This document shows, in pieces, positions 1 to 59,761 of a stretch of DNA of 59,761 nucleotides. A program made the position numbers and the translations under genes. The DNA comes from Solirubrobacterales bacterium. Its GTDB lineage: Bacteria > Actinomycetota > Thermoleophilia > Solirubrobacterales > 70-9. The stretch is from positions 1-59,761 of the forward strand of contig DASSBJ010000124.1 of the NCBI GenBank assembly GCA_035698885.1. The letters are read 5' to 3'. Below the pieces are notes generated by a model, which saw only the letters and a program-made list of their open reading frames with translations, was not told the DNA's origin and ran no database searches. How positions within the stretch are numbered: position 1 is the stretch's first letter; every line of letters begins with the position of its first letter.

Positions 1-1
1 T

Positions 2-367
2 GGGAGCTCCAGCAGCTCCGACAGCGAAGCCACCTCGCCAAGCAGCGGCGTTGGAGAAACCGAAGGAAAGTCGGCTGGCAGCGCGTCCACCCTCGACATC
101 GCAGCCGCTTCCAGCGGCCTCGCCTACGCCAGCGATAGCGCTACGGCGTCGGCTGGCGAAGTGACGGTCGATCTGGACAATCCCCAGCCACTCGAACATG
201 ACGTCGCGATCGAAGACTCCGGCGGCAAGGTCGTGGGCCAGACCGAAGTCATCACGGAAAGCGAAACCTCCACCGTCGTCAACCTGAAACCGGGTACTTA
301 CACCTTCTTCTGCACCGTCCCAGGCCATCGGGAAGCCGGCATGGAAGGGACTCTCACGGTCAAATAG
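2..367 (+). CDS. Cupredoxin-type blue copper protein, 5' partial (open to window edge)
   Basis: Frame is open from nt 2. C-terminal FFCTVPGHREAGMEGTLTV shows the Cys-x2-Pro-Gly-His-x4-Met type 1 Cu ligand pattern. A Ser/Ala-rich linker lies upstream. Confidence 0.8.
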   Translation, partial: GSSSSSDSEATSPSSGVGETEGKSAGSASTLDIAAASSGLAYASDSATASAGEVTVDLDNPQPLEHDVAIEDSGGKVVGQTEVITESETSTVVNLKPGTYTFFCTVPGHREAGMEGTLTVK

Positions 368-514
368 GACAGCTCACATCGATTCCAGGCAACACCGTTC
401 GCCAGAATCCATGCTCGTGACGGGTGACTTCCCTAACCGGGCTGACGGCTGGGGCGCGCCATAGCCGAGCCCCAGCCCGATGAAGCGCGATACCAGGTAA
501 GCGCTATCGAGCGG

Positions 515-1177
515 GTGACTCCCACGATCGTTGAACTATGGCTTCGCCCGCTCGCAGAGCCAATCGCATTTCAGTCCGGCCAGTACGCGTTGGTGGAGGA
601 CTCAGACCGCCGCGTGCCGCCGCGGTCCTACTCGCCCGCCAATGCTCCGCGTCCGGACGGTGAAGTCTCGCTGCTGGTTACCCGCGTGTCCGAAGGAACC
701 ACCAGCAGCTGGGTTCACGACCAGCTGCGCATCGGAGACGAGGTGATCTTCACCGGCCCCTACGGAGACTTTGTTAGCCAGAAGACCTCCCTTGCACCCT
801 GCCTATATCTGGCAGCCGGGGCGGGCCTGGCGCCAGTCCGTGCTCTGGTCGAGACCTCCCTGTCGTCCTTTCCACAGCAGCCGGTGACGGTCGTGTTCTC
901 GGCTCGTTCCAGCGCCGACGTGCTGAGCCGAGATCTGTTCCTGGGCTGGCAGGCGGTCCACCAGCGGTTTCGATTCATCGTGACCCTGACCGGCGAGGGT
1001 CAGCGTAGGCGCGTGCCGGATCTACTGCCGGATATTTGCCCCGACCTCGCCGATCACGAAGTCTTCATAGCGGGTTCGCCGGGGTTCGTCCTCGCCTCTG
1101 CTGCCGCGGCTGGAGCGCTTGGTGCGGCACCTGAGCGCATCCACTCCGAGCTCTTCTTCGTCGAGGCGCGGGCGTAA
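515..1177 (+). CDS. Ferredoxin-NADP reductase-like oxidoreductase (FAD/NAD(P)-binding)
   Basis: Motifs GQYALV, RSYSPAN (RxYS FAD motif), GPYGDF and LYLAAGAGLAPVRAL (nucleotide-binding). GTG start. Confidence 0.75.
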   Translation: MTPTIVELWLRPLAEPIAFQSGQYALVEDSDRRVPPRSYSPANAPRPDGEVSLLVTRVSEGTTSSWVHDQLRIGDEVIFTGPYGDFVSQKTSLAPCLYLAAGAGLAPVRALVETSLSSFPQQPVTVVFSARSSADVLSRDLFLGWQAVHQRFRFIVTLTGEGQRRRVPDLLPDICPDLADHEVFIAGSPGFVLASAAAAGALGAAPERIHSELFFVEARA

Positions 1178-1248
1178 ACGCAGCTAATCGATCGAAATGG
1201 ATAGGGGCACCCATTGTCGCCCGTTGAGAAATGGCAGAAAATTGATGC

Positions 1249-1620
1249 ATGAGCCAAATCGCAGTCCGCTGCCATCCATTTGCCCCCGTCGCCTCCGAGG
1301 AAGTGCAGAAGTGGTTGACGGCGGAGGTCAAGCGCCTGCGTAAAGATGCTCCCGAGGCGGCGATCCGCCTCCTGCGTCTCAGCCAACCTGGCCCCGAGGG
1401 TGAGATCGCAGTCGGATGGCAGATCGAGCTAGGCATAACCCCGCCAGCGTCCCCGCTCGACGATGACAGCTTGGGCGAGCTCCTGAGGGATCTACGCTTG
1501 CTTGGCCTGCAGCCCTCGGTGCTTCAGGCCGAAAGCTCGGGAGTGCGTGCCCCGGATTCGCCGATTAGCACGGTGGAGCGGTCTCTCGGGCTCGACAGCT
1601 GCAGTTTGGTCGCGGACTGA
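1249..1620 (+). CDS. Hypothetical protein
   Basis: 123-aa ORF with ATG start and plausible composition in the first ~65 aa. No recognisable motif. Confidence 0.4.
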   Translation: MSQIAVRCHPFAPVASEEVQKWLTAEVKRLRKDAPEAAIRLLRLSQPGPEGEIAVGWQIELGITPPASPLDDDSLGELLRDLRLLGLQPSVLQAESSGVRAPDSPISTVERSLGLDSCSLVAD

Positions 1621-2015
1621 ACCGAGCGGCTTTCGGCGGTTGGGTATCAAAACCTATGTTCAGCAGGTGCACTTCGTGACAGGATCGGCGAATGATCGAG
1701 CCACGCTCGCCAGCCACCCCGACCAACGACGAGACAGAGACGCTCGAGGAACCGGCCAGCTCCGCGTCGGCGAGCTCCGATGAAACGGGCGACGAATCCT
1801 TTCCCGCCAGCGATCCCCCCGCCGTCTGGACCTGGGAAGTCAACAGCGTGCGGAGGGGTTAGGGACGAGGTGACCCCGGGTGGGTTGCCACGGCTTGTCC
1901 GCTCAGTTCTGGCTGCTCATCCTGGAGCCGGCTACCGGAACGGGTGGCGAGATGATCGCCGCGGTGCTACTTTTCCCAATGTTAGTAGGAAAAATATGAC
2001 GCGACCGGAAGTTTG

Positions 2016-4019
2016 ATGGCAGACACCGCGCTCCAACGATCGGCACCGCAGGCAGACCGCACGACGACCGATCCCCATGCCCCTGGTTTCGGTATTTCCG
2101 GAGACGAGCTTTTCCGCAAGTGGTCGCGTGGCATCGTCGGAGCCCTCGTCGGCGGCGCTATCGGCTTTGCGTTGGTCGTCGGGCTGAGAGCGATATCGGG
2201 CCTGCCGACCTTCCAGACCGAACAGACCGGCTACCCCCATGTGGTTGTTCCGGTCATCACCGGAGCTTTCGGCTTCTTGGTCGGCTTCGGCGCGATCACC
2301 TACTGGTTGCGCTGGGCGCTCGGGATGCCGACCCAGCCGGAGGACCATGCCGAACACGGGGCAGCTACCTGGCGCGACTACTTCACCTTCAACACCGATC
2401 ACAAGGTCATCGGGATCCAGTACATCGTCACCACCTTCTTCTTCTTTTTCATCGGTGGCCTGCTGGCGATGCTGATCCGAGCTGAGCTCGCCCAGCCGGG
2501 GACGCAGATCGTCGACGCCGCGAGCTACAACTCGATCTTCTCCGCGCACGCGGCGATCATGATTTTCCTCTTCGTGATCCCGGTCTTCGCCGGGATCGCC
2601 AACTACGTCCTGCCGCTGATGATCGGCGCCCCGGATATGGCCTTCCCGCGGCTGAACGCGCTCAGCTTCTGGCTGCTGGTCCTGGCGGGCATCATCTTCA
2701 TGTCGAGCTTCCTGGTCCCGGGCGGCGCCTTCGACGCTGGCTGGACCGGCTATGCGCCGCTCTCGACCGGGGCGCCGCTCGGGCAATCCTTCTTCAACAT
2801 CGGCGTCCAGTTCGCCGGCTTCTCCTCGATCCTCGCCGCGCTCAACTTCCTGGTCACGATCATCACCATGCGCGCCCCAGGGATGACCTTCTGGCGGATG
2901 CCACTGCTGGTCTGGGCCAACCTCGCGACTTCGCTGCTGGTGATCGCCGCGACGCCGTTCATCGCCGGAGTGCAGTTCATGGTCCTGTTCGACCGCATTC
3001 TGCACACCAACTTCTTCCAGTTCGCGGCCGGCGGCGACGTCGTCAGCTACCAGCACATCTTCTGGTTCTACTCCCACCCGGCGGTCTACATCATGATCAT
3101 CCCCGGCTTCGGGATCATCAGCGAGGTCATCTCCACCCACTCGCGAAAGCCGATCTTCGGTTACCGGCTGATGTCGCTCTCGCTGATCGCGATCATCGTC
3201 CTCAGCTACTCGGTCTGGGCCCACCACATGTTCGTCGCCGGCATGTTCAGCTGGCTGCGGGTGCCGATGATGATGACTTCGGTCCTGATCGCGGTCCCGA
3301 CCGGGATCAAGATCTTCTCCTGGCTGGGCACGCTCTACTTCGGCAAGATCAACCTGCGCTCGACCTCGATGCTCTTCGCGCTGGGATTCATCGGCAGCTT
3401 CATCCTCGGAGGCATCAGCGGCGTGATGATCGCGATGGTCCCGATTGACATCCACGTCACCGACACCTACTTCATCGTCGCCCACATCCACTTCGTCCTC
3501 TTCGCCGGCTCGGTGTTCACGATCTTCGCCGGCGTCTATTACTGGTTTCCGAAGATCACCGGGCGGATGTATGACGAGAAGCTGGGTCGGTTTCACTTCT
3601 GGCTGACGCTGATCGGCACCTGGGGAACCTTCATCCCGATGCACTGGATCGGGATGGACGGGATGCCGCGGCGGGTCGTCGACTACGCGACCCAGTTCGG
3701 CGAGTGGAACCTGTTGATCTCGGTCTTCGGCTTCATGCTCGGGGCCGCCCAGCTGGTCTTCCTCTACAACATGATCGTCAGCTGGCGCTTCGGCCCCCGC
3801 GCCCCGGCCAACCCTTGGCGGGCGAAGACGATCGAGTGGCAGGTCTCCTCGCCGCCGCCGCGCTTCAACTTCGAGCGGATTCCGCGTGTCGTCGGCGGGC
3901 CCTACGAATTTGGGATTCCCGGCGCCCGGCACGCCCTGATGAACGAGTCAGAAGTTGCTCCCGCCCAGGCTTCGACCACCGCCGTCGCGGTGCCTGCAGG
4001 CGAGTCGTCAAAGCAATGA
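2016..4019 (+). CDS. ctaD: Cytochrome c oxidase subunit I (heme-copper oxidase, A-type) with ~110-aa N-terminal extension
   Basis: Signature segments GIQYIVTTFFFFFIGGLLAMLIRAEL, WFYSHPAVYIMIIPGFGIISEVI and WAHHMFVAGM. ATG at 2016 follows the TTG at 2013. The extension has two extra hydrophobic helices. Confidence 0.93.
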   Translation: MADTALQRSAPQADRTTTDPHAPGFGISGDELFRKWSRGIVGALVGGAIGFALVVGLRAISGLPTFQTEQTGYPHVVVPVITGAFGFLVGFGAITYWLRWALGMPTQPEDHAEHGAATWRDYFTFNTDHKVIGIQYIVTTFFFFFIGGLLAMLIRAELAQPGTQIVDAASYNSIFSAHAAIMIFLFVIPVFAGIANYVLPLMIGAPDMAFPRLNALSFWLLVLAGIIFMSSFLVPGGAFDAGWTGYAPLSTGAPLGQSFFNIGVQFAGFSSILAALNFLVTIITMRAPGMTFWRMPLLVWANLATSLLVIAATPFIAGVQFMVLFDRILHTNFFQFAAGGDVVSYQHIFWFYSHPAVYIMIIPGFGIISEVISTHSRKPIFGYRLMSLSLIAIIVLSYSVWAHHMFVAGMFSWLRVPMMMTSVLIAVPTGIKIFSWLGTLYFGKINLRSTSMLFALGFIGSFILGGISGVMIAMVPIDIHVTDTYFIVAHIHFVLFAGSVFTIFAGVYYWFPKITGRMYDEKLGRFHFWLTLIGTWGTFIPMHWIGMDGMPRRVVDYATQFGEWNLLISVFGFMLGAAQLVFLYNMIVSWRFGPRAPANPWRAKTIEWQVSSPPPRFNFERIPRVVGGPYEFGIPGARHALMNESEVAPAQASTTAVAVPAGESSKQ

Positions 4020-4023
4020 TTAG

Positions 4024-4046
4024 TTTGCACACATCGTCTGTGCAAA
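4024..4046. promoter_or_regulatory. Palindromic operator candidate TTTGCACA-N7-TGTGCAAA
   Basis: Perfect 8-bp arms (4024-4031 and 4039-4046) with a 7-nt spacer, 9 nt upstream of the regulator ATG at 4056. Same architecture as the sites at 9428 and 9947. Confidence 0.55.
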
Positions 4047-4055
4047 ACTTGGATC

Positions 4056-4706
4056 ATGGATCTACCGGCCTCGACAGATGACCCGCTGACGCAGCCCACC
4101 CGGGCGCGTATCTTCACCCTGCTGGCGGAGCTGAAGGAAGCGGTGGGGACCGACGATTTGGCGGCTCGTCTCGGCCTGCACCCCAACGGCGTGCGGGTCC
4201 ACCTCGAGCGGCTGCAGGAGGCCGGCCTGGTCGAGCGCCGACAGGAGCGGGCGGGGAGAGGGCGTCCCGGCGACCGCTGGACCGTCGCCCCGGGCGCGCA
4301 GCCCTCTGGCCAACCACCCTCTGCCTACGCCAGCCTGGCGGTCTGGCTGGCCCGTGCCATCCCTGTCGGCCCGACCCGGCTGCGTGAAGTCGAGCGGACC
4401 GGCCGGGAGATCGGCCGGGAGCTTGCGCCGAAGGAGAACGGCGACCCTGCGGAGGGACTGCGTCAGACCCTCGCCGCGCTCGGCTTTCAACCTTCGATGA
4501 AGGTGAAAGCCGACGGCGGCCTGACCTGCCGTCTCGATAACTGCCCCTATCGCGACTCGGTGCGCGAGAACGCCGATGTCGTCTGCACTCTGCACCGCGG
4601 GATCACGGCCGGTGTCCTCGAGAAGCTCGATCCGAAGGCCAAGCTGACCGGCTTCGAGCCTCACGATCCCGATCGGGCCGGCTGCCTGATCGAGGTCTCC
4701 AGGTGA
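4056..4706 (+). CDS. ArsR/SmtB-like winged-helix transcriptional regulator with Cys-containing C-terminal domain
   Basis: N-terminal PTRARIFTLLAE...LGLHPNGVRVHLERLQEAGLV...GRGRPGDRW is HTH-wing like. The C-terminal part has CRLDNCPY, VVCTLHRG and GCLIEV. Confidence 0.8.
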   Translation: MDLPASTDDPLTQPTRARIFTLLAELKEAVGTDDLAARLGLHPNGVRVHLERLQEAGLVERRQERAGRGRPGDRWTVAPGAQPSGQPPSAYASLAVWLARAIPVGPTRLREVERTGREIGRELAPKENGDPAEGLRQTLAALGFQPSMKVKADGGLTCRLDNCPYRDSVRENADVVCTLHRGITAGVLEKLDPKAKLTGFEPHDPDRAGCLIEVSR

Positions 4707-5974
4707 GCAGCTCCACCGCTCGCCACTGCCGCCAAGAACCCCGTCCGCGTCGCGAAGGCGACTTGCGCCCGACCGATGTCGTCGGCGCCTTCTTCATCTG
4801 TGGGCTCGCCTTTCTGCTCTCCGCGGCAGCGGTCGGTATCGCCCAATGGATCGCCCCGTGGCCGTGGGGCCACTGGCTTGCGCTGCATCTGGCGTTTGTC
4901 GGTGGCGTCTCGCAGCTGGTCCTCGGCGCCACCCAGTTTTTCGCCGGTGCCTTCCTCGCCACCGATCCTCCTCCGCGAGCTCTCATCCGCGCCCAGATCC
5001 TCTACTGGAATGCCGGTGCGATCCTGCTTGCGATTGCCGTTCCCGAGCATGCCGAGACGCTGATCTGGCTCGCGGCCGGCCTCTTGGTGGGGGGCCTGGT
5101 GGCCTGGGCGGCGGCGATTGCCGCGATGCGGCGATCCTCGCTGCGACGCTCCCCGTGGGCAACCCGGTGGTACGTCAGCGGGGCCTGCTTCCTCGGGCTG
5201 GGGATGGTGGCGGGGTCACTGCTGGCTCGCGGCGTGCCCTGGAGTCAGGGCGATCTCCTCGGGGCCCATATGTCGTTGAACCTGGCGGGCTGGTTCGGTG
5301 CGGCGATCGTCGGCACCCTGCACACCTTCTTCCCGTCGCTGACCCAAACCCAGCTTCGCTTTCCCCGCCTGCAGGGGGTCGCGTTCCTCGCCTGGACCGG
5401 AGGCGTGGCGGCGCTCGCCATCGGCTACGGCTGGGCACTCGAACCGCTCGCCCTCGCCGGCTGGCTCGGACTCTGCGCGGGTGCGATCGCGCTTCTCGTC
5501 AACATCGCCGCCTGCCTGCGCGAGGCGACTCGGCCGCTTTCGCTCCCGGCGCGAATCGTCGCGGCGGCCCAGCCCTTCCTTCTCGCCGGGCTCCTGGTCG
5601 CCACGGTTGCGGCGATCGCGGACGGCCCCTCGAATGCTCTGAGCGGCTCGACCCGGACCACCGTCGGCACGCTTTTGGTCAGCGGCTGGATCGGCCTCAC
5701 CGTGCTCGGCTCGCTGACCCACCTGCTTGCCGTGGTCGTCAGGGTCCGCGGCGGCTTCGCGGCACGGATGCCGGCGGCACGACCACGGCTCGACGGCTTC
5801 ATCGCCGCCCTGGCAATGGCTGGAATCGCAGCGATGGCGCTCTCCCAGTCGTTTGGCGTCGACGGACTGCGAGGTCCCGCGGTCGCGGCACTGCTCCTGG
5901 CCTACGCCATGCTCGCCGGCCGCGTCGCAATCCTTGCCGCGCGGGTCCTCCTCCGAGCTCGCCCGAGCCTCTGA
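4703..5974 (+). CDS. Polytopic integral membrane protein (about 10-12 helices), function unknown
   Basis: GTGA overlap with the regulator stop. Long runs of hydrophobic helices. The alternative frames are Arg/Pro-rich junk. Confidence 0.7.
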   Translation: MSSSTARHCRQEPRPRREGDLRPTDVVGAFFICGLAFLLSAAAVGIAQWIAPWPWGHWLALHLAFVGGVSQLVLGATQFFAGAFLATDPPPRALIRAQILYWNAGAILLAIAVPEHAETLIWLAAGLLVGGLVAWAAAIAAMRRSSLRRSPWATRWYVSGACFLGLGMVAGSLLARGVPWSQGDLLGAHMSLNLAGWFGAAIVGTLHTFFPSLTQTQLRFPRLQGVAFLAWTGGVAALAIGYGWALEPLALAGWLGLCAGAIALLVNIAACLREATRPLSLPARIVAAAQPFLLAGLLVATVAAIADGPSNALSGSTRTTVGTLLVSGWIGLTVLGSLTHLLAVVVRVRGGFAARMPAARPRLDGFIAALAMAGIAAMALSQSFGVDGLRGPAVAALLLAYAMLAGRVAILAARVLLRARPSL

Positions 5975-6405
5975 TGAAACGGGCAGAGGCGCTGCAGCCG
6001 CTCTCGCGCGATCATCTGAAGTCGCTGCTGGCCGCGAAGCGGCTGCGCGAGGCGACCGACGCCGACGCCGCCGGCCAGGACTTCCTTGCCTTCTGGGAGT
6101 CCGAGGGGCGACACCACTTCCGTGTCGAGGAGGAGGTGCTGCTGCCGGGTTGGGCCTTGCATTGCCCCGTGGACCGCGTCGCGGTGGCGCGGATGCTGGA
6201 GGAGCACCTGGCGATCCGGCGCGCGGCCCTGCGTGCGGCGGAGGCGGAAGCCTCACTCGCAGAGCTGCGAGACCTGGGCCGGCTCCTGGACGACCACGTG
6301 CGCTTCGAGGAGCGTGAGCTCTTCCCGATGGTCGAACGGGCCCTTGAGCCAGACGACCTCGCACGCCTCGCGATCGCGATCGAGCGGGCGGAGGAAAACC
6401 CGTGA
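5974..6405 (+). CDS. Hemerythrin HHE cation-binding domain protein
   Basis: ATGA overlap with the upstream stop. Motifs HHFRVEEEVLLP, LEEHLAIRR and HVRFEERELFP are typical His/Glu di-iron ligand helices. Confidence 0.8.
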   Translation: MKRAEALQPLSRDHLKSLLAAKRLREATDADAAGQDFLAFWESEGRHHFRVEEEVLLPGWALHCPVDRVAVARMLEEHLAIRRAALRAAEAEASLAELRDLGRLLDDHVRFEERELFPMVERALEPDDLARLAIAIERAEENP

Positions 6406-6785
6406 GCAAGGGCGCGATGGAGATCCGCCTGAAGCGTGCCTACGAGCCCGCCGAGCCTTCTGACGGCTATCGAATCCTGGTCGACCGACTCTGGCCACGC
6501 GGCCTGTCCAAAGAGCGAGCAGAGCTCGATGAGTGGGACCGGGAACTGGCACCGAGCACCGAGCTGAGGCAGTGGTTCAGCCACGAGCCAAGCCGCTTTC
6601 CGGAGTTCCGACGACGCTTTTGCGAGGAGCTCGGGGAGCACCGCTCGGCGCTGGCGGGGCTGCGCCGGCGGGCCCGCGAAGGCACCCTCACCCTCGTCTA
6701 CGCGGCCAAGGACACCGATCACAACGACGCCGTCGTCCTCGCAGAGGTACTGAGGCGCGGATTGCCACGCGGGGGACCGCGCTGA
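6402..6785 (+). CDS. DUF488 family protein
   Basis: GTGA overlap. Motifs RAYEP...GYRILVDRLWPRGLSKE and LTLVYAAKD..HNDAVVL match my recollection of DUF488. Confidence 0.8.
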   Translation: MSKGAMEIRLKRAYEPAEPSDGYRILVDRLWPRGLSKERAELDEWDRELAPSTELRQWFSHEPSRFPEFRRRFCEELGEHRSALAGLRRRAREGTLTLVYAAKDTDHNDAVVLAEVLRRGLPRGGPR

Positions 6786-7735
6786 CTGGCGGCGAGCGGA
6801 GCCCGGAGCTTTCGCGGGAGCGCCGTTTCTCGATCGAGCCATCGCCGCCGTTTCGGCTCGACCTGACGGCATGGGCGTTGCGGCGGCGACCTCACAACGA
6901 GGTCGACCGCTGGGATGGACACGTCTTCCGCCGCGCGCTGTCATTCGGCGAGGGTGCCATGGCTCTCGCGGTGACCCAGGCCGGCTCGCCGGACACTCCG
7001 AGGCTGGAGGTGGTGCTCAGGGGCGACACGATCGATCGCGGCGCCGAAGACCAGGCACGGCAGACGCTGGAGAGGCTCCTCGGACTCGGGACCGACCTAT
7101 CTGGATTCGCGAGGATGGCCGCATCGGAACCCTCCCTCGAGGGCCTGGTCGCGCGGATGCGCGGACTGAAGCCGCCGCGGTTCGCGACCGTCTTCGAGGG
7201 ACTGGTCAACGGCATTGCCTGCCAGCAGCTCTCGCTCGACGTCGGAGTGCATCTACTCAATCGGCTCAGCGCGGCTCATGGTCGATCGGACGGCGCTGGA
7301 GAGGATCGGCTTCACACGTTTCCCGGCCCGGCGGAGCTCGCGACAGTGGATCCGGCTGATCTCAAGCGCCTCGGGTTCAGCATGGCGAAGGCGCGGACGA
7401 TCGTCACCAGCGCGGGGGGGATCGTCGATGGCGATCTGGATCTCCAGGCCTTGGAGGATGCCGGAGACGCCGAGGTGCTCGAGCGGCTGACGGGCCTGCA
7501 CGGCGTCGGCCGCTGGACCGCGCAATACGTGATGCTGCGTGGACTCGGCCGCCTACACGTCTTCCCTGGCGACGACGTCGGGGCTCGTAACAAATTGAAG
7601 GCCTTTCTCGGGCTTGACGGGCAGCTCGACTACGAGCGGGTCGAGCAGGTCGTTTCGCGCTGGGCGCCGTACGGCGGTCTCGTCTACTTCCACCTGCTGC
7701 TCGACTCGCTTTCGCGGGCCGGCTTGGTGGCCTAG
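6782..7735 (+). CDS. DNA-3-methyladenine glycosylase II-like (HhH-GPD superfamily); start codon unresolved
   Basis: AlkA_N-like FSIEPSPPFRLDLTAWALRR, then FEGLVNGIACQQLSL and LTGLHGVGRWTAQYVMLRGLGRLHVFPGDDVG (HhH-GPD). The only in-frame candidate after the DUF488 stop is CTG at 6782, in a CTGA overlap. Confidence 0.72.
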   Translation: MTGGERSPELSRERRFSIEPSPPFRLDLTAWALRRRPHNEVDRWDGHVFRRALSFGEGAMALAVTQAGSPDTPRLEVVLRGDTIDRGAEDQARQTLERLLGLGTDLSGFARMAASEPSLEGLVARMRGLKPPRFATVFEGLVNGIACQQLSLDVGVHLLNRLSAAHGRSDGAGEDRLHTFPGPAELATVDPADLKRLGFSMAKARTIVTSAGGIVDGDLDLQALEDAGDAEVLERLTGLHGVGRWTAQYVMLRGLGRLHVFPGDDVGARNKLKAFLGLDGQLDYERVEQVVSRWAPYGGLVYFHLLLDSLSRAGLVA

Positions 7736-8115
7736 CTGGACTCCGAGCGCTTCGCGGCTCGGCGGCGGGCGTAGAGCTTGTCCTGAATCGTCATCGAGCC
7801 CGGATGATTCTCGCCGGGCCAGGGTGCCAACAGCAGGAACAAGCGTGCCTTGGAAATGGCGAGGACCTCATGTCGTTCGCCCGGAGCGAATTCGCTCAGA
7901 AGCCCGACGCCGCCACTTACGCTCTCCCCCGAAGCGGTGCTGACCTCGACCTCGCCGTCGATGACCAGGAGCCATGCGCGCTCGTGCACGACATGTTCGG
8001 CAAGTCCCTCACCGGCATCCAGATCGAGGACGATGCCCCGGGCGGCGTCATGGGTCGAGAGGATCTCGGGCAAGCGGGGCTTGAGATCCAGCGACCTGAG
8101 CTTCCAGCTATTCAT
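7732..8115 (-). CDS. Cupin domain protein
   Basis: Motifs GLAEHVVHERAWLLVIDGEVEV...GERHEVLA resemble cupin motifs 1 and 2. Convergent 4-nt overlap with the glycosylase stop. Confidence 0.7.
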   Translation of the reverse strand: MNSWKLRSLDLKPRLPEILSTHDAARGIVLDLDAGEGLAEHVVHERAWLLVIDGEVEVSTASGESVSGGVGLLSEFAPGERHEVLAISKARLFLLLAPWPGENHPGSMTIQDKLYARRRAAKRSESS

Positions 8116-8138
8116 TCGCGCTCCCTCTTGAGTTGACT

Positions 8139-9383
8139 CTAAGCGGCCGCGGTGGCAGCGAGGTCGAGGCTGGCTCTCACCGCGCCGCGCATGAGGTCGA
8201 GGCCGGCCAGGTCGATCTCGGTCGAGCTATCGAGCACCGCCTTGGAAGGCTCCAGACTCTCACCGGCAAGGGAAGCGAGCAAGGGGGCCAGGTATCTCCC
8301 CGCGACCTTCCCCCGCGGGAACCAGAGTGCGTGGTCGGTCACCGCTGAGGTTTCGCCCTGGCCACCCTCCAGCTCGTTCCGCAGATATCTGGGTCGTTTG
8401 CCGGTCAGCAGGAGCCCGCGCAGGGTTGGGTGAAAAGGCTCTGGCTCGACCTCCTCATTGAGCTGCGCGGCGATCGTGGCGGCAACCGCGTCAGACTGTT
8501 GGGCGGCGAGCCCACCCTGCTTGACCGGGAAGTCGGTCGCGTCCCCAGCGGCAAATACATCGGGTAGGCCGCGCACGCGACCGTGCTCGTCGACCGGAAT
8601 GAATCCCCGCTGATCGCGCGGTATGCCGTCGATCTGGCGCCCTTCGTAGCTGGGCATGCTTACTACGCGATCCGCAGGGATCGAATCGCCGGGGGTCACG
8701 GACAGCTTGCCCCCCTCGAATCGAGTCGGGTAACTGCCGGTCTTGATCTCTATCCCTCGATCGGCGAGGAGCGCAGCGACCTGATTGCTGGCGTTCGGTC
8801 CGAATAGCTGCAGCGGTACATCCTCCGGGGTGACGATGACCAGCTCGGCGTTCCCGACTCCCAGTTCGGCGAGATGCGCCGAGGTCATCAGGGCAAGCTC
8901 GTAGATCGGAAGCGGCCAGCCGAAGCCGGCCGGCATCGTGAACAGCACTCTGCGTACCGCGCCTTCCTCCAGCTCCTTGAGGAGGCGGTCGAATCCCTCA
9001 TGACCGGCCGGTCCCCAGAAGGTGATCGCGCCGGGAACCGACCAGTGCATCTTGGCTCCGCAGGCGATCAAGAGCTTGTCGTAGCCGATGCGGCGGCGTC
9101 GACGCATCGTAGCTCGATGGAGCTCTGGCTCCACGGATTCGAGTCCTTCGGCCCGGAAGAGCGCCCCGTGGCGTTGTGCGATCTCGGCAAGGTCGAATCG
9201 CAGCGCCTGACCGATCCCAAACGGCTCGGCCACCGCCAACGGCCGGTAGACGAACTGGCGGCGCGGAGCATGGATCTCGATCGTGACCCGATCACCGAGC
9301 AGTGCGCGTAGGGCCAGCAGCGCCTCGAGTGCCGCCACGCCCCCTCCCGCGATCAGTACGTGCGTCTTGGCGTCCTCGGTCAT
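8139..9383 (-). CDS. FAD-dependent pyridine nucleotide-disulfide oxidoreductase (SQR/NDH-2-like)
   Basis: HVLIAGGGVAALEALLAL Rossmann motif and FAAGDATDF near the C-terminus. ATG at 9383 is preferred over the upstream extension. Confidence 0.8.
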   Translation of the reverse strand: MTEDAKTHVLIAGGGVAALEALLALRALLGDRVTIEIHAPRRQFVYRPLAVAEPFGIGQALRFDLAEIAQRHGALFRAEGLESVEPELHRATMRRRRRIGYDKLLIACGAKMHWSVPGAITFWGPAGHEGFDRLLKELEEGAVRRVLFTMPAGFGWPLPIYELALMTSAHLAELGVGNAELVIVTPEDVPLQLFGPNASNQVAALLADRGIEIKTGSYPTRFEGGKLSVTPGDSIPADRVVSMPSYEGRQIDGIPRDQRGFIPVDEHGRVRGLPDVFAAGDATDFPVKQGGLAAQQSDAVAATIAAQLNEEVEPEPFHPTLRGLLLTGKRPRYLRNELEGGQGETSAVTDHALWFPRGKVAGRYLAPLLASLAGESLEPSKAVLDSSTEIDLAGLDLMRGAVRASLDLAATAAA

Positions 9384-9427
9384 CGCTTGGCCTCGAGTCG
9401 ATTGTGGGTTTTCGGGGTGGCCATCTA

Positions 9428-9452
9428 TTTTACACATTGATATTGTGTAAAA
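9428..9452. promoter_or_regulatory. Palindromic operator candidate TTTTACACA-N7-TGTGTAAAA in a divergent promoter region
   Basis: Perfect 9-bp arms (9428-9436 and 9444-9452) in an AT-rich island between the oxidoreductase start (9383) and the OsmC start (9492). Confidence 0.6.
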
Positions 9453-9491
9453 CAAGCAGCCACCTTGGGCTGCTGACCGAAAGGAGCAGCG

Positions 9492-9935
9492 ATGGCCATT
9501 GCAACTCGCGCCGCCAAGACCACCTGGTCAGCCGACCTCGCCAGCGGACACGGTGTGGTCCAAGCCGACAGCGGAGGCTTTGACGATCTCGACGTAACTT
9601 GGGCCTCCCGCACCGAGGCTCCCGGCGGCAAGACCAGCCCGGAGGAGCTCTGCGCCGCGGCGCATTCCTCGTGCTTCGCGATGGCGCTCGCGCTCAAGCT
9701 GGGGGAGTCGAAGATGACGCCGCAGGAGCTGCAGGTGAAGGCGACCGTGACCCTTGCCGAGGTGGACGGTCTGCCGACGATCGTCTCCTCGGTGCTCGAT
9801 GTGGGCGGACGGGTCGACGGGCTCGATGCGGCGGGGTTCGAGGCGGTCGTCGCCGAGGCCGCGGCCCTCTGTCCGGTTTCCCGCCTTTTCAGCGGGGCGG
9901 AGGTGACTGTGGACAGTCATCTTCTGGCCGAATGA
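9492..9935 (+). CDS. osmC: OsmC family peroxiredoxin
   Basis: AAGGAG RBS 5 nt upstream of the ATG. GKTSPEELCAAAHSSCFAMAL carries the two conserved Cys regions of OsmC. Confidence 0.85.
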   Translation: MAIATRAAKTTWSADLASGHGVVQADSGGFDDLDVTWASRTEAPGGKTSPEELCAAAHSSCFAMALALKLGESKMTPQELQVKATVTLAEVDGLPTIVSSVLDVGGRVDGLDAAGFEAVVAEAAALCPVSRLFSGAEVTVDSHLLAE

Positions 9936-9946
9936 ATGGCTCTATA

Positions 9947-9971
9947 ATTTATACAAGCTACCTGTGTAAAA
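9947..9971. promoter_or_regulatory. Second-copy operator candidate ATTTATACA-N7-TGTGTAAAA overlapping a TATAAT box
   Basis: The right arm is identical to the 9444-9452 arm and the left arm matches 7/9. TATAAT at 9943-9948. Lies 20 nt upstream of the ferredoxin GTG. Confidence 0.55.
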
Positions 9972-9990
9972 CAATCGAAGGAGGGGCCCT

Positions 9991-10260
9991 GTGGCTTATG
10001 TGATCAACGAGCCCTGCATCGGCACGAAGGACAACTCCTGCGTGGAGGTCTGCCCGGTCGACTGCATCCATCCCACGCCCGAGGAGCCCGACTACGACTC
10101 GGTGGAGATGCTCTACATAGACCCCGACGAGTGCATCGACTGCGACGCTTGCGTCGAGGCCTGCCCGGTGGACGCGATCACGTCCCAGGACATGGTCCCG
10201 CCGGAGTGGCAGAAGTACATCGAGATCAACGCCGCCTACTACCGCAAGGACAATGATTGA
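9991..10260 (+). CDS. 7Fe-type ferredoxin (3Fe-4S plus 4Fe-4S)
   Basis: GAAGGAGG RBS. AYVINEPCIGTKDNSCVEVCPVDCIHP and CIDCDACVEACPVDAI cluster motifs. Confidence 0.9.
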   Translation: MAYVINEPCIGTKDNSCVEVCPVDCIHPTPEEPDYDSVEMLYIDPDECIDCDACVEACPVDAITSQDMVPPEWQKYIEINAAYYRKDND

Positions 10261-10727
10261 TCGCCGCCACCTCAGCACCCCTGATCGCGGTACACGCCCT
10301 CGCCGCATCGATCTGGGTGGGGGGTCTGGTGGCGATCTTCATCGTCGCTCGGGCAGCTTCAAGCACCCTCCAACCCGCCCAGCGAGTTGAGTTCTTCCGC
10401 GCCCTTGGCCGCTCCTACGGGATCGTCGGCACCCTCGCGCTCCTGGTCGCGCTCGCGACTGGCGCGATTCTGCTCGACGGCCATCCCTGGGACGGTCTCA
10501 TGGTCGCGGCCGCCGTTGTCGCCGGCGCCCTCCTGCTCGCCACCGCCGCGGGGATGGCCCAGGCCAGAGGGATGACGCGGTTGCGCCGTCGGGCGGTGGC
10601 TCAGGTCGGAGGTGAGCCGCTCGACCCACTGGTCCGCCGGGGCGCGATCGTCGCCGCGGTCCTGCGCGCCTGCATCGGCGTTCTAACCCTGGCTCTCGTC
10701 GTGCTCGGCGCGGCGTTGGTGAACTAG
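10257..10727 (+). CDS. Integral membrane protein (4 predicted helices)
   Basis: 4-nt overlap with the ferredoxin stop. Hydrophobic helices throughout. Confidence 0.6.
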   Translation: MIAATSAPLIAVHALAASIWVGGLVAIFIVARAASSTLQPAQRVEFFRALGRSYGIVGTLALLVALATGAILLDGHPWDGLMVAAAVVAGALLLATAAGMAQARGMTRLRRRAVAQVGGEPLDPLVRRGAIVAAVLRACIGVLTLALVVLGAALVN

Positions 10728-10734
10728 CCGAACG

Positions 10735-11430
10735 ATGGACCGGCTGCCTTCATCGGATAGGGCTCAGCCGGTCGGGGAGCCTCTCCTGGCAGCCTGGACG
10801 CTGCCGCTGATCGTGGCGGCGATCGCCGTCGTGATCGTCGGCGGCTTCTACCTCGGCGGGCCGGGCCTCGGCATGGCGGCAGGGGCACTCGCCGCTACCT
10901 CGATCGTGGTGATGGCGGTTCGCCACCCGCCGCGAGGACCGATCGTGCCCGCCTCCCTGCGAGATTTTCGCCACCACCTGCTGGTCGTCGTCAGCGGCGC
11001 CCTCGAGGACGAGCGGGCGATTGAGCAGATCGTCGAGGTGGCCGGAATCAGGGACGTTGACCAAGCTGAGGCGGAGGTTGTGGTCCTGGTGGCCGCTCGG
11101 CATCGGTTCCTCGACCGCTGGGCCTCCGATTCGGACCCCGCGCACGATCAGGCCCAGCGCTGTCTTGTGCTGAGCGCCGCCTCGCTGGCCAAGGCGGGCG
11201 TCGCGACCGCCGCGCGGGTGGGTGACGAGGACATGGTCCAGGCCGTAGAGGATGAGCTACGCACCTTTCCCGCCACGGAGGTGGTCCTGGTGACCGGAGC
11301 TCCCGATTGCGACGTCGCCGGCAACGCCGCGGCATCGGAACTGGATTCTCGGCTTCAAGCGGACTTTCATCACCTGATCCTCGATTCACATCGGCCCCCC
11401 GTGGGCGGACCGGAATCGACCATCCGATGA
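10735..11430 (+). CDS. Membrane-anchored protein with USP-like alpha/beta domain
   Basis: Two N-terminal helices, then HLLVVVSGALEDERA...EVVVLVAARH...ARVGDEDMVQAVEDELRTFPATEVVLVTG, resembling a universal-stress-like fold (inference). Confidence 0.6.
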   Translation: MDRLPSSDRAQPVGEPLLAAWTLPLIVAAIAVVIVGGFYLGGPGLGMAAGALAATSIVVMAVRHPPRGPIVPASLRDFRHHLLVVVSGALEDERAIEQIVEVAGIRDVDQAEAEVVVLVAARHRFLDRWASDSDPAHDQAQRCLVLSAASLAKAGVATAARVGDEDMVQAVEDELRTFPATEVVLVTGAPDCDVAGNAAASELDSRLQADFHHLILDSHRPPVGGPESTIR

Positions 11431-11906
11431 ACGACGCCGTTTGCCAGCGGGTCGATGGCTACACCTGGGCGTTCACGGCCGCAGCAGGGGCGATGATCGT
11501 CGTCGGCGGCCTGGTGGCGGCCATCAACAGTGCGGCGCCGTTTGCCCATGGTTCGTGGCTGGCCGCATACTTGGTGTTGGTCGGTGGGGTGGCTCAGCTA
11601 CTCCTGGGCGTGGGGTGTCTGGGACTGCCGGCGCCCAGGCTCTCGGCTCGGCTAAGGCGCACCCAGCTGGGACTGTGGAACGTGGGCAACGCCGCCGTCG
11701 CCAGCGGTGTGCTCGGCGACGTGGTCGGCCTGGTCGTAGCCGGGAGCCTGGTGCTGCTGGGTGCCTTAGTCGGATTTGCGGTCGGCGCCGGCCGCGCTTC
11801 TTCAAACGCGCGCAGCCGCCTGATCCTCTATCGCGTAGCGATCCTCGGTCTGGCCGGCAGCGTTGTCATCGGCAGCGTGCTCGCCAACTCATCGCCCGGG
11901 AACTGA
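11427..11906 (+). CDS. Integral membrane protein
   Basis: ATGA overlap at 11427-11430. Four hydrophobic segments. Confidence 0.6.
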   Translation: MNDAVCQRVDGYTWAFTAAAGAMIVVGGLVAAINSAAPFAHGSWLAAYLVLVGGVAQLLLGVGCLGLPAPRLSARLRRTQLGLWNVGNAAVASGVLGDVVGLVVAGSLVLLGALVGFAVGAGRASSNARSRLILYRVAILGLAGSVVIGSVLANSSPGN

Positions 11907-11931
11907 GCTGAGCGTGGCGTCGCGCCGCGGA

Positions 11932-12195
11932 TCATTCGCGCTCGACCCGTTCTAATTCGGATTCGAGCAGGGCCTTCAAACTGCGGAAGTCCTCCGCGCA
12001 GGCCGGGCAGCCCTCGAGGTGGGCCCGCATCCCCGGCACGTGCCCGTCTGGGTCCGAACCGGCGAGGTTCAGCTCGACATAGCGGTCCAGCTCGGCGAAG
12101 CACTCCTCACAACCGAGCTCGGGTCCAACGGGCCCGAGGAGGCGGGCCAGCACCGCCTCTCGTTTCGGCGCTCCGCTCTTGTCGCGGTCGTTCAT
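11932..12195 (-). CDS. Putative zinc-finger (zf-HC2-like) anti-sigma factor, short form
   Basis: ATGA overlap with the sigma factor stop. CEECF...HLEGCPACAEDF motif. Confidence 0.7.
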   Translation of the reverse strand: MNDRDKSGAPKREAVLARLLGPVGPELGCEECFAELDRYVELNLAGSDPDGHVPGMRAHLEGCPACAEDFRSLKALLESELERVERE

Positions 12196-12875
12196 GACGC
12201 CTCCTCTCGGGTTCCTTCGATCCCAAAGCCACGCTCGGCGAGCGCAGTTCGCAGCCTGCGCCGAGCGTCGTGCAGGGTCTTGTAGAGGGCACCGCGAGTG
12301 GTCTCCAGTCGCTCGGCGAGGACGTCGATCGGAACGTCGTTCAGCGTCACAGCGACGAGTACCTCACGCTGGTGTTCGGAAAGGGCACCCTCGATCTCCT
12401 CGCGCAGCGCCCCGAACAGCTCGGTGTCCTCGACATGGGCGCCCGTGGAGCTGGCGGGGTCGGCCAGCACCGCCCAGGCATCTTCGGCGATCGGGATCTC
12501 GCGTCCCTGCCAGGCGCGGCGCCGAACCTTCACCGACGCCTCGAGCAGGGCGAACTTGTAGGCCCAGGTCGTGAAGCGGGCTTCGCCGCGAAAGTCCCCA
12601 AGCTTCGCCAGCACCGCCAACAGGGCATCGTCGGCGCTCTGCTGTGCGAGGTCCTCCTGATCGTCGCCGCGCAGGTGCGGAAGGGAAGCCCGGCGGCGAT
12701 TGATCTCAAAGCGCGCCGCCTTCAACAGCAGCGCGTGCAGCTCGATAACGGCAGCGTCTCGCCTCGGTCCGCTCGCGCCGAGCCGCTCCAGCCAGAGCCG
12801 CGAGTTGTCCTCGCCCGGCGCGGCAGAATCTCCGGCAGGAGTCTCGATCGGCATCGTCATCGTCGCTGGCGCCAC
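12192..12875 (-). CDS. ECF-type RNA polymerase sigma-70 family factor
   Basis: Region 2-like DLAQQSADDALLAVLAKLGDFRGEARFTTWAYKFAL and region 4-like SEHQREVLVAVTLNDVPIDVLAERLETTRGALYKTLHDARRRLR. Confidence 0.85.
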   Translation of the reverse strand: MAPATMTMPIETPAGDSAAPGEDNSRLWLERLGASGPRRDAAVIELHALLLKAARFEINRRRASLPHLRGDDQEDLAQQSADDALLAVLAKLGDFRGEARFTTWAYKFALLEASVKVRRRAWQGREIPIAEDAWAVLADPASSTGAHVEDTELFGALREEIEGALSEHQREVLVAVTLNDVPIDVLAERLETTRGALYKTLHDARRRLRTALAERGFGIEGTREEAS

Positions 12876-13024
12876 GCATTGTTAGCGACCGGCGCCGTTC
12901 GATCCTTACCTCCTCCTCGCACTGAGGGCCTGAAAGCACGATTTGTCGCCGCGACGGTAAGACTCGGTGACCGGGAGACGCCAAGACAGGGACAGCCAAT
13001 CATCACCAACGTTTGGAGGCCCAC

Positions 13025-13486
13025 ATGTCCAGCACCGCGACTCTCGACCCGCGCGAGGTCGGCCTGACTTCAACGACGTTCGGCGAACGCCTCAAGGGCG
13101 ACCCTGCCTACCAGGCCTTTCTGCTCTTGCGGATCGCCTTCACCGTCGCGCCGATCCTCTTCGGCCTCGACAAGTTTTTCAACATCATGGTCGACTGGGA
13201 GTCTTACTTGGCGCCCTGGATTAACGACATCATTCCCGGCAGCGCGTCAACCGCGATGCACCTGGTGGGCGTGATCGAGATCATCGCCGGCATCGCCGTC
13301 GCCCTGAAGCCCCGCTACGGCGCCTACATCGTCGCGGCCTGGCTCGCCGGGATCGTCATCAACCTGCTGACCTACTCCGGCTATTACGACATCGCCCTGC
13401 GCGACTTCGGCTTGATGCTGGCTGCGCTGACCCTCGCCCGGCTGGCGAGCAAATACGACCCGCCTGGGTTCCAGGTCCGCCTCTGA
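13025..13486 (+). CDS. DoxX-like small membrane protein
   Basis: GGAGG 5 nt upstream of the ATG at 13025. Four helices. VGVIEIIAGIAVAL motif. Confidence 0.7.
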   Translation: MSSTATLDPREVGLTSTTFGERLKGDPAYQAFLLLRIAFTVAPILFGLDKFFNIMVDWESYLAPWINDIIPGSASTAMHLVGVIEIIAGIAVALKPRYGAYIVAAWLAGIVINLLTYSGYYDIALRDFGLMLAALTLARLASKYDPPGFQVRL

Positions 13487-13509
13487 GGCTGCGAACCTAG
13501 ACTGAGGCC

Positions 13510-14469
13510 ATGTCGCTGCTCGAGCGTCTCGGCCTCGAATTACCCGTCGTCCAAGCCGGAATGGGCGGCGGGCTCTCTCGCCACGAGCTGGCGGCGGCGG
13601 TGTCCGAGGCCGGCGGGCTGGGGACGATCGCCGTCAACGGCGCCGCGTCGATCAACCGCGAGCTGGCGGCGGCGCGGATGTTGACCGGCCGGCCCCTCGC
13701 AGTCAACCTCCTGCTGCCGTTCGCGCGGCGCGACTGGTTCGCCGCGGCAGCCAAGGCCGACGTCGTCGTGACGTTCTGGGGTAGGCCGCGGCGAAGGACC
13801 GCCGGGGTCTGGCTTCACCAGTGTGGCTCGGTTGCAGAGGCGCGAGCCGCGCAAGCGGCTGGCGCCGACGCCGTGATCGTCCAGGGCCTCGAGGCCGGCG
13901 GTCATGTGCGCGGCACGCTGCCGGCGCTTGAGTTGCTCGAGCGAGTCAAGACGGCATTGCCGGCCGGCTACCCGGTGTTGGTCGCGGGCGGCATCGCCGA
14001 GCGTGAGGATGTGGTTAAGGCGCTCGAGGCGGGAGCGAGCGCCGCGGTGGCGGGCACCCGTTTTCTGCTCTCCGCCGAGAGCCGTGCCCACCCGGGGTAC
14101 AGGCAGCGATTGCTCGAGGCCCAGGACACGATCCTCACCGAGCTCTTCGGCGCCAGCTGGCCGGCGCCGCACCGGGTCGTGGCCAACGCGGCGACGGAGC
14201 GCTGGCTGGATGGCGACCGGTACGGGCCATTGCTGAATCGGGCCCTAAATCGTCTCCTGGCGCCGGGCGCGCGCTACATGCCATCGGGCCTACAGGCTCG
14301 AATGATCAAAGCCCAGCGCCCGAGTGGGCGGGTGCTGACGCCGGCGCCACCCACCGATGACGGTCCTCCCAACTTGCTCGACGCCGGGGCACTCTACGCG
14401 GGGGAGACGGTGACGCGGATGACCGAGGTCAGGCCGGCGGCCGATCTTCTCCGGGCGCTGGTGCCATGA
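13510..14469 (+). CDS. Nitronate monooxygenase / 2-nitropropane dioxygenase family (FMN-dependent)
   Basis: Motifs LELPVVQAGMGGGLS, AGGLGTI, VIVQGLEAGGH and AGGIA. Confidence 0.85.
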   Translation: MSLLERLGLELPVVQAGMGGGLSRHELAAAVSEAGGLGTIAVNGAASINRELAAARMLTGRPLAVNLLLPFARRDWFAAAAKADVVVTFWGRPRRRTAGVWLHQCGSVAEARAAQAAGADAVIVQGLEAGGHVRGTLPALELLERVKTALPAGYPVLVAGGIAEREDVVKALEAGASAAVAGTRFLLSAESRAHPGYRQRLLEAQDTILTELFGASWPAPHRVVANAATERWLDGDRYGPLLNRALNRLLAPGARYMPSGLQARMIKAQRPSGRVLTPAPPTDDGPPNLLDAGALYAGETVTRMTEVRPAADLLRALVP

Positions 14470-14665
14470 GCGGCTCGCAGTCAGAGCTCGGGCGTTTGGC
14501 GAGGTAGGCCAGCAACTCGGCATCTCGCGAGCGCAGCTGGTCGATGAGCTCACCGTGGCAGGCACACAGGTCGATTACCGCCTTGCCGTCGGCGATCGAC
14601 CTGGTCCGCCAGATCGCACCGTGGTCCTCCCAGCGGCGCAGGGTGAGGAGCGGAGGCTCGGGCAT
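14429..14665 (-). CDS. Hypothetical small protein
   Basis: 78-aa ORF whose tail overlaps the 3' end of the monooxygenase gene by 41 nt. The N-terminal two thirds look protein-like. Confidence 0.35.
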   Translation of the reverse strand: MPEPPLLTLRRWEDHGAIWRTRSIADGKAVIDLCACHGELIDQLRSRDAELLAYLAKRPSSDCEPLMAPAPGEDRPPA

Positions 14666-14886
14666 GGACCGACGATACGCCCAGGCATCCAGGGCGACCG
14701 AGAAGGATCCGCAAACGCTCTTGGAGCACGGTGTACGTAAGGGAGAGTTATCGGGCGGTGGGGGCGAGGGGCGCCGTCTTCGCGCTACCTCGTAGCCGCG
14801 CCCGAGTCAGAGTTGAAGTGCTGCGACAGCTTCTCGGCGCGGTCGCATTCCTCGATCAGGATCCGACCCAGGCCGCTCGACCTAGA

Positions 14887-15597
14887 TCATTGTATGAAGG
14901 GCCCATCCCAAAATTGGCCCTCGAACAGTGCGAGCTGCGCGACTCCGTCCACTGTCACTTCCATGGTCGCGTCGTCGACCAGCCGAGCCGAGCTGCGGCC
15001 CAGCCTCAATCCGCCGCCCAATGCAATGAGTGGTGCCAAGAGCATATGGATCGACAGAAAGCGCAGCATGCCGATCACAGACTCGTTGCGTCGGCGGAGT
15101 GCCAGGCAGAACCGCGTCAAACTCGCCCGTGAAGAGGGTCCGACGACAATGACCAGTCCGTTACGGCCAGCCCGGCACCTCAGTTTCTCCAGAGCCGCCT
15201 GCGGGTCGGGTATTAGGTGAAGGACGTTCGCAGCAACTACCACTCGCGGCTCCGCGCCACCTCCACTCAGTTCCTCAATTGCGGAATCGCAGACGGCAAG
15301 ACCGGGAAGGCGCGCGGCAAGGTAACGTCGCATGCGGGCGTCGGGCTCAAACGCACAAACATTCATCCCCGCCTGGTGAAGGTGCAAGGTGTAAAGGCCG
15401 GAGCCAGCTCCGACGTCGTCAACGGGCAAGCCGGGAGGGATCAGACCGACCACCCGCGCCGCCAAGTGATCGGTTAGCGGGTTGTCCCAGACGCGATCGT
15501 AGAACCTAGGGTATACGCGCCACAGGAGTCGATGGAACGGTCGCGGCTCAATAGATGAACCACTTCCCACCAGCGAGAATATAGAGGCCGTACGCAA
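14887..15597 (-). CDS. Class I SAM-dependent methyltransferase
   Basis: VDDVGAGSGLYTLHL (motif I), CAFEPD and VVVAANVLHL. Confidence 0.8.
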   Translation of the reverse strand: MRTASIFSLVGSGSSIEPRPFHRLLWRVYPRFYDRVWDNPLTDHLAARVVGLIPPGLPVDDVGAGSGLYTLHLHQAGMNVCAFEPDARMRRYLAARLPGLAVCDSAIEELSGGGAEPRVVVAANVLHLIPDPQAALEKLRCRAGRNGLVIVVGPSSRASLTRFCLALRRRNESVIGMLRFLSIHMLLAPLIALGGGLRLGRSSARLVDDATMEVTVDGVAQLALFEGQFWDGPFIQ

Positions 15598-16006
15598 TCG
15601 CGCCGAGGCCGATCAGAGGTGACCCGTGCTGGAAGGCAAGAACTGCGAGACCTCCGCAGAGCACTAGGTACACGCCCCTAACTATGAGCTCCATCGTAAG
15701 ACCCGCGACATCCCAGAACCCACGTGACGACTTCTTCGGGGCGCGACCGCTGCCCGGAACCGGCGCGGTTTCCGCGATGGGCCGATCCTCGCCGAGGCTG
15801 GCGGGACCGAATCCCTGCTCCAGCTCGGCCGCGTAGACGGCGGCACCGGTCGTGCCTTGGACGTCCTCTCCGTGATCAACTGGAAGCGATCCCTCCTTGG
15901 CGGCAGGGGTCGCGTCTACCTCCTGAGGAGCGCCACACGCGCCGCAGAATCGGTCGTCAACCGCCACCGCCACGCCGCAATTCCCACAGAAGGGTCCGTC
16001 AACCAT
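15548..16006 (-). CDS. Zinc-ribbon domain membrane protein
   Basis: N-terminal CGNCG...FCGACG double CxxC, an acidic/Pro linker and two C-terminal helices. ATG at 16006 is preferred to TTG at 16024. Confidence 0.65.
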   Translation of the reverse strand: MVDGPFCGNCGVAVAVDDRFCGACGAPQEVDATPAAKEGSLPVDHGEDVQGTTGAAVYAAELEQGFGPASLGEDRPIAETAPVPGSGRAPKKSSRGFWDVAGLTMELIVRGVYLVLCGGLAVLAFQHGSPLIGLGAIAYGLYILAGGKWFIY

Positions 16007-16119
16007 GCTGACCTGCCATTTCAACTTCCATTCCGAGGCGGCATCCTAGTCGTACCTTGACGCCGCCAAGGGACGCTGCCGTGAGCGAGGATTGGTAGGG
16101 CGGCGCCACGAGTCTTGAC

Positions 16120-17970
16120 CTAGCCGATCGTCTGATCCGCATACTGTTGGCGGCGCAGCTCGACGCGCCGCTGCCACCACTGGCGCACTTGCTGCCACCA
16201 GGTGTCCTCGAAGGACGGCCGCAGGCGAGCCTGTAGGACGACGGCGCAGGCGGCGATCATCAGGAGAAGGGCGATCGCGACCTGCAGCTCGCCGTGGTTG
16301 AAGAAGTTGGAGCTGTAGGGGCTGATTCGTTCATATTCAGAGTTGGAGGCGATACGCGCGTTCATCCCGATCGCGTTGCCGACGCCGGCAAAGCCCCACT
16401 GGGCGGCGATCAAATGTGAAAGCCACTGGATGGGCTGCCCCAGGTCTCTGGTCGTGACGATCGCGCCGGCGAAGAGCAGCTGGGGCAAAAGGATCAAGGG
16501 CAAGAAGCTGGTCGCCTGGTTCTCGCTGCGGGCGAAGGCCGAGAGGGTGAGACCGAAGCCCATCCCGACCCAGCTGATCAGCACGCATATCTGGAGCACA
16601 TGCAACTCGGCGTTTGCCGGGGGGTTGCCGAGCGGGCGCAGAGCGAAGACGATCCAGATAAAGAGGACGGTCTGTAGCGCGGTGACGGCGCCGATCACCA
16701 GCCCCTTGGAGAGCAGGTAGGCCTCGGTTCGCACGCCGGTCGCCAGCTCTCGCGTCAGCACGCTGCGCTCGGCGACGATCTGACGCACTGAGGAGATCGA
16801 GCCAAACCACAGCGCCACGGTCACCATCAAGAAGGCGAGCTGGGCGCTTTGGGCCGCGTGTTCGGCTTCGCCGAATTCGCTGTAGGAGAAGACATCGGAG
16901 TGAAAGAGGAAGGCGGCGCCGAGCCCGAGGATCAGGACCTGTGCGGCGAGGATCGTCGCGTTTCGCCGGTCGCGGAGGAACAGGATCGAGTAGCGGCGCA
17001 CGAGAACCCTCACCTGGGGCATGATCCGCCGCCGGGGGACCTCCCTTGAGGAGGCCAGGCGGGCCGGCGAGATAGATGCCTCGACTCGCTTCGGTGGCTG
17101 CTCGGCTCCCTCGGCCTCATCGGCGAGCTTCGCGTAGACCTCCTCGACCCGCTCCACACCGAATGCCGCTGGCACTCCCTGTGGCGGCCCGATGTAGGCG
17201 AGTCGACCGCCTGACGCCATCACCGCGACGCGGTCGCAGAGATCGAGGCTCTGGGTCGCGTGGGTGACCAGGAGCACTCCCTGCCCGCGGTCGGCGAGCC
17301 TGCGGGTCAGCTCCATCAACCGGCGCTCAAGACCGGGATCCAGGCCGGTCGTCGGCTCGTCGAGCAGCAGCAGCTCGGGGCCGCTGATCAGCTCGAGGGC
17401 CACCGCGGCGCGCTTTCGCTGCCCGCCAGAGAGGTTGCCGATCCGCCGCTCGCGGATGTCTTCGAGGCCCACCTGGTCGAGTACATCGGAGATCGCCGCC
17501 TCGCGCTCCTCGGAAGTGTGGCCTTCGGGCAAGCGCAGCCGGGCGGCGAAGGTCAGCGCCTCCTCGATACTCAGCAGGTGGTGCAGCGTGTCGTCCTGCG
17601 GGACGTAGCCGATGTCAGCCTGGCGCAGGCCGACATCCTCCCCGCGGACCGAGACGGAGCCGGCGCTCGAGGGTCGGATCCCGCCTACCGTCTTCAGCAG
17701 CGTGCTCTTGCCCGACCCACTGGGGCCTACGATCGCGACCAGTTCGCCGGGCTTGAGGGTGAGGTCGGTCGGCTGCAGCAGGGTGGTGGCGCCAACGATG
17801 ACCTCTATTCCCTGTGCTTCGAGCAGGCCACGCTCCGCCAACGGCGCCGCGGCTGGCACCGGGGGCGCTACTAACTCGACATCGGCCTGCACCCCGCCAC
17901 AGTTCTCGCAGAACTTCCAGTCAGGCTGGATTACTGCACCGCAACTGGTGCAAAACGCCCCCGTGCTCAT
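16120..17970 (-). CDS. ABC exporter, fused zinc-ribbon + ATPase + ABC-2 type permease (ABCG-like half transporter)
   Basis: CTSCG...FCENCG ribbon, Walker A GPSGSGKST, signature LSGGQRKR, Walker B LLLLDEPT, then six hydrophobic helices. Confidence 0.88.
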   Translation of the reverse strand: MSTGAFCTSCGAVIQPDWKFCENCGGVQADVELVAPPVPAAAPLAERGLLEAQGIEVIVGATTLLQPTDLTLKPGELVAIVGPSGSGKSTLLKTVGGIRPSSAGSVSVRGEDVGLRQADIGYVPQDDTLHHLLSIEEALTFAARLRLPEGHTSEEREAAISDVLDQVGLEDIRERRIGNLSGGQRKRAAVALELISGPELLLLDEPTTGLDPGLERRLMELTRRLADRGQGVLLVTHATQSLDLCDRVAVMASGGRLAYIGPPQGVPAAFGVERVEEVYAKLADEAEGAEQPPKRVEASISPARLASSREVPRRRIMPQVRVLVRRYSILFLRDRRNATILAAQVLILGLGAAFLFHSDVFSYSEFGEAEHAAQSAQLAFLMVTVALWFGSISSVRQIVAERSVLTRELATGVRTEAYLLSKGLVIGAVTALQTVLFIWIVFALRPLGNPPANAELHVLQICVLISWVGMGFGLTLSAFARSENQATSFLPLILLPQLLFAGAIVTTRDLGQPIQWLSHLIAAQWGFAGVGNAIGMNARIASNSEYERISPYSSNFFNHGELQVAIALLLMIAACAVVLQARLRPSFEDTWWQQVRQWWQRRVELRRQQYADQTIG

Positions 17971-18040
17971 CGCGGGTGTGAGCCTACAGTGACAGCCGGT
18001 ACATGCAGCATCCCGGGGGTGCCGCTAGGCTTGCGGCGTC

Positions 18041-18529
18041 TTGAGCCGGCTGGGGGTAAAAAGCCCGCGCAACTTGGGTGCCCTAGCGCTGCTTCTCGTG
18101 CTGGTGGGCTTGGTCGCCGGCTGCGGAGGCTCCGAACGCAGCCCCGAAGCCTACTGCCGCGCGTTTTACGAAACCGCCGCTCCCATCCGCAAGTCCTACG
18201 TGGAAGCGGGCAATGAAGTCGAAGAGGATCCCCTGCAGTCGATCGTCACCCTGATGGGCTCACCGGGAGACCTGAGCGTGATCTTCGACTCGATGGTCGC
18301 CCACGCCCCCGATGACATCCGCGCCGACACCGAAGCAACCCGCGACGCGATGAAGAAGGAGCAGGAAGCGGTCGGCGAAGGCCTCTCGGACCCGCTCGGC
18401 GCGCTCGGCAAGAGTCTCGGCGCCGGACTCACTTCCTCTGGCTCTTTCCAGCGAGTAAACGACTACTTGGACGAACACTGCCCGGTCAACTCGGAGTTCG
18501 CGCAGAAGATCATCAGCGAATCTGAATGA
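18041..18529 (+). CDS. Lipoprotein, function unknown
   Basis: Signal peptide ending in the lipobox LVAGC. Confidence 0.65.
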   Translation: MSRLGVKSPRNLGALALLLVLVGLVAGCGGSERSPEAYCRAFYETAAPIRKSYVEAGNEVEEDPLQSIVTLMGSPGDLSVIFDSMVAHAPDDIRADTEATRDAMKKEQEAVGEGLSDPLGALGKSLGAGLTSSGSFQRVNDYLDEHCPVNSEFAQKIISESE

Positions 18530-19650
18530 CCGACCTCGACGCACAGCCACCGCAGGGCGAAGAGCGCTCCTGTCAGCAGTGTGGAGAGTCGCTGGCGCCG
18601 AAAGCGGCGTTCTGTCGTTCATGCGGGGCGAAATACGAGCCACCGGCGCCATCAGAGCCCACCGCCGAGGAGCAGAAGACAGAGGTGCGTGACGCAGAGG
18701 CGAGCGTGGAGGAGCCGGTCGAGCCGATCTGTGGCAAATGCGGGGCGAGGCTGGCCGCCAGCAGTGCCTTTTGCCGCGCTTGCGGGACCCCGGTGCCCGG
18801 GGGCGGAGCTCCCACGCAGAAGCTCGACGCGCCACCGTCCGCGGATTCGACACCGACCCAGAAGCTCAGCCCAGCTCCGAGCCCGCCTCCGCCACCGTCA
18901 CGACCACCAGTTTCCCCGCCGCCTCCGAGCCCTCCCCCACCGCCGCCTGTCACGCCAGCGCCGCTCGCTGGGTCGGGAGGCTCGCGGAGCAAGATGCCGA
19001 TCGTCATCGGTGCACTCATCCTCCTGCTCGGCGCCGGGGTGGCGGTCGCGATCGTGGCGAGCAAGAGCTCGAACGCGAGCCACCCGACCGCCCTTTTTGA
19101 ACGGGCTGGGGCAGAAGGGGCCGAAGAAGAAGAACCGGGCGGCGAAATGGTCGAAACCGAAGAAGAAGCGGTGGAAGAACCCGTGGAAGGCGGGGAAGAA
19201 GTGAGCTCCGCCGGCTTCCCCGAAGTCTCGCGCTCGCGGATGAATGAAGAAATCACCTCGCTGTTGCAGGGCTACCACGAAGACGTGGTGGAAGAAGACT
19301 TCCAGGGCGCGTGGGCCATGCTCTCCCCGCGCAAGCGCCGCCAGTACCTGCGGGAATACGGTTACCAAAAGTGGGCCTCCGCTCAGGCAAGCCTCTCCCC
19401 CTACCTGGACCCATACGGACTGGAAGCCAACGTGGTCTCCCTCGAAGGCGAAGGGGTCGCGCGCGTCGACGTCACGGGCATGGGCTGGAGCAAGGCGGGG
19501 GCGCCGTGCTCGGAATGGTCGGGCCTCACCTGGGCCAAGTACGAAGGCGACGAATGGGCCTATGACCCCGGCTACTCCACGACGTCGGCGCGGCGGGCCA
19601 CCTGGCGGCCGCGCAGCGCGCGCCTCCTCGGCGGCGACTGCGCCGAATGA
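18526..19650 (+). CDS. Double zinc-ribbon, proline-rich, single-pass membrane protein
   Basis: ATGA overlap. CQQCG...FCRSCG and CGKCG...FCRACG ribbons, a PSPPPPPSRPPVSPPPPSPPPPPP tract, one helix, an acidic tract and a C-terminal globular part. Confidence 0.7.
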   Translation: MTDLDAQPPQGEERSCQQCGESLAPKAAFCRSCGAKYEPPAPSEPTAEEQKTEVRDAEASVEEPVEPICGKCGARLAASSAFCRACGTPVPGGGAPTQKLDAPPSADSTPTQKLSPAPSPPPPPSRPPVSPPPPSPPPPPPVTPAPLAGSGGSRSKMPIVIGALILLLGAGVAVAIVASKSSNASHPTALFERAGAEGAEEEEPGGEMVETEEEAVEEPVEGGEEVSSAGFPEVSRSRMNEEITSLLQGYHEDVVEEDFQGAWAMLSPRKRRQYLREYGYQKWASAQASLSPYLDPYGLEANVVSLEGEGVARVDVTGMGWSKAGAPCSEWSGLTWAKYEGDEWAYDPGYSTTSARRATWRPRSARLLGGDCAE

Positions 19651-20690
19651 GATCCGGACGCAGGCGCGGCGCCACCGCGCTGTTGGTGCTGGTCGTGATC
19701 GCGGCCGTCGCGGGCTACCTCTACGGCTCCACTCGTGGGGGCTCTTCGCAGGCCCCGTCCTCGCAGGCTCCGGTCAAGGCGCACCCCCAGGCCTCCTCGC
19801 GCGAAGCGGCACAGCGCGCTCATCTGGGCGCCGAGCTCCAGCACGGTGTAGACGCGGCGGCCGCCCTCGGCGGCACCGCTGAGGCGGCGATCATGCTCGA
19901 CGGCTGGCCGACGCCGCTCATCGTCAGCTCAGAGGCCGACGGGGAAGGCCGGTTCATGCGCATGTGGAGCATGAGCAAGGTCTCGACGATGATCGCGGTC
20001 CTGCACGGCCTCGGCTGGGGGCGCCGACCCGGACGGCCGATCTCACCCGAGCTCGACGAGGCCCTGCACGGTGCGATCACGCGCTCGGAGAACTGCCGCC
20101 AACGGCGCGTCGTGCTCGAACTACAGCGCCTCTCCGGCGGTACCGCCGCCGCCAGGAGGGCCCTCCAAGATGTCTTCCGCGAGGCTGGCGCGGAAGTCAG
20201 AGTCGGGATCCAGATCGCCCCGCCAGAAGAAAACTGCCTCGCATACCTCGAAACCCAGACCGAATTAGCCGAACCATTGGCGCCGGCGCTGCTGTTGGGC
20301 ACCTCGACCTGGCGGGCCGGTGACGCGGTGCGCCTGGTCCACGCGCTCTCGATCGGCACCTACGGTGCCGCGATCTCACGTGAGGTCTTGGGACTGATGC
20401 GCCTGCCCAAGCAGCCGAGTCGCGAGGTGGATCCGGGTGAACTCACCGCCCCGCTGGATTGGGGCGCCGGAGAATCCCTGCCGAGCGGAACCCCCTATAA
20501 GTCCGGGTGGGGCGGCAGCCTCAACGGCAACTTCCTCGCCGGCCAGATCGCCCTCGCTGAGCTGCCCGGCATCGGTCGGGCGGCGCTTGTCGGCGTCTTC
20601 CATCCTGACCGCCAGCCCTCACGCGACGATCCGGGGATCACCGAGGCCCCCCAAGCACTCGACGCGATCTTCTCCTCGCTCGGTCGATAG
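19647..20690 (+). CDS. Membrane-anchored serine hydrolase, class A beta-lactamase/PBP-like fold
   Basis: ATGA overlap. N-terminal helix, SMSK (SxxK) and YKSGWGG (K-S/T-G) motifs. Confidence 0.7.
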   Translation: MRSGRRRGATALLVLVVIAAVAGYLYGSTRGGSSQAPSSQAPVKAHPQASSREAAQRAHLGAELQHGVDAAAALGGTAEAAIMLDGWPTPLIVSSEADGEGRFMRMWSMSKVSTMIAVLHGLGWGRRPGRPISPELDEALHGAITRSENCRQRRVVLELQRLSGGTAAARRALQDVFREAGAEVRVGIQIAPPEENCLAYLETQTELAEPLAPALLLGTSTWRAGDAVRLVHALSIGTYGAAISREVLGLMRLPKQPSREVDPGELTAPLDWGAGESLPSGTPYKSGWGGSLNGNFLAGQIALAELPGIGRAALVGVFHPDRQPSRDDPGITEAPQALDAIFSSLGR

Positions 20691-20738
20691 GGAGTCCATC
20701 CCAGCTTCTGCTGGGCGATCGCCCTTCGGGCTGGGTGG

Positions 20739-21152
20739 CTAGCCCCGCTCTTCGATGAACAACGGGGACGTCGAATAGGTCGCGGGTTCGCCCTCGTTGC
20801 AGAAGCGGTGCTGTTCGTCGCCAATGAACAGGCAGCTCCATTCCGAGGACGCTTCGCCGTTGAGGATTCGTTCACTTGCACTCAACGCTTCTGCGCAGCT
20901 CATCGAGGGAACCGCCCTGACGACGAACTTGCCCTTTACCATGCCGCAGTTGCGAGGCGTGTTTGGGTCCACTTCACCTTCGTCGATAGGCACTTCTCCT
21001 TGTTGGGCCTGGCTTTCAGACGGCAGCTGAGTCCCGCTCGATTGAGAGCCCGACTGCGTGCTGTCGGAAGTCCCTGACCCGCACCCGGCCAACCCCAGCG
21101 CGACGAGGATCACGAGCGGTAATGTGCGGCGCAGGTTCCAAGGGGGTCCCAT
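20739..21152 (-). CDS. Lipoprotein, function unknown
   Basis: Signal peptide with the lipobox LAGC. Cys-containing mature domain. Confidence 0.65.
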   Translation of the reverse strand: MGPPWNLRRTLPLVILVALGLAGCGSGTSDSTQSGSQSSGTQLPSESQAQQGEVPIDEGEVDPNTPRNCGMVKGKFVVRAVPSMSCAEALSASERILNGEASSEWSCLFIGDEQHRFCNEGEPATYSTSPLFIEERG

Positions 21153-21242
21153 CTAAGTCGAGGCAGTCTAAGGAACTACGGGTCGGCCAGCATCTGGATT
21201 TACGGCCTTCAGCAGCGAAGAGCGAATAGGGTTCTAGAATCC

Positions 21243-22001
21243 ATGGGCGGGGAGAGCACTGTGTACTGCGGTTCCTGCGGAGGGGCGCTGTCAGACAGCG
21301 CTCGGTTCTGCCGCTCCTGCGGCGCCTCCCAGGAGGCATTCACGGCAGAGCAGCCACACCAACCGCCAGCGCCGGCCCCTCCTGCGTCCGCTCCGCCGTT
21401 GCCGAGCCCACAGCCGCGCCAGCCCGCGCCGCCGACCCAACCACCTGCGCTCACGCCGAGCCCCGGTGCCTGGCCTCAGGCAAACGCCAATGGCTACCAG
21501 AGCGCGACCGGCTACCGCGCCGCCGCCTATCTGGCAATCGCGGGCGGCATCGGGATGTGTTTCATGGTGCTCTACGCGATCCTCTATGTGCCGTTGCACC
21601 ACCACTTTCCCCTCGCCTTCGGTGAATCGCTTCAGTTCGGCGACCTGCTGGCCTTCGGCGGCGGCGCCCTGGCGGTGGTGATCGGGGTGCTAGCGCTGCG
21701 ACGTGCGCCGGCGAACCCGGGCGCAACCGGCGCTGTCCTGATCCTCGCCGGCCTGGCGTCCGTGATCCTGGTCGCGGTCTGGGCCTTCCCTGAAACGCTC
21801 CACCTCGACTACTTCTTCGAGCGCCCGTTCTATTTCGGCTTCGTCTACTTCTGCGAATTGGGCAAGGCACACATCGGCGACAGCTACGAGAATGGCTACA
21901 TCCAGGTCCCTCTGCTGGTCAGCTCCGCGGCGGTGTTCCTCGCGGGTTGCCTGATGGCCTTCGCCCGTGGCAACCGCCCGAGCGCGCGCACCTGGCAATG
22001 A
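21243..22001 (+). CDS. Zinc-ribbon, proline-rich polytopic membrane protein
   Basis: CGSCG...FCRSCG ribbon, a Pro/Ala/Gln-rich linker and about five helices. Confidence 0.7.
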   Translation: MGGESTVYCGSCGGALSDSARFCRSCGASQEAFTAEQPHQPPAPAPPASAPPLPSPQPRQPAPPTQPPALTPSPGAWPQANANGYQSATGYRAAAYLAIAGGIGMCFMVLYAILYVPLHHHFPLAFGESLQFGDLLAFGGGALAVVIGVLALRRAPANPGATGAVLILAGLASVILVAVWAFPETLHLDYFFERPFYFGFVYFCELGKAHIGDSYENGYIQVPLLVSSAAVFLAGCLMAFARGNRPSARTWQ

Positions 22002-22153
22002 GCGAGGATGCGACCGTCGGCCCCGCCGCGTCAGCAGGGGATGGGCGAGTCTGTCAGCGGTGTGGGCACTCGCTGTCGGGGGGCGCTGACTTCTGCCGCA
22101 GCTGCGGCGCTCGATCTCGATCCTGTCGTCCTCCCCGTCGAGCGAGCGCTTGA
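21998..22153 (+). CDS. Possible 51-aa zinc-ribbon peptide (uncertain 3' end)
   Basis: ATGA overlap. CQRCG...FCRSCG. Codon third-position G+C drops after the ribbon, while the opposite strand looks coding. See findings. Confidence 0.3.
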   Translation: MSEDATVGPAASAGDGRVCQRCGHSLSGGADFCRSCGARSRSCRPPRRASA

Positions 22154-22306
22154 TGAACTCGGTCGACGGATCAACTGGTGGTGGAAAGTCGGCCGGGACA
22201 GACTTGCCAGGTTCCGGACTCCGTGTCATCGCTCGCTTCCTCCTCATCCGCTCCGCCCTCTGGTGGGAAGCGTGGTCGGCTGGGTTGCTTATCGCACAAT
22301 ATCGGT

Positions 22307-22332
22307 CGGTTGATTGACGAGTCAGTCAACCG
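22307..22332. promoter_or_regulatory. Imperfect 12-bp-arm palindrome CGGTTGATTGAC-GA-GTCAGTCAACCG
   Basis: 11 of 12 arm positions pair. Lies ~20 nt upstream of the hydrolase ORF start (22351). Confidence 0.45.
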
Positions 22333-22365
22333 GGATATCCTCACCTGCCGATGGAGCTTTTCTGC

Positions 22366-23113
22366 ATGAGCAAAGGCAGCGGTCCGCCTATCGTCCTGCT
22401 CCACGGGACCGGCGGAAGCTGGGAATCCTGGGGGTCTGTGATCGGGCTTTTGGCACCTCACAGGCGCGTCGCCCTCGTTGCCGGACAAAACGCCTCCTGC
22501 TATCCGCACGCTGGCCGACGCCGTTGCGGCGTGGATGGCGGCAAGCGGATTGGAGCGCCCCCATGTGGCGGGCAACTCCCTCGGCGGAGCGGTCGCACTG
22601 GAGCTGGCCAAGGGAGCGCAGATCGCCAGTGCGACGGCGCTTTCGCCAATCGGTTTCAGCAATCGTTGGGAATTCGCCTACGGCGCCGCGTCGCTGAGGG
22701 CTACTCGCGCCGGGGCACGCCTGACGGGGCCAATCGCGCCGCTGCTTTTCGGCAATCGGCTCGGCCGCACGGCACTACTTTGGCAGGCGATGGCTCGGCC
22801 GTGGCGCATGTCGGGTGAGGCAGCGATCAGCGGCTCACGCGCGATGGCCGCAGCACCGGCTTTCATGGCGACGGTCAAGGCGGCAAGCGAGTACCGATTC
22901 GCCGGCCCGCTCGGCGATGTCACTGTGACGATCGGGTGGGGAACGCGGGATCGTCTGCTGTTCTGGCGCCAGGCAAAGCGGGCGCAAGAGACTCTGCCCG
23001 AGGCTAGCTTTGTGCCTCTCCCCGGTTGCGGGCATGTCCCGATGACCGACGATCCAGAGCTGATCGCCGCTGTTCTGCTGAATGGCAGCGAAACCGCGAG
23101 GGGTGCGGCTTGA
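22366..23113 (+). pseudogene. Alpha/beta hydrolase, reading frame broken near 22468-22485
   Basis: The N-terminal GPPIVLLHGTGGSWESW...HRRV is in one frame. DKTPPAIRTLADAV...HVAGNSLGGAVALELA...GCGHVPM is in the +1 frame. The usual DLPGxGxS stretch between them is missing. Confidence 0.65.
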
Positions 23114-23147
23114 GCATGGTGGCGCGCCGGCCGATTAGATCGCTGCC

Positions 23148-23376
23148 ATGTTCTACAGCCGCTTGATCGACGTCCTGCTCGAATGGCTTGAGACCGGCCG
23201 CTTTCCCCGCGAGGAACTGCGCGTGCGACCTGTCATTACGGTGGCCTTCACCGTCGTAATTCTCGTCTTGGTGATTGCCCTGGCCCGTCATGCCTCCGCC
23301 TCCCAGCGGTGAGATCACCTCCGAGGAGTACCGCGAGCGCCGCGAGACGCTGACCGATCGCCAGCCGGATCAGTAG
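23148..23376 (+). pseudogene. Small membrane protein with SHOCT-like tail, split by a 1-nt frame change at ~23307-23312
   Basis: A 54-codon ORF with one helix ends at TGA 23310-23312. The +1 frame continues GEITSEEYRERRETLTDRQPDQ (SHOCT-like), ending at 23376. Confidence 0.45.
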
Positions 23377-23738
23377 GTAAAGGCCATCGCCCCCTCGCCG
23401 GCGAACTCCATCAGCGGCGTCGCTCCCTTGAGTTCGGCGCTCTCGATCAGGTCGCCCTCGTCGAGGTCGCGCTCGTTGAAGCAGATCGGGCAAACGTAGA
23501 AGCGGCCGCCTTTCTCGACGAACTGCGCATGCACCCGCTCCACCGGCGGTTCCATGCCGACGCGGATGCGATCCGCGTAGCCCGACAGCGCCAGGCGAAC
23601 GCCGTCGACCGTCAGCCACATCACCACGTCCTTGCCCTGGTCGAGGGCGGCAACTGCCGTCAGGTAGGCGACGACGACCCGATCGGGGTCCTCCTCGCCG
23701 TGCGTGCAGCCGACTATCACTCGCTCTCCGTTTGCCAT
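23370..23738 (-). CDS. DsrE/DsrF-like sulfur-relay family protein
   Basis: GGAGGAG lies 6 nt upstream of the ATG at 23738. VIVGCTHGEEDPDRV and FYVCPICFNERDL motifs. Confidence 0.75.
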   Translation of the reverse strand: MANGERVIVGCTHGEEDPDRVVVAYLTAVAALDQGKDVVMWLTVDGVRLALSGYADRIRVGMEPPVERVHAQFVEKGGRFYVCPICFNERDLDEGDLIESAELKGATPLMEFAGEGAMAFTY

Positions 23739-23767
23739 CGACATCTCCTCCCGGTTCGTTTTTGTGT

Positions 23768-24262
23768 TCAGAGGGGCCTCGGCTCGCCACCGCGGCGTCC
23801 GTGCAGGAGGCCGTAGATCAACGAGGGCAGGCACCAGTTCGTAGTCATGACCGTCGCCGCCACCACCAGCAGGGGGACGGCGAGCACCCAGGCGAGCGCC
23901 GAGGCGTCCACCGCAAAGGCAAGGGCGATCGCCGCGATCCATGGCGTCGCCAGCTGACAGGCGAAGCGGCGGGGCGGTGGGCTTGGCGGCAGGCTCGGGC
24001 CGCCCAGCAACGGTCGCAACGCGTCGTAGAGATAGTCGAAGGGATGCTTCGCGGTGACGAACCCGCCGAGCAGGGCGGTGAGGGCCATCGCCAACAGCAA
24101 AGCCGGGCTGGCGAGCACGGTGCCGAGCGCGATTCCGGCGAAGCAGAGAAGGGGCGAGAAGCGCAGGCCGAGCCAGAGGCTCCTTCGCTCCGAGTCGCTG
24201 AGGGCGCCGTACCCCTGCATGGTGAGGCAGCTCCGCGACCAGGCTCCGAGGCGCTCGATCAT
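23768..24262 (-). CDS. DUF4395-like membrane protein
   Basis: ATGA overlap with the methyltransferase stop. Four helices. The RRFACQL motif matches my recollection of DUF4395. Confidence 0.65.
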   Translation of the reverse strand: MIERLGAWSRSCLTMQGYGALSDSERRSLWLGLRFSPLLCFAGIALGTVLASPALLLAMALTALLGGFVTAKHPFDYLYDALRPLLGGPSLPPSPPPRRFACQLATPWIAAIALAFAVDASALAWVLAVPLLVVAATVMTTNWCLPSLIYGLLHGRRGGEPRPL

Positions 24263-25047
24263 CCCGATCCCTCCTCCGTGCGGCGAGCCAGCAAGGAGAT
24301 GCTGGTGACGCCGTATTTCTGCGTGGCGTTGTCGGCGCGATCGGAGACGAAGCGGTAGTCGTTCTCGCGGACCTCGCCGATCTCGAAGCCGGCGCGCTCG
24401 ATCGTCTCCAGGTAGCGGTCGCGCTGCATCGCGCCGCCGATGCATGCAGCCCACAGCGAGGCGTCGCAGGTGACGCCCTCGGGCAAGGGCTTGGCGCTGA
24501 CGATGTCGGCGATCGCCAGTCGACCACCGGGCCGCAGCGCCGCCGCGGCGGCGGCGAAGACCGCGGCCTTGTCGGGCGAGAGGTTGATAACGCCGTTGGA
24601 GATCACGCAGTCGACCGAGCCTGCCTTGACGGGCGGCTTCTCGATCATGCCCCGGCGGAACTCTGCGTTGCCGATCCCCGCCTCCTCCGCGAGGCGCGTC
24701 GCCTTGGCGAGCTGCTCGTCGGTCATGTCGACGCCGATCACCCGCCCCGCCTGCCCGGCGGCGAGCGCCGCGAGTAGCGAGTCGGTGCCCGAGCCGCTGC
24801 CAAGGTCGAGCACGACGTCGCCCGCCTCGATCGCCGCCAGGTCGAGGAAGTAGCCGACCCCGGCGAAGGAGTCGATCGCCGCGGCGGGGATGCGATCGAG
24901 CTCGGCCGGCGGGTAGCCGAGGTGCTCGGCGAGCGGGCGACCCGTCTCGAAGTGGAACTCGCGCTCGGGATGGAGCGCGACCTCCTCATACATGTCCTTG
25001 ACCCGCTTGGTCAGATCGGCGGTGTCTAGCTGCGCGGTCGTTGCCAT
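24259..25047 (-). CDS. ArsM-like SAM-dependent methyltransferase lacking two canonical As(III)-binding cysteines
   Basis: VLDLGSGSGTD (motif I), VDCVISNGVINLSPDK and LWAACIGGA. ArsM normally has GCG and SNCVINL at the aligned places. Confidence 0.85.
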   Translation of the reverse strand: MATTAQLDTADLTKRVKDMYEEVALHPEREFHFETGRPLAEHLGYPPAELDRIPAAAIDSFAGVGYFLDLAAIEAGDVVLDLGSGSGTDSLLAALAAGQAGRVIGVDMTDEQLAKATRLAEEAGIGNAEFRRGMIEKPPVKAGSVDCVISNGVINLSPDKAAVFAAAAAALRPGGRLAIADIVSAKPLPEGVTCDASLWAACIGGAMQRDRYLETIERAGFEIGEVRENDYRFVSDRADNATQKYGVTSISLLARRTEEGSG

Positions 25048-25064
25048 CGTCGGTTCTCTCCTCC

Positions 25065-25721
25065 TCAGTGGGCTTGAATGGGCTTGCCGGCCAGACGCCA
25101 CTCGGGCCAGCCGTCCTCCAGTCGCCGGGCCTTGCGCCCGGTGTCTTTCAAGCGGCGAACCGCCTCGTGCGCGTAGGCGCAGAACGGGCCGCGACAGTAG
25201 GCGACGATCTCCTGGTCGGGCGGAAGCTCGGCGAGCCGGCGCTCGAGCTCGGGAAGTGGGATCGAGCGCGCTCCCTCGATATGGCCGGCGGCAAACTCCT
25301 CCTCGGGCCGCACGTCGACCAAGACGACGTCGCCCTTCGTAAGTCGCTCCAGCAGATCCTCGCGCCCGATCGTCTCGACGTCATCGCCAAGGTAGTCGCG
25401 TGCGGCTCGCTCGACCTCGCCGAGGTGGGCTACCGAGGCATCACGCAGGGCAAGCCAAAGGCGAAGTGCGTCCTCGCCGGCCATCGCGTACACGACGCGC
25501 GTGCCTTCACGGGTGCGGGTGACTATCCCGGCCGCGTGAAGCGCCTGCAGGTGCTGGGAGGCGTTTGCCGTCGACTGTCCGCTCGCGCGTGCCAGCTCCT
25601 CGACGCTGCGCGGCGCCTGCGCGAGGAGGTCGAGCAACTCGAGCCGGCGCGGGCTGGCAAACGCCTTGCCCATCAGCGCAATCGCTTCGAACAGGGCCTG
25701 CTTTGCGTCGCTGGAAGCCAT
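25065..25721 (-). CDS. ArsR-family HTH regulator fused to a rhodanese domain
   Basis: The N-terminal part has ASPRRLELLDLLA...SVEELA...NASQHLQALHAAGIV. The C-terminal part has VLVDVRPEEEFAAGHIEGARSIP...IVAYCRGPFCAYA (rhodanese active-site loop). Confidence 0.88.
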   Translation of the reverse strand: MASSDAKQALFEAIALMGKAFASPRRLELLDLLAQAPRSVEELARASGQSTANASQHLQALHAAGIVTRTREGTRVVYAMAGEDALRLWLALRDASVAHLGEVERAARDYLGDDVETIGREDLLERLTKGDVVLVDVRPEEEFAAGHIEGARSIPLPELERRLAELPPDQEIVAYCRGPFCAYAHEAVRRLKDTGRKARRLEDGWPEWRLAGKPIQAH

Positions 25722-25727
25722 GTTTTG

Positions 25728-25760
25728 CTATTCAATAGAACGCTTGATAGCTTGTCAAGC
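25728..25760. promoter_or_regulatory. Two 11-bp palindromes in a divergent promoter region (CTATTCAATAG and GCTTGTCAAGC)
   Basis: 25728-25738 and 25750-25760, each with perfect 5-bp arms around a central base. AT-rich 69-bp intergenic region between the regulator (start 25721) and the MBL gene (start 25791). Confidence 0.45.
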
Positions 25761-25790
25761 CTTACCGGCGATTCGGATCTGGAGGCTCAG

Positions 25791-26555
25791 ATGTTCTTCC
25801 GGCAGCTCCTCAACGACGAGACGGCATGCGCCTCGTACCTCCTCGGCTGTGCCAGTCAGGCCCAGCTCGCCGTGGTCGACCCCCACGTTGACCTGGTCGA
25901 CGACTACATCGCCCTGGCCAAGGCCCAGAGCATCCCGATCGTCGCCGTCCTCGACACCCACCTGCAGGCCGATCACGTCTCCGGGCTGCCCGCGCTGGTC
26001 GAGCGCACCGGTGCCCGCGCCTACCTGCCGGCCGGCGCCGGAGTCGAGTTCGACCACCACCCCCTTGCCGACGGAGAGGTCGTCAAGCTCGGCAACACCG
26101 AGATCGAGGCGATCGCGACGCCGGGGCACGCCCTCGCCCACCACGCCTACCTCGTCACCGACCGCCGCCGCGCCGAGCAGCCCTGGCTGGTGCTGACCGG
26201 CGACGCGCTGCTGGTCGGGGACGCCGGGCGACCGGACCTGCACGCGGGTGGAGAGCACAGCGTCGAGGAGATGGCACGGACGCTTTACCGGTCGCTGACC
26301 GAGCGGCTGCTGGCGCTGCCCGATCACCTGGTGCTCTACCCCTCGCACTACTCGGGGTCGGTGTGCGGGCGCAGTCTTTCGGCCAACCCGATCTCCAGCG
26401 TCGGCTTCGAGCGCCGCCACAACACCGCCCTGCGGTTCTCCTCCGAGGAGGAGTTCGTCGCCGCCCTGACGGAGGACATCCCGCCGGCGCCGGAGCAGCA
26501 GGCGGCGATCGTCGCCGCCAACCGCTCCGGCCGAGTGCTCCTCGCCAGCGGCTGA
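25791..26555 (+). CDS. MBL-fold metallo-hydrolase, persulfide dioxygenase (ETHE1/Blh)-like
   Basis: GGAGG 5 nt upstream of the ATG. LDTHLQADHVSG (HxHxDH-type motif), ATPGHALAH and LLVGDAGRPDL. Confidence 0.85.
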   Translation: MFFRQLLNDETACASYLLGCASQAQLAVVDPHVDLVDDYIALAKAQSIPIVAVLDTHLQADHVSGLPALVERTGARAYLPAGAGVEFDHHPLADGEVVKLGNTEIEAIATPGHALAHHAYLVTDRRRAEQPWLVLTGDALLVGDAGRPDLHAGGEHSVEEMARTLYRSLTERLLALPDHLVLYPSHYSGSVCGRSLSANPISSVGFERRHNTALRFSSEEEFVAALTEDIPPAPEQQAAIVAANRSGRVLLASG

Positions 26556-26562
26556 GACGGCG

Positions 26563-27888
26563 ATGAACGCTCGGCGCGTCGAGCTCGGGCTGCGCGAGAA
26601 CCTGCCGCAGTTCTCGCTGCTGGTCGCGGTCAACGCCTTCGTCGGCGCGATGGTCGGCCTGGAGCGCTCGACGCTGCCGCTGATCGGGCGCGATGACTTC
26701 CACCTCGCCTCCAACGTCGCGGTGCTGTCGTTCATCGTCGCCTTCGGGCTGGTCAAGGCGCTGACCAACCTCGGCGCCGGTGCGCTGGCGCAGCGCGTCG
26801 GCCGGCGGCGACTGCTGATCGCCGGCTGGGCGGTGGCGCTGCCGGTGCCGTTGTTGATCGCCCTCGCGCCGAGCTGGGGATGGATCGTCGCCGCCAACGT
26901 TCTGCTCGGCGTCAACCAGGGCCTCGCCTGGTCGATGACGGTCGTGATGAAGATCGACCTCGTCGGCCCCAGGCGCCGCGGCCTGGCCCTGGGGCTGAAC
27001 GAGGCCGCCGGCTACGGTGGCGTCGCGCTCGCCGCCGGCCTCAGCGGCTGGCTCGCGACCCAGTTCGCCGCCCGCGACGTGGTCGTCGTCCTCGGGGCCG
27101 CGATCGCCGTGACGGCGTTCCTGGTCTCGGTGCTGTTCGTCCGCGACACCGGCGCCCACGTCGCCTTGGAGCAGGAGCGCCACCACCCCGACGGCGACGG
27201 CTCGCCGCCGCGACTGCGCGCGGCGTTCGCGCAGGCCACCTACCGCGTGCCGGCGCTGCGCTCCTGCTCGCAGGCCGGCCTCGTCAACAACCTCAACGAC
27301 GGCCTCGCCTGGGGCCTGGTGCCGCTGTTCCTCGCCGCCCACGGCGCCGGGATCGGCCAGATCGGGGTCGTCGCGGCCGTCTACCCGGGGGTGTGGAGCG
27401 TCGCCCAGATCGGCGCCGGCCACTGGTCGGACACGATCGGGCGCAAGCCGCTGATCGTCGCCGGAATGCTGGTCCAGGCCGCGGCCCTGGCGCTGCTGGC
27501 GCTGAGCGGCGGCGGCTTTGCCCTCGCCGTCGGGGCCGCCACGCTGCTGGGTCTCGGGACCGCGCTTGTCTACCCGACGCTGATCGCCGCGATGTCAGAC
27601 GCGGTCTCCCCCGTCGCCCGCGCCCCGGTGGTCGGCGTCTATCGCTTCTGGCGAGACATGGGCTACGCCGTCGGGGCACTGATCGCGGGCATCTCCTCAG
27701 ACACGCTCGGCTACGGCGGCGCGGTCGGGCTCGTGGCGGGGCTGACCGCCGCCTCGGGGCTGTGGGTGCTGCGCGACATGCCCAGCGCGCGAGGCCCCGG
27801 CCACCGCGAGATTGCGGGTTCCTCGCAGCCAGAGGGCGGTATTCCCCCGATGACCCCGGCGCCGGCCGATGGTGTGATTCGGCGATGA
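26563..27888 (+). CDS. MFS transporter
   Basis: 12 hydrophobic segments. GRRRLLIAG and DTIGRKPLIVAG loop motifs. Confidence 0.85.
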   Translation: MNARRVELGLRENLPQFSLLVAVNAFVGAMVGLERSTLPLIGRDDFHLASNVAVLSFIVAFGLVKALTNLGAGALAQRVGRRRLLIAGWAVALPVPLLIALAPSWGWIVAANVLLGVNQGLAWSMTVVMKIDLVGPRRRGLALGLNEAAGYGGVALAAGLSGWLATQFAARDVVVVLGAAIAVTAFLVSVLFVRDTGAHVALEQERHHPDGDGSPPRLRAAFAQATYRVPALRSCSQAGLVNNLNDGLAWGLVPLFLAAHGAGIGQIGVVAAVYPGVWSVAQIGAGHWSDTIGRKPLIVAGMLVQAAALALLALSGGGFALAVGAATLLGLGTALVYPTLIAAMSDAVSPVARAPVVGVYRFWRDMGYAVGALIAGISSDTLGYGGAVGLVAGLTAASGLWVLRDMPSARGPGHREIAGSSQPEGGIPPMTPAPADGVIRR

Positions 27889-28232
27889 ACGTCCTGGTGA
27901 TCGTCAACGACCAGCCCTACGGCAGCGAGCGCCCCTACAACGCCCTGCGCCTCGCCACGGCGCTGAGCAAGCGCGACGGTGTCGTGCTGCGCGTCTTCCT
28001 CTTCGGCGACGCGGTGGCCTGCGCGGTCGCCGGACAGCATCCGCCCGAGGGCTACTACCACCTCGATCGTATGCTCAAGCCGCTGCTCCGCCGCGGCGAG
28101 GTTGCCTGCTGCGGCACCTGCATGGACGCACGCGGCCTCGAGGAGGCAAAGCTGATCGACGGCGCTCGCCGCGCGACCCTCGAGGCGCTGACCGACTGGA
28201 CGTTGTGGGCAGAGAGGACGCTGACGTTTTGA
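27885..28232 (+). CDS. DsrE family protein
   Basis: ATGA overlap. MNVLVIVNDQPYGSERPYNALRLA and VACCGTCMDARGL motifs. Confidence 0.8.
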   Translation: MNVLVIVNDQPYGSERPYNALRLATALSKRDGVVLRVFLFGDAVACAVAGQHPPEGYYHLDRMLKPLLRRGEVACCGTCMDARGLEEAKLIDGARRATLEALTDWTLWAERTLTF

Positions 28233-28279
28233 GCTGGCAGGTAACTCATTCGCTGCTTCTCTTCGCCGACACCTGGGGA

Positions 28280-28507
28280 ATGCACGACGGCGACGTCGGC
28301 TCCGGCTGGATGATCGCGATGATGCTCGGCATGGTCCTCTTCTGGGGGCTCGTCGTCGTCGGAGTCGTCTGGCTGCTGCGCGAGGCGATTGGCCGCGGCC
28401 GTCACACCGCAGATGCCGACCCCCTCGCGATCCTCGATCGCCGACTTGCCGAAGGGAACATCTCAGTCGAGGAGTACGAGCAGCGCAAGAAGACCCTCAC
28501 CGGCTAG
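28280..28507 (+). CDS. SHOCT domain small membrane protein
   Basis: MHDGDVGSGWMIAMMLGMVLFWGLVVVGVVW helix followed by LDRRLAEGNISVEEYEQRKKTL. Confidence 0.75.
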   Translation: MHDGDVGSGWMIAMMLGMVLFWGLVVVGVVWLLREAIGRGRHTADADPLAILDRRLAEGNISVEEYEQRKKTLTG

Positions 28508-28900
28508 GCCGTCGGCTCGCAGCAGCCTTCGCAGCAATCGTCGTCGCAGCACTCGCCAGCGAAGCCGGCGCCGTCGAGCGGTGAGCTGACGCAACAGCCC
28601 TCACCACGCCATGCGTCTGTCCCCTCGCTCACCGCGACGGCGGCGATCAGGAGACCGACTGCTGGATCGAGCCACCAGGCGCCGAGCAGCGCGTTGCCGA
28701 GCAGGCCGACCAAGAGGGCGCCGGCCAGGTAGGCGCAGAGCATGTTCTGGCGGCCCTCGCCCTTCGTCGCTGCCGAGCCGAGCTGGTCGGCGAGCCGTTC
28801 CTTGGCGATCCCGAGCATCGGCATGAAGACCACCGAGCCGACCGACGAGCGCTCCAGTCACCCCGCCGAGTAGGGCGTAGGCGATCCAGCGAGGGCGGAC
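28504..28900 (-). pseudogene. C-terminal remnant of a small cation-transporter-like membrane protein with Cys-rich tail
   Basis: MPMLGIAKERL...NMLCAYLAGALLVGLLGNALLGAWWLDPAVGLLIAAVAVSEG matches the last two helices of that family from memory. An upstream helix (WIAYALLGGVTGALVG) is in another frame. No room remains for the N-terminal half before the cobT stop at 28956. Confidence 0.5.
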
Positions 28901-28955
28901 CTTTGCCCGATCCCAACTCGACGGGACGAGGCCGAGGCCAGCCTGACCTGGCAGT

Positions 28956-30469
28956 TTAAGTCTCCCCCTCCCGCTCCGACACCGCCGCCTGATCGAACGT
29001 AGCCATCTCACGGAGCACGCCTGCCGCAGTCTGGACGACGGGAATTGCCAGACAGCCTCCCGTTCCCTCGCCAAGCCGCAAGGAGAAGTCCAGCACCGGC
29101 ACGAGGCCAAGGTGCTCCAAGACAGCTGCCGCTCCCGGCTCGGTGGAGCGGTGGCCTGCAATGCACCGCGCCGCGACGCCCGGCGCCATCGCCTCGGCAA
29201 CGAGCAGCGCAGCCGCCGTTATGACGCCGTCGACGACGACTGGAACTCCCCCTGCGACGCCGCCGACGATGAAGCCCGCAAGGGCGGCGATCTCGAGGCC
29301 GCCCACCTCCGAGAGGATGGAGACTGGATCGAACCATCCGCGCGTTCGGCTGGCGGCGCCCTCGACGATGCTCGTCTTGCGAGTCAGCATCTCTCGTCGA
29401 TGCCCGTCCCCCGTCCGGTCACGGCCGCCCCGTCCTTCCCGGTGAAGGCGGCGATCAGCGCCGCCGACGGCGTCGTGTTGCCGATCCCCATGTCGCCGGT
29501 GACAAGAAGCCGGTTCCCTTGTGCCAGGAGCTCGGCGGCAATCGAGGCGCCTGCGTCCAGCGCCGCCCGCGCCTCGGCGACACTCATCGCCGGGCCGATC
29601 GAGAGGTCCGCGGTGCCGGGGCGTACGTTGCGCTGAATTACCCCGTCGAGGCCGGACACGTCGGCGGCGACCCCCACGTCGACGATGTGGACGCTCGCCC
29701 CGACCTGGCGCGCGATCACGTTGATCGCGGCGCCGCCCGCGACGAAGTTGGCGACCATTTGGGCCGTCACCTCCTGCGGCCAGGGCGTGACGCCCGAGGC
29801 GACGACCCCGTGGTCGCCCGCGAACACGGCGACTGCGGCGGGCTCGGGCCGCGGCGGTGGGCACTCGCCGGCGATCGCCGCGAGCTGGACGCCGAGCTCC
29901 TCCAAGCGCCCGAGAGACCCGGCCGGCTTGGTGAGACGGTCGTGGTGCGCCAGCGCCGCGCTTGCGGCCTCCTCGTCCAGGGGGGAAACGCGCCGGCATG
30001 CCTCGGCGAAGGGGCCCGAGCGGGCATGGGCGAAGCGCTCGATCGCCTCGGCCACGCCCCGGTCGACGGCGACGAACTCGACTCCGGCCGCGATGGCGGC
30101 GCCCCTATCCACCGATGCGTTGCCGACGTAGACCGACCTCTCCGGCGCTGCCCCAAGCCGGCGCAGCGCCTCGTTCAAGGACGCCGGGTCGGGCTTCTCC
30201 ACGCCGACGTCGATCGATGTCACGATCACCTCGAGCAGCCCGTCCAGGCCCACGGGGTCGAGCAACACTCGCACCTCGGCCTCGCGCATCGCGGCCGTGT
30301 CCGTGACCGCGGCGATGCGGTGGTGCTCCGCCAGCACGCGCAACGTCTCGACCGCTCCCGGGCGAAGCTCCGCCTTCAGCTTGGCGACGGGTGTGCCGGG
30401 CGGCGCCTCCTCGACTAGCGTGCCACCTACGTCGAACAGGAATGCGTCGATGCCGTCAAATCGATTCAT
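28956..30469 (-). pseudogene. cobT: HAD-like hydrolase fused to nicotinate-nucleotide:DMB phosphoribosyltransferase; frameshift near 29386-29397
   Basis: N-terminal AFLFDVGGTL HAD motif I variant. The CobT core is LTKPAGSLGRLEEL...TGDMGIGNTTPSAAL...TGRGTGID, then TGA at 29384. The rest (EMLTRKTSIVEGA...LRLGEGTGG) continues in the -1 frame to 28956. Confidence 0.8.
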
Positions 30470-31374
30470 GGGAATAACCTCCGAGTGCGTTTGCGAGCTT
30501 TTCGAGACCGTTTTGAATCCGGGACGGCGATACGCGCGCCGTGCGGAATGCCGAAAGAAGTCGTGTCGCGCACAAGGACGCCGCGGGGCACCAGCCAGTC
30601 GCGCAGGCCAGGGGCTTCGCGGACGAGAACGAAGTTGGCGTCCGAGGGGTCGGCACGAAGCCCGTGCGCGGCGAGCAGGTCGACAAATTCCGCGCGCAGC
30701 GTCGCCAGCGACTGTGCCCACCCGCGCAGGTCGGCGAGCGCCAGCAGCTCGGGGACGAGCGCGCAGGCCAGGGCGTTCACCGACCAGCGCGGCTTGCGCT
30801 GCCGCAGCCGGCACGCCAGCTCGGGGTCGGCGCAGACGACGTAGCCGATCCGCAGCCCCGGACAGGCGTAGAGCTTGGTGAGCGACCCGATCGTCACCTC
30901 GTCCCCTCGGGTCCAGCGTCCCGTGGCCAGCTGGTAGAAGGCCTCGTCCCAGACCGCCGCCTTCTCCCCAGCGCCAGCGAGGTGGCCGCTTGGGTTGTGC
31001 GGGTTGGAGCGCCAGCGTGGGGCATCGGCCCGCAGCTCGTGGAGGTGGCGGGCGTAGAGCGAGAAGTCCGGCTCATCGACCCGCCCGATCGGGAGCAGCG
31101 CCGCGACTAGGGCGATCGCCTCGGCGCCGCCGTTGGTCAACACGACCCGCTCGGCGTCGGCGCCCAGCGCCTCAGCCAGCGCCGCCGTCGCGACCGCCTC
31201 GTCGGGGTAGCGGCGCAGCTCATCGAGGGACTTCGCGGCCAGCCGCCCAACGTCGGGCGCAACGGGATTGAGGCTTTCCGAGAGGTCGAGCATCTTCTCG
31301 GGTGGGACGCCGAGGCCTGCCGCGACGGCGGCTCCGTCTCCCCCGTGGGGGCCGACCGGCAGTGCGCCGCTCAT
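30466..31374 (-). CDS. cobD: L-threonine-O-3-phosphate decarboxylase (class I/II aminotransferase fold)
   Basis: The ATG at 31374 overlaps the restored cbiB stop (ATGA). NPHNPSG and SLTKLYACPGLRIGY (PLP lysine) motifs. Confidence 0.8.
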   Translation of the reverse strand: MSGALPVGPHGGDGAAVAAGLGVPPEKMLDLSESLNPVAPDVGRLAAKSLDELRRYPDEAVATAALAEALGADAERVVLTNGGAEAIALVAALLPIGRVDEPDFSLYARHLHELRADAPRWRSNPHNPSGHLAGAGEKAAVWDEAFYQLATGRWTRGDEVTIGSLTKLYACPGLRIGYVVCADPELACRLRQRKPRWSVNALACALVPELLALADLRGWAQSLATLRAEFVDLLAAHGLRADPSDANFVLVREAPGLRDWLVPRGVLVRDTTSFGIPHGARIAVPDSKRSRKARKRTRRLFP

Positions 31375-32298
31375 CGCCGCCACCCTGGACGAACACTCGC
31401 CCCGACGGCGATCGCGAGCAGTGCTCCGATCAGAGCCAGTTCGACGTCGGCACAGAGGTGAACTGCCCCGCTTGATGTCCGCTGGCAAGGGTCGAAAACC
31501 CCTGCCAAGCAACGGGCGTCGCTCGACGCGCTCGTCGTAGCGCAGCGTCCCGCCCAGCTCCACTCCGAGCGCCGCCGCGAAGGCGGCCTCGGCCACCCCG
31601 GCATTCGGCGAGGGATGCGCAGGCGCGTCTTCGCGGACTGCGCAGCGGATCGCACCTGCTGCCCGCGGCCGCACCGTCCCCACCAGCGCTGCCGTCAACC
31701 TGGCAGGCAGGAAGTTCGCGGCGTCATCGAGTCGCGCGCTGCACCATCCGAAGCGCTCGTATCGAGCCGAGCGGCTCCCCACCATCGCATCCATCGTGTT
31801 GAGCGCCCGGTAGCCGGCAGCGCCGGCGGAGCCTCCGGCGAGCGCCCAGCAGGCAGGTGCCACCACGGCGTCCACGGTGTTCTCGGCGACTGACTCGATC
31901 GTCGCCGCGGACACGCCGCGCTCGTCGAGCTCGCTCGGATCGCGTCCCACCAGCGCGGGAAGCAGCGCCCGCGCGGCGTCGAGATCCGAGCGGGTCAGCG
32001 CCCCGTGAACCTGAAGCGCCGCTTCACGCAGACCCCGCCCGGCCGCGCTCAGCGCCACCGAGGCCATCGTCATCCGCGCTGCCGATCCGCCCGCCACCCC
32101 GAGCGCGAGGCCGGTCGCCGCGTAGGCGGCGCCCGCCGCCCGGCGCGGCGAGTAGAGGCGCGCCTCGACCGCCGCCATGAGCCGCCCGAAGAAGGCCACC
32201 GGATGGACGACGGCAGGAGGCTCGCCGAGTAGGCGGTCCGCCAGCAGCCCCGAGGTTGTCGCGAGGGCGCGCCGGGCGAGGGCGCTGCGATCCCCCAT
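31371..32298 (-). pseudogene. cbiB: Adenosylcobinamide-phosphate synthase; one extra base in a G4 run (plus-strand C run 31466-31469) fuses it to cobD
   Basis: CbiB-like LLADRLLGEPP...HPV..FG and HPSPNAGVAEAAFAAALGV. After ADIKR the annotated frame turns Arg-rich. The -1 frame gives a hydrophobic last helix AVHLCADVELALIGALLAIAVG and a TGA at 31371. Confidence 0.8.
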
Positions 32299-33089
32299 CA
32301 CCGCCCTCCCGCCAGCGCGACGGCAGCCACGAGCATCGCCAGCTCGGTCAGCTCGACGGCGGCTCCGAGCGTGTCGCCGGTGATGCCACCGAGCCAGCGA
32401 GCGAACGCGGCGCCCAGAGAGACGGCAAGGATCGCCGCGCAGGCGGCCAGGATGAGCCCGTCGAGACCGGTCGCCAGCACGGCGATCAGGATCGCGATGG
32501 CGGCTGCCGCGGCGGCTCGTGCCCAAGCGCTCGCCGCGAGCGAGCGAGCCAGTCCCTCTCGGGGTCGGGCGTAGGGGAGAGCCGCCGCCAGCGGCACCGG
32601 AACCGCGCGCGAGAGCGCCCCGGCCGCGACCGCGAAGGCCAGGACTTGGCCATCGCGGGCGAGGGTCGCGATGGCGGCTGCCTTGACCAGGAGGTCGAGC
32701 GCGATCGCGACGGCTCCATAGGCGCCAATCGCGTGGTCGCGCATGATGTCCAGCGCGTGGTCGCGCGAGCGCGCGCCGAGCGCGTCCGCAGTGTCGGCCA
32801 GGGCGTCGAGGTGCAGTGCCCCCGTCAGGAGAGTCCCTGCGGCGAGTGCGAGCCCGGCCGCCACGAGCGGCGATAGCGGCGTGGCGAGACCCACCGCGAT
32901 CCCTCCCACCACGGCGCCGAGGCCGGCGCCGACCAGCGGAAAGGACGGTCCCGCCCGTGCGACGTCGTCACCGTCGAGCGAAAGCCGTCGACCGACCGGA
33001 ACGCGGGTGAGGAACGCGAGCGCGGCCACCGCGCCCCGCAGCTCCGCCCAGCGCCGAGGCGGGACGATCTGCTCGCGGATCGCGCTCAC
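32298..33089 (-). CDS. cobS: Adenosylcobinamide-GDP ribazoletransferase (cobalamin synthase)
   Basis: LAFLTRVPV and LHLDALADTADAL motifs. Polytopic. GTGA/ATGA overlaps at both ends. Confidence 0.85.
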   Translation of the reverse strand: MSAIREQIVPPRRWAELRGAVAALAFLTRVPVGRRLSLDGDDVARAGPSFPLVGAGLGAVVGGIAVGLATPLSPLVAAGLALAAGTLLTGALHLDALADTADALGARSRDHALDIMRDHAIGAYGAVAIALDLLVKAAAIATLARDGQVLAFAVAAGALSRAVPVPLAAALPYARPREGLARSLAASAWARAAAAAAIAILIAVLATGLDGLILAACAAILAVSLGAAFARWLGGITGDTLGAAVELTELAMLVAAVALAGGR

Positions 33090-33625
33090 CGCAATCCCTC
33101 GGCGAGCGAATCGGCCGGCTCCAGCTCAAGCGCCCGCCCGGCGACGAGGAGGAAGGCCCGATCCGCCGCCGCGGCCCAGATCGCGTTCACCCGCCCGAGA
33201 AGATCGCGGTACTCGCGGCCCAGGGGATTGTCGGGGACGAGGCCGAGCCCCACCTCGTTGGTGACGGCGACCGTCAGCCCCGGCCGAGCCGAGGCCGCAG
33301 CGGCCGCGGCCGCTGCCCGGGCCTCCGCCTCCTCAGCCCCGAGCCGCTCGAGGGCATTTGCTGTCCACAACGTCAGGCAATCGACGAGGAGGCAGTGATC
33401 GCCGTCCACCGCATCGATCGCCTCGCGTAGGCGAAGGGGCTCCTCGATCGTCCGCCAGGACCCGGGGCGCTCGCGCCTGTGCCGCGCGATCCGCGTTTCC
33501 ATCTCCTTGTCGCCGGGCTGTGCGGTGGCGAGGAAGACGACCGGTGCATCCTGTTCGGAGCCGAGCTGCACGGCCAGCGCGGACTTGCCGCTTCGCGCGC
33601 CGCCCGTCAGCAGGACGAGGGCCAT
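33086..33625 (-). CDS. cobU: Adenosylcobinamide kinase / adenosylcobinamide-phosphate guanylyltransferase
   Basis: LLTGGARSGKS P-loop, IARHRRERP and VTNEVGLGLVPDNPLGREYRDLLG. Confidence 0.88.
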   Translation of the reverse strand: MALVLLTGGARSGKSALAVQLGSEQDAPVVFLATAQPGDKEMETRIARHRRERPGSWRTIEEPLRLREAIDAVDGDHCLLVDCLTLWTANALERLGAEEAEARAAAAAAAASARPGLTVAVTNEVGLGLVPDNPLGREYRDLLGRVNAIWAAAADRAFLLVAGRALELEPADSLAEGLR

Positions 33626-34203
33626 CAGAAGTCGAGCCCCCGGCGGGCGCGGATGCCTTTGTCGTAAGCGTGGCGGACCTTGACCATCTCGGTCACCGTG
33701 TCGGCGAGCTCGATCAGCCCACCGGGAGCGTCGCGTCCGGTGGCGACGATGTTCACTTGGGGCGGTCGGCTGCGGATCGCCTCGAGCACGGCGCCCGAGT
33801 CGATCCAGCCCCAGTTCATCGGGTAGGTGATCTCGTCGAGGACGACGAGCTGGTGCTCGCCGGCGGCGATCACAGCCGCGGCCAGCTGCCAGGCGGCCGC
33901 GGCGCGGCCCTCGCTGCGGTCGAGGTCCGGCGACTCCCAGGTGAAGCCGTCGCCGCCCTTCAGCCACTCGACGCCGAGCTGAAGCGCGACCTTCTCCTCG
34001 CCGACCTTCCACTTGTCGGACTTGATGAACTGGATCACGCAGACGCGCCAGCCGCGGGCCACGCCGCGCATCACGACGCCGAAGGCCGCGGTCGACTTGC
34101 CCTTGCCCTCGCCGGTGTTGACGAGGACTAGCGAGCGCGGGCGCCGCTTCGGGGCCGGCGGCGGCTGGGGTGGCCGGGTGCCGGGCTTGCGCGGCTCGCT
34201 CAT
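33625..34203 (-). CDS. cobO: Cob(I)yrinic acid a,c-diamide adenosyltransferase
   Basis: TGEGKGKSTAAFG P-loop, VLDEITYP and MVKVRHAYDKGIRARRGLDF. Confidence 0.88.
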   Translation of the reverse strand: MSEPRKPGTRPPQPPPAPKRRPRSLVLVNTGEGKGKSTAAFGVVMRGVARGWRVCVIQFIKSDKWKVGEEKVALQLGVEWLKGGDGFTWESPDLDRSEGRAAAAWQLAAAVIAAGEHQLVVLDEITYPMNWGWIDSGAVLEAIRSRPPQVNIVATGRDAPGGLIELADTVTEMVKVRHAYDKGIRARRGLDF

Positions 34204-35606
34204 CCGATCCCTCCCCTGCGCAGCAACGCGGCGAGGTCGATGTGCTCCTCGACGGCGTCGGCCAGTCCCTCGAAGGCCCGCTCCAACGAGCGCGCCGGCG
34301 CCGCGCCGAACAATGCGGTGAGAAGCTCCGGGCACTCGAAGAGCCCGTGTGGGTAGACGCCGAGCACCGAGCCCTTTGCGAACCCAAGCCCGTCGGGCAG
34401 CGCTTCGGCGATGGGCGCAGTCGGCTCGCTGCAACCGTGGCGGATCTCGTAACCGGTGAACGCCTTGCCGCTGAGCGCCGCCCACGGCTCGGCGAGCGGC
34501 CCGAATCGCGTCGCGACCCTATCGGCTCGCTTTGCGCGGGCGAAGGTCGTCGCGATCGGGAGCAGCCCCAGGCCCTGCGCCGAGCCATCGACGCCGGCTC
34601 CGTCCTCGATCCGCTTGCCAAGCATCTGCATGCCGCCGCAGATGGCGAGCACCGGCAGGCCGGCGTCTACGCGGTCGCGGACCGCGGCAGCCACGCCGCT
34701 GCGAGCGAGCCAGGCGAGGTCGGCGGCGACGTGCTTGGAGCCCGGCAGCACCACGAGATCGGCGCCGTCGATCTCCCCCGCCGCTCCCGCCCAGCGCACG
34801 TCCGCCACCTGCTCGAGCGCCTTGAACTCGTCCAGGTTGGAGGCAGTGGGATAGCGGATGACCGCGACCGACGCACCGCCCTCAACGCGCCCCGGCATCG
34901 CCGCTCCGTCCTCGTCGGGGAGGCCGTGATCGAGCCAGGGCAGGACCCCGAGCGTCGGCACCCCGGTCAGCTCCTCGAGCTGCTCGGGTCCCGGCGGCAG
35001 CAGCGAGCGATCGCCACGGAACTTATTGAGCACGAAACCGGCGATCCGCGACCGCTCGTCCTCGGGCAGCAGCGCGAAGGTCCCGTAGAGGTGAGCGAAG
35101 GCGCCGCCGCGATCGATGTCGGCCACGAGGAGCACCTGCGCCCCGGCGAGCTTCGCCGTGCGCATGTTGGCGAGGTCGGTGTCGCGCAGGTTGATCTCGG
35201 CGGGACTGCCGGCGCCCTCGATCAGGACCAGCTCGTGCTTGTCGAGGAGATCGCGAAGCGAGCTCTCGACCACCTGCCAGAGGCGCTCGCGCCGGCTGCG
35301 CCAGGCCATCCTGCTCAGCTCGGCGTCGGGTCTGCCCAGCACGACGACCTGGCTTCGGTTGCCTGCCTCGGGCTTGACGAGGACAGGGTTCATCCGCACC
35401 GTCGGCTCGACGTCGGCGGCGAGGGCCTGCAGGTACTGCGCCGCGCCGATCTCGCCGCCGTCCACGACGCGCGCGTTGTTGGACATGTTCTGCGCCTTGA
35501 ATGGGACCACGTCGATGCCGCGCCGCCGCAGCGCGCGCGCCAAGGCAGTGGTGAGCAGGCTCTTGCCTGCGGAGCTGGAGGCGCCCTGGACCGCCAGTGC
35601 ACTCAT
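34200..35606 (-). CDS. cobQ: Cobyric acid synthase
   Basis: VQGASSSAGKS, PFKAQNMSNNA, IEGAGSPAEINL and the glutaminase domain ICGGMQMLG...GYEIRHG. Confidence 0.9.
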   Translation of the reverse strand: MSALAVQGASSSAGKSLLTTALARALRRRGIDVVPFKAQNMSNNARVVDGGEIGAAQYLQALAADVEPTVRMNPVLVKPEAGNRSQVVVLGRPDAELSRMAWRSRRERLWQVVESSLRDLLDKHELVLIEGAGSPAEINLRDTDLANMRTAKLAGAQVLLVADIDRGGAFAHLYGTFALLPEDERSRIAGFVLNKFRGDRSLLPPGPEQLEELTGVPTLGVLPWLDHGLPDEDGAAMPGRVEGGASVAVIRYPTASNLDEFKALEQVADVRWAGAAGEIDGADLVVLPGSKHVAADLAWLARSGVAAAVRDRVDAGLPVLAICGGMQMLGKRIEDGAGVDGSAQGLGLLPIATTFARAKRADRVATRFGPLAEPWAALSGKAFTGYEIRHGCSEPTAPIAEALPDGLGFAKGSVLGVYPHGLFECPELLTALFGAAPARSLERAFEGLADAVEEHIDLAALLRRGGIG

Positions 35607-36388
35607 ACCCGCACCTCGCGCCGGGGCAAGACGAAGATGGCGCCGTCCTCCTGCAGGACGCGCACCCTCGCGCCGTAGTGGGCGGCGATGCTCTTCTCCG
35701 AGAGCACCTCGGGCGCCGGGCCGTCGGCGGCGACGCGGCCGCGGTCGAGCAGCAGCAGGCGATCGGCGAACTGTCCGGCGAGGCTCAGGTCGTGCATCGC
35801 GGAGATCACCGTCAGCGCCTCCTCGCGGCGCAGCCAGTCGATCAGCTCCAGGGCCTGCTGCTGGGCTCCGAGGTCGAGCGCGCTGGTCGGCTCGTCGAGC
35901 AGCAGGAGCGGCGCGTCCTGGGCCAGTGCGCGGGCGAGCGCCGCTCGCTGTCGCTCGCCCCCGCTCAGCGAGCCGAGGGGGCGCGAGGCGAAGGGGCGCA
36001 GCCCGAGCTGGGCGATCGCCCGCTCGGCGGCGAGGCGGTCGGCGCGCCCCTCGCTCCCCAGATAGCCGATGTAGGGCGTGCGCCCGAGCAGCACATACTC
36101 GGCCACGGTCAGCTCGGCGGGCATCCGCGGGCTCTGGGGGACGAGGGCCACGCGGCGGGCGATCTCGCGCCGCGTCCCGAGGGCAAGCGGACGCCCGTCG
36201 AGCACCACCTCGCCGGCGAAGGGCAGGAGGCCGGCGAGGGCGCGCAGGATCGTCGTCTTGCCGGCTCCGTTGGGGCCGATCAGCCCCACCCACTCGCCGC
36301 GAGCGAAAGTGGCCGAGACCTCGTGCACGATCCGAGCGGCACCGAGCCTCACCGAGACCCCCTTCAACTCGGCGACGGCGCTCAACAC
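35603..36388 (-). CDS. ABC transporter ATP-binding protein (iron-siderophore/cobalamin uptake type)
   Basis: The GTG at 36388 overlaps the permease stop. GPNGAGKTT, LSGGERQRAALARAL and LLLLDEPTSALD. Confidence 0.88.
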   Translation of the reverse strand: MLSAVAELKGVSVRLGAARIVHEVSATFARGEWVGLIGPNGAGKTTILRALAGLLPFAGEVVLDGRPLALGTRREIARRVALVPQSPRMPAELTVAEYVLLGRTPYIGYLGSEGRADRLAAERAIAQLGLRPFASRPLGSLSGGERQRAALARALAQDAPLLLLDEPTSALDLGAQQQALELIDWLRREEALTVISAMHDLSLAGQFADRLLLLDRGRVAADGPAPEVLSEKSIAAHYGARVRVLQEDGAIFVLPRREVRV

Positions 36389-37713
36389 TCGACCCTCCGG
36401 GTGGCGCGCAGGACGACGGCGAAGAAGGGCGCACCGAAGAACGCAGTGATCACCCCGATCGGCAGCTCCGCAGGCGCCAGCGCGGCGCGCGCGATCAGGT
36501 CCGCGAGCACGAGGAAGCCGGCCCCGACGAGCAGCGACAGCGGCACGATCGCCCGGTAGCTCGAGGAGACGAGCAGCCGGATCGTGTGGGGGACGATGAT
36601 GCCGACGAAGCCGATCAGGCCGCTGACCGCGACGGCAGCCGCGGTCCCGGCCGTCGCCGCGACGACGATCGCCAGCCGCGCCCGCCGCACGTTCAGCCCC
36701 AGCGCCCCGGCCTCCTCGTCGCCGAGGCTGAGCACGTCGAGGACGCGCCGGTGCGCGAGGATGACCGCCGAGCTGACCGCGACGTAGGGGGCGAGGAGGG
36801 CCACCTCCTGCCAGTCGGCGCCGCCGAAGCCGCCGAGCAGCCAGGAGTAGACCTGGCGCAGGGTTTCCGCGTGCTGCTGCTGTACGAAGGTCTGCGCCGC
36901 CGTCATGAAGGCGGCGACGGCGACGCCGGCCAGGATCAGCGCGGCCGTCCCGCCGGTGCCACCCGCCGAGCGGCCGAGTGCATAGGTCCCCGCCACGCCG
37001 ACGATCGCCCCGCCGAACGCCGCCAGCGGCAGCAGCTCGCCGGTCCCCGCGCTGACGTAGGCGATCGCAAGCGTCGCGCCGAGGCCGGCGCCCGCCGCGA
37101 CTCCCAGCAGGTAGGGATCGGCGAGCGGGTTGCGGAAGACGCCCTGGTAGGCAGAGCCGGCGATCGCCAGCATGCCGCCGACCAGGGCGGCGAGCACGAC
37201 CCGCGGCGCGCGCACCTGCCATAGGATCGCTTCGTCGATCGCGGCCAACCGTGAGTGCATGCCGAGCAAGGGGAGGTGGGAGAGCGCCGAGCCTGCGATC
37301 GAGCCCGCCCCGATGCCGACGGGGCCGATCACTAGGCCGAGGAGGAGAGCGCCCACCAGGAACGCGGCCGCGCACGCCCCCCACACGAGCGACACCCCGC
37401 GAGACCGCACCGCGGCGTGCGGTATCGCCTTCGCCCACTGGCTGGCGCGGCGCGGCGGTGCCTTGCCGTCGGGCGGCGCATCGGCTCCCTGGCCCTGGCG
37501 CGCGAAGGTGCCCAGGCACGAGGGGCAGATGCAATCGTCGGCCAGCGAGCGGATCTGCGCGAGCGTCTCGCGGTCCAACTCGATCGACTCGCACCAGCAT
37601 CCGGGCTCGCCTTGACGGCAGCCGAAGGCCCGGCCGCAGAGGGCGCAGCGCTTCGAGCGTCGCGTCGCCCACGGATCGTCGCGAGCGGCCATGTCGAGCG
37701 CGCGGGGCGTCAT
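36382..37713 (-). CDS. FecCD/BtuC-type ABC permease with N-terminal cysteine-rich CWC-like domain
   Basis: The first ~75 aa are CALCGRAFGC...GCWCESIELD...CICPSCL. They are followed by a typical FecCD core (VLAALVGGMLAIAGSAYQGVFRNPLADPYLLGV...). Confidence 0.85.
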   Translation of the reverse strand: MTPRALDMAARDDPWATRRSKRCALCGRAFGCRQGEPGCWCESIELDRETLAQIRSLADDCICPSCLGTFARQGQGADAPPDGKAPPRRASQWAKAIPHAAVRSRGVSLVWGACAAAFLVGALLLGLVIGPVGIGAGSIAGSALSHLPLLGMHSRLAAIDEAILWQVRAPRVVLAALVGGMLAIAGSAYQGVFRNPLADPYLLGVAAGAGLGATLAIAYVSAGTGELLPLAAFGGAIVGVAGTYALGRSAGGTGGTAALILAGVAVAAFMTAAQTFVQQQHAETLRQVYSWLLGGFGGADWQEVALLAPYVAVSSAVILAHRRVLDVLSLGDEEAGALGLNVRRARLAIVVAATAGTAAAVAVSGLIGFVGIIVPHTIRLLVSSSYRAIVPLSLLVGAGFLVLADLIARAALAPAELPIGVITAFFGAPFFAVVLRATRRVEC

Positions 37714-38648
37714 CCCGACGTTCGCTCGAGCCCCTTCACCGCGTCAGCCACCTTCTTGACGAAGAGGACGACGCGCGGCCCCCACTGCGAGGCGATCGAG
37801 TCGTCGACCGGCACCACCTCGCCGTCGCGGACCGCCGCGATCTCCTCCCAGCCGGGCCTGGCGGCGACCGTCGCGGCGCTCTGCTTGCAGCAGACCGTGT
37901 CGGCGAGCACGACCAGATCGGGGTTTGACGCGATTACGTACTCGGCCGAGAGCTGCGGGTATTCGCCCGAGCCCTTCGCCTGATCGGCGATGTTGGTCAG
38001 ACCGAACAACCTGTAGATCTGGCCGATGAAGGTGTGCGAGGTGGCCGAGTAGTAGGTCTGGTCGAGCTCGTGGTAGACGCTGAGGGGCCTGCCAGGCTTG
38101 GGCACCGAAGCCACGATCGCCGCGATTTCGCGCTTCATGTTGGCCACCGCCCGTCCTGCGTCGCCGAGGTGGCCGGTCGCCTCGCCGAGCTGTTCGATCT
38201 CGCCGTAGGCGGCGTTTAGATTCGGCGCCGGGGGCTCGACCAACACCGGGACCCCCAGCTTGCCGAGCTCAGCGACGATGTGGCCTGTGTCTTCAGCGAC
38301 GACGACCAGGTCGGGCTGGTAGGTGGCGATCGCTTCGACATTGGGTTCGTAACCGGAGAGCTTCGTGCGCGGCGCCTTGGGCGGATAGGTCGAGTAGGAG
38401 TCGACGGCGACGACCTGGCCTCCCGCTCCTGCGGCGTAGAGGTCCTCAGTCGCCGTCGGCGAGAGCGAAACGATCCTCCGCGGCTGCTGGGTGATTCTCA
38501 CCCTGCCGTTCGCGGCCGCCACCGTCGCGGGGAAGCCGACTTTACCCGCCGCAGTCGCGGCGCTCTGATCGTGCGCTCCTCCGCAGGCGCTGAGCGCGAC
38601 CGCGATGAGAGCGAGCGCGGACCACCATCCGGCTCTGAATCTGGTCAT
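37710..38648 (-). CDS. ABC substrate-binding lipoprotein (BtuF/FhuD-like periplasmic binding protein)
   Basis: Lipobox LSAC. PRRIVSLSPTATEDLYAAGAG..VVAVD and PDLVV motifs. Confidence 0.85.
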   Translation of the reverse strand: MTRFRAGWWSALALIAVALSACGGAHDQSAATAAGKVGFPATVAAANGRVRITQQPRRIVSLSPTATEDLYAAGAGGQVVAVDSYSTYPPKAPRTKLSGYEPNVEAIATYQPDLVVVAEDTGHIVAELGKLGVPVLVEPPAPNLNAAYGEIEQLGEATGHLGDAGRAVANMKREIAAIVASVPKPGRPLSVYHELDQTYYSATSHTFIGQIYRLFGLTNIADQAKGSGEYPQLSAEYVIASNPDLVVLADTVCCKQSAATVAARPGWEEIAAVRDGEVVPVDDSIASQWGPRVVLFVKKVADAVKGLERTSG

Positions 38649-38673
38649 AAAAAAACCTCCGCGTCAGCGGAGG
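38649..38673 (-). terminator. Expression-platform hairpin CCTCCGC-tgac-GCGGAGG followed by a 7-U run, abutting the start codon
   Basis: 7-bp G+C stem (38656-38662 and 38667-38673). The 3' arm contains the GGAGG RBS. The U run (38649-38655) runs directly into the ATG at 38648. Confidence 0.55.
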
Positions 38674-38875
38674 GGGTCGGGTCGGGCGGCGGCGCCGCAC
38701 GAAACCGCCCTTCCTCCGAGGGCTTGTTCGCTCGGCGCAGGGCAGGCGGCCTGGCTTATCCCCCGGAGGGGCATCACAGTTGCGGGACAGCGCCGGAATC
38801 GCACCGGCTTCGCTGCGTCTACACCGGCCGGGGGATATGTGCCCGGCGCCAGCAGCCTAGCGCCCGGGCAGGCCG
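38674..38875 (-). promoter_or_regulatory. Cobalamin (AdoCbl) riboswitch
   Basis: The minus strand reads GAAGCCGGTGCGATTCCGGCGCTGTCCCGCAACTGTGA (38811-38774) and a B12-box-like GCCAGGCCGCCTGCC (38755-38741). Confidence 0.85.
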
Positions 38876-38888
38876 CTGCGCAAGGGCC

Positions 38889-39773
38889 CTACCGAGCCGG
38901 TGCTGTGGCGAGTGGCAGCTCGGTGTAGGGAAGGCCGGGGTCGGAGGCGGCCTCGGGGTGCAGCAGGTGGGCGAGTTGGCGCACCCCGTCGGCGACCCGC
39001 GGCGCCGGCCGAGAGAAGTAGGCGTCGCCGTCGACGGCGACGGTCCGCACCGGCAGGCGCAGCTCCTCGGTCCGCTCGAGCGCCTGCTCGAGGCTGAAGC
39101 CGCAGGCGGCGAGGACGATCAGCTCGGGCCCCTCGTCCAGCACAGCCTCCCAGGTCGTTGCGAAGGAATACTCACCCGGCTTGCTCAGCAGGTTCGTTCC
39201 TCCCGCGGCGTCGACCATCTCGGGCAGCCAATGGCCTGAGCCGTAGGGTGGGTCCATCCACTCGGCAACGAAGACGCGCCGCCTCTCGCGTCCGGCCACC
39301 GCCGAGCGCACCCCCTCGATCTTCGCCCTCATCGTCTCAGCGACGGCTACTCCGCGGTTGCGTGCGTCGAGACGCTCGGCGAGCTCTGTGACGCTGGCGA
39401 TCACCTCGTCCAAGGTGCGCGGGTTCATCGAGTAAATCTCGGTGCCGAGCGGGCAGGCGGTGCTCAGGTCGCCGCTGGAGACGGCGCAGACCTCGCAGAG
39501 ATCCTGGGTAATTACGAGGTCGGGGGCAAGCTCGTCCATCAGCTCGGCGTCAACGGCGTAGAGCGAGTGGCTCTCGGAGGCGGAGTCGTTGACGAGGCGG
39601 TCGATCTCGGCGGCGCTCAGACCGTCGACGTCGATCCGCGTGCGGGCGACGAGCGGCTTGGCCGCCACCTCTGGCGGCCAGTTGCAGTCATCGGAGATGC
39701 CGATGAGCGAGTCGAGCAGGCCCAACTCGGCGATGATGTCGGTCGCACTCGGCAGGAAGGAGACGATCCTCAT
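38889..39773 (-). CDS. BtuF-like cobalamin/periplasmic-binding-fold protein without signal peptide
   Basis: MRIVSFLPSATDIIAELGL and PDLVITQDLCEVCAV motifs. There is no N-terminal hydrophobic or lipobox segment. Confidence 0.75.
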   Translation of the reverse strand: MRIVSFLPSATDIIAELGLLDSLIGISDDCNWPPEVAAKPLVARTRIDVDGLSAAEIDRLVNDSASESHSLYAVDAELMDELAPDLVITQDLCEVCAVSSGDLSTACPLGTEIYSMNPRTLDEVIASVTELAERLDARNRGVAVAETMRAKIEGVRSAVAGRERRRVFVAEWMDPPYGSGHWLPEMVDAAGGTNLLSKPGEYSFATTWEAVLDEGPELIVLAACGFSLEQALERTEELRLPVRTVAVDGDAYFSRPAPRVADGVRQLAHLLHPEAASDPGLPYTELPLATAPAR

Positions 39774-39827
39774 CAGGGCTGACTGTAGCTGGCGAGGATC
39801 GACGCCGCAGCTGGCCGGCGAGGTAGC

Positions 39828-41213
39828 GTGACTGGCCGCATGCCCGCCAAACACTCGACGTCCGCCGCCTCGCCGTTCAGCGCGATCGTCGTCGCCGGGA
39901 CCCACAGCGGCGTCGGCAAGACAAGCGTCACGCTCGGTCTGATCGGGGCGTTGGCACGGCGGGGACTGACGGTGCAGCCGTTCAAGGTCGGCCCCGACTT
40001 CATCGACCCGCTGCACCACACCAAAGCCGCCGGTCGCGCCTCGCGCAACCTCGACGGCTGGATGCTCGACCCGGACACCAACCGAGCCTGCTTCGCCCGC
40101 GCCAGCGCCGGCGTTGACGCGGCGGTGATCGAGGGGGTGATGGGCCTCTTCGACGGCAGCGAGGGTGGGAGCGATCGCGGCAGCACCGCCGAGATGACGA
40201 AGATGCTCGGGCTCGCGGTCGTGCTCGTGATCGACGCAAGCGCGATGGCCCGCAGCGCTGCGGCGCTGATCCACGGCTTCGCAAGCTTCGACCCCGATCT
40301 GCGCATGGCGGGCGTGATCCTCAACAACGTCGGCAGCGAGGCGCATGCCGAGATGATCCGCGAAGCCGTCGCGGGAGACGTGCCGATCCTCGGCGCCATC
40401 CCTCGCGCCGCCGACATGGCAGTGCCCGAGCGTCACCTCGGCCTCCACCTGCCGCACGAGGCGCGGCGGGACTACGCCGAGCAGCTGGCGTCGCTAGTCG
40501 AAGCGCACGTCGACCTCGACAGGATGCTCGAAGCCGCACGCACCGAGCGGCCGGCGCTCCCGGTCGCTGCGGCGACCCCAGAGCCGACTGCGCGGATTGG
40601 GGTCGCCCGCGATGAAGCCTTCTGCTTCTACTACGCTGACAACCTCGAGCTGCTCGAGCAGGCGGGGGCCGAGCTGGTCGAGTTCTCGCCGATCGCCGAC
40701 CCTCTCCCGGCCGACCTCGATGGCCTCTACATTGGCGGCGGCTATCCCGAGCTGCACGCCTCCGCGCTCGCGGCCAACACAACAGCAAAGGGAGCGATCC
40801 GCGAGTTCGCCGGCGCGGGCGGGCCGATCTACGCGGAGTGCGGCGGGCTGATGTACTTGGGCGACAAGCTCGAGCTCGAGGAAGTGGCCTATCCACTCTG
40901 CAGCGTCCTGCCTTTCAACACAAAGATGCCTGCTCCGCTGAAGCTCGCCTACGTCGAGGTCGAAACCACCGACGGGCTGTTCGGAGAGGGCCGAACTGCC
41001 CGTGGGCACCTCTTCCACCACTCAGAGATCGCTGGTGAAACAGCAGTTGAGCGTAGCTACGAGCTACGGACGACCCGCGGCGAGAAAAGCCAGGAGGGCT
41101 ATTGCGTTGGCAACGTACTGGCCAGCTACGTTCACCTCCATTTCGCAAGTGCGCCACACTTGGCCGACGCCTTCCTCGAGCGCTGCCAGAACTTCAGGGC
41201 TTCGACACAGTGA
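39828..41213 (+). CDS. cobB: Cobyrinic acid a,c-diamide synthase
   Basis: GTHSGVGKTSVT, PFKVGPDFIDP and the glutaminase part YAECGGLMYLG...GHLFHHSE. The start could be GTG 39828 or ATG 39840. Confidence 0.88.
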   Translation: MTGRMPAKHSTSAASPFSAIVVAGTHSGVGKTSVTLGLIGALARRGLTVQPFKVGPDFIDPLHHTKAAGRASRNLDGWMLDPDTNRACFARASAGVDAAVIEGVMGLFDGSEGGSDRGSTAEMTKMLGLAVVLVIDASAMARSAAALIHGFASFDPDLRMAGVILNNVGSEAHAEMIREAVAGDVPILGAIPRAADMAVPERHLGLHLPHEARRDYAEQLASLVEAHVDLDRMLEAARTERPALPVAAATPEPTARIGVARDEAFCFYYADNLELLEQAGAELVEFSPIADPLPADLDGLYIGGGYPELHASALAANTTAKGAIREFAGAGGPIYAECGGLMYLGDKLELEEVAYPLCSVLPFNTKMPAPLKLAYVEVETTDGLFGEGRTARGHLFHHSEIAGETAVERSYELRTTRGEKSQEGYCVGNVLASYVHLHFASAPHLADAFLERCQNFRASTQ

Positions 41214-41525
41214 GTCAGGTTGGCGTGACCGACGCGCAACTCGGTGGCTGTGTGACGCCGGCCGGGTGTCTCCTCAGGTCCGCCGCCAGGCTGGACTTGA
41301 CATGACGCGGAATATGCCGCTGACCGTCGCGACGCACTCTCTGCATCCCCGGTAAGGCGAGCTATGCGTGTTGCGATTCGTCTTCTCCGGCATCTACCTC
41401 GCGCTTTCGCTGCGCTTCTGGTTCTACGCGCCAGCGATCATTACCGGCGTTTCCACCACCTGCTTCGTCGTCGCCACCGTGCTCTCGGTATGAGGGCCTC
41501 GTCGGCTGTCTAGACTCATTCTGCG

Positions 41526-42161
41526 GTGAGCAACCCCTATACGGACCCGGACTTCCCGACCGCCGCACTGATCACGATCGACACGCAGCGCGACGTCCTC
41601 GACGGCGGGCCGCTGGAGATTGCGGGAACCTCTGCGGCGCTCGACCCCATACGGGTCCTGGTAGACGCATTTCGCGACGCAGGCCGGCCGATCGTGCACG
41701 TCGTGCGCCTCTACCGAGCCGACGGCGCCAACGTCGACCCATGCCGCCGCAAGGAAGTGGAGGAAGGCGGCCACGTGTTGACGCCGGGAACGCCCGGCTC
41801 CCAGCTCGCCCCGCCCCTCCTCCCCGACCCCGACCTCACCCTGGAGGACGAGTCACTGCTCTCAGGCGGCGTGCAGGCCCTCGGCCCACGGGAGTCGGCG
41901 ATCTACAAGCCGCGCTGGGGAGCCTTCTACGAAACGCCGCTGGAGGAACACCTGCGCGATCAGGGCGTGACGACGCTGATCTTCTGCGGCTGCAACTTCC
42001 CCAACTGCCCGCGTACCTCAATCTACGAGGCCAGCGAGCGCGATTTCCGCGTGGTGGTGGCGCGCGATGCCGTTTCGGGCCTGTACGAGCGGGGCGAAGG
42101 GGAGCTGGCCGGCATCGGCGTCCATCTGCTCGGCTCGGCAGAGGTGGCCGAGCGGCTGTGA
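41526..42161 (+). CDS. Isochorismatase-family cysteine hydrolase
   Basis: ALITIDTQRD, YKPRWGAFYETPLEEHLR and LIFCGCNFPNCPRTS (catalytic Cys region). Confidence 0.8.
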   Translation: MSNPYTDPDFPTAALITIDTQRDVLDGGPLEIAGTSAALDPIRVLVDAFRDAGRPIVHVVRLYRADGANVDPCRRKEVEEGGHVLTPGTPGSQLAPPLLPDPDLTLEDESLLSGGVQALGPRESAIYKPRWGAFYETPLEEHLRDQGVTTLIFCGCNFPNCPRTSIYEASERDFRVVVARDAVSGLYERGEGELAGIGVHLLGSAEVAERL

Positions 42162-42179
42162 CGGCCCGAAGCCCGACGC

Positions 42180-42923
42180 TCAGTTGACCGAGAAAAGGAA
42201 CCGCCCGAGGCGCTCGCAGAAACCCGGCGCCGCGGCGACGAAGTGCCCGGCGCCGGGGACGACCAGTCGCTGCGCGTGCAGCTCGGCCGCGAGCGCATCG
42301 GCCGCGCGCTCTAGGAAGGAGGCGTGGCCGCCGGAGGCGACCAGCACGGGGATGTCCGCGTCGCGCAGGACGTCGAGCCTCGGGCGCGCGTCGCTCGGCG
42401 ATCGACTGCCGTGAGCGCGGCGAACGGCCTGGACGACGTTCTCGGGAAGCGGCCCGGTATCCGGGACGGGCGAGCCCGCGACCCGCAGGAACTCACGCAG
42501 CGTCGCGGGGTTCGTGTCGAGGCCGTTAGCCAGGGACTCGTCGCCCATGCGCTGAAAGCGCGCCAGCTCGGGATCGCCGGGGACCAGATAGAAAAGCGGC
42601 GGCTCGATCAGTGTCAGCGACCGCACCCGTGCCGGCTCGCGCGCCGCCGCGATCAATGCTCCAAGTGCGCCGTAGGAGTGCGCGACGACGTGAGGACGTC
42701 GATCGAGCAGCGGCGCGAGATCGGTGGCGTCGATATCGAAGTCCTGGCGCCCGTCCGGGGCCGGTGGGCTTGGCGGGAAGCCGCGCCGGTGGACGGTAGC
42801 CAGCGTCCAACGACCCTTCAAGGGCGCAAGTCCCGACCACGTCCTCGCCGGGCTCGCGCCGCCGTGAACGAGCAGAACCTCCGGCCCTTCGCCCTCGCGG
42901 ATGACCACGATCTCATCCATCAT
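42180..42923 (-). CDS. Alpha/beta hydrolase
   Basis: VLLVHGGASPARTW, VVAHSYGALGAL (GxSxG-type elbow) and PGAGHF. Confidence 0.7.
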   Translation of the reverse strand: MMDEIVVIREGEGPEVLLVHGGASPARTWSGLAPLKGRWTLATVHRRGFPPSPPAPDGRQDFDIDATDLAPLLDRRPHVVAHSYGALGALIAAAREPARVRSLTLIEPPLFYLVPGDPELARFQRMGDESLANGLDTNPATLREFLRVAGSPVPDTGPLPENVVQAVRRAHGSRSPSDARPRLDVLRDADIPVLVASGGHASFLERAADALAAELHAQRLVVPGAGHFVAAAPGFCERLGRFLFSVN

Positions 42924-43617
42924 CGAAGGAGCCAGACGAAATCCTCTTGAACTTGTCCCTGCCGCCGTCTCGACGATCTCGCCGTGGCCGGGCAGGATGC
43001 GGTCGAAGTCCCACTCGAGGATGATCCGCTCGACCGAGCGCCTGGCGGCCTCGCGGTCGCGGATGCCCAGCCGGAAGGCGACCGTCGGACCGAGCCGTGG
43101 GCGCATCCGCGACCCCCACGCCAGCAGGCGGATCCTCAGCGGCCACCCGGGGCCGATGTTGAAGCAGAGGTAGCCAGTGATCAGGGTGCGGGTCGGGCGA
43201 TGGAGGAGCTCGACCTCGTTCAGCACCCGGCCGGCCACCCGGTGGCCCTCGAAGCTGCTTCTGGTCAAGATCGTCGCTCCAGTCGGGCTCTGGCGAGTCT
43301 CCGAGCATCCCGTCAAAGCGCAGATCGGGCCGCTTGCGCTCGGGACCCGACGCCCCGAACAGCCTCGCCCGCGGATAGGCGTTGCGGTACTGCTCCATGT
43401 AGAGGTGGCCGTGCAGGATGCTCGCCGGCAGGACGACGCGGACGTCTCCGAACTTCGCCAGCTCGCCTCTCAGCTGAGCGCTCAAGCTGACCGGGGAGTG
43501 GACGAGCAGCGCGCCGCCGGCCAATCGGATGACAGTCATGCGCCGCCCCATCTCGAAGCCGAGATAGCGAAGCCGCTCCTCGGCAACCCAGAGGTCAGGT
43601 GCGATCTCGTGCAGCAT
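42924..43617 (-). pseudogene. DUF4336-like protein, frameshift near 43249-43262, in frame with the downstream hydrolase (no stop)
   Basis: MLHEIAPDLWVAEERLRYLGFEMGRRMTVIRL...DWSDDLDQ is in one frame. FEGHRVAGRVLNEVELLHRPTRTLITGYLCFN...WDFDRILPGHGEIV is in another. Confidence 0.6.
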
Positions 43618-43634
43618 CGACCCTCGACTGCCCG

Positions 43635-44816
43635 TCACCCCGACCAGATCCGGTCGAACAGCTCGCCGTCGAGCGGCACGAGCCAGACCTCGCGAATCCA
43701 GCGATGCTCGACGTCGACTCGATAGATCCCGATCGTCTGCCAGGAGACCTGCTCACCATCCAGAACTGCCGTCCCGTCTACGAACTGCGCTACCGCGTCG
43801 CCGTCGGAGATTACGTCGCCCGGATGCATGCGCATGGTGGCGTTTGCAAGCTGGCGACGCCTCTCAAAGTAGTCGATCACCTGCTTGGCGCCGCGATGGT
43901 CACCGGCGATCGGGCTCTTGCCCGGCACGTGCCAGATGATGTCCGGCGACAGTAGCTCCAATACCCGGTCGATCGAGCCCCCGGCATACATCTCGCCCTG
44001 GCGCCGGTGCAGCTCGGCGATCAAGTCCAGGTACTGGCGTCCCACTGCTGATCTAACCGACACCTCGACTCCGTCCGTGAGTGGGATCTCCACCGATGAG
44101 TAGCCGTTGTCGGGATCGCGGACATAGTCCAGAAACGGGTGAAGATCCGGGTCCTCGGTGTTCAGGTCCGCCACCAGAAGCGCTGCGGGTGCCAGGTTTG
44201 GCTCGACCAGTTCGAGCACCGAGAGGTAGAGGTCGTTGCGACCGTCGAGGAAGAGGAGGTCGACGCCCTCCGGGAGCTGTCTGAGCGTCTCCAGCGCATC
44301 CCCTTCTCTCCACTGGACAAGGTCCCCAAGCCCCGCCTCCGCCAGGTTGTCGCGCGCCGCGCTGATCTTCTCCGGCAATAGCTCCGTGGTGATGACCTCC
44401 CCGGTGTCCCCGCCGTCTCGGATGGCGGCCGCAAGGTAGATCGTGCTGATACCGAGGGAGCACCCGAACTCCACGACCCTCCGTACCCGACGGGTTCGGG
44501 TCAGCACGTACAACAGCCTTCCGACCTCGCGGGTGATCGCGAGCGGCGCCTCGCCGTAGAGCTCATAGCGTCGCTCCTGGCGCAGCCTCTCGCCAAGCTC
44601 TGCCTCACGTGCCTGTACTCGCTGCTTGGCAAGCGGGTCCTCGCGCTCGGCCTGGGCGTGAAGCCGGTCGAGGATCTGAGAGATGACAGGAGATCTCAGC
44701 GTGCTGGGGATCTTGCTCAGCCTTTCTACGCCGTCCGGTCCATTCCGGATCGCAGACGGGGGCACCGTATCTGGGCAAGTTGCTCGAGGCAACGAAGAAT
44801 TTGGCGAGTGCGCCAT
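43635..44816 (-). CDS. O-methyltransferase (family 3-like) fused to a SnoaL/NTF2-like domain
   Basis: VVEFGCSLGISTIYLA and LLFLDG (MT motifs). The C-terminal part is LLSPDIIWHVPGKSPIAGDHRG...WQTIGIYRV. The start is uncertain. Confidence 0.7.
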   Translation of the reverse strand: MAHSPNSSLPRATCPDTVPPSAIRNGPDGVERLSKIPSTLRSPVISQILDRLHAQAEREDPLAKQRVQAREAELGERLRQERRYELYGEAPLAITREVGRLLYVLTRTRRVRRVVEFGCSLGISTIYLAAAIRDGGDTGEVITTELLPEKISAARDNLAEAGLGDLVQWREGDALETLRQLPEGVDLLFLDGRNDLYLSVLELVEPNLAPAALLVADLNTEDPDLHPFLDYVRDPDNGYSSVEIPLTDGVEVSVRSAVGRQYLDLIAELHRRQGEMYAGGSIDRVLELLSPDIIWHVPGKSPIAGDHRGAKQVIDYFERRRQLANATMRMHPGDVISDGDAVAQFVDGTAVLDGEQVSWQTIGIYRVDVEHRWIREVWLVPLDGELFDRIWSG

Positions 44817-44855
44817 CTCACAGACGCGGGATACGGCTCGCGAGAGAACCCGATA

Positions 44856-45509
44856 ATGGAAGGCATGGCCGGGGAGGACTGGACGAGCGATGCGCAGAGA
44901 GTCACCAGCTATCTCGACCGAGCGGATGAGTTCCCGCACCGCGCAGAGGGCGAGGGCGTCCTGCTCGAGCATCTGCCTCGCGACGTGCGGCGCATCCTCG
45001 ACCTCGGGACGGGCGACGGACGCCTGCTTGCCCTGCTCGAGGCCGACCGTACTGAGCTGCTCGGCGTGGGCCTCGACTTCTCCGAGCTCATGCTTGGGGC
45101 TGCGCGGGCGCGCTTTACCGGCGACGATCGCGTCGAGCTGGTCAAGCACGATCTCGCTGAGCCGCTGCCCGCGCTTGGGCGCTTCGATGCCGTCGTCTCG
45201 TCAATGGCCATCCACCATCTCGAGCACGAGCGCAAGCGCTCGCTCTACGGCGAGGTGTTCGACCTGCTCAACCCCGGTGGGGTGTTCGCGAACTTCGAGC
45301 ACGTGGCGTCAGCGACCGATCGCCTGCACGCAGCGTTCTTCGCGGCGATCGGCGTGCCGCTCGAGGATGCGGATCCATCTGACCGCCTGCTCGATGTCGA
45401 GACGCAGCTCGGGTGGCTGCGCGAGCTCGGCTTCGATGACGCCGACTGCTACTGGAAGTGGCTCGAGATGGCGCTTCTGATCGGCGTCAAGCCGGCCGAG
45501 GCCCGATAG
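44856..45509 (+). CDS. Class I SAM-dependent methyltransferase
   Basis: RILDLGTGDGRLL, FDAVVSSMAIHHL and LNPGGVF. Confidence 0.8.
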   Translation: MEGMAGEDWTSDAQRVTSYLDRADEFPHRAEGEGVLLEHLPRDVRRILDLGTGDGRLLALLEADRTELLGVGLDFSELMLGAARARFTGDDRVELVKHDLAEPLPALGRFDAVVSSMAIHHLEHERKRSLYGEVFDLLNPGGVFANFEHVASATDRLHAAFFAAIGVPLEDADPSDRLLDVETQLGWLRELGFDDADCYWKWLEMALLIGVKPAEAR

Positions 45510-45638
45510 CGCATCACGCCGGATGTCATCGAGTTCTGGACAGAAGGAGCCGACCGCCTCCACGAGCGGCTGTCCTACGTGGCCAGCGCGGACGGGTGGC
45601 ATTGCTCACGCCTGGCCCCATAGGCTGACGCGGACGAA

Positions 45639-46050
45639 ATGAGCACCGACGCCAACGAAGCCGTTGTCCGGCGCTTCTACGAGGAGCTTTGGAATGAGTG
45701 GCGGTTTGGATGTCGCCGAGGAGATCGTCTCCGTCGGGCTGCGATTTCGTGGATCGCTCGGCACGACTCTTGTGGGGCGCGAGGAGTTCCAGCGCTACGT
45801 CAAGACGATCCGCAGAGCCTTCCCGGACTGGCACAACCAAATCGACGAGATTCTCGCGACGGGCGATCGTGTCGTGACGCGCATGACCTGGAACGGCACG
45901 CACCGGGGACTACTTGGCGAGATCGAGCCGACCGGCGCCCATGTGGAGTACTGCGGCGCCGCCTTCTTCCGACTCTCGGGCGGGATGATTGAGGAAGCCT
46001 GGGTAGTCGGCGATACCCAGGAGCTGTGGCGGGCGCTGGGGCGACTCTGA
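45639..46050 (+). pseudogene. SnoaL-like ester cyclase, frameshift near 45697-45700
   Basis: MSTDANEAVVRRFYEELWNE is in frame 3. GGLDVAEEIVSVGLRFRG...AFPDWHNQIDEILATGDRVVTRMTWNGTH...IEEAWVVGD is in frame 1. Confidence 0.7.
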
Positions 46051-46520
46051 TGGCGAGGGAAGTCACGAACACCGCAACCGGGGAGCGGATCGTCTTCCTT
46101 CGGACAGCAGCGGAAACCGACGGAGAGCTCTTGGAGATGGACGACTTCTGGGCTCAGGCCGACCACGGCACACCTGCGCACATACACCCCGCGATGGAGG
46201 AGCGGTGGGAGGTGATCTCCGGAAACGTCAGGTTCGAGATCGGCGCGGTCGAGCGGACTGCGGGGCCAGGCGACTCGATCGTCGCGCCGCCGGGGACGCC
46301 GCACGCCGCCCGCAACGTCGGCGCGAAGCCAGCGCATCTCCGTATCCAGATGCGACCGGCGCTGCGCTGGCAGGAGTTCGTCGAAAGGCTGTTCGCGCTC
46401 GCCGGCAGCGGTCAAGGTGATGCGCAAGGGATGTCCAACCCCGGGTCGCTCGCAGCGTTGATGCGGGAGTTCACTCGCGAGATTGCCCCAGCGCCACTGA
46501 ACTTGACCGATGCGCACTGA
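46050..46520 (+). CDS. Cupin domain protein
   Basis: The ATG overlaps the upstream TGA. PAHIHPAMEERWEVISG and GTPHAARNVG motifs. Confidence 0.75.
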   Translation: MAREVTNTATGERIVFLRTAAETDGELLEMDDFWAQADHGTPAHIHPAMEERWEVISGNVRFEIGAVERTAGPGDSIVAPPGTPHAARNVGAKPAHLRIQMRPALRWQEFVERLFALAGSGQGDAQGMSNPGSLAALMREFTREIAPAPLNLTDAH

Positions 46521-46562
46521 GCAGCTTCAAAACGTGACTGGGCATCTGGAGGCGACCTAACC

Positions 46563-46799
46563 GTGGCGGAGCAGGTACCTGCGGTCAGTGATGTGCTCGC
46601 CACGATTGAGCGCCGCGATTGGGGCCGGTTGGAACGCCTGCTTGACCCCGATGTCCATTGGACGACCGCGATAGAGGAGCACCTGCATGGGCCAGGCGAG
46701 GTGATTGCTCTTCTCGCCAGCGATCCTCCCCCGGCCCCACCGGCCTTTCACGAAGTGCGCGATGGGCTGATCGTGCGCTGGATTGATATTCCTGGCTGA
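46563..46799 (+). CDS. Small NTF2-like protein
   Basis: GTG start. RRDWGRLERLLDPDVHWTT resembles the first helix-strand of SnoaL/NTF2 folds. Short, at 78 aa. Confidence 0.5.
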   Translation: MAEQVPAVSDVLATIERRDWGRLERLLDPDVHWTTAIEEHLHGPGEVIALLASDPPPAPPAFHEVRDGLIVRWIDIPG

Positions 46800-46871
46800 G
46801 CTGAGATGCCGCCGTGTCTCGCGGCGGGCCGGCGCGGGTGGACTCAGCGCCCGCCTATGGGACGACGCTCC

Positions 46872-47090
46872 CTAGGCCGATTCGGCCTCGCCGCGCAGCC
46901 TCAACCAGAATTCGACCCAGATCCGCTCCGCCTCGATCCCCGCCCGTAGCGAGATTCGGGGGCCTTCGGGGATGCCCTCGGCGACATCGGCGGCGTTTTC
47001 CCGCAGCTCTTCGTATTCGGCGAGCTTGGCTTCGTGCGCCGGCAGGCTGACCCGGACTGCATGAACCTCTGCTGGGTACCTGCGGCGCAT
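46872..47090 (-). CDS. Hypothetical small protein
   Basis: 72-aa ORF starting 28 nt after the stop of the multi-HTH gene, on the same strand. Confidence 0.4.
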   Translation of the reverse strand: MRRRYPAEVHAVRVSLPAHEAKLAEYEELRENAADVAEGIPEGPRISLRAGIEAERIWVEFWLRLRGEAESA

Positions 47091-47118
47091 CTGGAATCCT
47101 CCTTGGTGCCGAAGGACT

Positions 47119-49002
47119 CTAGAAACAGGACTCCGTCAGGTCGGGGTAGATCAGCCGCGGATGGACGAGGCCGCGACGCAGGCTGCCGACTTGAGGGGCG
47201 AGGAGAAGCCGGGGTCTGGGGGCTCCGGACAACACCCGATGGAAGGCGCCTCCGGTCGCTAGGTGCAGGCACCTCGCCGTTGGCGGGCGGCCACCTCCAC
47301 CAAGGTTCGCGGTGCGCGGCGATAGGGGAAGATCCTCTCCGGCGTCGCGCAGGTCGCGAACGTATGGGCCGACCGAACATCGGCTCAAGTCCAAGGCTTC
47401 GGCTATCTCCGGTTCCGGGCACCCTTCCCCCCAGAGCCGGATAAGCAACTGGTCGCGTTCAGCTTTGGTCGGCGCTTCTCCCGGCAGGAACTCCGGCGGG
47501 GCGAGCGGGCGGATATGCCAGGTCGCCACGGCGGCAAACAGCTCGGAAAAGGCGACACGCAGGGCGCCGGCGAGTCGTATGGCCGTGAAGACCCTGAAGT
47601 TGCGGCTGCCGCGCTCGAAGTCGACGAGGTCGCCGCGACTCATCGAGGCGATGTCGCTGAGTGCCTGCTGGGAGAGATCGAGCCCGTACCGCGCGCGGCG
47701 CACGTTCTCTCCCAAGCGACTCAGCGCGGTCTGCGGCTCGGCTGGCATCTCCAGAACCTGGAATGCGCCGGAGGCCGCGGTCCAGACCACGCCCGCGGTG
47801 ATGAGGCTGCACCGCACGTTCAGACTGCCGGCCAGTTTGAGGATGAGGGCCAATTGGGGAACCGCCGTCCGCCCCTTCTCGATGCGGGCGATGTGGCTGA
47901 AATGGGTCTCGGTCGCCTGTTCCAGCTCACGCAGGCTGAGGCCGGCTACCGCACGCCATTTCGCGACGTTTTCGCCGATTCGCTTCGCGACCTCCTCGTT
48001 GGAGGCCTGATCGTTGCCGGCTGGCTCCGCCGGGACAGCATCGGCTGCGGGTTCGACGGGCGGCGATGACTGACACGCCATCCGACGACGACGTGCTCGT
48101 TCATGCACGGCCACGGCGCGCGTCGGCTGACGGCGATAGCTGAGGTGCTCGCTACGCTCTCTGAGCCTATGGACGGTGGCTGACACCGTTCCGGGCGAGG
48201 TCCCCAAGGCTCGGGCGATCTCCCGCGCCGTCTTGTCCTCGTTCCATAGTCGGTGGATCGCGTCGTCGCGGCTGCGACCGGGGCAACGCGCGCGGCTTCT
48301 CTGGCGCTGGAACGGCGAGGACTTCCAGGTGATCCCCTGGAGCAGGACGTCGGGCGGTACTTCCAGCGAGCGCGCTAGCTCGCATAGCGTCTTGATCGAC
48401 GTCTCCCGAACGCCCCGCTCGATCAGGGAGAGCCCGGCCTTGCTCACGCCCGAGGAGCTACCGAGCGCACGCTGGGTCAGGTGGCGCCGCTCGCGAGCGA
48501 TGCGGACGTTGGCGCCGAGGATCGCGGCGGCCTCCTGGCGCGTTGTAACGGGTTCCGGCGGCGGTGCCGGCTCGAAGACAGGGACGTTGCCGGGCACGAC
48601 GAGAAAGAAGCCGCTGAGCCGTTCGCTCGGCGGGCGCTTAGACCCGCGCGTGACCTGACCTGGGTTCCAGAAGATGCGCTCGACGAGCTGGTCGAGCGAG
48701 ACGCCCAGCGGGCCTACGAGCCTCAATGCCGTGACCAAGCGCAGGTCGTGGCCACCCTCTCCTTCCAGTCCAGAGATGGTGCTCTCGTGGAGCCCGGCCG
48801 CCTCGGCGAGTTCACCGGGCGAGAGGCCTGCGCGAAGGCGAAGCTGGCGGAGGTTGATCGAGAGCCGGTCGGCAAACGGGCTGCCGGGTCCGGTTTCGGG
48901 CAGGCAATCCTCGCACCGACTCGGCGGGTCGGCGCCCGGCTCGACGTCGAGCAGTTCGCGCCCGCACTCGACGCATCGGCCTGGCTCGAGGTGCGCCTCC
49001 AC
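47119..49002 (-). CDS. Giant multi-HTH DNA-binding protein (zinc-ribbon + 2 x [XRE-XRE-small HTH])
   Basis: CVECG...CEDC ribbon. Four XRE-like units (e.g. LRQLRLRAGLSPGELAEAAGLHESTISGLEGE and IARERRHLTQRALGSSSGVSKAGLSLIERG). Two short sigma-r4-like units (RLWNEDKTAREIARALGTSPGTVSATVHRL and RLWGEGCPEPEIAEALDLSRCSVGPYVRDL). Confidence 0.75.
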   Translation of the reverse strand: MEAHLEPGRCVECGRELLDVEPGADPPSRCEDCLPETGPGSPFADRLSINLRQLRLRAGLSPGELAEAAGLHESTISGLEGEGGHDLRLVTALRLVGPLGVSLDQLVERIFWNPGQVTRGSKRPPSERLSGFFLVVPGNVPVFEPAPPPEPVTTRQEAAAILGANVRIARERRHLTQRALGSSSGVSKAGLSLIERGVRETSIKTLCELARSLEVPPDVLLQGITWKSSPFQRQRSRARCPGRSRDDAIHRLWNEDKTAREIARALGTSPGTVSATVHRLRERSEHLSYRRQPTRAVAVHERARRRRMACQSSPPVEPAADAVPAEPAGNDQASNEEVAKRIGENVAKWRAVAGLSLRELEQATETHFSHIARIEKGRTAVPQLALILKLAGSLNVRCSLITAGVVWTAASGAFQVLEMPAEPQTALSRLGENVRRARYGLDLSQQALSDIASMSRGDLVDFERGSRNFRVFTAIRLAGALRVAFSELFAAVATWHIRPLAPPEFLPGEAPTKAERDQLLIRLWGEGCPEPEIAEALDLSRCSVGPYVRDLRDAGEDLPLSPRTANLGGGGRPPTARCLHLATGGAFHRVLSGAPRPRLLLAPQVGSLRRGLVHPRLIYPDLTESCF

Positions 49003-49168
49003 AATCGTGCCTCAAGAGGACGCCCGTGCGCGGTCGCCATTTGCAGCTCTTCGAGGGCCGGAGCAGGAAGCGGCTCCCACAGCCAGCGCGGGAGCAGCCC
49101 CTCCCTGTGGCCTGCGCTCCGACCCTCGAACAACCGCCAATGGTGGCGACCCCGCTGTGGCGTCGTAG

Positions 49169-49594
49169 CTAGCCATTGCCGGGGATGAGAAGCCCGCTTG
49201 GGTAGTCGCTCGGCGGGTTGCCGGGGTGGACGATGGCGGCGACGATCACGCCACGCTGGCCCCTGTCCTCGGCGTCCTCGCGCTCGCCAAGCTGGCCGCC
49301 CGCCAGCACGGGCGCACCCACCTGGAGGCTTGGGAGGCTCCGCTCCGCCAGCGGCTCGGGGACTTCCACCTCGCAGCTCGCCCACGTCCATAGCTGCTGG
49401 GGTCGCTAGGGATCTCGGACCGGGAACGCCATCTCAAAGAGAGCGACGACGTCTCCCTGCGGGCCGCGGGCCTGTCGCGCCTCGCCGCAGACGGTGCCCG
49501 TCACCACGAGGTGGTTGAGCCCGGGCGGTGTCGGCTCGGGGAAGGGAACGCTGCGAACGGACCCGTTCCCCGGCCGGCATCTCCACCCGCTCAT
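49169..49594 (-). pseudogene. SSB-like OB-fold protein interrupted by an in-frame TAG (49406-49408)
   Basis: LNHLVVTGTVCGEARQARGPQGDVVALFEMAFPVRDP, then the stop, then RPQQLWTWASCEVEVPEPLAERSLPSLQVGAPVLAGGQLGERED...GVIVAAIV in the same frame. The pattern resembles bacterial SSB (inference). Confidence 0.5.
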
Positions 49595-49733
49595 TGCGCC
49601 CACCGTCCTTCGGGCGCGAGTCCTCGGGGACCGAGGCAGCGCGCGGGGACTTCCGGCGTCGGAATGCCCCGCCCGCTCCCTGCGAGCGCCCCGGCCCCCG
49701 AGGATTCGCATCTCCCGCTGCGGCATCGGCGCC

Positions 49734-50051
49734 TCATCGCCGCTTCGCCTCCGCGAGCGCATAGGAGCGCGGCTTCGGCTTGGCCAGCCGCACCTTCTCC
49801 TGTTTCTCCAGGCGAACCAGACAGTTCGCCACCGCGCCCGAGGAGCGCTCGATCGCCTTGCCGATCGCGCTCGCGGTGTGTGGCGCCTCCCCCTTGTGCT
49901 GGCGCATGTGGGCGAGGACGAGCTTGTCCAGCCCTCCCGGCCCGAGGCGGCCGTTTTTCGATTTCGCTTTGGCCGTTTTTCCGGACGGCTTGCTTGCCGG
50001 GTTGCTCCGGCCATTTTTCTTCCTTTTCTCTGCTGACTGCTTCTCTTTCAT
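49734..50051 (-). CDS. Lys-rich winged-helix DNA-binding protein (mobile-element-type)
   Basis: Basic N-terminal tail, then LDKLVLAHMRQHKGEAPHTASAIGKAIERSSGAVANCLVRLEKQEKV. Confidence 0.65.
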   Translation of the reverse strand: MKEKQSAEKRKKNGRSNPASKPSGKTAKAKSKNGRLGPGGLDKLVLAHMRQHKGEAPHTASAIGKAIERSSGAVANCLVRLEKQEKVRLAKPKPRSYALAEAKRR

Positions 50052-50476
50052 GCTGCTTCGTCTCCTTGTGCTTCGTTTGCTTTCTGCTCAGAGTCGAGCC
50101 GGACCAGCAGCTCCTCGCAGACGACGACCGCGCGACGGAAGCGCTCCCAGCGCTCCTCGCCCGTTTCCTGCGGCTCGCGCTCGTGGCGCTCTTCGCAAGG
50201 GGCGCGGCGCGCGTCTCGGCGCAGGCGCTTGAGCACCGCGACGAGCCTCTCTCGTGGCATGGTCAGCTCGACGGCGTTTCGCTCGATCAGGAACCCCAGC
50301 CCAACTTCGTCGAACAGCCGCAGGTCGTCGCCGAACAGCTCGTAGAGCTGCTTGACGGTGACGCCTTCCCTCTCGGCCAGCTCGCGATCGCGCTCGGCGA
50401 GGATCGTCAGTCGCCGGAGCAGCAGCCCGTGCAGCGCTTCGCGCTCGTCGGCGACGATCGTGAGGGTCGGGGTCAT
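50048..50476 (-). CDS. Hypothetical protein, paralogue B of a tandem pair
   Basis: ATGA overlaps at both ends. Collinear similarity to the upstream ORF in four blocks (see findings). Confidence 0.6.
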   Translation of the reverse strand: MTPTLTIVADEREALHGLLLRRLTILAERDRELAEREGVTVKQLYELFGDDLRLFDEVGLGFLIERNAVELTMPRERLVAVLKRLRRDARRAPCEERHEREPQETGEERWERFRRAVVVCEELLVRLDSEQKANEAQGDEAA

Positions 50477-50874
50477 GCCCGATCGCCCGCCCGCGGGTCG
50501 AGCTCGGCCAGGACTTTCTCGCAGACGTCATAGCCCCGCTGGAAGCGCCTGTCGGTCTCGACGTCCTCGGCGCTTTCCTGTTCCCCGGAGAGAACGATGC
50601 CGGCTTCGCCGTGCAGGCGCTCCAGCACTTCCATCAGGTCGTGCGCCGGCGTCGTCAGCTCGAAGCTGTCCCGGCCCTCGTCCTCGCCCCAGCCGATGTC
50701 CTCCAGCAGCTTGAAGTCTTCGCTGAACTCCAGGCCGAGCCGGGCGGCCTTGGCGAAGTCCTTGTCGCGCTCCAGCGCGTCATAGAGGTCGCCCACGGAG
50801 CCGAGGTGGTTGCGGACCAGCTCGTAGAGCCCGTCGCGCTGGGTGCGGTTAATGGTGATCGTGGTGGCGGGCAC
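50473..50874 (-). CDS. Hypothetical protein, paralogue A of a tandem pair
   Basis: The GTG at 50874 is preceded by GAGAGGAGGGG. The upstream part of the ORF track entry is Arg/Pro-rich and overlaps a structured element. Confidence 0.6.
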   Translation of the reverse strand: MPATTITINRTQRDGLYELVRNHLGSVGDLYDALERDKDFAKAARLGLEFSEDFKLLEDIGWGEDEGRDSFELTTPAHDLMEVLERLHGEAGIVLSGEQESAEDVETDRRFQRGYDVCEKVLAELDPRAGDRA

Positions 50875-50894
50875 GGCGCCCCTCCTCTCGGTAG

Positions 50895-50979
50895 GGCACC
50901 GAAGCCGGCCCCGATGCCGCCCCGGTGGGGGCAACGGCAGTACCGTTTCCGTTGCATCGAAGTCTCTGGCTTCGGTGCC
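50895..50979. repeat. Nested inverted repeats (12-bp outer stem, 7-bp inner stem)
   Basis: The outer stem pairs 50895-50906 with 50968-50979 (GGCACCGAAGCC and GGCTTCGGTGCC). The inner stem pairs 50931-50937 with 50949-50955 (GCAACGG and CCGTTGC). Confidence 0.6.
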
Positions 50980-51074
50980 GGCCCCGGGGCGTGTCAGCGC
51001 CGCCGGGGCACTTGCTTATGTCGGTCGGCCGACCGTAGCTCCGCCGCCGCCCGAAAGCGAGGCGGAATAGTCCG

Positions 51075-51094
51075 AAATCCCCGCTAATCCCCGC
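51075..51094. repeat. Two tandem 10-bp direct repeats (A/T)AATCCCCGC
   Basis: AAATCCCCGC TAATCCCCGC, with one helical turn of spacing. Confidence 0.6.
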
Positions 51095-51105
51095 GCATCG
51101 CCGCG

Positions 51106-51129
51106 ATTCGAGGCACTAGTGCCTCGAAT
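51106..51129. repeat. Perfect 24-bp palindrome ATTCGAGGCACTAGTGCCTCGAAT
   Basis: All 12 base pairs are complementary and there is no spacer. Confidence 0.85.
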
Positions 51130-51167
51130 GGAGCGCGAAATCAGGCCCGGTTGGAAAAGACCTGGAA

Positions 51168-51202
51168 ATGCGGAAGTCCCCGCCTTGCAGGGACTTCCGC
51201 AT
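51168..51202 (-). terminator. Hairpin immediately 3' of tRNA-Ala(CGC)
   Basis: 13-bp stem ATGCGGAAGTCCC / GGGACTTCCGCAT with a 9-nt loop, starting 2 nt after the tRNA 3' end. The U tract is weak. Confidence 0.55.
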
Positions 51203-51204
51203 AG

Positions 51205-51277
51205 TGGAGCTAGCCGGACTCGAACCGGCGACCTCCTGGGTGCGATCCAGGCGCTCTTCCAACTGAGCTATAGCCCC
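51205..51277 (-). tRNA. tRNA-Ala (anticodon CGC)
   Basis: 73 nt folded manually: GGGGCTA acceptor with G3:U70, GCTC/GAGC D stem, CCTGG-ATCGCAC-CCAGG anticodon arm, GCCGG-TTCGAGT-CCGGC T arm. No encoded CCA. Confidence 0.95.
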
Positions 51278-51473
51278 GAAACCGCCGATTTGCCGGGGTT
51301 TCTACCTGGCAATCGGCGGGAACAGCGTCGCCAGTTTACTCCCGATGCGCCGCGATATGCGGCGATCTACATCGTTTCTGCCACTTCTTCAATCCGGGTG
51401 GCAGAATGGCCCGTCGGCGTCGGTGCTCGTGTCCCTCGTAGTACGGTCAGGGTCAACGCAATCCCGGGGGGTC

Positions 51474-51550
51474 CCTGACGAGGGGCTGAGAGGGCGCTGC
51501 CTAGCGCCGACCCGCCGAACCTGATCTGGGTAATGCCAGCGAAGGGAGCA
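51474..51550 (+). promoter_or_regulatory. TPP (thiamine pyrophosphate) riboswitch
   Basis: GGGGCTGAGAGGGCGC...GACCCGCCGAACCTGATCTGGGTAATGCCAGCGAAGGGA matches the THI-box core (CUGAGA ... ACCUGAUCUGGAUAAUGCCAGCG). Confidence 0.85.
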
Positions 51551-51553
51551 GAC

Positions 51554-52138
51554 ATGTCCTATAAGCACCGCACCACCTTCGCCGCCGACGCCAAGTGCCG
51601 CACGCAGCTGGGTCTGGCGCGCCGGGGCGAGATCACGCCGGAGATGCAACGGGTCGCCGAACGCGAGCGCCTGCCCGCCGAGACGGTCCGCGAGGAGGTC
51701 GCCCGCGGCCGCATGATCATCCCCGCCAACGTCCATCACGAGCGCCTGGACCCGATGGCGATCGGGCTGCGCGCGCGGGTCAAGGTCAACGCCAACATCG
51801 GCTCCTCGCCGACCAGCTCCTCGCTCGCCGAGGAGGTGGAGAAGCTGCGCCTCGCCCAGGGCTGGGGCGCCGACACGGTGATGGACCTCTCGACCGGCAA
51901 GCGGATAGTGGAGACGCGCGAGGCGATCCTCGCCGAGGCGAGCATGCCGATCGGCACGGTGCCGATCTACGAGGCGCTCGAGTCCGTGAAGGCGATCGAG
52001 GACCTGACGGCGGAGCTGCTGCTCGAGACGATCGAGCGCCAGGCCCGCCAGGGCGTCGACTACATGACGATCCACGCCGGGGTGCTCGAGCAGCACCGGC
52101 GGGTGCCGGCCGCGCGGACCGACCGACGTTTCCTCTAG
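51554..52138 (+). pseudogene. thiC: Phosphomethylpyrimidine synthase, 5' fragment only (~190 of >=430 codons)
   Basis: ThiC-like [30 protein letters not shown] and [11 protein letters not shown]. The similarity then ends and a stop follows. The GIVSRGGS motif and the C-terminal Cys motif are absent. Confidence 0.8.
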
Positions 52139-52509
52139 CGGGAGGGTCGCGTCGCTCCCTCATCCCCAACTTGCCGGAATCCGGATAGAGATTCACCTCG
52201 GGAGCGATCATCGTGCTGACCACCAGCACGCGGGCGGGTTGAGCGCAAGAGGAAGGGCAGCCGTGCCAGCCGCGGCCGCAGCAGCACCTGCCGCGTGATC
52301 GCCAGCCCGCCCGGCAGCTTCGCCGAGAGCCATGCCATCCAGCCGCCCATGCCCGGAGGGTAGTTCCGGAACCGGTCGCGCAGCTCTGGGACGACCCGCT
52401 CCCACTGGCGGTGATCCATCGCCAGTCCCGGCACGAGAACGAGGGTGGGACCGGCGCCGCCGGTGTCCTCGTAGTAGATCGTCCCCGCTCTGACCTCGAC
52501 CTGCGGCAT
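52135..52509 (-). pseudogene. Alpha/beta-hydrolase-like N-terminal fragment
   Basis: VEVRAGTIYYEDTGGAGPTLVLVPGLAMDHRQWERVVPEL is typical of the family, but no GxSxG elbow follows. Codon bias decays toward the 3' end. Confidence 0.5.
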
Positions 52510-52522
52510 CGTGCGCCTCCGC

Positions 52523-52972
52523 TCAGCGGCGCGTCTGCTTGATGCGGCTGCGCAGGAAGCCGCGCCACGCCCGGGGGCGCCGCAGCAGGGACAGCATCAG
52601 CGGCAGAGAGTCGAAATAGGTGAAGCGCTCGGTTGCGAGCCCGTCCTCGTCGAGGACGAAGCGGTCGACCGACTCCCAGGAGACCGGGGCCCCGCCGGCC
52701 GTGCCGCGAACCGTGAACTCGATCAGGACGCCGTCCTGGGTCGCACCCCAGCGGTGGACCTCGGCGGTCATGTCCGGGATCAACTCGAAGAGCTCGGCGA
52801 AGGCGCGCTTGCCGGCCTCCAGCCCCTGCGTCGTCGGCGTCATCGGCGCGGACAGGCGAGCGTCGGAAGCCAGGACCGTGTCGAGTCGCTCCACCGCGGG
52901 CGCCTGCCAGAACTCCGCGAAACGCCTGACGAAGTCTGTTGCCTGCTGACCGTCGTGGGTCATACCCGCCAC
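52523..52972 (-). CDS. SnoaL/NTF2-like domain protein
   Basis: FVRRFAEFWQAP...LDTVLASDARL...VHRWGATQDGVLIEFTVRG pattern. Confidence 0.65.
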   Translation of the reverse strand: MAGMTHDGQQATDFVRRFAEFWQAPAVERLDTVLASDARLSAPMTPTTQGLEAGKRAFAELFELIPDMTAEVHRWGATQDGVLIEFTVRGTAGGAPVSWESVDRFVLDEDGLATERFTYFDSLPLMLSLLRRPRAWRGFLRSRIKQTRR

Positions 52973-53099
52973 CCTAGCGCCGCGGCGGTCTTCGCCGCGG
53001 CGCTTGAAAGCCCCTAGCCCCGCGGGCGAGGCGCCGGGGATTGGCGACTCGGGGCCAAGGATAGCCGTCTGGGGGTTGGGGTTGTTCGGGCGGCGCCCG

Positions 53100-54413
53100 T
53101 CAGCGGGTGGGGACGAAGGCGGCGGTGCGGATGCGGGAGCCGGGGCCCGGGAGTTGGCCGGATCCGAAGTCTTCCCACGCCGCCAGCGCTTCGCCGCTGG
53201 GGGCGAAGGAGAGGCGGATGACGCCTATTCCTTCGCTGCGGGCGATCGTGCGGGGCTTGCGGAAGCGGCCGCCGGCCGGCCGGTAGGCGGCCTGCAGCAG
53301 CGTCCCCCGGTCGTGCCTGAGCCGCAGCGCCCAGATCGCGAGGGCATTGCCGCGCCGGTCGAAGGCAACCTGCGCGCCGGTGGCGCCGGCCGAGCGGCGG
53401 GAGAGCCGCTGCGGCTTGCCGAAGCGGCCGCGGACGGGGCGGAAGGCGGCCTCCACCCAGTTGTCGTGGCCGTTGCGGTCGCGGCGGCGCCAGATCGCCA
53501 GCGCGTTGCCACGGCTGTCCAGCGCCCCGTGGGTTTCTTCGCCGGCGTCGGAGCTCGAGATCCTCTGTGGCTTGCCGAAGCGGCCGCCGGCGGGACGGAA
53601 GGCGGCGAGCACGCGGGCCTTCGGGGGGATGCCGAGCCGCCAGACGGCGAGCGCGTCGCCGCGCGCATCGACGGCCAGCTGAGGGATGTCGCCGGGGCCG
53701 ACGAAGCGCACCTTGCCGAAGCGGCCGCCGCGGCGCGCGAACGCACCCTCGATGTGGACGCCGCGCGACCAGATGGCGACCGCCCCCCCGCGCCGGTCGA
53801 GGGCAACCAGCGGTTCGCTCGTCAGACCCCCGGCGAGCTTCCGCACGGCGCCGAAGGCGCCGCCGGCCGGGCGGAAGGCCGCCAGGATCGGCTTGGCTGA
53901 GCCGCCAGGGTGGCGCACGAGGACGAGCGCGTCCCCTGCCGGGTCGACGGCCAGAGCCGGGTACGCGCCCTCGACCGGGACCAGCTGCGGGAGGCCGAAG
54001 GGGCCGCCGGCCGGCCGGTCCGCGACTTCCACGCAGAGGCTGCACCCACCGCCGATTTCGTCGCCGCGGCGCACCCAGAGCACGGTGGCGTCGCCGCTCG
54101 CGTCGAAGCCCACCTGCGGGCTTCCGCCGGGGCCGAGCGTCTGTGGCGCGCGGAACCCCGCGCCTGGCCGCAGCGCCGCCTGGATGTCGCCCGCCTGCCG
54201 CCAGACGACGAGCGCGACTCCGCGACGATCGAAGGCCAGCTCGGGCCGTTGGGCGCGGTCGCCGGGCGCCGACAGGGTCACCGGCGGCTGCCAGCCCGCC
54301 GCGGAGGCGGCGGACGGCGGAGCCGCCAGCCCGACGACGACCGACGCCAGCGCCAGCGCCAGGCGCGGCAGGGCGCCGGCGCGACGGGTCTCGGCGGAGA
54401 AGCTCCCGGCCAT
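53100..54413 (-). CDS. Secreted protein with eight degenerate repeats (beta-propeller-like)
   Basis: Signal peptide ...LAAPPSAASAAG. There are eight units of the form xDxxGxAxxxW ... AAFRPAGGxFGxPxxL. Confidence 0.75.
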   Translation of the reverse strand: MAGSFSAETRRAGALPRLALALASVVVGLAAPPSAASAAGWQPPVTLSAPGDRAQRPELAFDRRGVALVVWRQAGDIQAALRPGAGFRAPQTLGPGGSPQVGFDASGDATVLWVRRGDEIGGGCSLCVEVADRPAGGPFGLPQLVPVEGAYPALAVDPAGDALVLVRHPGGSAKPILAAFRPAGGAFGAVRKLAGGLTSEPLVALDRRGGAVAIWSRGVHIEGAFARRGGRFGKVRFVGPGDIPQLAVDARGDALAVWRLGIPPKARVLAAFRPAGGRFGKPQRISSSDAGEETHGALDSRGNALAIWRRRDRNGHDNWVEAAFRPVRGRFGKPQRLSRRSAGATGAQVAFDRRGNALAIWALRLRHDRGTLLQAAYRPAGGRFRKPRTIARSEGIGVIRLSFAPSGEALAAWEDFGSGQLPGPGSRIRTAAFVPTR

Positions 54414-54519
54414 CGTCGGGCAACCATAATCGACTCTGACCGAAGCCTGGGAGGATCGTCCCAGAGGTTCCGCACGTCTGCCGATAACCCCATAGGCTTT
54501 AGCTTCCCCGGGGATCGAC

Positions 54520-55341
54520 ATGGGAATTCTCGACGACGCGATCAAAGAGCACCTGGAGCTGAAGCGCCAGCACGGCGCGGCTGAGGACGAGCTGAAGCAG
54601 CTCGAGGACGAGGCGTTCGGCGCCGCGGAACGGCCTGGCGAGCAGGAATCGGGCTCCGATCCTGCGGCGGAGGCGCCGACCGAGTTCATGGCGCAGCCCG
54701 AGCTGGAGGGGGAGGAGGACGCTCCGCGGTCGCGGCGGCCCGACGTCGCCGATCTGCAGGAGGCGCCGCCGCGGGCCGAGCCGGAGGCCCCCGAGCCGGA
54801 GCCCGAGCCGCCCGCCGAGGAGGAGGCGCCTGCGATGGAACACGAGGCGATCTCCGAGCCTCCCGAAGTGGAGCCCGAGATCTCCAGCGGTCCGAGCACC
54901 GAGGAGCGCGAGGCGATCGCCGAGCAGCCGACCGAAATGTTCGACGTCGAGGCGGAGCTGGGCGACGCCGCGGCCGAGCAGGCGCCCGCCGAGCCCGCGG
55001 CTGAGGAGGCCGAGGAAGAGGAGTACGAGGAGGACGACGACTTCTGGGACGAGAAGCGCCTCTCCGACGAGCTCGACCAGGCGCTCGAGGCGCCGAGCGA
55101 GCCCGAGGACGAGGAGTCCCTGTACGAGGACACCGCCAGCGAGGCCGAGGAGCCGGAGGCCGAAGAGCCCAAGGCGAAGGAGTCCCAGTCGGCCGAGCCG
55201 GATCAGCCGGAGCACCTGACCCCCTCCGGCGACGAGGAGGACGTGCTCGAGGAGACGCCGGACTTCCTCGAGGAGGCCCCGGAGGACGATCAGCTCTGGT
55301 TCGAGCAGAAGCCCCCGAAGGACTTCGACTTCGACGACTGA
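54520..55341 (+). CDS. Highly acidic, probably disordered protein with conserved-looking termini
   Basis: MGILDDAIKEHLELKRQHG at the N-terminus, a Glu/Asp/Pro/Ala-dominated centre, and a C-terminal DQLWFEQKPPKDFDFDD. Confidence 0.7.
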   Translation: MGILDDAIKEHLELKRQHGAAEDELKQLEDEAFGAAERPGEQESGSDPAAEAPTEFMAQPELEGEEDAPRSRRPDVADLQEAPPRAEPEAPEPEPEPPAEEEAPAMEHEAISEPPEVEPEISSGPSTEEREAIAEQPTEMFDVEAELGDAAAEQAPAEPAAEEAEEEEYEEDDDFWDEKRLSDELDQALEAPSEPEDEESLYEDTASEAEEPEAEEPKAKESQSAEPDQPEHLTPSGDEEDVLEETPDFLEEAPEDDQLWFEQKPPKDFDFDD

Positions 55342-55370
55342 ATTTTGCGTCCTGTTGTCTAAGTAACCTT

Positions 55371-55829
55371 TTGGCGGAGATGGCTCCGCTGAAGAAAAAA
55401 GGAGACTTGGCTGAGCTCAAGGTCGCCGCTGACTTGGCCGATCGAGGCTGCGCCCTCTCATTTCCCTACGGCGAGGACTGCGACTACGACCTGATCGCCG
55501 ACTACGCAGGCATCCTCCACCGCGTGCAGGTCAAATACACCGAGTCGGATGGCGTTGTCATTGGGGTGCGCTGTCGCTCCCACTCTCTGACGAACGGGAG
55601 AGTTCGCCGCGCGAAGTGCTATACGGCCAAGACAGTTGACTGGATCGCGGTCTATGACCGGACCTCCGATTGCTGCTATTACGTCGCCGCTCGCGTGCTC
55701 GGGACTGGCCGAGCCCAGCTTCATTTGCGGTTGGCTCCAACGCGAAACGGTCAGAGGGCCGGCATCAGGGACGCCGCCGACTACACCACCCCGGATCTTG
55801 GCCGACCCCACAGTGAACAGCGGGGCTAA
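55371..55829 (+). CDS. Small stand-alone PD-(D/E)XK-type nuclease-like protein
   Basis: KGDLAELKVAADLADRG, then DYDLIAD and RVQVKY, fit a D...(D/E/Q)xK core. The start is TTG 55371 or ATG 55380. Confidence 0.6.
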   Translation: MAEMAPLKKKGDLAELKVAADLADRGCALSFPYGEDCDYDLIADYAGILHRVQVKYTESDGVVIGVRCRSHSLTNGRVRRAKCYTAKTVDWIAVYDRTSDCCYYVAARVLGTGRAQLHLRLAPTRNGQRAGIRDAADYTTPDLGRPHSEQRG

Positions 55830-55926
55830 CTGGACGGCATTCGAGCCACGCGCTCCAGGCGAGAGTCAACGCTTGATCCGCCAGGTCGCGTCGGAGTAAC
55901 ACCCATGAGATACACTTGATCGTGCA

Positions 55927-56190
55927 ATGCCTTCCAAGCACCCCCGAATCGCCGTGACCGCAGACCCCGAGCTGGGCGAGGCATTGGCGCGGGTTCGCGC
56001 CGCCACCGGCACCCGCGAGCCCGACGCGACCCTATTGCGTCGCCTCGCTGTCGAGGGCGCCGAGACAGAGCTCGAGGCTGGACGCAACCGTCGCGTCGCG
56101 GCCGAAGCGCTGTTCGAGGCTATGGACTCCGCCGAGTTCGACCTCGACCTCGGCGCCGTCGACCGCCTCAACGCGCTGCCCGCCCCCTGA
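55927..56190 (+). CDS. vapB: Antitoxin (VapB-like)
   Basis: 87-aa ORF whose stop overlaps the PIN gene start (ATGA-type coupling at 56187-56192). Confidence 0.6.
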   Translation: MPSKHPRIAVTADPELGEALARVRAATGTREPDATLLRRLAVEGAETELEAGRNRRVAAEALFEAMDSAEFDLDLGAVDRLNALPAP

Positions 56191-56627
56191 TGGCGAGTCG
56201 CCTCTGGGACGGCACTGGGCCGGTGCTGGCGGATACGTCTGCCTGGATGCAGGCACGCCGCGACGCAAGCGCTCGCGATCTCCTGCTGGCCGCAATCGAG
56301 CGCGGCGACGTGCGTTGGTGCTGGCCGGTTCGCTACGAGCTGATAGTCGACGCGCGAAGCAGCGATGGAATCGCGGCCGTCGAGTGCACCCTGGACGCCC
56401 TGCGCGAGGTCCCGCTCGATCGCAGCGTGCAGCGCGCGGTCTTATCGCTGATGCGCGAGCTGGCGGGCAATGGCTCCCACGGCGCCCACCGATTTCCCCT
56501 CACCGACCTGACCGTCGCCGCTGCTGCCCAGCATGTGGGGGTCGACATCCTCCACTTCGACCAGCACCTCGAACGGCTCGGCGGCCATCTCGGCGTCGCG
56601 GCACACTGGATTTCCCAGCCCTCCTAG
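56190..56627 (+). CDS. vapC: PIN-domain ribonuclease toxin
   Basis: VLADTSAW (first acidic residue), RYELIVDA, and DLTVAAAAQHVGVDILHFDQHLE (C-terminal acidic motif). Confidence 0.8.
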   Translation: MASRLWDGTGPVLADTSAWMQARRDASARDLLLAAIERGDVRWCWPVRYELIVDARSSDGIAAVECTLDALREVPLDRSVQRAVLSLMRELAGNGSHGAHRFPLTDLTVAAAAQHVGVDILHFDQHLERLGGHLGVAAHWISQPS

Positions 56628-56651
56628 ACGAACGTTGCTGATATTGCGGTT

Positions 56652-57146
56652 ATGAACCTCGACTTTTTCTTCACCGCCGTGCTCGGGGTTACGGCAATTG
56701 CCGGGCCTCGGCTCATTGACGACTCTATTGGCACTACTGACTCTTTGGCGGTCATCGCTACGCTGCTGGTCGGCCTCCAAACCCTGGCGGCCTTTCTCTA
56801 CCTGGCAGTTGCACGCATAAACGTCGCGGTCGGGATGCATGCCGACCGGATCAAGGCCATCAGGGACAAAATGATCCCAGCCAGCAGGGAGCTCGTTGAC
56901 CTCGGCCCATTCGCGGGAGCACCGAAAGCGAATAAGCCGTGGGCGAGCACCAGCGGCGTCGCCACACATGTCTTGGGCCTCGCCCTCGCCCTCTTTCCGT
57001 TTGCCCTGGCTGGCGCCCTGGCGAGATCGGCAGGCAACCAGTGGGCGGCACCGCGTAGATCTCACGGTCCGAAAGTGGGCCTAGCTGGACGGCTATTGAA
57101 CGCCGCGAAGGGCGACGCGGCTAGCCGTCTGCGTGATGCCTTGTAG
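56652..57146 (+). CDS. Membrane protein, function unknown
   Basis: Three or four hydrophobic segments. Visibly lower G+C than its surroundings. Confidence 0.55.
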   Translation: MNLDFFFTAVLGVTAIAGPRLIDDSIGTTDSLAVIATLLVGLQTLAAFLYLAVARINVAVGMHADRIKAIRDKMIPASRELVDLGPFAGAPKANKPWASTSGVATHVLGLALALFPFALAGALARSAGNQWAAPRRSHGPKVGLAGRLLNAAKGDAASRLRDAL

Positions 57147-57262
57147 GCGGATGTCGAGCGCCGTAAAGCCGGGTCAGTGTTGGCCTATCTGAATCCCGCG
57201 AAGCACGGTTCGTCCGGTCCAAACGTGAAGATAGGTGAAGGTCAAATGTGAAGACCTCTCAG

Positions 57263-57335
57263 TGGAGCCAGCGGGATTCGAACCCGCGACCTCCCGGATG
57301 CAAACCGGACGCTCTTCCAGCTGAGCTATGGCCCC
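57263..57335 (-). tRNA. tRNA-Ala (anticodon TGC)
   Basis: 73 nt folded manually: GGGGCCA acceptor with G3:U70, TCCGG-TTTGCAT-CCGGG anticodon arm, GCGGG-TTCGAAT-CCCGC T arm. Confidence 0.95.
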
Positions 57336-57358
57336 TCAGCTCAGATTGTAGGGCGGCT

Positions 57359-58350
<992 letters not shown>

Positions 58351-58354
<4 letters not shown>

Positions 58355-59085
58355 GGGACTCCGAGCCTAGCGAGGTCGAGCCCCAGGGCCCGGGGCTCGG
58401 TCTCCACCGCGGCGCGTTCGAGCACCGCGGCGTAGCGCGCCGCGACGGTCCCCGCGAAGCCGTCGAGGTCCTGCTCGGCGCCGAGCTCGCGCGAGAGCGA
58501 GGTCACCCTGCAGTCGTCGATTCCGCAGGGGACGACCCACTCGAACGGCTGCAGGTCGTTGTTGACGTTGATCGCCAGCCCGTGCGTCGTCACCCCCCGG
58601 CTCACGTGCAGCCCGATCGAGCCGATCTTCCGCGCCGCGTCGGGGCCGGCTCCCGGCCCGGGCGGCTCGCCCTCCGTCCACACGCCCGTCAGGCCCTCGA
58701 TCGTCCGCGCGGCGACGCCGTGCTCGGCCAGCGCGCCGATCGCCACCCGCTCCAGTCGCCGCACGTACCCGTGCACGTCGTCGCCGTAGGGCCGCAGCGA
58801 GACGATCGGGTAGGCGACGAGCTGGCCGGGCCCGTGGTAGGTGACCCGCCCGCCGCGGTCGGTGTCGCGGACCTCGATCCCCTGCATCTCGTACCACTCG
58901 CGCCGCATCGGCAGCTCCTCCTCGCCGGCGCGGCGGCCGCGCGTGTAGACGGGAGGGTGCTCGAGCAGCAGCAGCACGTCCGGGACCTCGCCCTCCTGGC
59001 GCGCCCCCGCGAGCCAGCGCTGGGCGACCAGCGCCTCCTCGTAGGGGACGATCCCGCACCGCACCACCAGGATTTCCTCGCTCAT
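58351..59085 (-). CDS. lipB: Octanoyltransferase (lipoate-protein ligase B)
   Basis: LLLLEHPPVYTRGRR, RGGRVTYHGPGQLVAYPI, and KIGSIG with PCGI. Confidence 0.9.
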
Positions 59086-59135
59086 GCTTGAAATCGTCGC
59101 ATGCCGCCGCCATATCCTTAGCGGCGCCCCTGCCC

Positions 59136-59761
59136 ATGGTCCGATCCCAGTCCAAGTACCTGCTGCGACCCGACTGGCTCCCGGCCGTCGCGCTCAGCGC
59201 CGCGCTGGCCGCGGCGATGCTGGCCTGGGACCCGCACGTCGGCGACCTCGCCGCCCAGGTCTTCCGCACCGAGCTCTTCCAGCGCGCCGGCCTCGGGATC
59301 TGGAACGGCAGCTGGTACGGCGGCCACTACACGCTCACCTACAGCGTCCTCTTCCCGCCGCTGGCGGCGCTGCTCGGCCCGCGCCTCGTCGGCACGCTCG
59401 CGGTCGTCGCCTCCTCCTACCTGTTCGACCGCCTCGTCCGCGACCGCTGGGGCGAGGCGGCCCGCTGGGCGACCCTCTGGTTCGCGGCAGGCGTGGTCAC
59501 CCTCCTGGCCGACGGCCAGCTCACCTTCGCCCTCGGCGTAGCCTTCGCCCTGGCCTCGCTGCGCTCCCTTCAGCTCGGCCGCACCCCGTGGGCTCTCGTG
59601 GCCTCGGCGGCATGCGCGCTCTCCAGCCCGGTTGCGGCGGTTTCGCTGGCCGGCGTCCTCCTCGCAGCCGCCGTGGACCCGGCCGTCGAGCTGCACCGTC
59701 TCTCCCGCGGGTGGCGTGGGGTATGGGGGGGTCGAGGACGGACCGTGGCCCGCCCGCAGTG
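59136..59761 (+). CDS. Polytopic membrane protein, 3' partial (runs off window end)
   Basis: ATG at 59136. I translated it by hand to the window end without a stop. Near-saturated third-position G+C. Hydrophobic helices and a WYGGHYTLTYSVLFPP motif. The 192-aa minus-strand ORF is its antisense shadow. Confidence 0.55.
   Translation, partial: MVRSQSKYLLRPDWLPAVALSAALAAAMLAWDPHVGDLAAQVFRTELFQRAGLGIWNGSWYGGHYTLTYSVLFPPLAALLGPRLVGTLAVVASSYLFDRLVRDRWGEAARWATLWFAAGVVTLLADGQLTFALGVAFALASLRSLQLGRTPWALVASAACALSSPVAAVSLAGVLLAAAVDPAVELHRLSRGWRGVWGGRGRTVARPQ

Follow-up and report, generated by a model that had tools for sequence, protein, structure and literature searches.

Gene content of the locus

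The window, by which I mean the whole stretch of 59,761 bp that was analysed, carries a gene for a 216-aa regulator flanked by genes for a terminal oxidase subunit, membrane proteins, an FAD oxidoreductase, a peroxiredoxin and a ferredoxin, together with palindromic sites at several of the gene starts (Table 1). It was compared with a set of 80 Solirubrobacterales loci around regulator orthologues.

Table 1. Genes and candidate regulatory elements of the locus, with the evidence for each
Feature	Positions	Strand	Evidence or remarks
Weak fourth operator before ctaD	1971..1993 (matrix match 1969-1995)	.	TTTTCCCA-ATGTTAG-TAGGAAAA; 14.2 bits
ctaD, A-type cytochrome c oxidase subunit I with ~125-aa N-terminal extension	2013..4019	+	Pfam COX1, E 1.7e-149
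Operator 1 (candidate autoregulatory site)	4024..4046	.	TTTGCACA-CATCGTC-TGTGCAAA; 32.2 bits
216-aa SufR/ArnR-like (COG2345) regulator	4056..4706	+	Pfam HTH_20, invariant residues, motif counts, AF2/Foldseek
423-aa 12-helix membrane protein	4703..5974	+	Start overlaps regulator stop
FAD/NAD(P) pyridine-nucleotide-disulfide oxidoreductase	8139..9392	-	Pyr_redox_2, E 1.3e-18; divergent from operator 2
Operator 2 (divergent oxidoreductase/OsmC promoter region)	9429..9451	.	TTTACACA-TTGATAT-TGTGTAAA; 35.8 bits
OsmC-family peroxiredoxin	9492..9935	+	TIGR03562, 138.5 bits (cut-off 85.8)
TATAAT, candidate -10 hexamer of ferredoxin operon	9944..9949	+	Overlaps operator 3 left arm; read from sequence
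Operator 3 (before ferredoxin operon)	9948..9970	.	TTTATACA-AGCTACC-TGTGTAAA; 30.1 bits
89-aa FdxA-like ferredoxin	9991..10260	+	Fer4 families; Cys motifs typical of 7Fe ferredoxin
156-aa membrane protein	10257..10727	+	Start overlaps ferredoxin stop; weak DUF4149/DUF2269/CopD-like matches
231-aa ORF	10735..11430	+	No family match; possibly third gene of ferredoxin operon

Several assignments need qualification. The ctaD product scores 660.8 bits against TIGR02891 (cut-off 670.75), the FAD oxidoreductase bears a weak likeness to sulfide:quinone reductases (SQR_III, 57.9 bits, far under the cut-off) and the ferredoxin reaches 84 bits with FdxA_Actino, also under the cut-off. A metatranscriptome contig spans 9983-10242, at the ferredoxin gene. 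The 423-aa membrane protein is a probable operon partner of the regulator because of the start-stop overlap, and its gene lies directly 3' of the regulator in 24 of the 80 loci. Pfam and NCBIfam gave no match for it. It has four invariant histidines (His62, His189, His207 and His340), and its AF2 model (pLDDT 87) is matched by Foldseek to the cbb3 oxidase subunit CcoN (3mk7, TM about 0.7) and to NorB (3o0r), so that the modelled fold is that of a heme-copper-oxidase subunit I; matches of 3 of 26 homologues to Pfam NnrS (best E 0.003) suggest a weak and distant NnrS likeness. The 156-aa membrane protein follows the ferredoxin in 18 loci, and the 231-aa ORF is present in 7, occupying the same position in L001, L002, L004 and L008.

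Palindromes at the gene starts

A first-pass annotation had described three AT-rich palindromes with a 7-nt spacer at this locus. A degenerate pattern search of the whole window for TTTNNACA-N7-TGTNNAAA returned exactly these three, at the places described, versus 0 expected, and gave 0 matches in 100 dinucleotide-preserving shuffles of the window; tolerating two mismatches added one further match, which was unconvincing. The palindromes do form AT islands in DNA of 63-74% G+C. With a position weight matrix built from sites upstream of regulator orthologues they score 30-36 bits, while the reversed window contains nothing at or above 10 bits. Intergenic DNA of high-GC genomes is relatively AT-rich, which lends some plausibility to chance promoter sequence. 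That reading is refuted for practical purposes, and its probability is negligible: besides the shuffles, the matrix found 181 sites in the 80 loci and 0 in the reversed-sequence control, and the arms, the CACA/TGTG cores and the exact length of the spacer are kept across loci whose flanks have diverged, the spacer sequence itself varying. The three AT-rich palindromes are real.

Operator 1 ends 9 nt before the regulator ATG. It sits in a 36-nt gap after ctaD, and read-through from ctaD is possible. The centre of operator 2 (9440) nearly coincides with that of the intergenic stretch 9393-9491 (9442), as the first-pass annotation had it, and its left A/T arm contains -10-like hexamers in both directions (9426-9432; TATTTT on the plus strand, TAAAAT on the minus strand); this site is kept in L001-L003, L005, L009, L045 and L121. 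The TATAAT box proposed under the third palindrome was likewise found, and GGAGG (9980-9984) and the GTG start codon follow downstream. The original set of three sites was correct in each member and incomplete as a set, since a weaker fourth site lies 18 nt 5' of ctaD. An extended -10-like element, TGcTACTTT (1965-1973), overlaps its left arm. In the orthologous loci L001-L003, L005, L008 and L009 the arms of the ctaD site are kept while spacer and flanks diverge, and L054 and L062 have canonical sites 5' of ctaD. The ctaD gene may be regarded as a candidate member of the regulon. A consensus scan found no canonical -35/-10 promoters, so the promoter overlap is read from -10-like hexamers only.

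Could the palindromes act in RNA, as 5' leader hairpins or terminators, instead of as DNA operators? Any 8-bp palindrome can fold, and two of five folded strands were more stable than shuffles (z -2.6 and -3.8). The folds are weak (-5 to -13 kcal/mol), however, and at sites 3 and 0 they do not outdo the shuffles; at the variable arm position the two bases match as complements in only 67 of 141 sites, none of the sites is followed by a T-run, and an Rfam search gave no match. Moreover, transcription is predicted to start within the palindrome, and a single site serves two divergent genes. A function in RNA is therefore highly improbable.

Conservation and target genes

In 73 of the 80 loci, the strongest candidate site 5' of the regulator orthologue shows the 7-nt spacing, and it usually ends about 9-12 nt before the start codon. 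The motif is kept upstream of regulator orthologues down to 57% identity. The general architecture comprises TGnTAnnnT-like elements over the left arm, and GGAGG and the start codon 14-26 nt past the site; most ferredoxin loci have a TAnnnT or TGnTAnnnT element at the position equivalent to the TATAAT of the window.

Besides the regulator itself, the ferredoxin is the commonest target, with a site upstream in 55 loci, and is the most conserved one. It lies less than 8 kb from the regulator in 65 of the 80 loci, often divergently and with two sites 40-49 bp apart. Sites also precede ctaD (13 loci), the FAD oxidoreductase (7), OsmC (6), a NIR_SIR nitrite/sulfite reductase (6) and NarG (4; in L012, L022 and L029 the NarG and regulator genes diverge), and are found before rhodanese, HemQ-like, CtaA and DUF2249 genes. 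The exact motif recurs in 14 high-GC metagenome contigs, where it adjoins ferredoxin, regulator, OsmC/oxidoreductase, rhodanese and RIC genes, the ferredoxin orthologue being preceded by it in four. This footprinting in relatives, which the first-pass annotation had proposed as a check, supports its suggestion that the regulator gene is autoregulated and that OsmC, the oxidoreductase and the ferredoxin are controlled with it. As to its further proposal of membrane-protein/hemerythrin targets, profile searches found no hemerythrin domain in the ORFs 3' of the ferredoxin, while in three loci from genomes other than that of the window a site does precede genes for RIC/YtfE-like hemerythrins. No suf gene adjoins the regulator in the window or occurs among the site-flanking genes of the loci, and hmp was not seen as a target here. 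The themes of the targets are mixed, covering NO (RIC, NarG, NnrS-like), peroxide (OsmC) and sulfur (rhodanese, SQR-like, sulfite reductase).

The regulator belongs to the SufR/ArnR-like COG2345 family

The regulator had been labelled ArsR-like. It does share a winged HTH with classical ArsR/SmtB proteins (Pfam HTH_20 and HTH_5), and its best PDB sequence match is the ArsR 6j05, over residues 9-68 only. However, it is twice as long, its wing carries an AT-hook, its Cys/His sensor domain has a Bet3 fold, and it scores 33.8 bits against NF033788 (cut-off 55); neither an alpha3N nor an alpha5 metal site was identified in it. The label of a classical metal sensor is thus to be replaced by that of a SufR/ArnR-like iron-sulfur regulator: by motifs, spacing and modelled fold, the protein falls in COG2345, the SufR-like family that was defined recently. 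Its winged HTH has the recognition helix NGVRVH, and an RGRP AT-hook lies at residues 68-71. The predicted cluster ligands are Cys163-X13-Cys177-X2-His180...Cys210; there is also a clade-specific Cys158. The R-x-H and xGRP motifs occur in all 80 loci (80/80 each) and C-X13-C-X2-H in 71/80, 65 of which have the C-X4 cysteine of the clade; the R-x-H, xGRP and Cys/His residues are also kept in distant representatives. Foldseek relates the C-terminal domain of the AF2 model (pLDDT 80) to the TRAPPC3/Bet3 fold, which has been reported for both SufR and ArnR.

SufR binds a palindrome flanked by A/T tracts through its AT-hook and HTH, the middle Arg of its recognition helix matters for DNA binding, and its cluster is held by three Cys and a Glu, replaced by His in ArnR (bioRxiv 10.64898/2025.12.26.696629; PMC12343034). 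The three-domain architecture of SufR from Mycobacterium tuberculosis (Mtb), Streptomyces and cyanobacteria is found here too. Its DNA contacts T19/R20, R50-R51-H52 and RGRP correspond to T15/R16, R47-V48-H49 and R68-G69-R70-P71, with R-V-H in place of R-R-H, which counts against the proposed DNA binding, and its conserved dimer-interface Tyr96 to Y91. In both systems the palindrome lies between A/T tracts (Mtb site ACACT-N5-TGTGA) and the regulator gene opens an operon under its own control, which for the window is a prediction. The differences are that the fourth ligand is predicted to be His and not Glu, that no suf operon is adjacent, that TIGR02702 (SufR_cyano) matches in the HTH only (20.9 bits, cut-off 178.8) and that the CAC/GTG cores are 2 bp wider apart. 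In addition, the Mtb SufR core tolerates mutation whereas the core here appears conserved, and hence is probably read by the protein.

By its Cys/His residues the regulator would have the His-type ligand set of ArnR, the [4Fe-4S] repressor of narKGHJI and hmp in Corynebacterium glutamicum, which NO releases from DNA (PMC12343034). Compared by motifs, spacing and fold, both proteins have a winged HTH, dimerisation helices and a TRAPPC3-like sensor domain with C-X13-C...C (Cys179/193/223 in ArnR, Cys163/177/210 here) and a conserved His where SufR has its Glu; both are associated with AT-rich operators, respiratory nitrate reductase (NarG) and NO-related genes. They differ in operator (hmp site GGATTTAATCTAATTAAATAAATCC in ArnR, TTTnCACA-N7-TGTGnAAA here), in the main target, which here is the ferredoxin, with ctaD, OsmC and the NnrS-like protein, in the extra Cys158, in the operator that precedes the regulator gene itself, and in lineage, the window belonging to Thermoleophilia, another phylum-level lineage. 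The analogy with NsrR, a [4Fe-4S] NO-sensing repressor of the Rrf2 family, is functional: ytfE/dnrN (RIC) and nnrS are typical of NsrR regulons, and RIC-like and NnrS-like genes carry or follow an operator here as well, while protein family and operator are unrelated and profile searches found no Rrf2 domain here.

The archaeal MsvR, which controls oxidative-stress genes, combines an ArsR-type HTH with a V4R/Bet3-like domain that contains Cys and binds small molecules. The regulator of the window is likewise a winged HTH fused to a Cys-bearing domain of that kind, but its Cys motif differs and NF053755 matches in the HTH only (22.5 bits, cut-off 220).

Which protein binds the palindromes

The best overall explanation, which I consider probable, is that the palindromes are operators of a homodimeric SufR/ArnR-like (COG2345) factor, that is, the 216-aa protein, a close paralogue or both. 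In each monomer the RGRP AT-hook would enter the outer TTT/AAA tract from the minor groove, and the recognition helix (R-x-H) would contact the neighbouring CACA/TGTG from the major groove. A distance of 20 bp, about two helical turns, separates the two A/T tracts.

Alternatively, a factor encoded elsewhere might bind the palindrome, the COG2345 gene merely being part of its regulon. The TGTG/CACA elements superficially recall CRP/FNR half-sites, and a site in L142 has a LuxR-type response regulator as its neighbour. The half-sites, however, are everted (CACA-N7-TGTG, against TGTGA-N6-TCACA for CRP/FNR), and a core between A/T tracts at this distance fits the AT-hook and HTH mode of SufR. Site and regulator gene are linked in 73 of 80 loci, in many clades and with differing gene neighbours, a pattern usually left by autoregulation. 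Distant homologues, finally, have different palindromes, laid out in the same way, before their genes (TTTATCTAG...CTAGAAAA for L202, TTTTCCCT...AGGGAAAA for L207), indicating that the operator core changes together with the protein. A foreign factor is thus distinctly unlikely, and the palindromes are most likely binding sites of the neighbouring SufR/ArnR-type regulator, as judged from these sequence comparisons.

At least five MAGs contain two regulator paralogues, 55-73% identical and with the same operator type, and the MAG of a 99%-identical relative holds a 65%-identical paralogue of the window regulator. Such paralogues could cross-regulate and, as they share an operator type, either might occupy a given site. 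Of the earlier proposal that the product of 4056-4706 is the controller, the linkage of sites and regulator therefore stands, while binding by this protein rather than by the 65%-identical paralogue is presumed from sequence.

Sign of regulation and signal

At the ferredoxin operon, OsmC, the FAD oxidoreductase, ctaD and the regulator operon, -10-like hexamers and predicted transcription starts are overlapped by the sites, and for this reason the DNA-bound [4Fe-4S] (holo) form should repress. Modification or loss of the cluster through nitric oxide, and possibly through oxygen, peroxide or iron-sulfur shortage, would then release the DNA and induce the regulon.

The same regulator and operators could instead respond to Fe-S or iron sufficiency, as SufR does, or to oxygen or peroxide, or the protein could activate. 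The main target, ferredoxin, is an Fe-S protein in its own right; further targets include OsmC peroxiredoxin, rhodanese and an Fe-S/siroheme reductase, the best-studied family member is SufR, and a FeS_assembly_P gene lies near one distant homologue. Against this, no suf genes were found beside the regulator of the window or among the genes flanking sites in the loci, the fourth ligand would be His, which ArnR has too, and NO regulons, whose core members include RIC/dnrN and nnrS, typically hold genes such as the RIC, NarG, NnrS-like, NirK-like and hemerythrin-DUF2249 ones seen here; distant His-type homologues adjoin genes for a NirK-like multicopper protein and for hemerythrin-DUF2249. Activation is disfavoured by the overlap with -10-like elements. 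Overall, these variants are fairly unlikely, and repression relieved by NO or oxidants is preferred; with targets that mix NO, peroxide and sulfur themes, NO is a candidate signal.

Regulator and operators represent a known kind of system, of which this member is new. In soil Solirubrobacterales this regulator probably induces the genes of a ferredoxin and a terminal oxidase, along with stress genes, once NO or oxidants have damaged its cluster.

Conserved palindromes precede redox genes

The first-pass annotation had described three AT-rich palindromes close to gene starts in the window and read them as the operators of a redox-stress regulon. Sequence inspection confirmed all three at the positions claimed, including the location of the second midway between the divergent oxidoreductase and OsmC genes, which are separated by 99 nt, and the overlap of the third with a TATAAT box before the ferredoxin gene (see table). 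The pattern TTTNNACA-N7-TGTNNAAA occurs three times in the window, whose G+C content is 63-74%, versus not once in 100 dinucleotide-preserving shuffles. A 27-nt matrix, built from 60 distinct orthologous sites, gave these palindromes scores of 30-36 bits, matched a fourth, weaker site upstream of ctaD and returned no site in the reversed window. The absence of matches from the shuffles and of matrix sites from reversed sequence excludes a chance origin of the palindromes.

Candidate operators, genes and other features of the window (forward-strand coordinates)
Feature	Position	Strand	Remarks
Fourth, weaker site	1971-1993		core TTTTCCCA-N7-TAGGAAAA; matrix span 1969-1995; ctaD start 18 nt on
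ctaD	2013-4019	+	A-type cytochrome oxidase subunit I
Candidate operator 1	4024-4046		TTTGCACA-CATCGTC-TGTGCAAA; end separated by 9 nt from regulator ATG (4056)
Regulator	4056-4706	+	216-aa winged-HTH protein
Membrane protein	4703-5974	+	423 aa; start overlaps regulator stop; no family match
Overlapping high-GC3 ORFs	5974-6405, 6402-6785	+	
Overlapping high-GC3 ORF	6012-6944	-	
HhH-GPD DNA glycosylase	6533/6878-7735		
Pyridine-nucleotide-disulfide (FAD) oxidoreductase	8139-9392	-	start 9392
Candidate operator 2	9429-9451		TTTACACA-TTGATAT-TGTGTAAA
OsmC peroxiredoxin	9492-9935	+	
Candidate operator 3	9948-9970		TTTATACA-AGCTACC-TGTGTAAA; perfect TATAAT at 9944-9949
GGAGG	9980-9984		downstream of candidate operator 3, followed by ferredoxin GTG (9991)
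FdxA-like ferredoxin	9991-10260	+	89 aa
Small membrane protein	10257-10727	+	start overlaps ferredoxin stop
ORF without assigned function	10735-11430	+	
B12-related block	within 30466-40457	-	periplasmic binding protein, FecCD permease with Cys-rich CWC domain, CobQ/CobB-like and CobD/CbiB-aminotransferase genes
Cobalamin riboswitch	38724-38861	-	ahead of B12-related block
627-aa ORF	47119-49002	-	several tandem XRE-type HTH_3 domains; unusual multi-HTH architecture
tRNA genes	51205-51277, 57263-57335	-	
TPP riboswitch	51455-51564	+	just before ORF 51533-52138

Footprinting was carried out on 80 genome loci encoding relatives of the regulator (57-99% identity). The first-pass annotation had staked its proposal on conservation of the motif upstream of regulator orthologues, naming absence as refutation; since the best palindrome upstream of the regulator gene has the 7-nt spacer in 73 of the 80 loci, in 63 of these with at most one mismatch to the 14 specified bases, footprinting supports the proposal. 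The arms of the consensus, TTTnCACA-N7-TGTGCAAAAC, are kept while the spacer is free, and the information content of the matrix is highest at TTT, CACA, TGTG and AAA. Sites of at least 14 bits number 181 in the loci versus none in reversed sequence. A crude GC3-based mask assigned about 30% of the sites to coding sequence, a fraction attributable to over-extended ORF calls; at face value, this count still corresponds to an approximately 13-fold enrichment in non-coding DNA, and in per-site listings a gene start lies 10-70 nt from almost every site. Among the matches listed from an exact-pattern scan of metagenome contigs, 106 of 120 loci are low-GC chance matches, noise from AT-rich organisms, so that only the 14 high-GC contigs are informative; there the site adjoins genes for the ferredoxin (4), the regulator, OsmC or the oxidoreductase (2), a rhodanese or RIC.

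That the palindromes act instead as RNA hairpins is unlikely, for the predicted hairpins have low stabilities, two of the sites being no better than shuffles, the variable arm position pairs in just 67 of 141 sites, and Rfam gave no match for the sites. Binding by a different factor, such as CRP/FNR, is also unlikely: compared with the CRP/FNR motif TGTGA-N6-TCACA, the half-sites are everted, and the site stays with the regulator gene through many gene contexts. Moreover, the palindromes upstream of more distant regulator homologues keep this layout but have different cores, TTTATCTAG...CTAGAAAA in locus L202 and TTTTCCCT...AGGGAAAA in locus L207. The palindromes are thus best read as predicted operators of the regulator itself.

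The regulator resembles ArnR and SufR

The regulator had been annotated as ArsR-like. Classical ArsR/SmtB proteins have about 100-120 residues and alpha3N/alpha5-type metal sites, whereas the regulator has 216 residues and falls outside this group: its matches to ArsR-type HTH models are confined to residues 11-64 and lie below family cut-offs (33.8 bits for NF033788, against a cut-off of 55).

A closer relationship is with the COG2345 SufR-like family, defined from the DNA complex of M. tuberculosis SufR solved by cryo-EM and characterized by a dimerization domain and by an R-R-H motif in helix 3 of a winged HTH (bioRxiv 10.64898/2025.12.26.696629). The winged HTH also has a conserved T-R in helix 1 and an elongated wing that carries the central GRP AT-hook, and the operator is a palindromic core between A/T tracts. 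The sensory domain of SufR, for which 1WC8 is the named structural comparator, is TRAPPC3-like and holds a [4Fe-4S] cluster on C179, C192, E195 and C220, ArnR and its relatives having His instead of the Glu (bioRxiv 10.64898/2025.12.26.696629). Corynebacterium glutamicum ArnR, with Cys179/193/223 and the conserved His, represses narKGHJI and hmp as a [4Fe-4S] protein and dissociates from DNA when nitrosylated (PMC12343034).

Its close homologues here belong to Solirubrobacterales MAGs, the majority of them from soil, and their alignment is invariant at T15, R16, R47, H49, G69-R70-P71, Y91, C158, C163, C177, H180 and C210. R-x-H is present in helix 3 in all 80 loci (RRH in 61, RVH in 15 including the window), as is xGRP (RGRP in 60). 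The AlphaFold2 (AF2) model (pLDDT 80) consists of a winged HTH, helices and then an alpha/beta domain, and places the GRP AT-hook in the loop that connects strands 59-63 and 73-77. Foldseek matched the C-terminal domain to 7b6d, 6aq3, 2pwn and 1wc8 (TRAPPC3/Bet3) with TM scores of about 0.5-0.6 on the target; a PDB search with the sequence of the regulator returned HTH-only matches, the SufR cryo-EM structure not being among them. The motif C-X13-C-X2-H is found in 71 of the 80 loci, in 65 of them together with the C-X4 cysteine of this clade, and the candidate cluster ligands C163-X13-C177-X2-H180...C210 match C179/C192/E195/C220 of SufR by spacing, not by direct alignment. An exhaustive profile search yielded 1,761 cluster representatives at E values up to 1e-10. 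The full-length sequences among the best 150 of these retain the GRP, CP[YF], C-x-x-H (in nearly all) and G-C motifs, and comparison with these 150 marks Cys158 as clade-specific. R-x-H is conserved in distant representatives; the cluster names of ten distant homologues are generic only.

The regulator thus shares with SufR the T-R, R-x-H and GRP AT-hook motifs, a TRAPPC3/Bet3-like fold and three cysteines, and with ArnR a His at the fourth-ligand position (the invariant H180). Since it carries all the sequence and fold features of COG2345, it is assigned, by motifs, ligand spacing and fold, to the His-type (ArnR-like) members, with a predicted cluster. It is not SufR proper, because it lacks the Glu ligand, scores 20.9 bits with TIGR02702 against a cut-off of 178.8, and has no suf neighbours: suf genes are absent from the annotated genes of the window and from those flanking sites in the loci, whereas the gene of SufR proper lies directly upstream of the suf operon and that of the regulator precedes a membrane protein gene. 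The hmp operator of ArnR, GGATTTAATCTAATTAAATAAATCC, differs from TTTnCACA-N7-TGTGnAAA.

In the clade of the window, Val replaces the middle Arg of R-R-H and the CACA cytosines of the sites are somewhat less conserved. Their conservation is 0.76/0.81 in the non-RRH clade versus 0.88/0.96, a difference suggestive of protein-DNA co-variation but confounded by phylogeny.

At least five MAGs contain two regulator paralogues that are 55-73% identical and share the operator type (locus pairs L002/L024, L013/L045, L007/L069, L026/L044 and L049/L051). One type, that of the window and of the window-like locus L002, whose MAG also holds L024, sits between ctaD and the membrane protein gene; the other diverges from an additional ferredoxin gene. 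Cross-talk between paralogues at the operators is possible.

The candidate regulon centres on a ferredoxin

Genes starting just downstream of matrix sites were clustered and annotated with Pfam. The site adjoins the regulator gene itself in 72 loci and the 89-aa ferredoxin gene in 55, followed by genes for ctaD (13), the FAD oxidoreductase (7), OsmC (6), NIR_SIR nitrite/sulfite reductase (6), NarG-like nitrate reductase (4), ScdA_N-hemerythrin (RIC/YtfE-like) proteins (3), rhodanese (2), chlorite-dismutase/HemQ-like proteins (2), CtaA (1) and DUF2249 (1). The ferredoxin gene is found within 8 kb of the regulator gene in 65 of the 80 loci and the 423-aa membrane protein gene directly downstream of it in 24; the ctaD site is kept in orthologous loci despite diverged flanks. 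ArnR controls narKGHJI and hmp; here, three loci (L012, L022 and L029) have NarG divergent from the regulator, and hmp was not seen. The regulon interpretation is therefore supported in essentials, the site being kept upstream of the regulator, ferredoxin, OsmC and oxidoreductase genes. The first-pass annotation had also listed hemerythrin genes among the targets; Pfam detects no such domain after the ferredoxin gene even at E values up to 10. RIC-like genes do carry the operator in other loci.

A 260-nt sludge metatranscriptome contig matches the ferredoxin gene over 9983-10242 with one mismatch, which indicates that the gene is expressed in situ; the ends of such contigs are not transcription starts. 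Soil metatranscriptomes contain many ferredoxin fragments, 90-95% identical and at high depth.

CtaD has an N-terminal extension of about 125 residues and scores just below the TIGR02891 cut-off. That it is a disguised NO reductase was ruled out, as it scores as an A-type CtaD. No subunit II gene was found among its annotated neighbours (515-1177, 1249-1620 and the downstream genes), so that ctaD looks like an extra, separately regulated paralogue of oxidase subunit I.

Beyond the membrane protein gene, the stretch 5974-6944, with overlapping ORFs on both strands, is conserved in nine loci. If its plus strand is coding, the regulator operon may extend into the DNA glycosylase gene.

Site architecture suggests repression

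In sites that serve the ferredoxin, ctaD and reductase genes, the left A/T arm is overlapped by a TAnnnT hexamer, which TGn often precedes, and a Shine-Dalgarno sequence and start codon follow 14-26 nt past the site. A transcript starting 6-8 nt after the hexamer would begin within the palindrome, and a bound dimer would cover both the -10 element and the start point. This is a repressor geometry, from which I infer that the operator-bound regulator would act as a repressor. The two A/T tracts, 20 bp apart and each beside a 4-bp core, fit the COG2345 mode of recognition. Promoter elements were judged from the conserved TAnnnT/TGnTAnnnT elements; a sigma-70 consensus scan was negative for 1850-4100 and for 9300-10100, which says little for Actinobacteria since the scan requires an E. 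coli-like -35 box.

The site of the regulator itself ends 9-12 nt before the start codon without a Shine-Dalgarno sequence, so that the mRNA may be leaderless or have a very short leader; in the window, the position of this site in the 36-nt gap after ctaD makes read-through from ctaD possible. Where the regulator and ferredoxin genes are divergent, two sites 40-49 bp apart are found (24 loci, e.g. L016 270-337, L018 7923-7990 and L026 7923-7991). The ferredoxin-proximal operator of these pairs is the variant TTTTCCCA-N7-TGTGAAAA, with the CCC/GGG flavour of the ctaD site in the window.

The membrane protein and the nature of the signal

The 423-aa protein, the probable operon partner of the regulator, has 12 helices and, in its AF2 model (pLDDT 87), the fold of heme-copper-oxidase subunit I, its best Foldseek matches being cbb3 CcoN (TM about 0.7) and NorB. 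Only four His are invariant (62, 189, 207 and 340). Pfam and NCBIfam gave no match for the protein, and Pfam NnrS matched 3 of its 26 homologues weakly. Many homologues bear the JGI label 'nitrite reductase (NO-forming)', even though a cupredoxin domain is absent.

In other bacteria, RIC/dnrN and nnrS belong to the core of NO-responsive regulons (PMC1274295). Among distant homologues of the regulator, a His-type one in L201 (1580-3738) appears to share an operon with a NirK-like multicopper protein, and those of L202-L206 (e.g. L202 3001-5160, L205 1553-3666) adjoin hemerythrin-DUF2249 fusions, DUF2249, FeS_assembly_P and CtaA; in L202 a different palindrome, ATATTTATCTAGTATTAGCTAGAAAATAT, precedes the hemerythrin gene. 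Gene content (RIC, the NnrS-like partner, NarG, NirK-like and hemerythrin-DUF2249 proteins) thus points to NO as the signal. Other candidate targets, namely OsmC, rhodanese, an SQR-like flavoprotein and a sulfite-type reductase, bring in peroxide and sulfur themes, and the main target, the ferredoxin, is itself an Fe-S protein; all of this speaks against a pure NO reading. The most likely signal is NO and/or oxidant damage to the predicted cluster, which would derepress the regulon.

Significance

The evidence supports the palindromes as predicted operators of an ArnR/SufR-like Fe-S regulator governing a ferredoxin-centred redox/NO regulon. No earlier description of the TTTnCACA-N7-TGTGnAAA operator or its regulon was found in the literature. 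According to the only family-wide study, targets are known for just two COG2345 regulators, SufR (Fe-S assembly) and ArnR (nitrate reductase, hmp), thousands of members being unassigned (bioRxiv, December 2025).

A broader reading, which as a whole falls somewhat short of an even chance, is that in Solirubrobacterales (Thermoleophilia) a third, hitherto undescribed functional branch of COG2345 serves as an NO/redox sensor replacing NsrR or NorR. It would comprise a His-type regulator with an extra Cys and its own code, TTTnCACA-N7-TGTGnAAA; a core module of regulator, highly divergent heme-copper-oxidase-fold (NnrS-like) protein and small 7Fe ferredoxin; and the lineage-specific recruits ctaD, NarG, NirA/SirA, RIC and OsmC. 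If so, the membrane protein would represent a novel type of heme protein that handles NO.

Such a third branch gains a concrete candidate operator, with four sites in the window and about 180 in related loci, and a conserved candidate regulon that has a ferredoxin and a terminal oxidase at its centre. The sequence specificity of M. tuberculosis SufR appears low; the well-conserved operator core makes the present regulator a good system for the question of how AT-hook and HTH confer specificity. The unannotated heme-copper-oxidase-fold protein is flagged as a candidate NO-related enzyme, and the whole points to possible NO/redox-stress sensing in abundant, little-studied soil Actinomycetota.

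Follow-up and report, generated by a model that had tools for sequence, protein, structure and literature searches.

Within the 59,761-nt stretch of DNA analysed here (the window), six short ribbons of the form CxxCG-x8-FCxxCG are encoded in five open reading frames between 15.5 and 22.2 kb, part of a gene cluster that is conserved among uncultured actinobacteria of soil. The concentration of this ribbon on 5 to 12 different proteins of one conserved locus is what is new here. With slightly better than even confidence, we propose that the ribbons act as interchangeable cytoplasmic docking heads of an envelope module of Solirubrobacterales (Thermoleophilia) that is associated with the cell wall or septum and built around an Rv1747-type ABC-2 exporter, this region being its core.

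A six-frame regular-expression scan covering the entire window recovered the six ribbons, all of them within 6.6 kb, and no match in the remaining 53 kb; the spacing between the cysteine pairs is identical in 6/6 cases. Pfam Zn_Ribbon_1 (PF13240) matches all five ORFs that the initial annotation had listed as starting with a ribbon; four attain the gathering score, the exception being the 252-residue g7 protein (22.3 bits, cutoff 25). The ribbons share with Zn_Ribbon_1 and DZR (PF12773) two CxxC knuckles in about 23 residues, presumably binding zinc, and the FCxxCG signature; these are generic domains without assigned function, Zn_Ribbon_1 being very common, whereas the window locus concentrates them. 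Pairwise identity among the six ribbons is only 32-60% in protein and 39-63% in nucleotides, so they are not recent DNA copies, and because the different proteins have nothing in common beyond this segment of about 25 residues, the ribbons appear to have been acquired independently. Across 13 independent orthologous loci, 74 of the 80 ribbons fall in the interval from -7 to +1 kb around the start of the ABC gene. The surroundings of paralogous ABC genes in related genomes contain just 6 ribbons per 517 kb, with membrane proteins of this background seldom bearing one. Given that background, the Poisson probability of at least six ribbons in 6.6 kb is approximately 3e-10, and the clustering is therefore non-random.

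The ABC gene (16120-17970, minus strand; 616 aa) encodes an N-terminal Zn ribbon (17896-17952, aa 6-25), a nucleotide-binding domain (NBD) and a 6-TM ABC-2 permease, in that order, matched by Zn_Ribbon_1, ABC_tran and ABC2_membrane. The top NCBIfam match is the ABCG/White-type TIGR00955, and PDB matches of the NBD are to ABCA and ABCG, which points to an Rv1747-type, ABCG-like ABC-2 half-transporter, in agreement with the exporter first proposed. The ribbon is kept in frame in 20/20 orthologous loci, down to 69% identity, and has a conserved DW motif of its own. Orthologues with the order ribbon-FHA-NBD-TMD occur, while the window protein has the ribbon and no FHA domain; since some orthologues hold both, the ribbon does not strictly take over the function of FHA. 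Directly downstream, g1 (15548-16024, minus strand; 158 aa) combines a ribbon (15932-15988; 25.6 bits), a disordered linker of about 60 residues and, as anticipated, a C-terminal two-helix hairpin. Its only counterpart is in L003, a locus 98% identical, and its GC3 of 0.70 is the weakest coding signal among the cluster genes.

Running divergently from the ABC gene, an operon opens with g3 (18041-18529, plus strand; 162 aa), a lipoprotein with lipobox VAGC that is conserved at 62-99% identity in 9 loci and has no family match in Pfam or NCBIfam; a homologue 51% identical adjoins the FHA-FHA-ABC gene of Baekduia (L022). The second lipoprotein that had been noticed, g6 (20739-21152, minus strand; 137 aa; lipobox LAGC), is an opposite-strand insertion with counterparts only in L003 (97%) and L006 (45%), and is a lineage-specific accessory gene. 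The double-ribbon, Pro-rich, single-pass protein is g4 (18526-19650, plus strand; 374 aa), in which ribbons at 18571-18627 and 18730-18786 (Zn_Ribbon_1 41.9 bits, plus DZR) are followed by a Pro-rich linker, one TM helix, an acidic linker and an extracytoplasmic domain. This domain (aa ~232-372, two conserved Cys) is modelled by AF2 with pLDDT >90, the ribbons reaching 82-90, and Foldseek places it among NTF2-like folds (SgcJ, the RsgI9 NTF2 domain and the PBP2a N-domain). Its homologues bear one or two ribbons, Prok-RING_1, Pkinase, RDD or YukD heads.

The g5 gene (19647-20690, plus strand; 347 aa) encodes an N-terminal TM anchor and a putative serine hydrolase. Sequence searches of Pfam and PDB gave no match for g5, and all of its 274 homologues are annotated as hypothetical; the AF2 model (pLDDT 90.6), with PER-2 and CTX-M as best Foldseek matches (E 4e-11), predicts a membrane-anchored class-A beta-lactamase/PBP-like fold, as suspected from the sequence. 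The motifs S108xxK111, S147-E-N149 and K285-x-G287 correspond to SxxK, SxN and KxG, which are invariant among the homologues. The Pro-rich multi-helix protein g7 (21243-22001, plus strand; 252 aa; ribbon 21267-21323) consists of a Zn ribbon, a Pro-rich linker and 4-5 TM helices, and has orthologues in 13 loci (34-98% identity). Many of its matches in a search among 1.84 billion proteins cover only ribbon and linker, and just about 16 cluster representatives match the TM domain.

The last ribbon ORF had been taken for a 51-aa peptide, a view that does not hold. It ends at 22153 on the plus strand and measures 51 or 68 aa according to whether it starts at 21998, where its ATG overlaps the g7 stop codon as ATGA, or at 21947; the ribbon (22052-22108; 27.2 bits) is its only domain. 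The L003 orthologue of this gene, g8, has 341 aa, in which the ribbon is followed by a TM helix and then by a SPOR domain (28.9 bits, GA 21). In blastn comparisons with L003, L005, L006 and L002, collinearity with all related loci is lost at 22115-22116, identity to L003, L005 and L006 ending at 22114/22115; beyond this point lie a palindrome resembling a promoter and an alpha/beta-hydrolase gene with a frameshift, and no SPOR-coding sequence is found anywhere in the window. As judged from these alignments, g8 is the 5' remnant (about 56 codons) of a ribbon-TM-SPOR gene cut before the TM helix, and the breakpoint stems from a rearrangement or else from a join made during assembly.

Gene order is conserved in Solirubrobacterales MAGs: lipoprotein, ribbon-NTF2, beta-lactamase-like, ribbon-multipass, ribbon-SPOR, and a 4TM protein with a C-terminal ribbon. 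The neighbourhood conservation that the initial annotation had asked about is thus borne out and, with synteny conserved and ribbons strongly concentrated, random scatter through the genome, its stated counter-case, fails. The ORFs it enumerated are all present, but its inventory falls short of the complete system. The 4TM protein is present in every complete orthologous locus and absent from the window, and a Ser/Thr kinase (10 loci) and an E1-E2-RING-Ubl-JAB operon (4-5 loci) are missing as well, no kinase, FHA, E1/E2/Ubl or JAB being encoded in its 59,761 nt; the window contains only part of the system. Elsewhere in the cluster the ribbon lies at the C-terminus of h12 and h9, behind 2 or 4 TM helices, the h10 family exists with and without a C-terminal ribbon, L005 encodes a ribbon-SurA_N-cyclophilin protein and the sister locus L008 a GH3 protein.

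The ribbons lie on the cytoplasmic side: that of the ABC protein precedes the NBD, those of g4 and the g8 orthologue precede one TM helix with a disulfide-bearing NTF2 domain or a SPOR ectodomain behind it, and those of h12 and h9 come after the 2 or 4 TM helices. In homologues the ribbon slots are occupied by FHA, RING, kinase or Ubl domains, which speaks for a role in regulation or docking; since sister genomes put phospho-threonine readers or ubiquitin-ligase-type fingers there, the ribbon is probably a shared docking handle. Membrane-tethered ribbons have precedents as docking modules in GltJ, ZitP and YdjG/YdjI. GltJ of Myxococcus, whose ribbon binds MglB as well as the protein's own linker, and ZitP of Caulobacter, whose ribbon binds PopZ (PMC11135422), likewise have an N-terminal four-Cys ribbon joined by a flexible linker to a bitopic membrane protein, and in them it serves as a protein-docking switch. 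They differ in that the head occurs here on many proteins, not one, there is no GYF domain, and Thermoleophilia would not be expected to have MglA/B, AglZ or PopZ. In Bacillus subtilis, the pspA-ydjGHI (samGHI) operon encodes two ribbon proteins that belong to a single complex of interacting proteins in the envelope membrane: YdjG, by description of the same architecture as g4 (two ribbons, an NTF2-like domain and a TM segment), and YdjI, with a C-terminal zinc finger. Loss of ydjG/H leads to mislocalised peptidoglycan synthesis under stress; our cluster showed no gene for PspA or an SPFH protein, the partner genes being the ABC exporter and the beta-lactamase-like protein.

The closest parallel for the exporter is Rv1747 of Mycobacterium tuberculosis, also a half-transporter in which a cytoplasmic module for regulation lies N-terminal to the NBD and ABC-2 permease; it is encoded beside the kinase gene pknF and has been tied to cell-wall glycolipid export and, through its FHA module, to clustering (PMC7761784, PMC8339232). 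Solirubrobacterales paralogues have tandem FHA domains as well: Baekduia P0074 is FHA-FHA-NBD-TMD, its FHA-2 matching that of Rv1747 (PDB 6cah), and an STPK adjoins FHA-type paralogues in about 23/33 loci. In the window protein a Zn ribbon is present and FHA is absent, and no kinase lies nearby; phospho-threonine logic is inapplicable to the ribbon itself. The full-length g8 orthologue resembles division proteins of the FtsN, DedD and DamX type (short cytoplasmic head, one TM helix, linker, SPOR), although its head is a Zn ribbon, it has an extra Cys-containing C-terminal domain, and the window copy is truncated ahead of the TM helix. SPOR domains are described as binding denuded septal glycans (PMC6895207).

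A rather unlikely alternative is that the ribbons serve a bacterial ubiquitin-like conjugation system as its interface at the membrane, with envelope proteins controlled by Ubl tagging, either as Ubl/E2-binding receptors like eukaryotic NZF-type ribbons or as simplified descendants of Prok-RING_1 E3 fingers. Prokaryotic E1-E2-RING-Ubl-JAB operons with membrane-anchored Prok-RING_1 proteins have reportedly been described by Burroughs, Iyer and Aravind in 2011 (ref 12 of PMC10557695), and sister loci encode this set beside the same ABC, NTF2, beta-lactamase-like and lipoprotein families. In L008, L010, L019 and L050 (and the fragment L021) the same-strand genes after the ribbon-ABC are Prok-RING_1-TM, GH3, UQ_con E2, TM-FHA, YukD-like Ubl, ThiF E1 and JAB, and in L022 and L028 the same set, with g3, g4, g5 and h10 homologues, surrounds FHA-FHA-ABC. 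The NTF2 domain of g4 is 49% identical to that of the RING-TM-NTF2 protein of L022, and the first CxxC and the VCxxCG of the RING align with g4 ribbon 2 (alignment A2), but a column alignment over a 25-aa motif is no proof of homology. Moreover, E1, E2, Ubl and JAB are absent from the window and from the available sequence of at least nine other ribbon-cluster loci, the window NTF2 protein has ribbons, not RING, and where ribbon and RING proteins are both present they coexist, with no mutual replacement.

Four-Cys zinc sites act as redox switches in proteins such as Hsp33 and RsrA, and an identical motif on several proteins of one module might likewise sense thiol/zinc redox state or metals, oxidation or zinc loss unfolding CxxC...CxxC and switching several envelope proteins together. 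We give this little credence, as no conserved redox-related genes were found in the cluster across the orthologous loci compared, and homologues fill the ribbon slots with protein-interaction or signalling domains, not sensors. It is similarly improbable that the ribbons are partnerless, fast-folding caps, spread by lineage-internal domain accretion, that fix N-in/C-in topology or stabilise membrane proteins. Zn_Ribbon_1 is indeed very widespread at the ends of unrelated bacterial membrane proteins, as the g7 matches restricted to ribbon and linker illustrate, but the soluble cluster proteins h10 (288 aa) and h11 (445 aa) also bear ribbons, the ABC ribbon precedes an NBD that is cytoplasmic anyway, topology caps need no long Pro-rich tethers, and ribbons are rare on background membrane proteins. 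Finally, automated calls start the ABC protein at residue 38 (P0001, 579 aa) and g4 at Met156 (P0250, 219 aa), yet a chance or annotation artefact in untranslated 5' leaders has a negligible probability given the in-frame motif in the ABC orthologues and in the g4, g7 and g8 families, the AF2 confidence for the g4 ribbons, the fit of the long ORFs to ATGA start/stop overlaps and the Poisson value.

Several observations weigh against the docking reading itself: the window encodes no candidate partner; the low identity among ribbons, together with the DW motif specific to the ABC ribbon, means that different ribbons could bind different partners; Zn_Ribbon_1 is generic, with g7 below the gathering score; and ribbon and FHA occur together in some orthologues. 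Under the docking-head model, the outer face of the module would carry wall-related ectodomains, since beta-lactamase/PBP-like, NTF2-like (as in the PBP2a N-terminus), SPOR (in intact loci) and sister-locus GH3 domains point to a cell-wall function, alongside lipoproteins. An export or cell-wall module was also what the initial annotation had suggested. Five genes of the window, one of them truncated, would present the same four-Cys ribbon on the inner face, in most cases on long flexible tethers rich in Pro. There the ribbons may bind a shared cytoplasmic partner, each other or the Pro-rich linkers, and such binding would bring about the co-assembly or co-regulation of the exporter and the wall-acting proteins, possibly at the septum, a role that falls to FHA domains in Rv1747-type transporters.

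A six-frame regular-expression scan of the 59,761 bases returned exactly six CxxCG-x8-FCxxCG motifs, identical in spacing and carried by g1, the ABC protein, g4 (two copies), g7 and g8. Pfam assigns these ribbons to Zn_Ribbon_1/DZR. With the gathering score of 25 bits as the membership threshold for Zn_Ribbon_1 (PF13240), g1 (25.6 bits), the ABC protein (25.7 bits), g4 (41.9 bits) and g8 (27.2 bits) belong to the family; g7 scores 22.3 bits, under that threshold, and nonetheless holds the full motif. All six ribbons present two CxxC knuckles (four Cys), zinc binding being only predicted, and those of g4 were modelled by AF2 as short strands (pLDDT 82-90). At the background rate from 517 kb around more distant FHA-type paralogues of the ABC gene, six ribbons in 6.6 kb have a Poisson P of ~3e-10; a chance origin is effectively excluded, and so is non-translation. 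The window ribbons are 39-63% identical in nucleotide sequence and so are not recent copies; an origin by recent duplication or by gene conversion was rejected. Beyond the ribbon nothing is common to the ribbon proteins, and their TM domains show no mutual homology at the BLAST level. The closest pair, g4 ribbon 1 (18571-18627) and the g8/SPOR ribbon (22052-22108), with 60% amino acid and 63% nucleotide identity, has a common C-terminal extension, FCRxCGA(K/R)YE-P, that is kept in orthologues too, a likeness that hints that ribbon subtypes may exist.

The ribbons lie in a region of eight ORFs. The gene of the ABC half-transporter (16120-17970, minus strand, 616 aa) is divergent from a plus-strand operon that comprises g3, a lipoprotein gene in first position (18041-18529), g4 (18526-19650), g5 (19647-20690), g7 (21243-22001) and g8 (21998-22153), and that shows ATGA start/stop overlaps. 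Two further ORFs, g1 (15548-16024, minus strand, 158 aa) and the small lipoprotein gene g6 (20739-21152, on the strand opposite to the operon), were found in the closest relatives only. The coding statistics of g1 are the weakest of the cluster, and its comparison with L003, a 98%-identical contig labelled Chloroflexota, gave too few synonymous and nonsynonymous differences for a coding judgement. A promoter/terminator scan of the cluster stayed at or below shuffle expectation.

The ABC protein has its homologues in Solirubrobacterales MAGs. An N-terminal ribbon is present on this protein in 20/20 loci where its identity is at least 69%, and each of these loci holds 1-11 further ribbons. Where full flanks were available (13 independent loci), 74 of the 80 ribbons are located at -7 to +1 kb of the ABC gene start, compared with only 6 ribbons in the 30 loci (517 kb) around the FHA-type paralogues. 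Going away from the ABC gene, tblastn recovered the order g3 lipoprotein, ribbon-TM-NTF2 protein g4, beta-lactamase-like g5, ribbon-multipass protein g7, a ribbon-TM-SPOR protein and the convergent h9, a 4TM protein that ends in a ribbon. Sometimes a 2TM-DUF2510 protein, likewise with its ribbon at the C-terminus, lies between g5 and g7, and 10 related loci have a Ser/Thr kinase past h9, where the ribbon cluster ends. Given this conserved order and the concentration of ribbons, the cluster proposed in the initial annotation is borne out: its ribbons are clustered and syntenic rather than randomly scattered.

The region directly downstream of the ABC gene differs between genomes and holds defence-type genes in some, namely a NACHT + Mrr_cat protein in L002 (12989-16114, minus strand) and GmrSD_N in L083 (4692-6566, minus strand). 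As PADLOC models gave only generic P-loop matches on the NBD of the ABC protein and none for the other eight proteins, a reading of the window cluster as a defence island was rejected. L002 also has, ~8 kb away from its ribbon-ABC gene, a mycofactocin cluster (19498-21827, plus strand) made up of MftA, MftB, the radical-SAM protein MftC and an FMN dehydrogenase. In L005 the ABC gene is closely followed downstream by the gene (12998-14884, minus strand) of a 628-aa protein in which an N-terminal ribbon and a TM helix are combined with a SurA_N-like domain and a cyclophilin PPIase, an extracytoplasmic foldase with the same cytoplasmic tag.

The product of g8, initially described as a 51-aa peptide, had to be reinterpreted. 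Its ORF is identical to L003 over 56 codons, and the similarity to L003, L005, L006 and L002 ends in all cases at 22114/22115. The L003 counterpart is a full-length protein of 341 aa, in which a TM helix precedes a SPOR domain that exceeds the Pfam cutoff (PF05036, gathering score 21; 28.9 bits for L003:5053-6078 and 25.1 bits for L008:8438-9322). SPOR-coding sequence occurs nowhere in the window, and the g8 ORF stops after the ribbon; g8 is therefore a truncated ribbon-TM-SPOR gene. Also h9 is missing from the window. The break in g8 is either a real rearrangement or an assembly junction. Window 14859-22115 and L003 5910-13115 (JBLMYD010000066) form a block of 7.26 kb, the only one common to both contigs, with flanks that lack similarity on both sides. 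Its left break falls ~28 bp beyond the stop of a methyltransferase gene given as 14887-15597 and its right break inside g8, directly after the ribbon; the block is either a mosaic/recombined island or a chimeric assembly. A near-perfect palindrome, GGTTGATTGACGAGTCAGTCAACC (22308-22331), overlaps a promoter-like site. The alpha/beta-hydrolase gene that follows closely (22351-23113) is divided between two frames (22351-22818 and 22478-23113) and may thus be frameshifted or a pseudogene.

The g4 protein consists of two ribbons, a Pro-rich linker, a TM helix, an acidic linker and a 140-aa domain with two conserved Cys; this domain is predicted to fold NTF2-like and comes closest in structure to SgcJ, the RsgI9 sensor NTF2 and the PBP2a N-domain. 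According to its published description, YdjG/SamG from B. subtilis has the same layout, with two N-terminal ribbons, a TM segment and an NTF2-like domain (PMC11237479). In B. subtilis YdjG is part of one interacting membrane complex with YdjI, which has a C-terminal zinc finger, and loss of the complex deregulates wall synthesis. Unlike the YdjG operon, the cluster ORFs scanned gave no match to PspA or Band-7 (SPFH). Homologues of the g4 ectodomain bear diverse cytoplasmic heads: one or two ribbons, Prok-RING_1, protein kinase, RDD or a YukD-like Ubl. The Baekduia locus L022 encodes three proteins of the RING-TM-NTF2 type, of which one has an ectodomain 49% identical to that of g4, together with homologues of g3, g5 and h10, a soluble 288-aa ribbon protein of related loci that lacks the ribbon in L022.

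Sequence searches of Pfam, NCBIfam and PDB found no family for g3, g5 or g6; for g5 this includes Beta-lactamase2, and a single homologue, P0184, has a precomputed PF13354 match. The class of g5 was revealed by structure prediction only. Its AF2 model (pLDDT 90.6) matches the class-A beta-lactamases PER-2 and CTX-M with a Foldseek probability of 1.0 and an E-value of 4e-11, and S108xxK111, S147EN149 and K285xG287 are kept without exception in 41 sequences, so that the fold and the SxxK, SxN and KxG motifs of a class A beta-lactamase/penicillin-binding serine hydrolase are found together. The g5 protein, which has an N-terminal TM helix, is accordingly a predicted class-A beta-lactamase/PBP-like serine hydrolase. 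The TM domain of g7 is a tiny lineage-restricted family that offers no functional lead.

Rv1747-type exporters are important in M. tuberculosis. In the window ABC protein, ABC_tran (aa 65-208) is followed by ABC2_membrane (aa 319-530), with 6 predicted TM helices, and thus the NBD and the ABC-2 6-TM permease reside in one polypeptide as in the Rv1747 type. The best NCBIfam model is of the ABCG/White type, and the NBD matches ABCA and ABCG proteins in the PDB. Where Rv1747 has its tandem FHA domains, a ribbon is followed by a ~20-aa linker, with no FHA in Pfam, and Pkinase is absent from the window, so that there is no adjacent cognate kinase. Orthologues at 68-79% identity are ribbon-FHA-NBD-TMD proteins; P0021, P0041, P0056 and P0060 have the ribbon and one FHA. 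The Baekduia paralogue P0074 has two FHA domains (FHA-FHA-NBD-TMD), the second of which matches FHA-2 of Rv1747 (PDB 6cah). A kinase adjoins ~23/33 loci of the FHA-type paralogues, an arrangement that resembles pknF-Rv1747. The FHA module of Rv1747 mediates phosphorylation-dependent regulation and clustering (PMC7761784, PMC8339232).

No record matched the 616-aa ABC protein in an exact-sequence look-up, since it is represented in public data by the shorter call P0001, which starts at residue 38. The public call for g4 (P0250) starts at Met156. With starts downstream of the ribbons the pattern is invisible in annotations, and several database homologues are cut in the same manner. Automatic gene calls thus routinely remove ribbons, whose true prevalence is higher than annotated.

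Taken together, these data show a conserved envelope module of wall-related ectodomains with ribbons on flexible Pro-rich tethers at the cytoplasmic face. In this clade several module components gained the same ribbon independently, in slots that elsewhere hold interaction or signalling domains. Short 4-Cys ribbons cap very many bacterial membrane proteins and, to our knowledge, their partner is known only in isolated cases (GltJ, ZitP). In GltJ the ribbon interacts with MglB and with the protein's own linker, and in ZitP it binds PopZ (PMC11135422); TcaA is a further bitopic wall-related protein with an intracellular zinc finger. From these precedents and YdjG/YdjI, we infer that the ribbons would act as docking heads, by which the exporter and the wall-acting proteins would be assembled or regulated together. 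In the literature we found no ribbon+SPOR system, no conserved locus with Zn_Ribbon_1 on many different envelope proteins and no exchange of FHA or RING for ribbon heads. Each domain family is already known; the ribbon-bearing envelope locus and the head exchange are what appears to be new.

A more specific and rather improbable proposal is that a eukaryote-like bacterial ubiquitin system (E1, UBC-type E2, RING, YukD-like Ubl and JAB) uses the ribbon heads as its receptors or adaptors at the membrane. In its favour, sister genomes encode that system in one operon with the same ABC exporter: L008, L010, L019 and L050 (and the fragment L021) have a compact array of genes on one strand that opens with the ribbon-ABC gene and goes on with Prok-RING_1-TM, a membrane GH3 glycosidase, UQ_con E2, TM-FHA, an 86-aa YukD-like Ubl, ThiF E1 and JAB. 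The L008 array (11993-17929, plus strand) is directly downstream of the ribbon-ABC orthologue, and L022 and L028 have the same gene set around the FHA-FHA-ABC paralogue. The TM-FHA protein and h9 show no homology at the BLAST level. Within the 59.7-kb window there is no ThiF E1, UQ_con E2, Ubl, JAB or Prok-RING_1, and the set does not occur in the sequence examined around the locus in L001-L006, L013 and L015-L017. RING/E1/E2/JAB operons had already been predicted (ref 12 in PMC10557695). If the ubiquitin proposal were true, wall enzymes as well as an envelope exporter would be under the control of a ubiquitin-like and phospho-threonine signalling network on the cytoplasmic side, and the abundant Zn_Ribbon_1 would get its first general function, as a Ubl/E2-docking tag. 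Ribbons as redox sensors, or as pure topology or stability elements, are weaker explanations than docking heads.

Elsewhere the window holds genes of ordinary metabolism, for cytochrome oxidase, cobalamin synthesis, transporters and methyltransferases. Next to two periplasmic binding proteins and cobalamin genes, a FecCD-type ABC import permease (36382-37713, minus strand) has an N-terminal Cys_rich_CWC (PF14375, aa 23-67). This membrane transporter, too, has a Cys-rich cytoplasmic prefix, which is not related to the ribbon motif. Two long minus-strand ORFs overlap in different frames, one at 23370-24527 with a DsrE match in its last ~110 residues only and one at 23768-24454 with a DUF4395 match; the region probably holds a short DsrE-like gene and then a DUF4395 gene.

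The locus is a natural experiment, in which unrelated parts of one module have the same ribbon and their sister homologues have FHA, RING, kinase or Ubl heads there. That the same slot is so occupied in sister lineages leads to a testable hypothesis, the ribbon as an interchangeable cytoplasmic docking tag. The organisms are uncultured. The locus supplies a defined set of bait proteins and a well-defined handle on a very common ribbon. Through it an Rv1747-type exporter is connected with wall-binding proteins, and in relatives the connection extends to a complete bacterial ubiquitin-like system.

Follow-up and report, generated by a model that had tools for sequence, protein, structure and literature searches.

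A candidate reactive-sulfur stress regulon under a rhodanese-fused ArsR repressor in a Solirubrobacterales genome

Introduction

Repressors of the BigR, SqrR, YgaV and HlyU type are winged-helix proteins of the ArsR/SmtB fold whose control regions contain a palindromic operator, and they control a dioxygenase-type MBL enzyme and a membrane exporter, presumably through oxidation of a cysteine pair by sulfane sulfur. We analysed a 59,761-nt stretch of a Solirubrobacterales genome (contig DASSBJ010000124.1; hereafter the window) with a locus that resembles these systems in all of these respects. However, the known repressors place one cysteine each in helices 2 and 5 of the DNA-binding domain, whereas the window regulator has its pair in an added rhodanese domain, within the catalytic loop. 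The locus also resembles the S. aureus cst operon (CstR, CstA, CstB, SQR and TauE), both in its apparent logic of a repressor, persulfide oxidation, sulfur carriers and an exporter, and in its CstB-type dioxygenase, which includes the Cys-Gly loop whose role in CstB has been described (PMC12934615). It differs from cst in that its regulator is of the ArsR and not the CsoR family, SQR is absent, the putative exporter is an MFS protein instead of TauE, and a methyltransferase and a DUF4395 protein are added.

The DNA-binding domain of the window regulator is 47-48% identical to the solved winged helix-turn-helix fragment (residues 1-100) of Mycobacterium bovis Mb0332, which we take to be Rv0324 of Mycobacterium tuberculosis. 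Rv0324 and Rv1674c presumably both have the full two-domain ArsR-rhodanese architecture. Mb0332, Rv0324 and Rv1674c are known solely from structural genomics and regulatory-network studies, and the literature searched reported no ligand, operator or sensing mechanism for them. A regulator that is 34-37% identical to that of the window over its full length, rhodanese domain included, heads the arsR-trxA-trxB-frnE-gshR module of Lactobacillaceae plasmids; the genes of this module encode reductive thiol-redox enzymes, unlike the dioxygenase and transporter of the window. The accessible portion of the report on that module (PMC8190607) interprets it as an oxidative-stress module and makes no mention of the rhodanese domain.

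The window methyltransferase shares SAM dependence with MddA, MddH, MddM1 and MddM2, which S-methylate sulfide and methanethiol and are common in Actinomycetota. Both H2S and methanethiol induce the MddM genes, for which detoxification of these compounds was proposed (PMC12904073, PMC11445057), the kind of role that a preliminary description of the window had suggested for its methyltransferase. The descriptions of these enzymes nevertheless set them apart, as MddM1 and MddM2 are UbiG- or UbiE-type proteins of ~205 aa and MddA is a membrane enzyme, whereas the window protein is ArsM-like.

Results

The locus (23370-28507) comprises eight genes in two divergent operons (Table 1). Profile matches confirmed every domain of the parts list in the preliminary description, and the GC content at the third codon position was 0.82-0.94 in all eight genes. 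The regulator passed the NF033788 cut-off of 55 bits and the SHOCT protein its cut-off of 27 bits. ATGA coupling, claimed earlier for the minus-strand operon, was found at the methyltransferase/DUF4395 junction as well as at the MFS/DsrE junction, where the start codon of the downstream gene overlaps the stop codon of the upstream gene. At the remaining junctions the genes are instead separated by 7-47 nt, including 7 nt between the dioxygenase and MFS genes and 23 nt between DUF4395 and the minus-strand DsrE-like gene, which has the ribosome-binding site GGAGGAG.

Table 1. Features of the locus in the window
Feature	Position	Strand	Support
Divergent DsrE-like protein, 124 aa	23370-23744	-	DsrE E 1.9e-10
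DUF4395 membrane protein, 164 aa	23768-24262	-	PF14340 E 1.7e-15
ArsM-like SAM methyltransferase, 262 aa	24259-25047	-	Methyltransf_31 E 5e-29
ArsR+rhodanese regulator, 218 aa	25065-25721	-	HTH_5 E 4e-11; Rhodanese E 1e-19; NF033788 67.8 bits
Divergent intergenic region, 69 bp	25722-25790		between start codons of regulator and MBL gene
Probable operator TATTCAATAGAACGCTTGATAG	25729-25750		degenerate copy of family box
MBL-fold enzyme, CstB-type persulfide dioxygenase domain, 254 aa	25791-26555	+	PDB matches
MFS transporter, 441 aa	26563-27888	+	MFS_1 E 2e-41
YchN-like DsrE-family protein, 115 aa	27885-28232	+	DsrE E 1.4e-20
SHOCT protein, small, membrane-anchored, 75 aa	28280-28507	+	SHOCT 27.8 bits

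Neighbour counts were taken over 45 well-flanked related loci. In 26 of them, from several phyla, the regulator was accompanied by the MBL-fold enzyme together with one particular MFS transporter, while the methyltransferase was found near the regulator in 17, a DsrE-like protein in 12 and DUF4395 in 7. The conserved core is the regulator with the MBL enzyme and the MFS transporter; the methyltransferase and two DsrE-like proteins, which had been taken as defining additions, are variable accessories, as are DUF4395 and SHOCT. The triad was present in Actinomycetota, Chloroflexota, Rhodococcus jostii pRHL3 and a Deinococcus plasmid, and its adjacency was kept in divergent and co-directional arrangements, also on plasmids, with MFS homologues of 52-58% identity beside the MBL and regulator genes of distant taxa. 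Two loci (L026 and L046) carry the regulator, dioxygenase, MFS, methyltransferase and DsrE genes in a single co-directional array, and the minus-strand DsrE homologue directly adjoins the methyltransferase homologue in both of these and in L004, L007, L008, L010 and L064. Since the same genes recur beside the regulator in many genomes, the arrangement is not due to chance; the neighbourhood analysis that had been called for thus joined the regulator to the dioxygenase-type enzyme, the transporter, the DsrE-like proteins and the methyltransferase. At loci without the dioxygenase, the regulator neighbours DsrE, TusA, pyridine-nucleotide disulfide oxidoreductases and methyltransferases, and a regulator of the same type stands first in a thioredoxin/thioredoxin-reductase/DsbA operon of lactic-acid-bacterial plasmids, which also includes an FAD-oxidoreductase gene.

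The regulator has only two cysteines, C176 and C181, and both lie in the rhodanese active-site loop C-R-G-P-F-C that had been pointed out earlier, with C181 aligning to the final residue of the six-residue loop. Among 101 diverse full-length relatives, C176 is conserved in 97% and C181 in 91%, and no other Cys-rich alignment column was found. The ArsR domain is free of cysteine, no known As(III)- or metal-binding site is present in the regulator, and the BigR model gave 35.8 bits against a cut-off of 155. The cysteine pair that defines BigR/SqrR is absent and the conserved pair lies in the rhodanese loop instead, indicating that the sensor module differs from characterised persulfide sensors, as had been proposed. 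The rhodanese domain is nearest to modules of persulfide-handling enzymes, namely the CstB-like 3tp9 and the CoA-persulfide reductases 8a56 and 3nta. An AlphaFold2 model of the regulator (pLDDT 97.1, pTM 0.90) indicates by its pTM that the two domains would hold a fixed arrangement, and the full-length fold had no match in the PDB, where single domains only were hit (best TMq 0.45).

The rhodanese fusion had been presented as a distinguishing mark of this locus, but the ArsR-rhodanese family is widespread. It is very large (433 clusters at 50% identity, E<1e-30), its members occur on 189 plasmids, the N-terminal domain of Mb0332 is already solved (2kko, 3gw2), and it probably takes in two Mycobacterium tuberculosis regulators. 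The literature searched contained no study of its sensing mechanism or other mechanistic work, and no expression or biochemical work on any member. The locus is most likely a regulon for reactive-sulfur or thiol stress that has a new type of sensor module.

In 38 of 82 loci the regulator gene is preceded, at a distance of no more than 200 bp, by a family operator, the inverted repeat TATTCAA-N8-TTGAATA (at most two mismatches). Elsewhere in the same loci only 5 sites occurred in 934 kb, showing enrichment upstream of the regulator. The window copy lies between the divergent start codons, directly 5′ of the regulator ATG, and the operator block varies hardly at all among Solirubrobacterales loci. 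This copy has three mismatches to the family box, because one half-site is apparently 1 nt short, and its degeneracy counts against a reactive-sulfur reading. The intergenic region should hold the promoters of both operons; a sigma-70 consensus scan of its 69 bp found none, and candidate hexamers were proposed there by eye.

The MBL enzyme matched 3tp9 (E 1.5e-45), 3r2u (E 1e-34), PDO 4ysb (E 3e-27) and ETHE1 4chl (E 1.5e-18) in the PDB, and the Blh model gave 45.9 bits against a cut-off of 625. The enzyme had been called an ETHE1/Blh-like dioxygenase; it is of the MBL dioxygenase type, but its nearest matches are dioxygenase domains from proteins of the CstB type and not ETHE1 or Blh. The metal triad H57, H113 and D138 is kept, as is the Cys-Gly loop of CstB (C192-G193), and the second His of HxHxDH is replaced by Gln (THLQADH). 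The C-terminal rhodanese domains of CstB are missing, and since turnover by CstB depends on its own rhodanese domain (PMC12934615), this difference also counts against a reactive-sulfur reading. In most other Actinomycetota, Gly replaces the metal-binding Asp of the partner MBL protein, which makes the dioxygenase label uncertain across much of the family.

The methyltransferase shares with ArsM (CmArsM 4fr0, CrArsM 5evj) the fold, the SAM-binding motif and the N-terminal region. The ArsM-like label holds as a likeness; however, the score against the arsenite-methyltransferase family NF008823 was 216 bits, under the cut-off of 263, and only one of the three cysteines with which ArsM binds As(III) has a counterpart: C202 matches C224, with Val for C72 and Gly for C174 throughout the clade. 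The genomic context, unlike that of ArsM, is one of sulfur genes and not ars genes. Among 27 regulator-linked homologues, SFAGVG and SNGV are invariant, and at position 202 15 of them have Cys and the other 12 an in-frame TGA, taken as selenocysteine; a UxxG arsenite-methyltransferase selenoprotein family has been listed (PMC13188914). Methylation of sulfane sulfur or thiols by this enzyme, as suggested in the preliminary description, is a guess.

The plus-strand DsrE protein matched E. coli YchN (1jx7, E 7e-24) and carries CCGTCMDARG, of which C-G-[TS]-C-x-D-A-R is conserved in homologues, while the minus-strand protein has a V-C-P-I-C motif and matched 3mc3 (E 1.5e-4). The DUF4395 protein has conserved HPFD and T-N-W-C144-L-P-S motifs; its AlphaFold2 model is all-helical (pLDDT 87.8) and its fold had no match in the PDB (best E = 1). 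The MFS transporter may export an oxidised sulfur product; to our knowledge, no MFS transporter has been established as an exporter of sulfite or thiosulfate.

Discussion

On balance, we consider the locus to be probably a reactive-sulfur (persulfide or sulfane-sulfur) stress regulon under a rhodanese-fused ArsR repressor, of which we infer the signal and substrates. This is suggested by the regulator-MBL-MFS synteny with its gene coupling and single-array loci, by the operator enrichment, by the conserved C176 and C181 in a domain that resembles persulfide-handling modules, by the fixed placement of the two domains in the regulator model, by the His/His/Asp triad and Cys-Gly loop of the MBL enzyme, and by the genes beside the regulator at dioxygenase-less loci and on the lactic-acid-bacterial plasmids.

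The C-x4-C pair is also a plausible simple redox switch, and the regulator could instead be a general sensor of thiol oxidation (disulfide, peroxide or nitrosative), with a plain C176-C181 disulfide or S-nitrosation and a broad thiol-redox repair regulon, which we regard as rather unlikely. Such a sensor would suit the lactic-acid-bacterial plasmids, where the thioredoxin, thioredoxin-reductase, DsbA and FAD-oxidoreductase genes directly follow the regulator. It would also suit rv1674c, which encodes a rhodanese-domain protein, sits in the rv1674c-rv1672c operon and is induced by an NO donor along with antioxidant genes (PMC11439070). Both observations fit a general thiol-oxidation signal equally well as persulfide, so the signal may be thiol/persulfide stress more broadly; the earlier proposal of an uncharacterised persulfide-sensing system is sustained in that the literature searched gave no mechanism, but may be too narrow in its signal. 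However, thioredoxin systems reduce persulfides too, and therefore the thioredoxin operon cannot separate the two readings. The regulator, moreover, is most often accompanied by an enzyme of the persulfide-dioxygenase type, and the sulfur carriers DsrE and TusA occur as well. The residue presumed to sense is the catalytic Cys of a sulfurtransferase fold, and the nearest relatives of this fold handle persulfides.

A resistance unit for As, Sb, Se or Te, in which the metalloid would be bound by the loop cysteines of the ArsR-type repressor, methylated by the ArsM-like enzyme and exported by the MFS protein, appears improbable. Acr2-type arsenate reductases belong among the rhodanese folds and arsenical exporters of the MFS type exist; the regulator is of the ArsR family, arsenite methyltransferase is the top family match of the methyltransferase, and selenocysteine at the conserved position 202 would suit soft-metalloid or selenium chemistry. 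But As(III) or MAs(III) methylation by ArsM needs C174 and C224 at the minimum, and C174 is lost throughout this clade, as is C72; the match is below its cut-off, the regulator has no known As(III) or metal site and no cysteine in its ArsR domain, and no arsB, acr3, arsC or arsA was found at the locus. Furthermore, 28 of the 45 loci have no methyltransferase, whereas the MBL-MFS pair is the commonest neighbour. It is very improbable, and already disfavoured, that the two operons are mere neighbours of no common function, with the regulator controlling only itself or distant genes: accessory genes do differ between genomes and the window operator is imperfect, but the core adjacency holds across phyla, plasmids and orientations, and the operator lies within the shared control region.

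In the favoured reactive-sulfur reading, a dimeric repressor on the operator would block both promoters. A rise in low-molecular-weight persulfides or polysulfides would lead to persulfidation of the catalytic C176, as in any rhodanese, and C181 would attack C176 to form an intraloop di- or trisulfide. Helices 83-111, which are rigidly packed, might relay this change to the winged helix, so that the repressor would leave the DNA. The CstB-type dioxygenase would then oxidise persulfide sulfur, the oxyanion product would leave through the MFS protein, and both DsrE-like proteins would carry sulfane sulfur. The methyltransferase, paired with the divergent DsrE-like protein, and DUF4395 may provide an O2-independent disposal of sulfide, persulfide or selenide, possibly by methylation at or near the Cys/Sec202 site. 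The SHOCT protein, near the regulator in 3 of the 45 loci, is tied to the locus only weakly.

Domain structure and loop cysteines of the regulator

The regulator scored 67.8 bits against the ArsR/SmtB model NF033788 (cut-off 55) and 43 bits against HTH_5 (cut-off 22), and a fold search matched its wHTH fold to 2kko, 3gw2, NolR and SmtB; we regard it as a bona fide ArsR/SmtB family member. The rhodanese domain (PF00581) was found at 71 bits. C176 takes the first position of the active-site loop and aligns with the catalytic cysteine of 3tp9, 8a56 and 6pfz; the rhodanese modules in this alignment include those of a CstB-like protein (3tp9) and of CoA-persulfide reductases (8a56 and 3nta). C181 closes the six-residue loop, at a position occupied by Arg, Ser or Thr in the aligned persulfide-handling enzymes.

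A search of 1.84 billion representative proteins, clustered at 50% identity, identified 433 clusters with E<1e-30, and the family ranges over soil Actinomycetota, Chloroflexota, Proteobacteria and many plasmids of food lactobacilli. Among the best 150 of the 433 clusters, 101 were full-length two-domain proteins of 205-245 aa, in which only two columns were rich in cysteine, C176 (97%) and C181 (91%). The relatives share the loop motif Y-C-R-G-P-[FY]-C, and the CRGPFC loop pointed out in the preliminary description is thus present and conserved. Residues 1-175 contain no cysteine, nor did the 101 relatives show a Cys-rich column there. A Cys pair of the BigR/SqrR type (helices 2 and 5) was ruled out because the ArsR domain lacks cysteines, and the BigR equivalog NF040642 gave 35.8 bits against a cut-off of 155.

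The AlphaFold2 model, built on a 61-sequence alignment (pLDDT 97.1, pTM 0.90), implies that the two domains are held in a fixed mutual arrangement by helices 83-99 and 101-111. The fold search gave single-domain matches and no full-length relative in the PDB; the best of them include fragment 1-100 of M. bovis Mb0332 (2kko, 3gw2), at 47-48% identity. The locus had been proposed as not yet characterised, which holds in that no report of the signal, operator or mechanism of an ArsR-rhodanese regulator was found in the searchable literature, but the fusion is in itself common, as any domain database shows, and the N-terminal domain of the family was solved in 2009. M. tuberculosis Rv0324 and Rv1674c, which we presume to be two-domain members of this family, occur in the searchable literature in network and expression studies only; network studies reportedly tie Rv0324 to bedaquiline tolerance.

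Gene set, coupling and conserved neighbourhood

Pfam and NCBIfam confirmed every domain assigned in the preliminary description, and its boundaries (23370-28507) hold, since the flanking genes (a split alpha/beta hydrolase, a zinc-ribbon membrane protein and cobalamin-pathway genes) have no relation to the locus. ATGA coupling was found at the methyltransferase/DUF4395 and MFS/DsrE junctions, but the other junctions are short gaps of 17 nt (regulator-methyltransferase), 23 nt (DUF4395-DsrE), 7 nt (MBL-MFS) and 47 nt (DsrE-SHOCT). The two divergent operons are separated by 69 bp. The window has a high GC content (63-74%), and third-position GC over the eight locus genes is 0.82-0.94. Among the matches listed, the nearest protein relatives are from Solirubrobacterales (Actinomycetota) metagenome bins, with relatives at identities of at least 74% and generic names.

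Coordinates of the locus genes, the predicted operator and related features at loci elsewhere that carry a regulator homologue (L numbers)
Feature	Position	Strand	Basis
Regulator (ArsR + rhodanese)	25065-25721	minus	ORF listing, start-site inspection, Pfam/NCBIfam
Methyltransferase, ArsM-like	24259-25047	minus	ORF listing, start-site inspection, Pfam/NCBIfam
DUF4395 protein	23768-24262	minus	ORF listing, start-site inspection, Pfam
Divergent DsrE-like protein	23370-23744	minus	ORF listing, start-site inspection, Pfam
MBL enzyme	25791-26555	plus	ORF listing, start-site inspection, Pfam/NCBIfam
MFS transporter	26563-27888	plus	ORF listing, start-site inspection, Pfam
YchN-like DsrE protein	27885-28232	plus	ORF listing, start-site inspection, Pfam
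SHOCT protein	28280-28507	plus	ORF listing, start-site inspection, Pfam
Predicted operator	25729-25750
Long MBL partners (L019-L082), e.g. L028	6215-6931
Long MBL partner, L063	6187-6900
Long MBL partner, L083	3546-4910
ORF of ~290 aa divergent from regulator, L038	6065-6946
ORF of ~290 aa, L052	1343-2194
ORF of ~290 aa, L059	6032-6898
ORF of ~290 aa, L066	5566-6432
ORF of ~290 aa, L069	6035-6901
ORF of ~290 aa, L079	6061-6912
Regulator-headed thiol-redox operon, L085 (Weissella plasmid)	4483-9525
Regulator-headed thiol-redox operon, L086 (Lactiplantibacillus plasmid)	4477-8998

One scan of species-representative genomes gave 80 loci, which were then searched with the eight proteins of the locus, and neighbours were counted at the 45 of them that had 4.5 kb or more on each side of the regulator. 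Conservation of the neighbourhood, a check named in the preliminary description, was borne out for the core: MBL and MFS genes occurred together near the regulator in 26 of these 45 loci. The methyltransferase and DsrE genes, which had been described as additions, also recur but in a minority (17/45 for the methyltransferase, 12/45 for any DsrE-like protein), while DUF4395 and SHOCT proteins were found in seven and three of the 45, respectively. The MFS homologues are 52-58% identical across these loci, and identity at this level over such distances indicates one specific orthologous group. The regulator-MBL-MFS triad is also present on Rhodococcus jostii pRHL3 and on a Deinococcus plasmid, where its public annotation is generic throughout.

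Two loci (L026 and L046) each carry one co-directional array in which short gaps separate the genes for regulator, MBL, MFS, methyltransferase and DsrE-like protein, and these arrays are the strongest sign that accessory genes and core belong together. The divergent DsrE-like gene directly adjoins the methyltransferase gene at seven loci, which suggests a carrier-enzyme pair, and the YchN-like DsrE gene adjoins the MFS gene or the regulator.

Loci without the MBL gene have immediate neighbours that include methyltransferases, pyridine-nucleotide disulfide oxidoreductases, DsrE and TusA, and, in Proteobacteria, a fatty-acid-hydroxylase-family protein. At loci of Beta- and Gammaproteobacteria, including Thioalkalivibrio, an ORF of ~290 aa is divergent from the regulator. 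The scan total for the fatty-acid hydroxylase (di-iron membrane) family was six regulator-adjacent ORFs, which by size and position are taken to be the six ~290-aa ORFs of the table; such a hydroxylase would not be expected beside a regulator of sulfur genes. A Thioalkalivibrio arsenite paper and an Arthrobacter plasmid paper concern gene sets other than the ArsR-rhodanese locus.

A predicted operator in the shared control region

In an alignment of the 100 bp preceding the regulator gene, covering 82 loci, we identified an inverted repeat, TATTCAA-N8-TTGAATA, which is common to Actinomycetota, Chloroflexota, Acidobacteriota, Gemmatimonadota and Beta- and Gammaproteobacteria. With up to two mismatches, the box occurred within 200 bp upstream of the regulator at 38 of the 82 loci, as against 5 sites in 934 kb elsewhere in those loci. 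The predicted copy in the window is TATTCAATAGAACGCTTGATAG, one half-site of which appears to be 1 nt short. It lies in a block that hardly varies from one Solirubrobacterales locus to another and stops a few bases short of the regulator ATG. A scan of the whole window for further copies returned only the intergenic site and a chance-level match at 30499, and we take the former as the sole credible copy in the window. This layout, with one predicted operator in the control region common to both operons, answers to the needs of an autoregulated divergent pair.

Since a sigma-70 consensus scan of the control region found no promoter, promoter hexamers read there by eye are inference only. The terminator scan gave two terminator-like matches at chance level, one of them the operator-region palindrome itself.

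The MBL protein resembles a truncated CstB-type dioxygenase

The preliminary description had labelled the MBL protein ETHE1/Blh-like. This label did not hold: its nearest match is the CstB-type dioxygenase domain (3tp9, E 1.5e-45; S. aureus 3r2u, E 1e-34), stand-alone persulfide dioxygenases and ETHE1 lie further away, and Blh identity was rejected at 45.9 bits against the NF040641 cut-off of 625. The 2-His-1-Asp triad, H57 (THLQADH), H113 (TPGH) and D138 (TGD), aligns with 4ysb, 3r2u and 3tp9, consistent with a persulfide dioxygenase. A Cys-Gly loop (GSVC192G193R) aligns with GSPCGK of CstB, in which this loop is self-S-sulfonated and then passes the group to the rhodanese domain of the same protein (PMC12934615, a 2026 preprint). 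The MBL protein ends at residue 254 with no C-terminal rhodanese domain, and related long forms have ~205 extra residues.

Two further features of this family were observed. Residue 59 of the window protein is Gln in place of the second His of HxHxDH; it is kept in nearly all Solirubrobacterales orthologues, while the position is His in CstB, 3tp9 and other dioxygenases. Outside the Solirubrobacterales, most Actinomycetota have a regulator MBL partner of ~450 aa, with a C-terminal extension of ~205 residues; these long partners carry Gly for the metal-binding Asp (T-G-G-S vs S/T-G-D) and GSFCSAP instead of the GSxCG loop. Judging by these residues, dioxygenase activity should not be assumed across the whole partner family.

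Methyltransferase, DsrE-like proteins and DUF4395

The methyltransferase matched Methyltransf_31 at 101 bits and the ArsM structures 5evj (E 2.6e-23) and 4fr0 (E 2.2e-22), with alignment over the N-terminal region and the SAM fold, which confirms a class I SAM fold related to ArsM, in keeping with the label ArsM-like given earlier. The positions of CmArsM C72, C174 and C224 are V, G and C (C202) in the window protein, and the first two are Val/Gly in 27/27 regulator-linked homologues. ArsM identity was ruled out by these cysteines together with a sub-cut-off NF008823 score (216 bits vs 263).

At the C202 position, 15 of the 27 regulator-linked homologues have Cys, and the other 12 have an in-frame TGA (L010, L027, L030, L032, L039, L041, L046, L047, L064, L071, L078, L082) and are therefore probably selenoproteins. 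At 12-31 nt after the TGA there is a short hairpin in which two pairs covary, as would be expected of a bacterial SECIS element. The N-L-C motif has its Cys in most Sec forms and Ser in the window methyltransferase. In our reading, the Cys/Sec exchange marks the C202 residue as chemically essential. A UxxG arsenite-methyltransferase selenoprotein family has been catalogued (PMC13188914). The MddM1/MddM2 papers deal with methyltransferases of other types, and neither ArsR nor rhodanese comes up in them.

Both DsrE-like proteins have the DsrE/TusD/YchN fold and a conserved Cys motif before an Arg: the YchN-like one scored 74 bits against DsrE and matched YchN (1jx7) at E 7e-24, with the motif CCGTCMDARG, and the divergent one scored 41 bits, with VCPICFNER. 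Their scores fall well short of the equivalog cut-offs for TusD and DsrE2, and so neither is placed in those subfamilies. The DUF4395 protein (PF14340, 57.9 bits, cut-off 24.5) was modelled by AlphaFold2 as an all-helical membrane protein (pLDDT 87.8) with one conserved Cys in T-N-W-C-L-P-S. A fold search with this model found no PDB match better than E = 1, and the searched literature gave two passing mentions of DUF4395 only.

A possible persulfide-responsive mechanism and its alternatives

The established bacterial persulfide sensors fall by mechanism into CstR, the BigR/SqrR group and FisR, and to our knowledge all of them use cysteines in or adjoining the DNA-binding or regulatory core. 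The locus follows the same logic as the cst and bigR/sqrR systems, in agreement with the likeness to BigR/CstR/SqrR operons noted at the outset. However, it differs in its sensor module, in the truncated CstB type of its dioxygenase, and in the additional methyltransferase, DUF4395 and YchN-like genes.

From the observed gene set, tight coupling, conserved synteny, conserved operator and conserved loop Cys pair, we lean slightly towards a reactive-sulfur reading, in which a persulfide-sensing repressor controls a dioxygenase, MFS export and accessory sulfur genes. The repressor would occupy the operator until sulfane sulfur persulfidates C176; C181 would then resolve the persulfide into an intraloop di- or trisulfide, and the loop change, transmitted through the rigid interdomain helices, would take the repressor off the DNA. 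The dioxygenase would oxidise the persulfide sulfur and the MFS protein would export the product, while the DsrE-like proteins, the methyltransferase and DUF4395 may between them serve as carriers and as a route of disposal that needs no oxygen. The main rival, a broader thiol-oxidation or nitrosative-stress signal, is in our estimate a rather doubtful but serious candidate. Regulator homologues were found on 189 plasmids, with Lactobacillaceae accounting for more than 100, and on the two inspected (L085 and L086) thioredoxins, thioredoxin reductase, a DsbA-like protein and an FAD oxidoreductase lie behind the regulator; a survey paper names the Lactobacillaceae plasmid module arsR-trxA-trxB-frnE-gshR (PMC8190607). 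Induction of rv1674c by NO (PMC11439070) points the same way. Thioredoxin systems reduce persulfides too, so only chemistry could separate the two readings.

That the locus is a metalloid unit appears improbable: the ArsM-like methyltransferase would fit, but it is a minority accessory, and we give arsenic resistance low weight because the ArsM cysteines are missing and no ars genes are present at the locus. We consider it highly improbable, though worth stating, that the rhodanese of the repressor is not the sensor alone but also supplies the catalytic partner that the CstB-type dioxygenase, with no rhodanese of its own, lacks, and perhaps acts in this way for the DsrE/methyltransferase pair too. 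The C176 persulfide would then accept the S-sulfonate formed on C192 of the dioxygenase and release thiosulfate, and what the repressor would sense is flux through the detoxification enzyme, not the concentration of free persulfide; a transcription factor would thus double as a subunit of its own pathway.

Should the reactive-sulfur reading be correct, a repressor borrowing a sulfurtransferase catalytic loop would be a further solution to persulfide sensing and would give a function to the very large, generically annotated ArsR-rhodanese family. The locus also offers a handle on a clade of ArsM-like methyltransferases whose active residue is Cys or Sec, on the DUF4395 membrane family and on YchN-like proteins. 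If the methyltransferase yields volatile methylated S/Se compounds, the abundant soil Solirubrobacterales would be a source of them.

Genes adjoining the locus

A 109-aa membrane ORF on the minus strand (28504-28833) converges on the SHOCT gene, whose stop it overlaps by 4 nt, and has a C-terminal tail very rich in Cys, GEGCCVSSPLDGAGFAGECCDDDCCEGCCEPTA. The ORF product had no match in the Pfam scan and may bind metal. Further along (28956-30814, minus), a CobT-type phosphoribosyltransferase (DBI_PRT) is broken over two overlapping frames: ORF 29384-30814 carries a HAD domain and DBI_PRT profile positions 2-193, and ORF 28956-29999 carries positions 188-329. The split is either a frameshift or an assembly indel in the 29384-29999 overlap, and the profile positions place it probably near 29,400. 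On the other side (22351-23113, plus), an alpha/beta hydrolase also lies in two frames, with its N-terminal 'LLHGTGGS' part in ORF 22351-22818 and the Abhydrolase_6 match in ORF 22478-23113; this second apparent frameshift nearby suggests assembly indel errors or pseudogenes.
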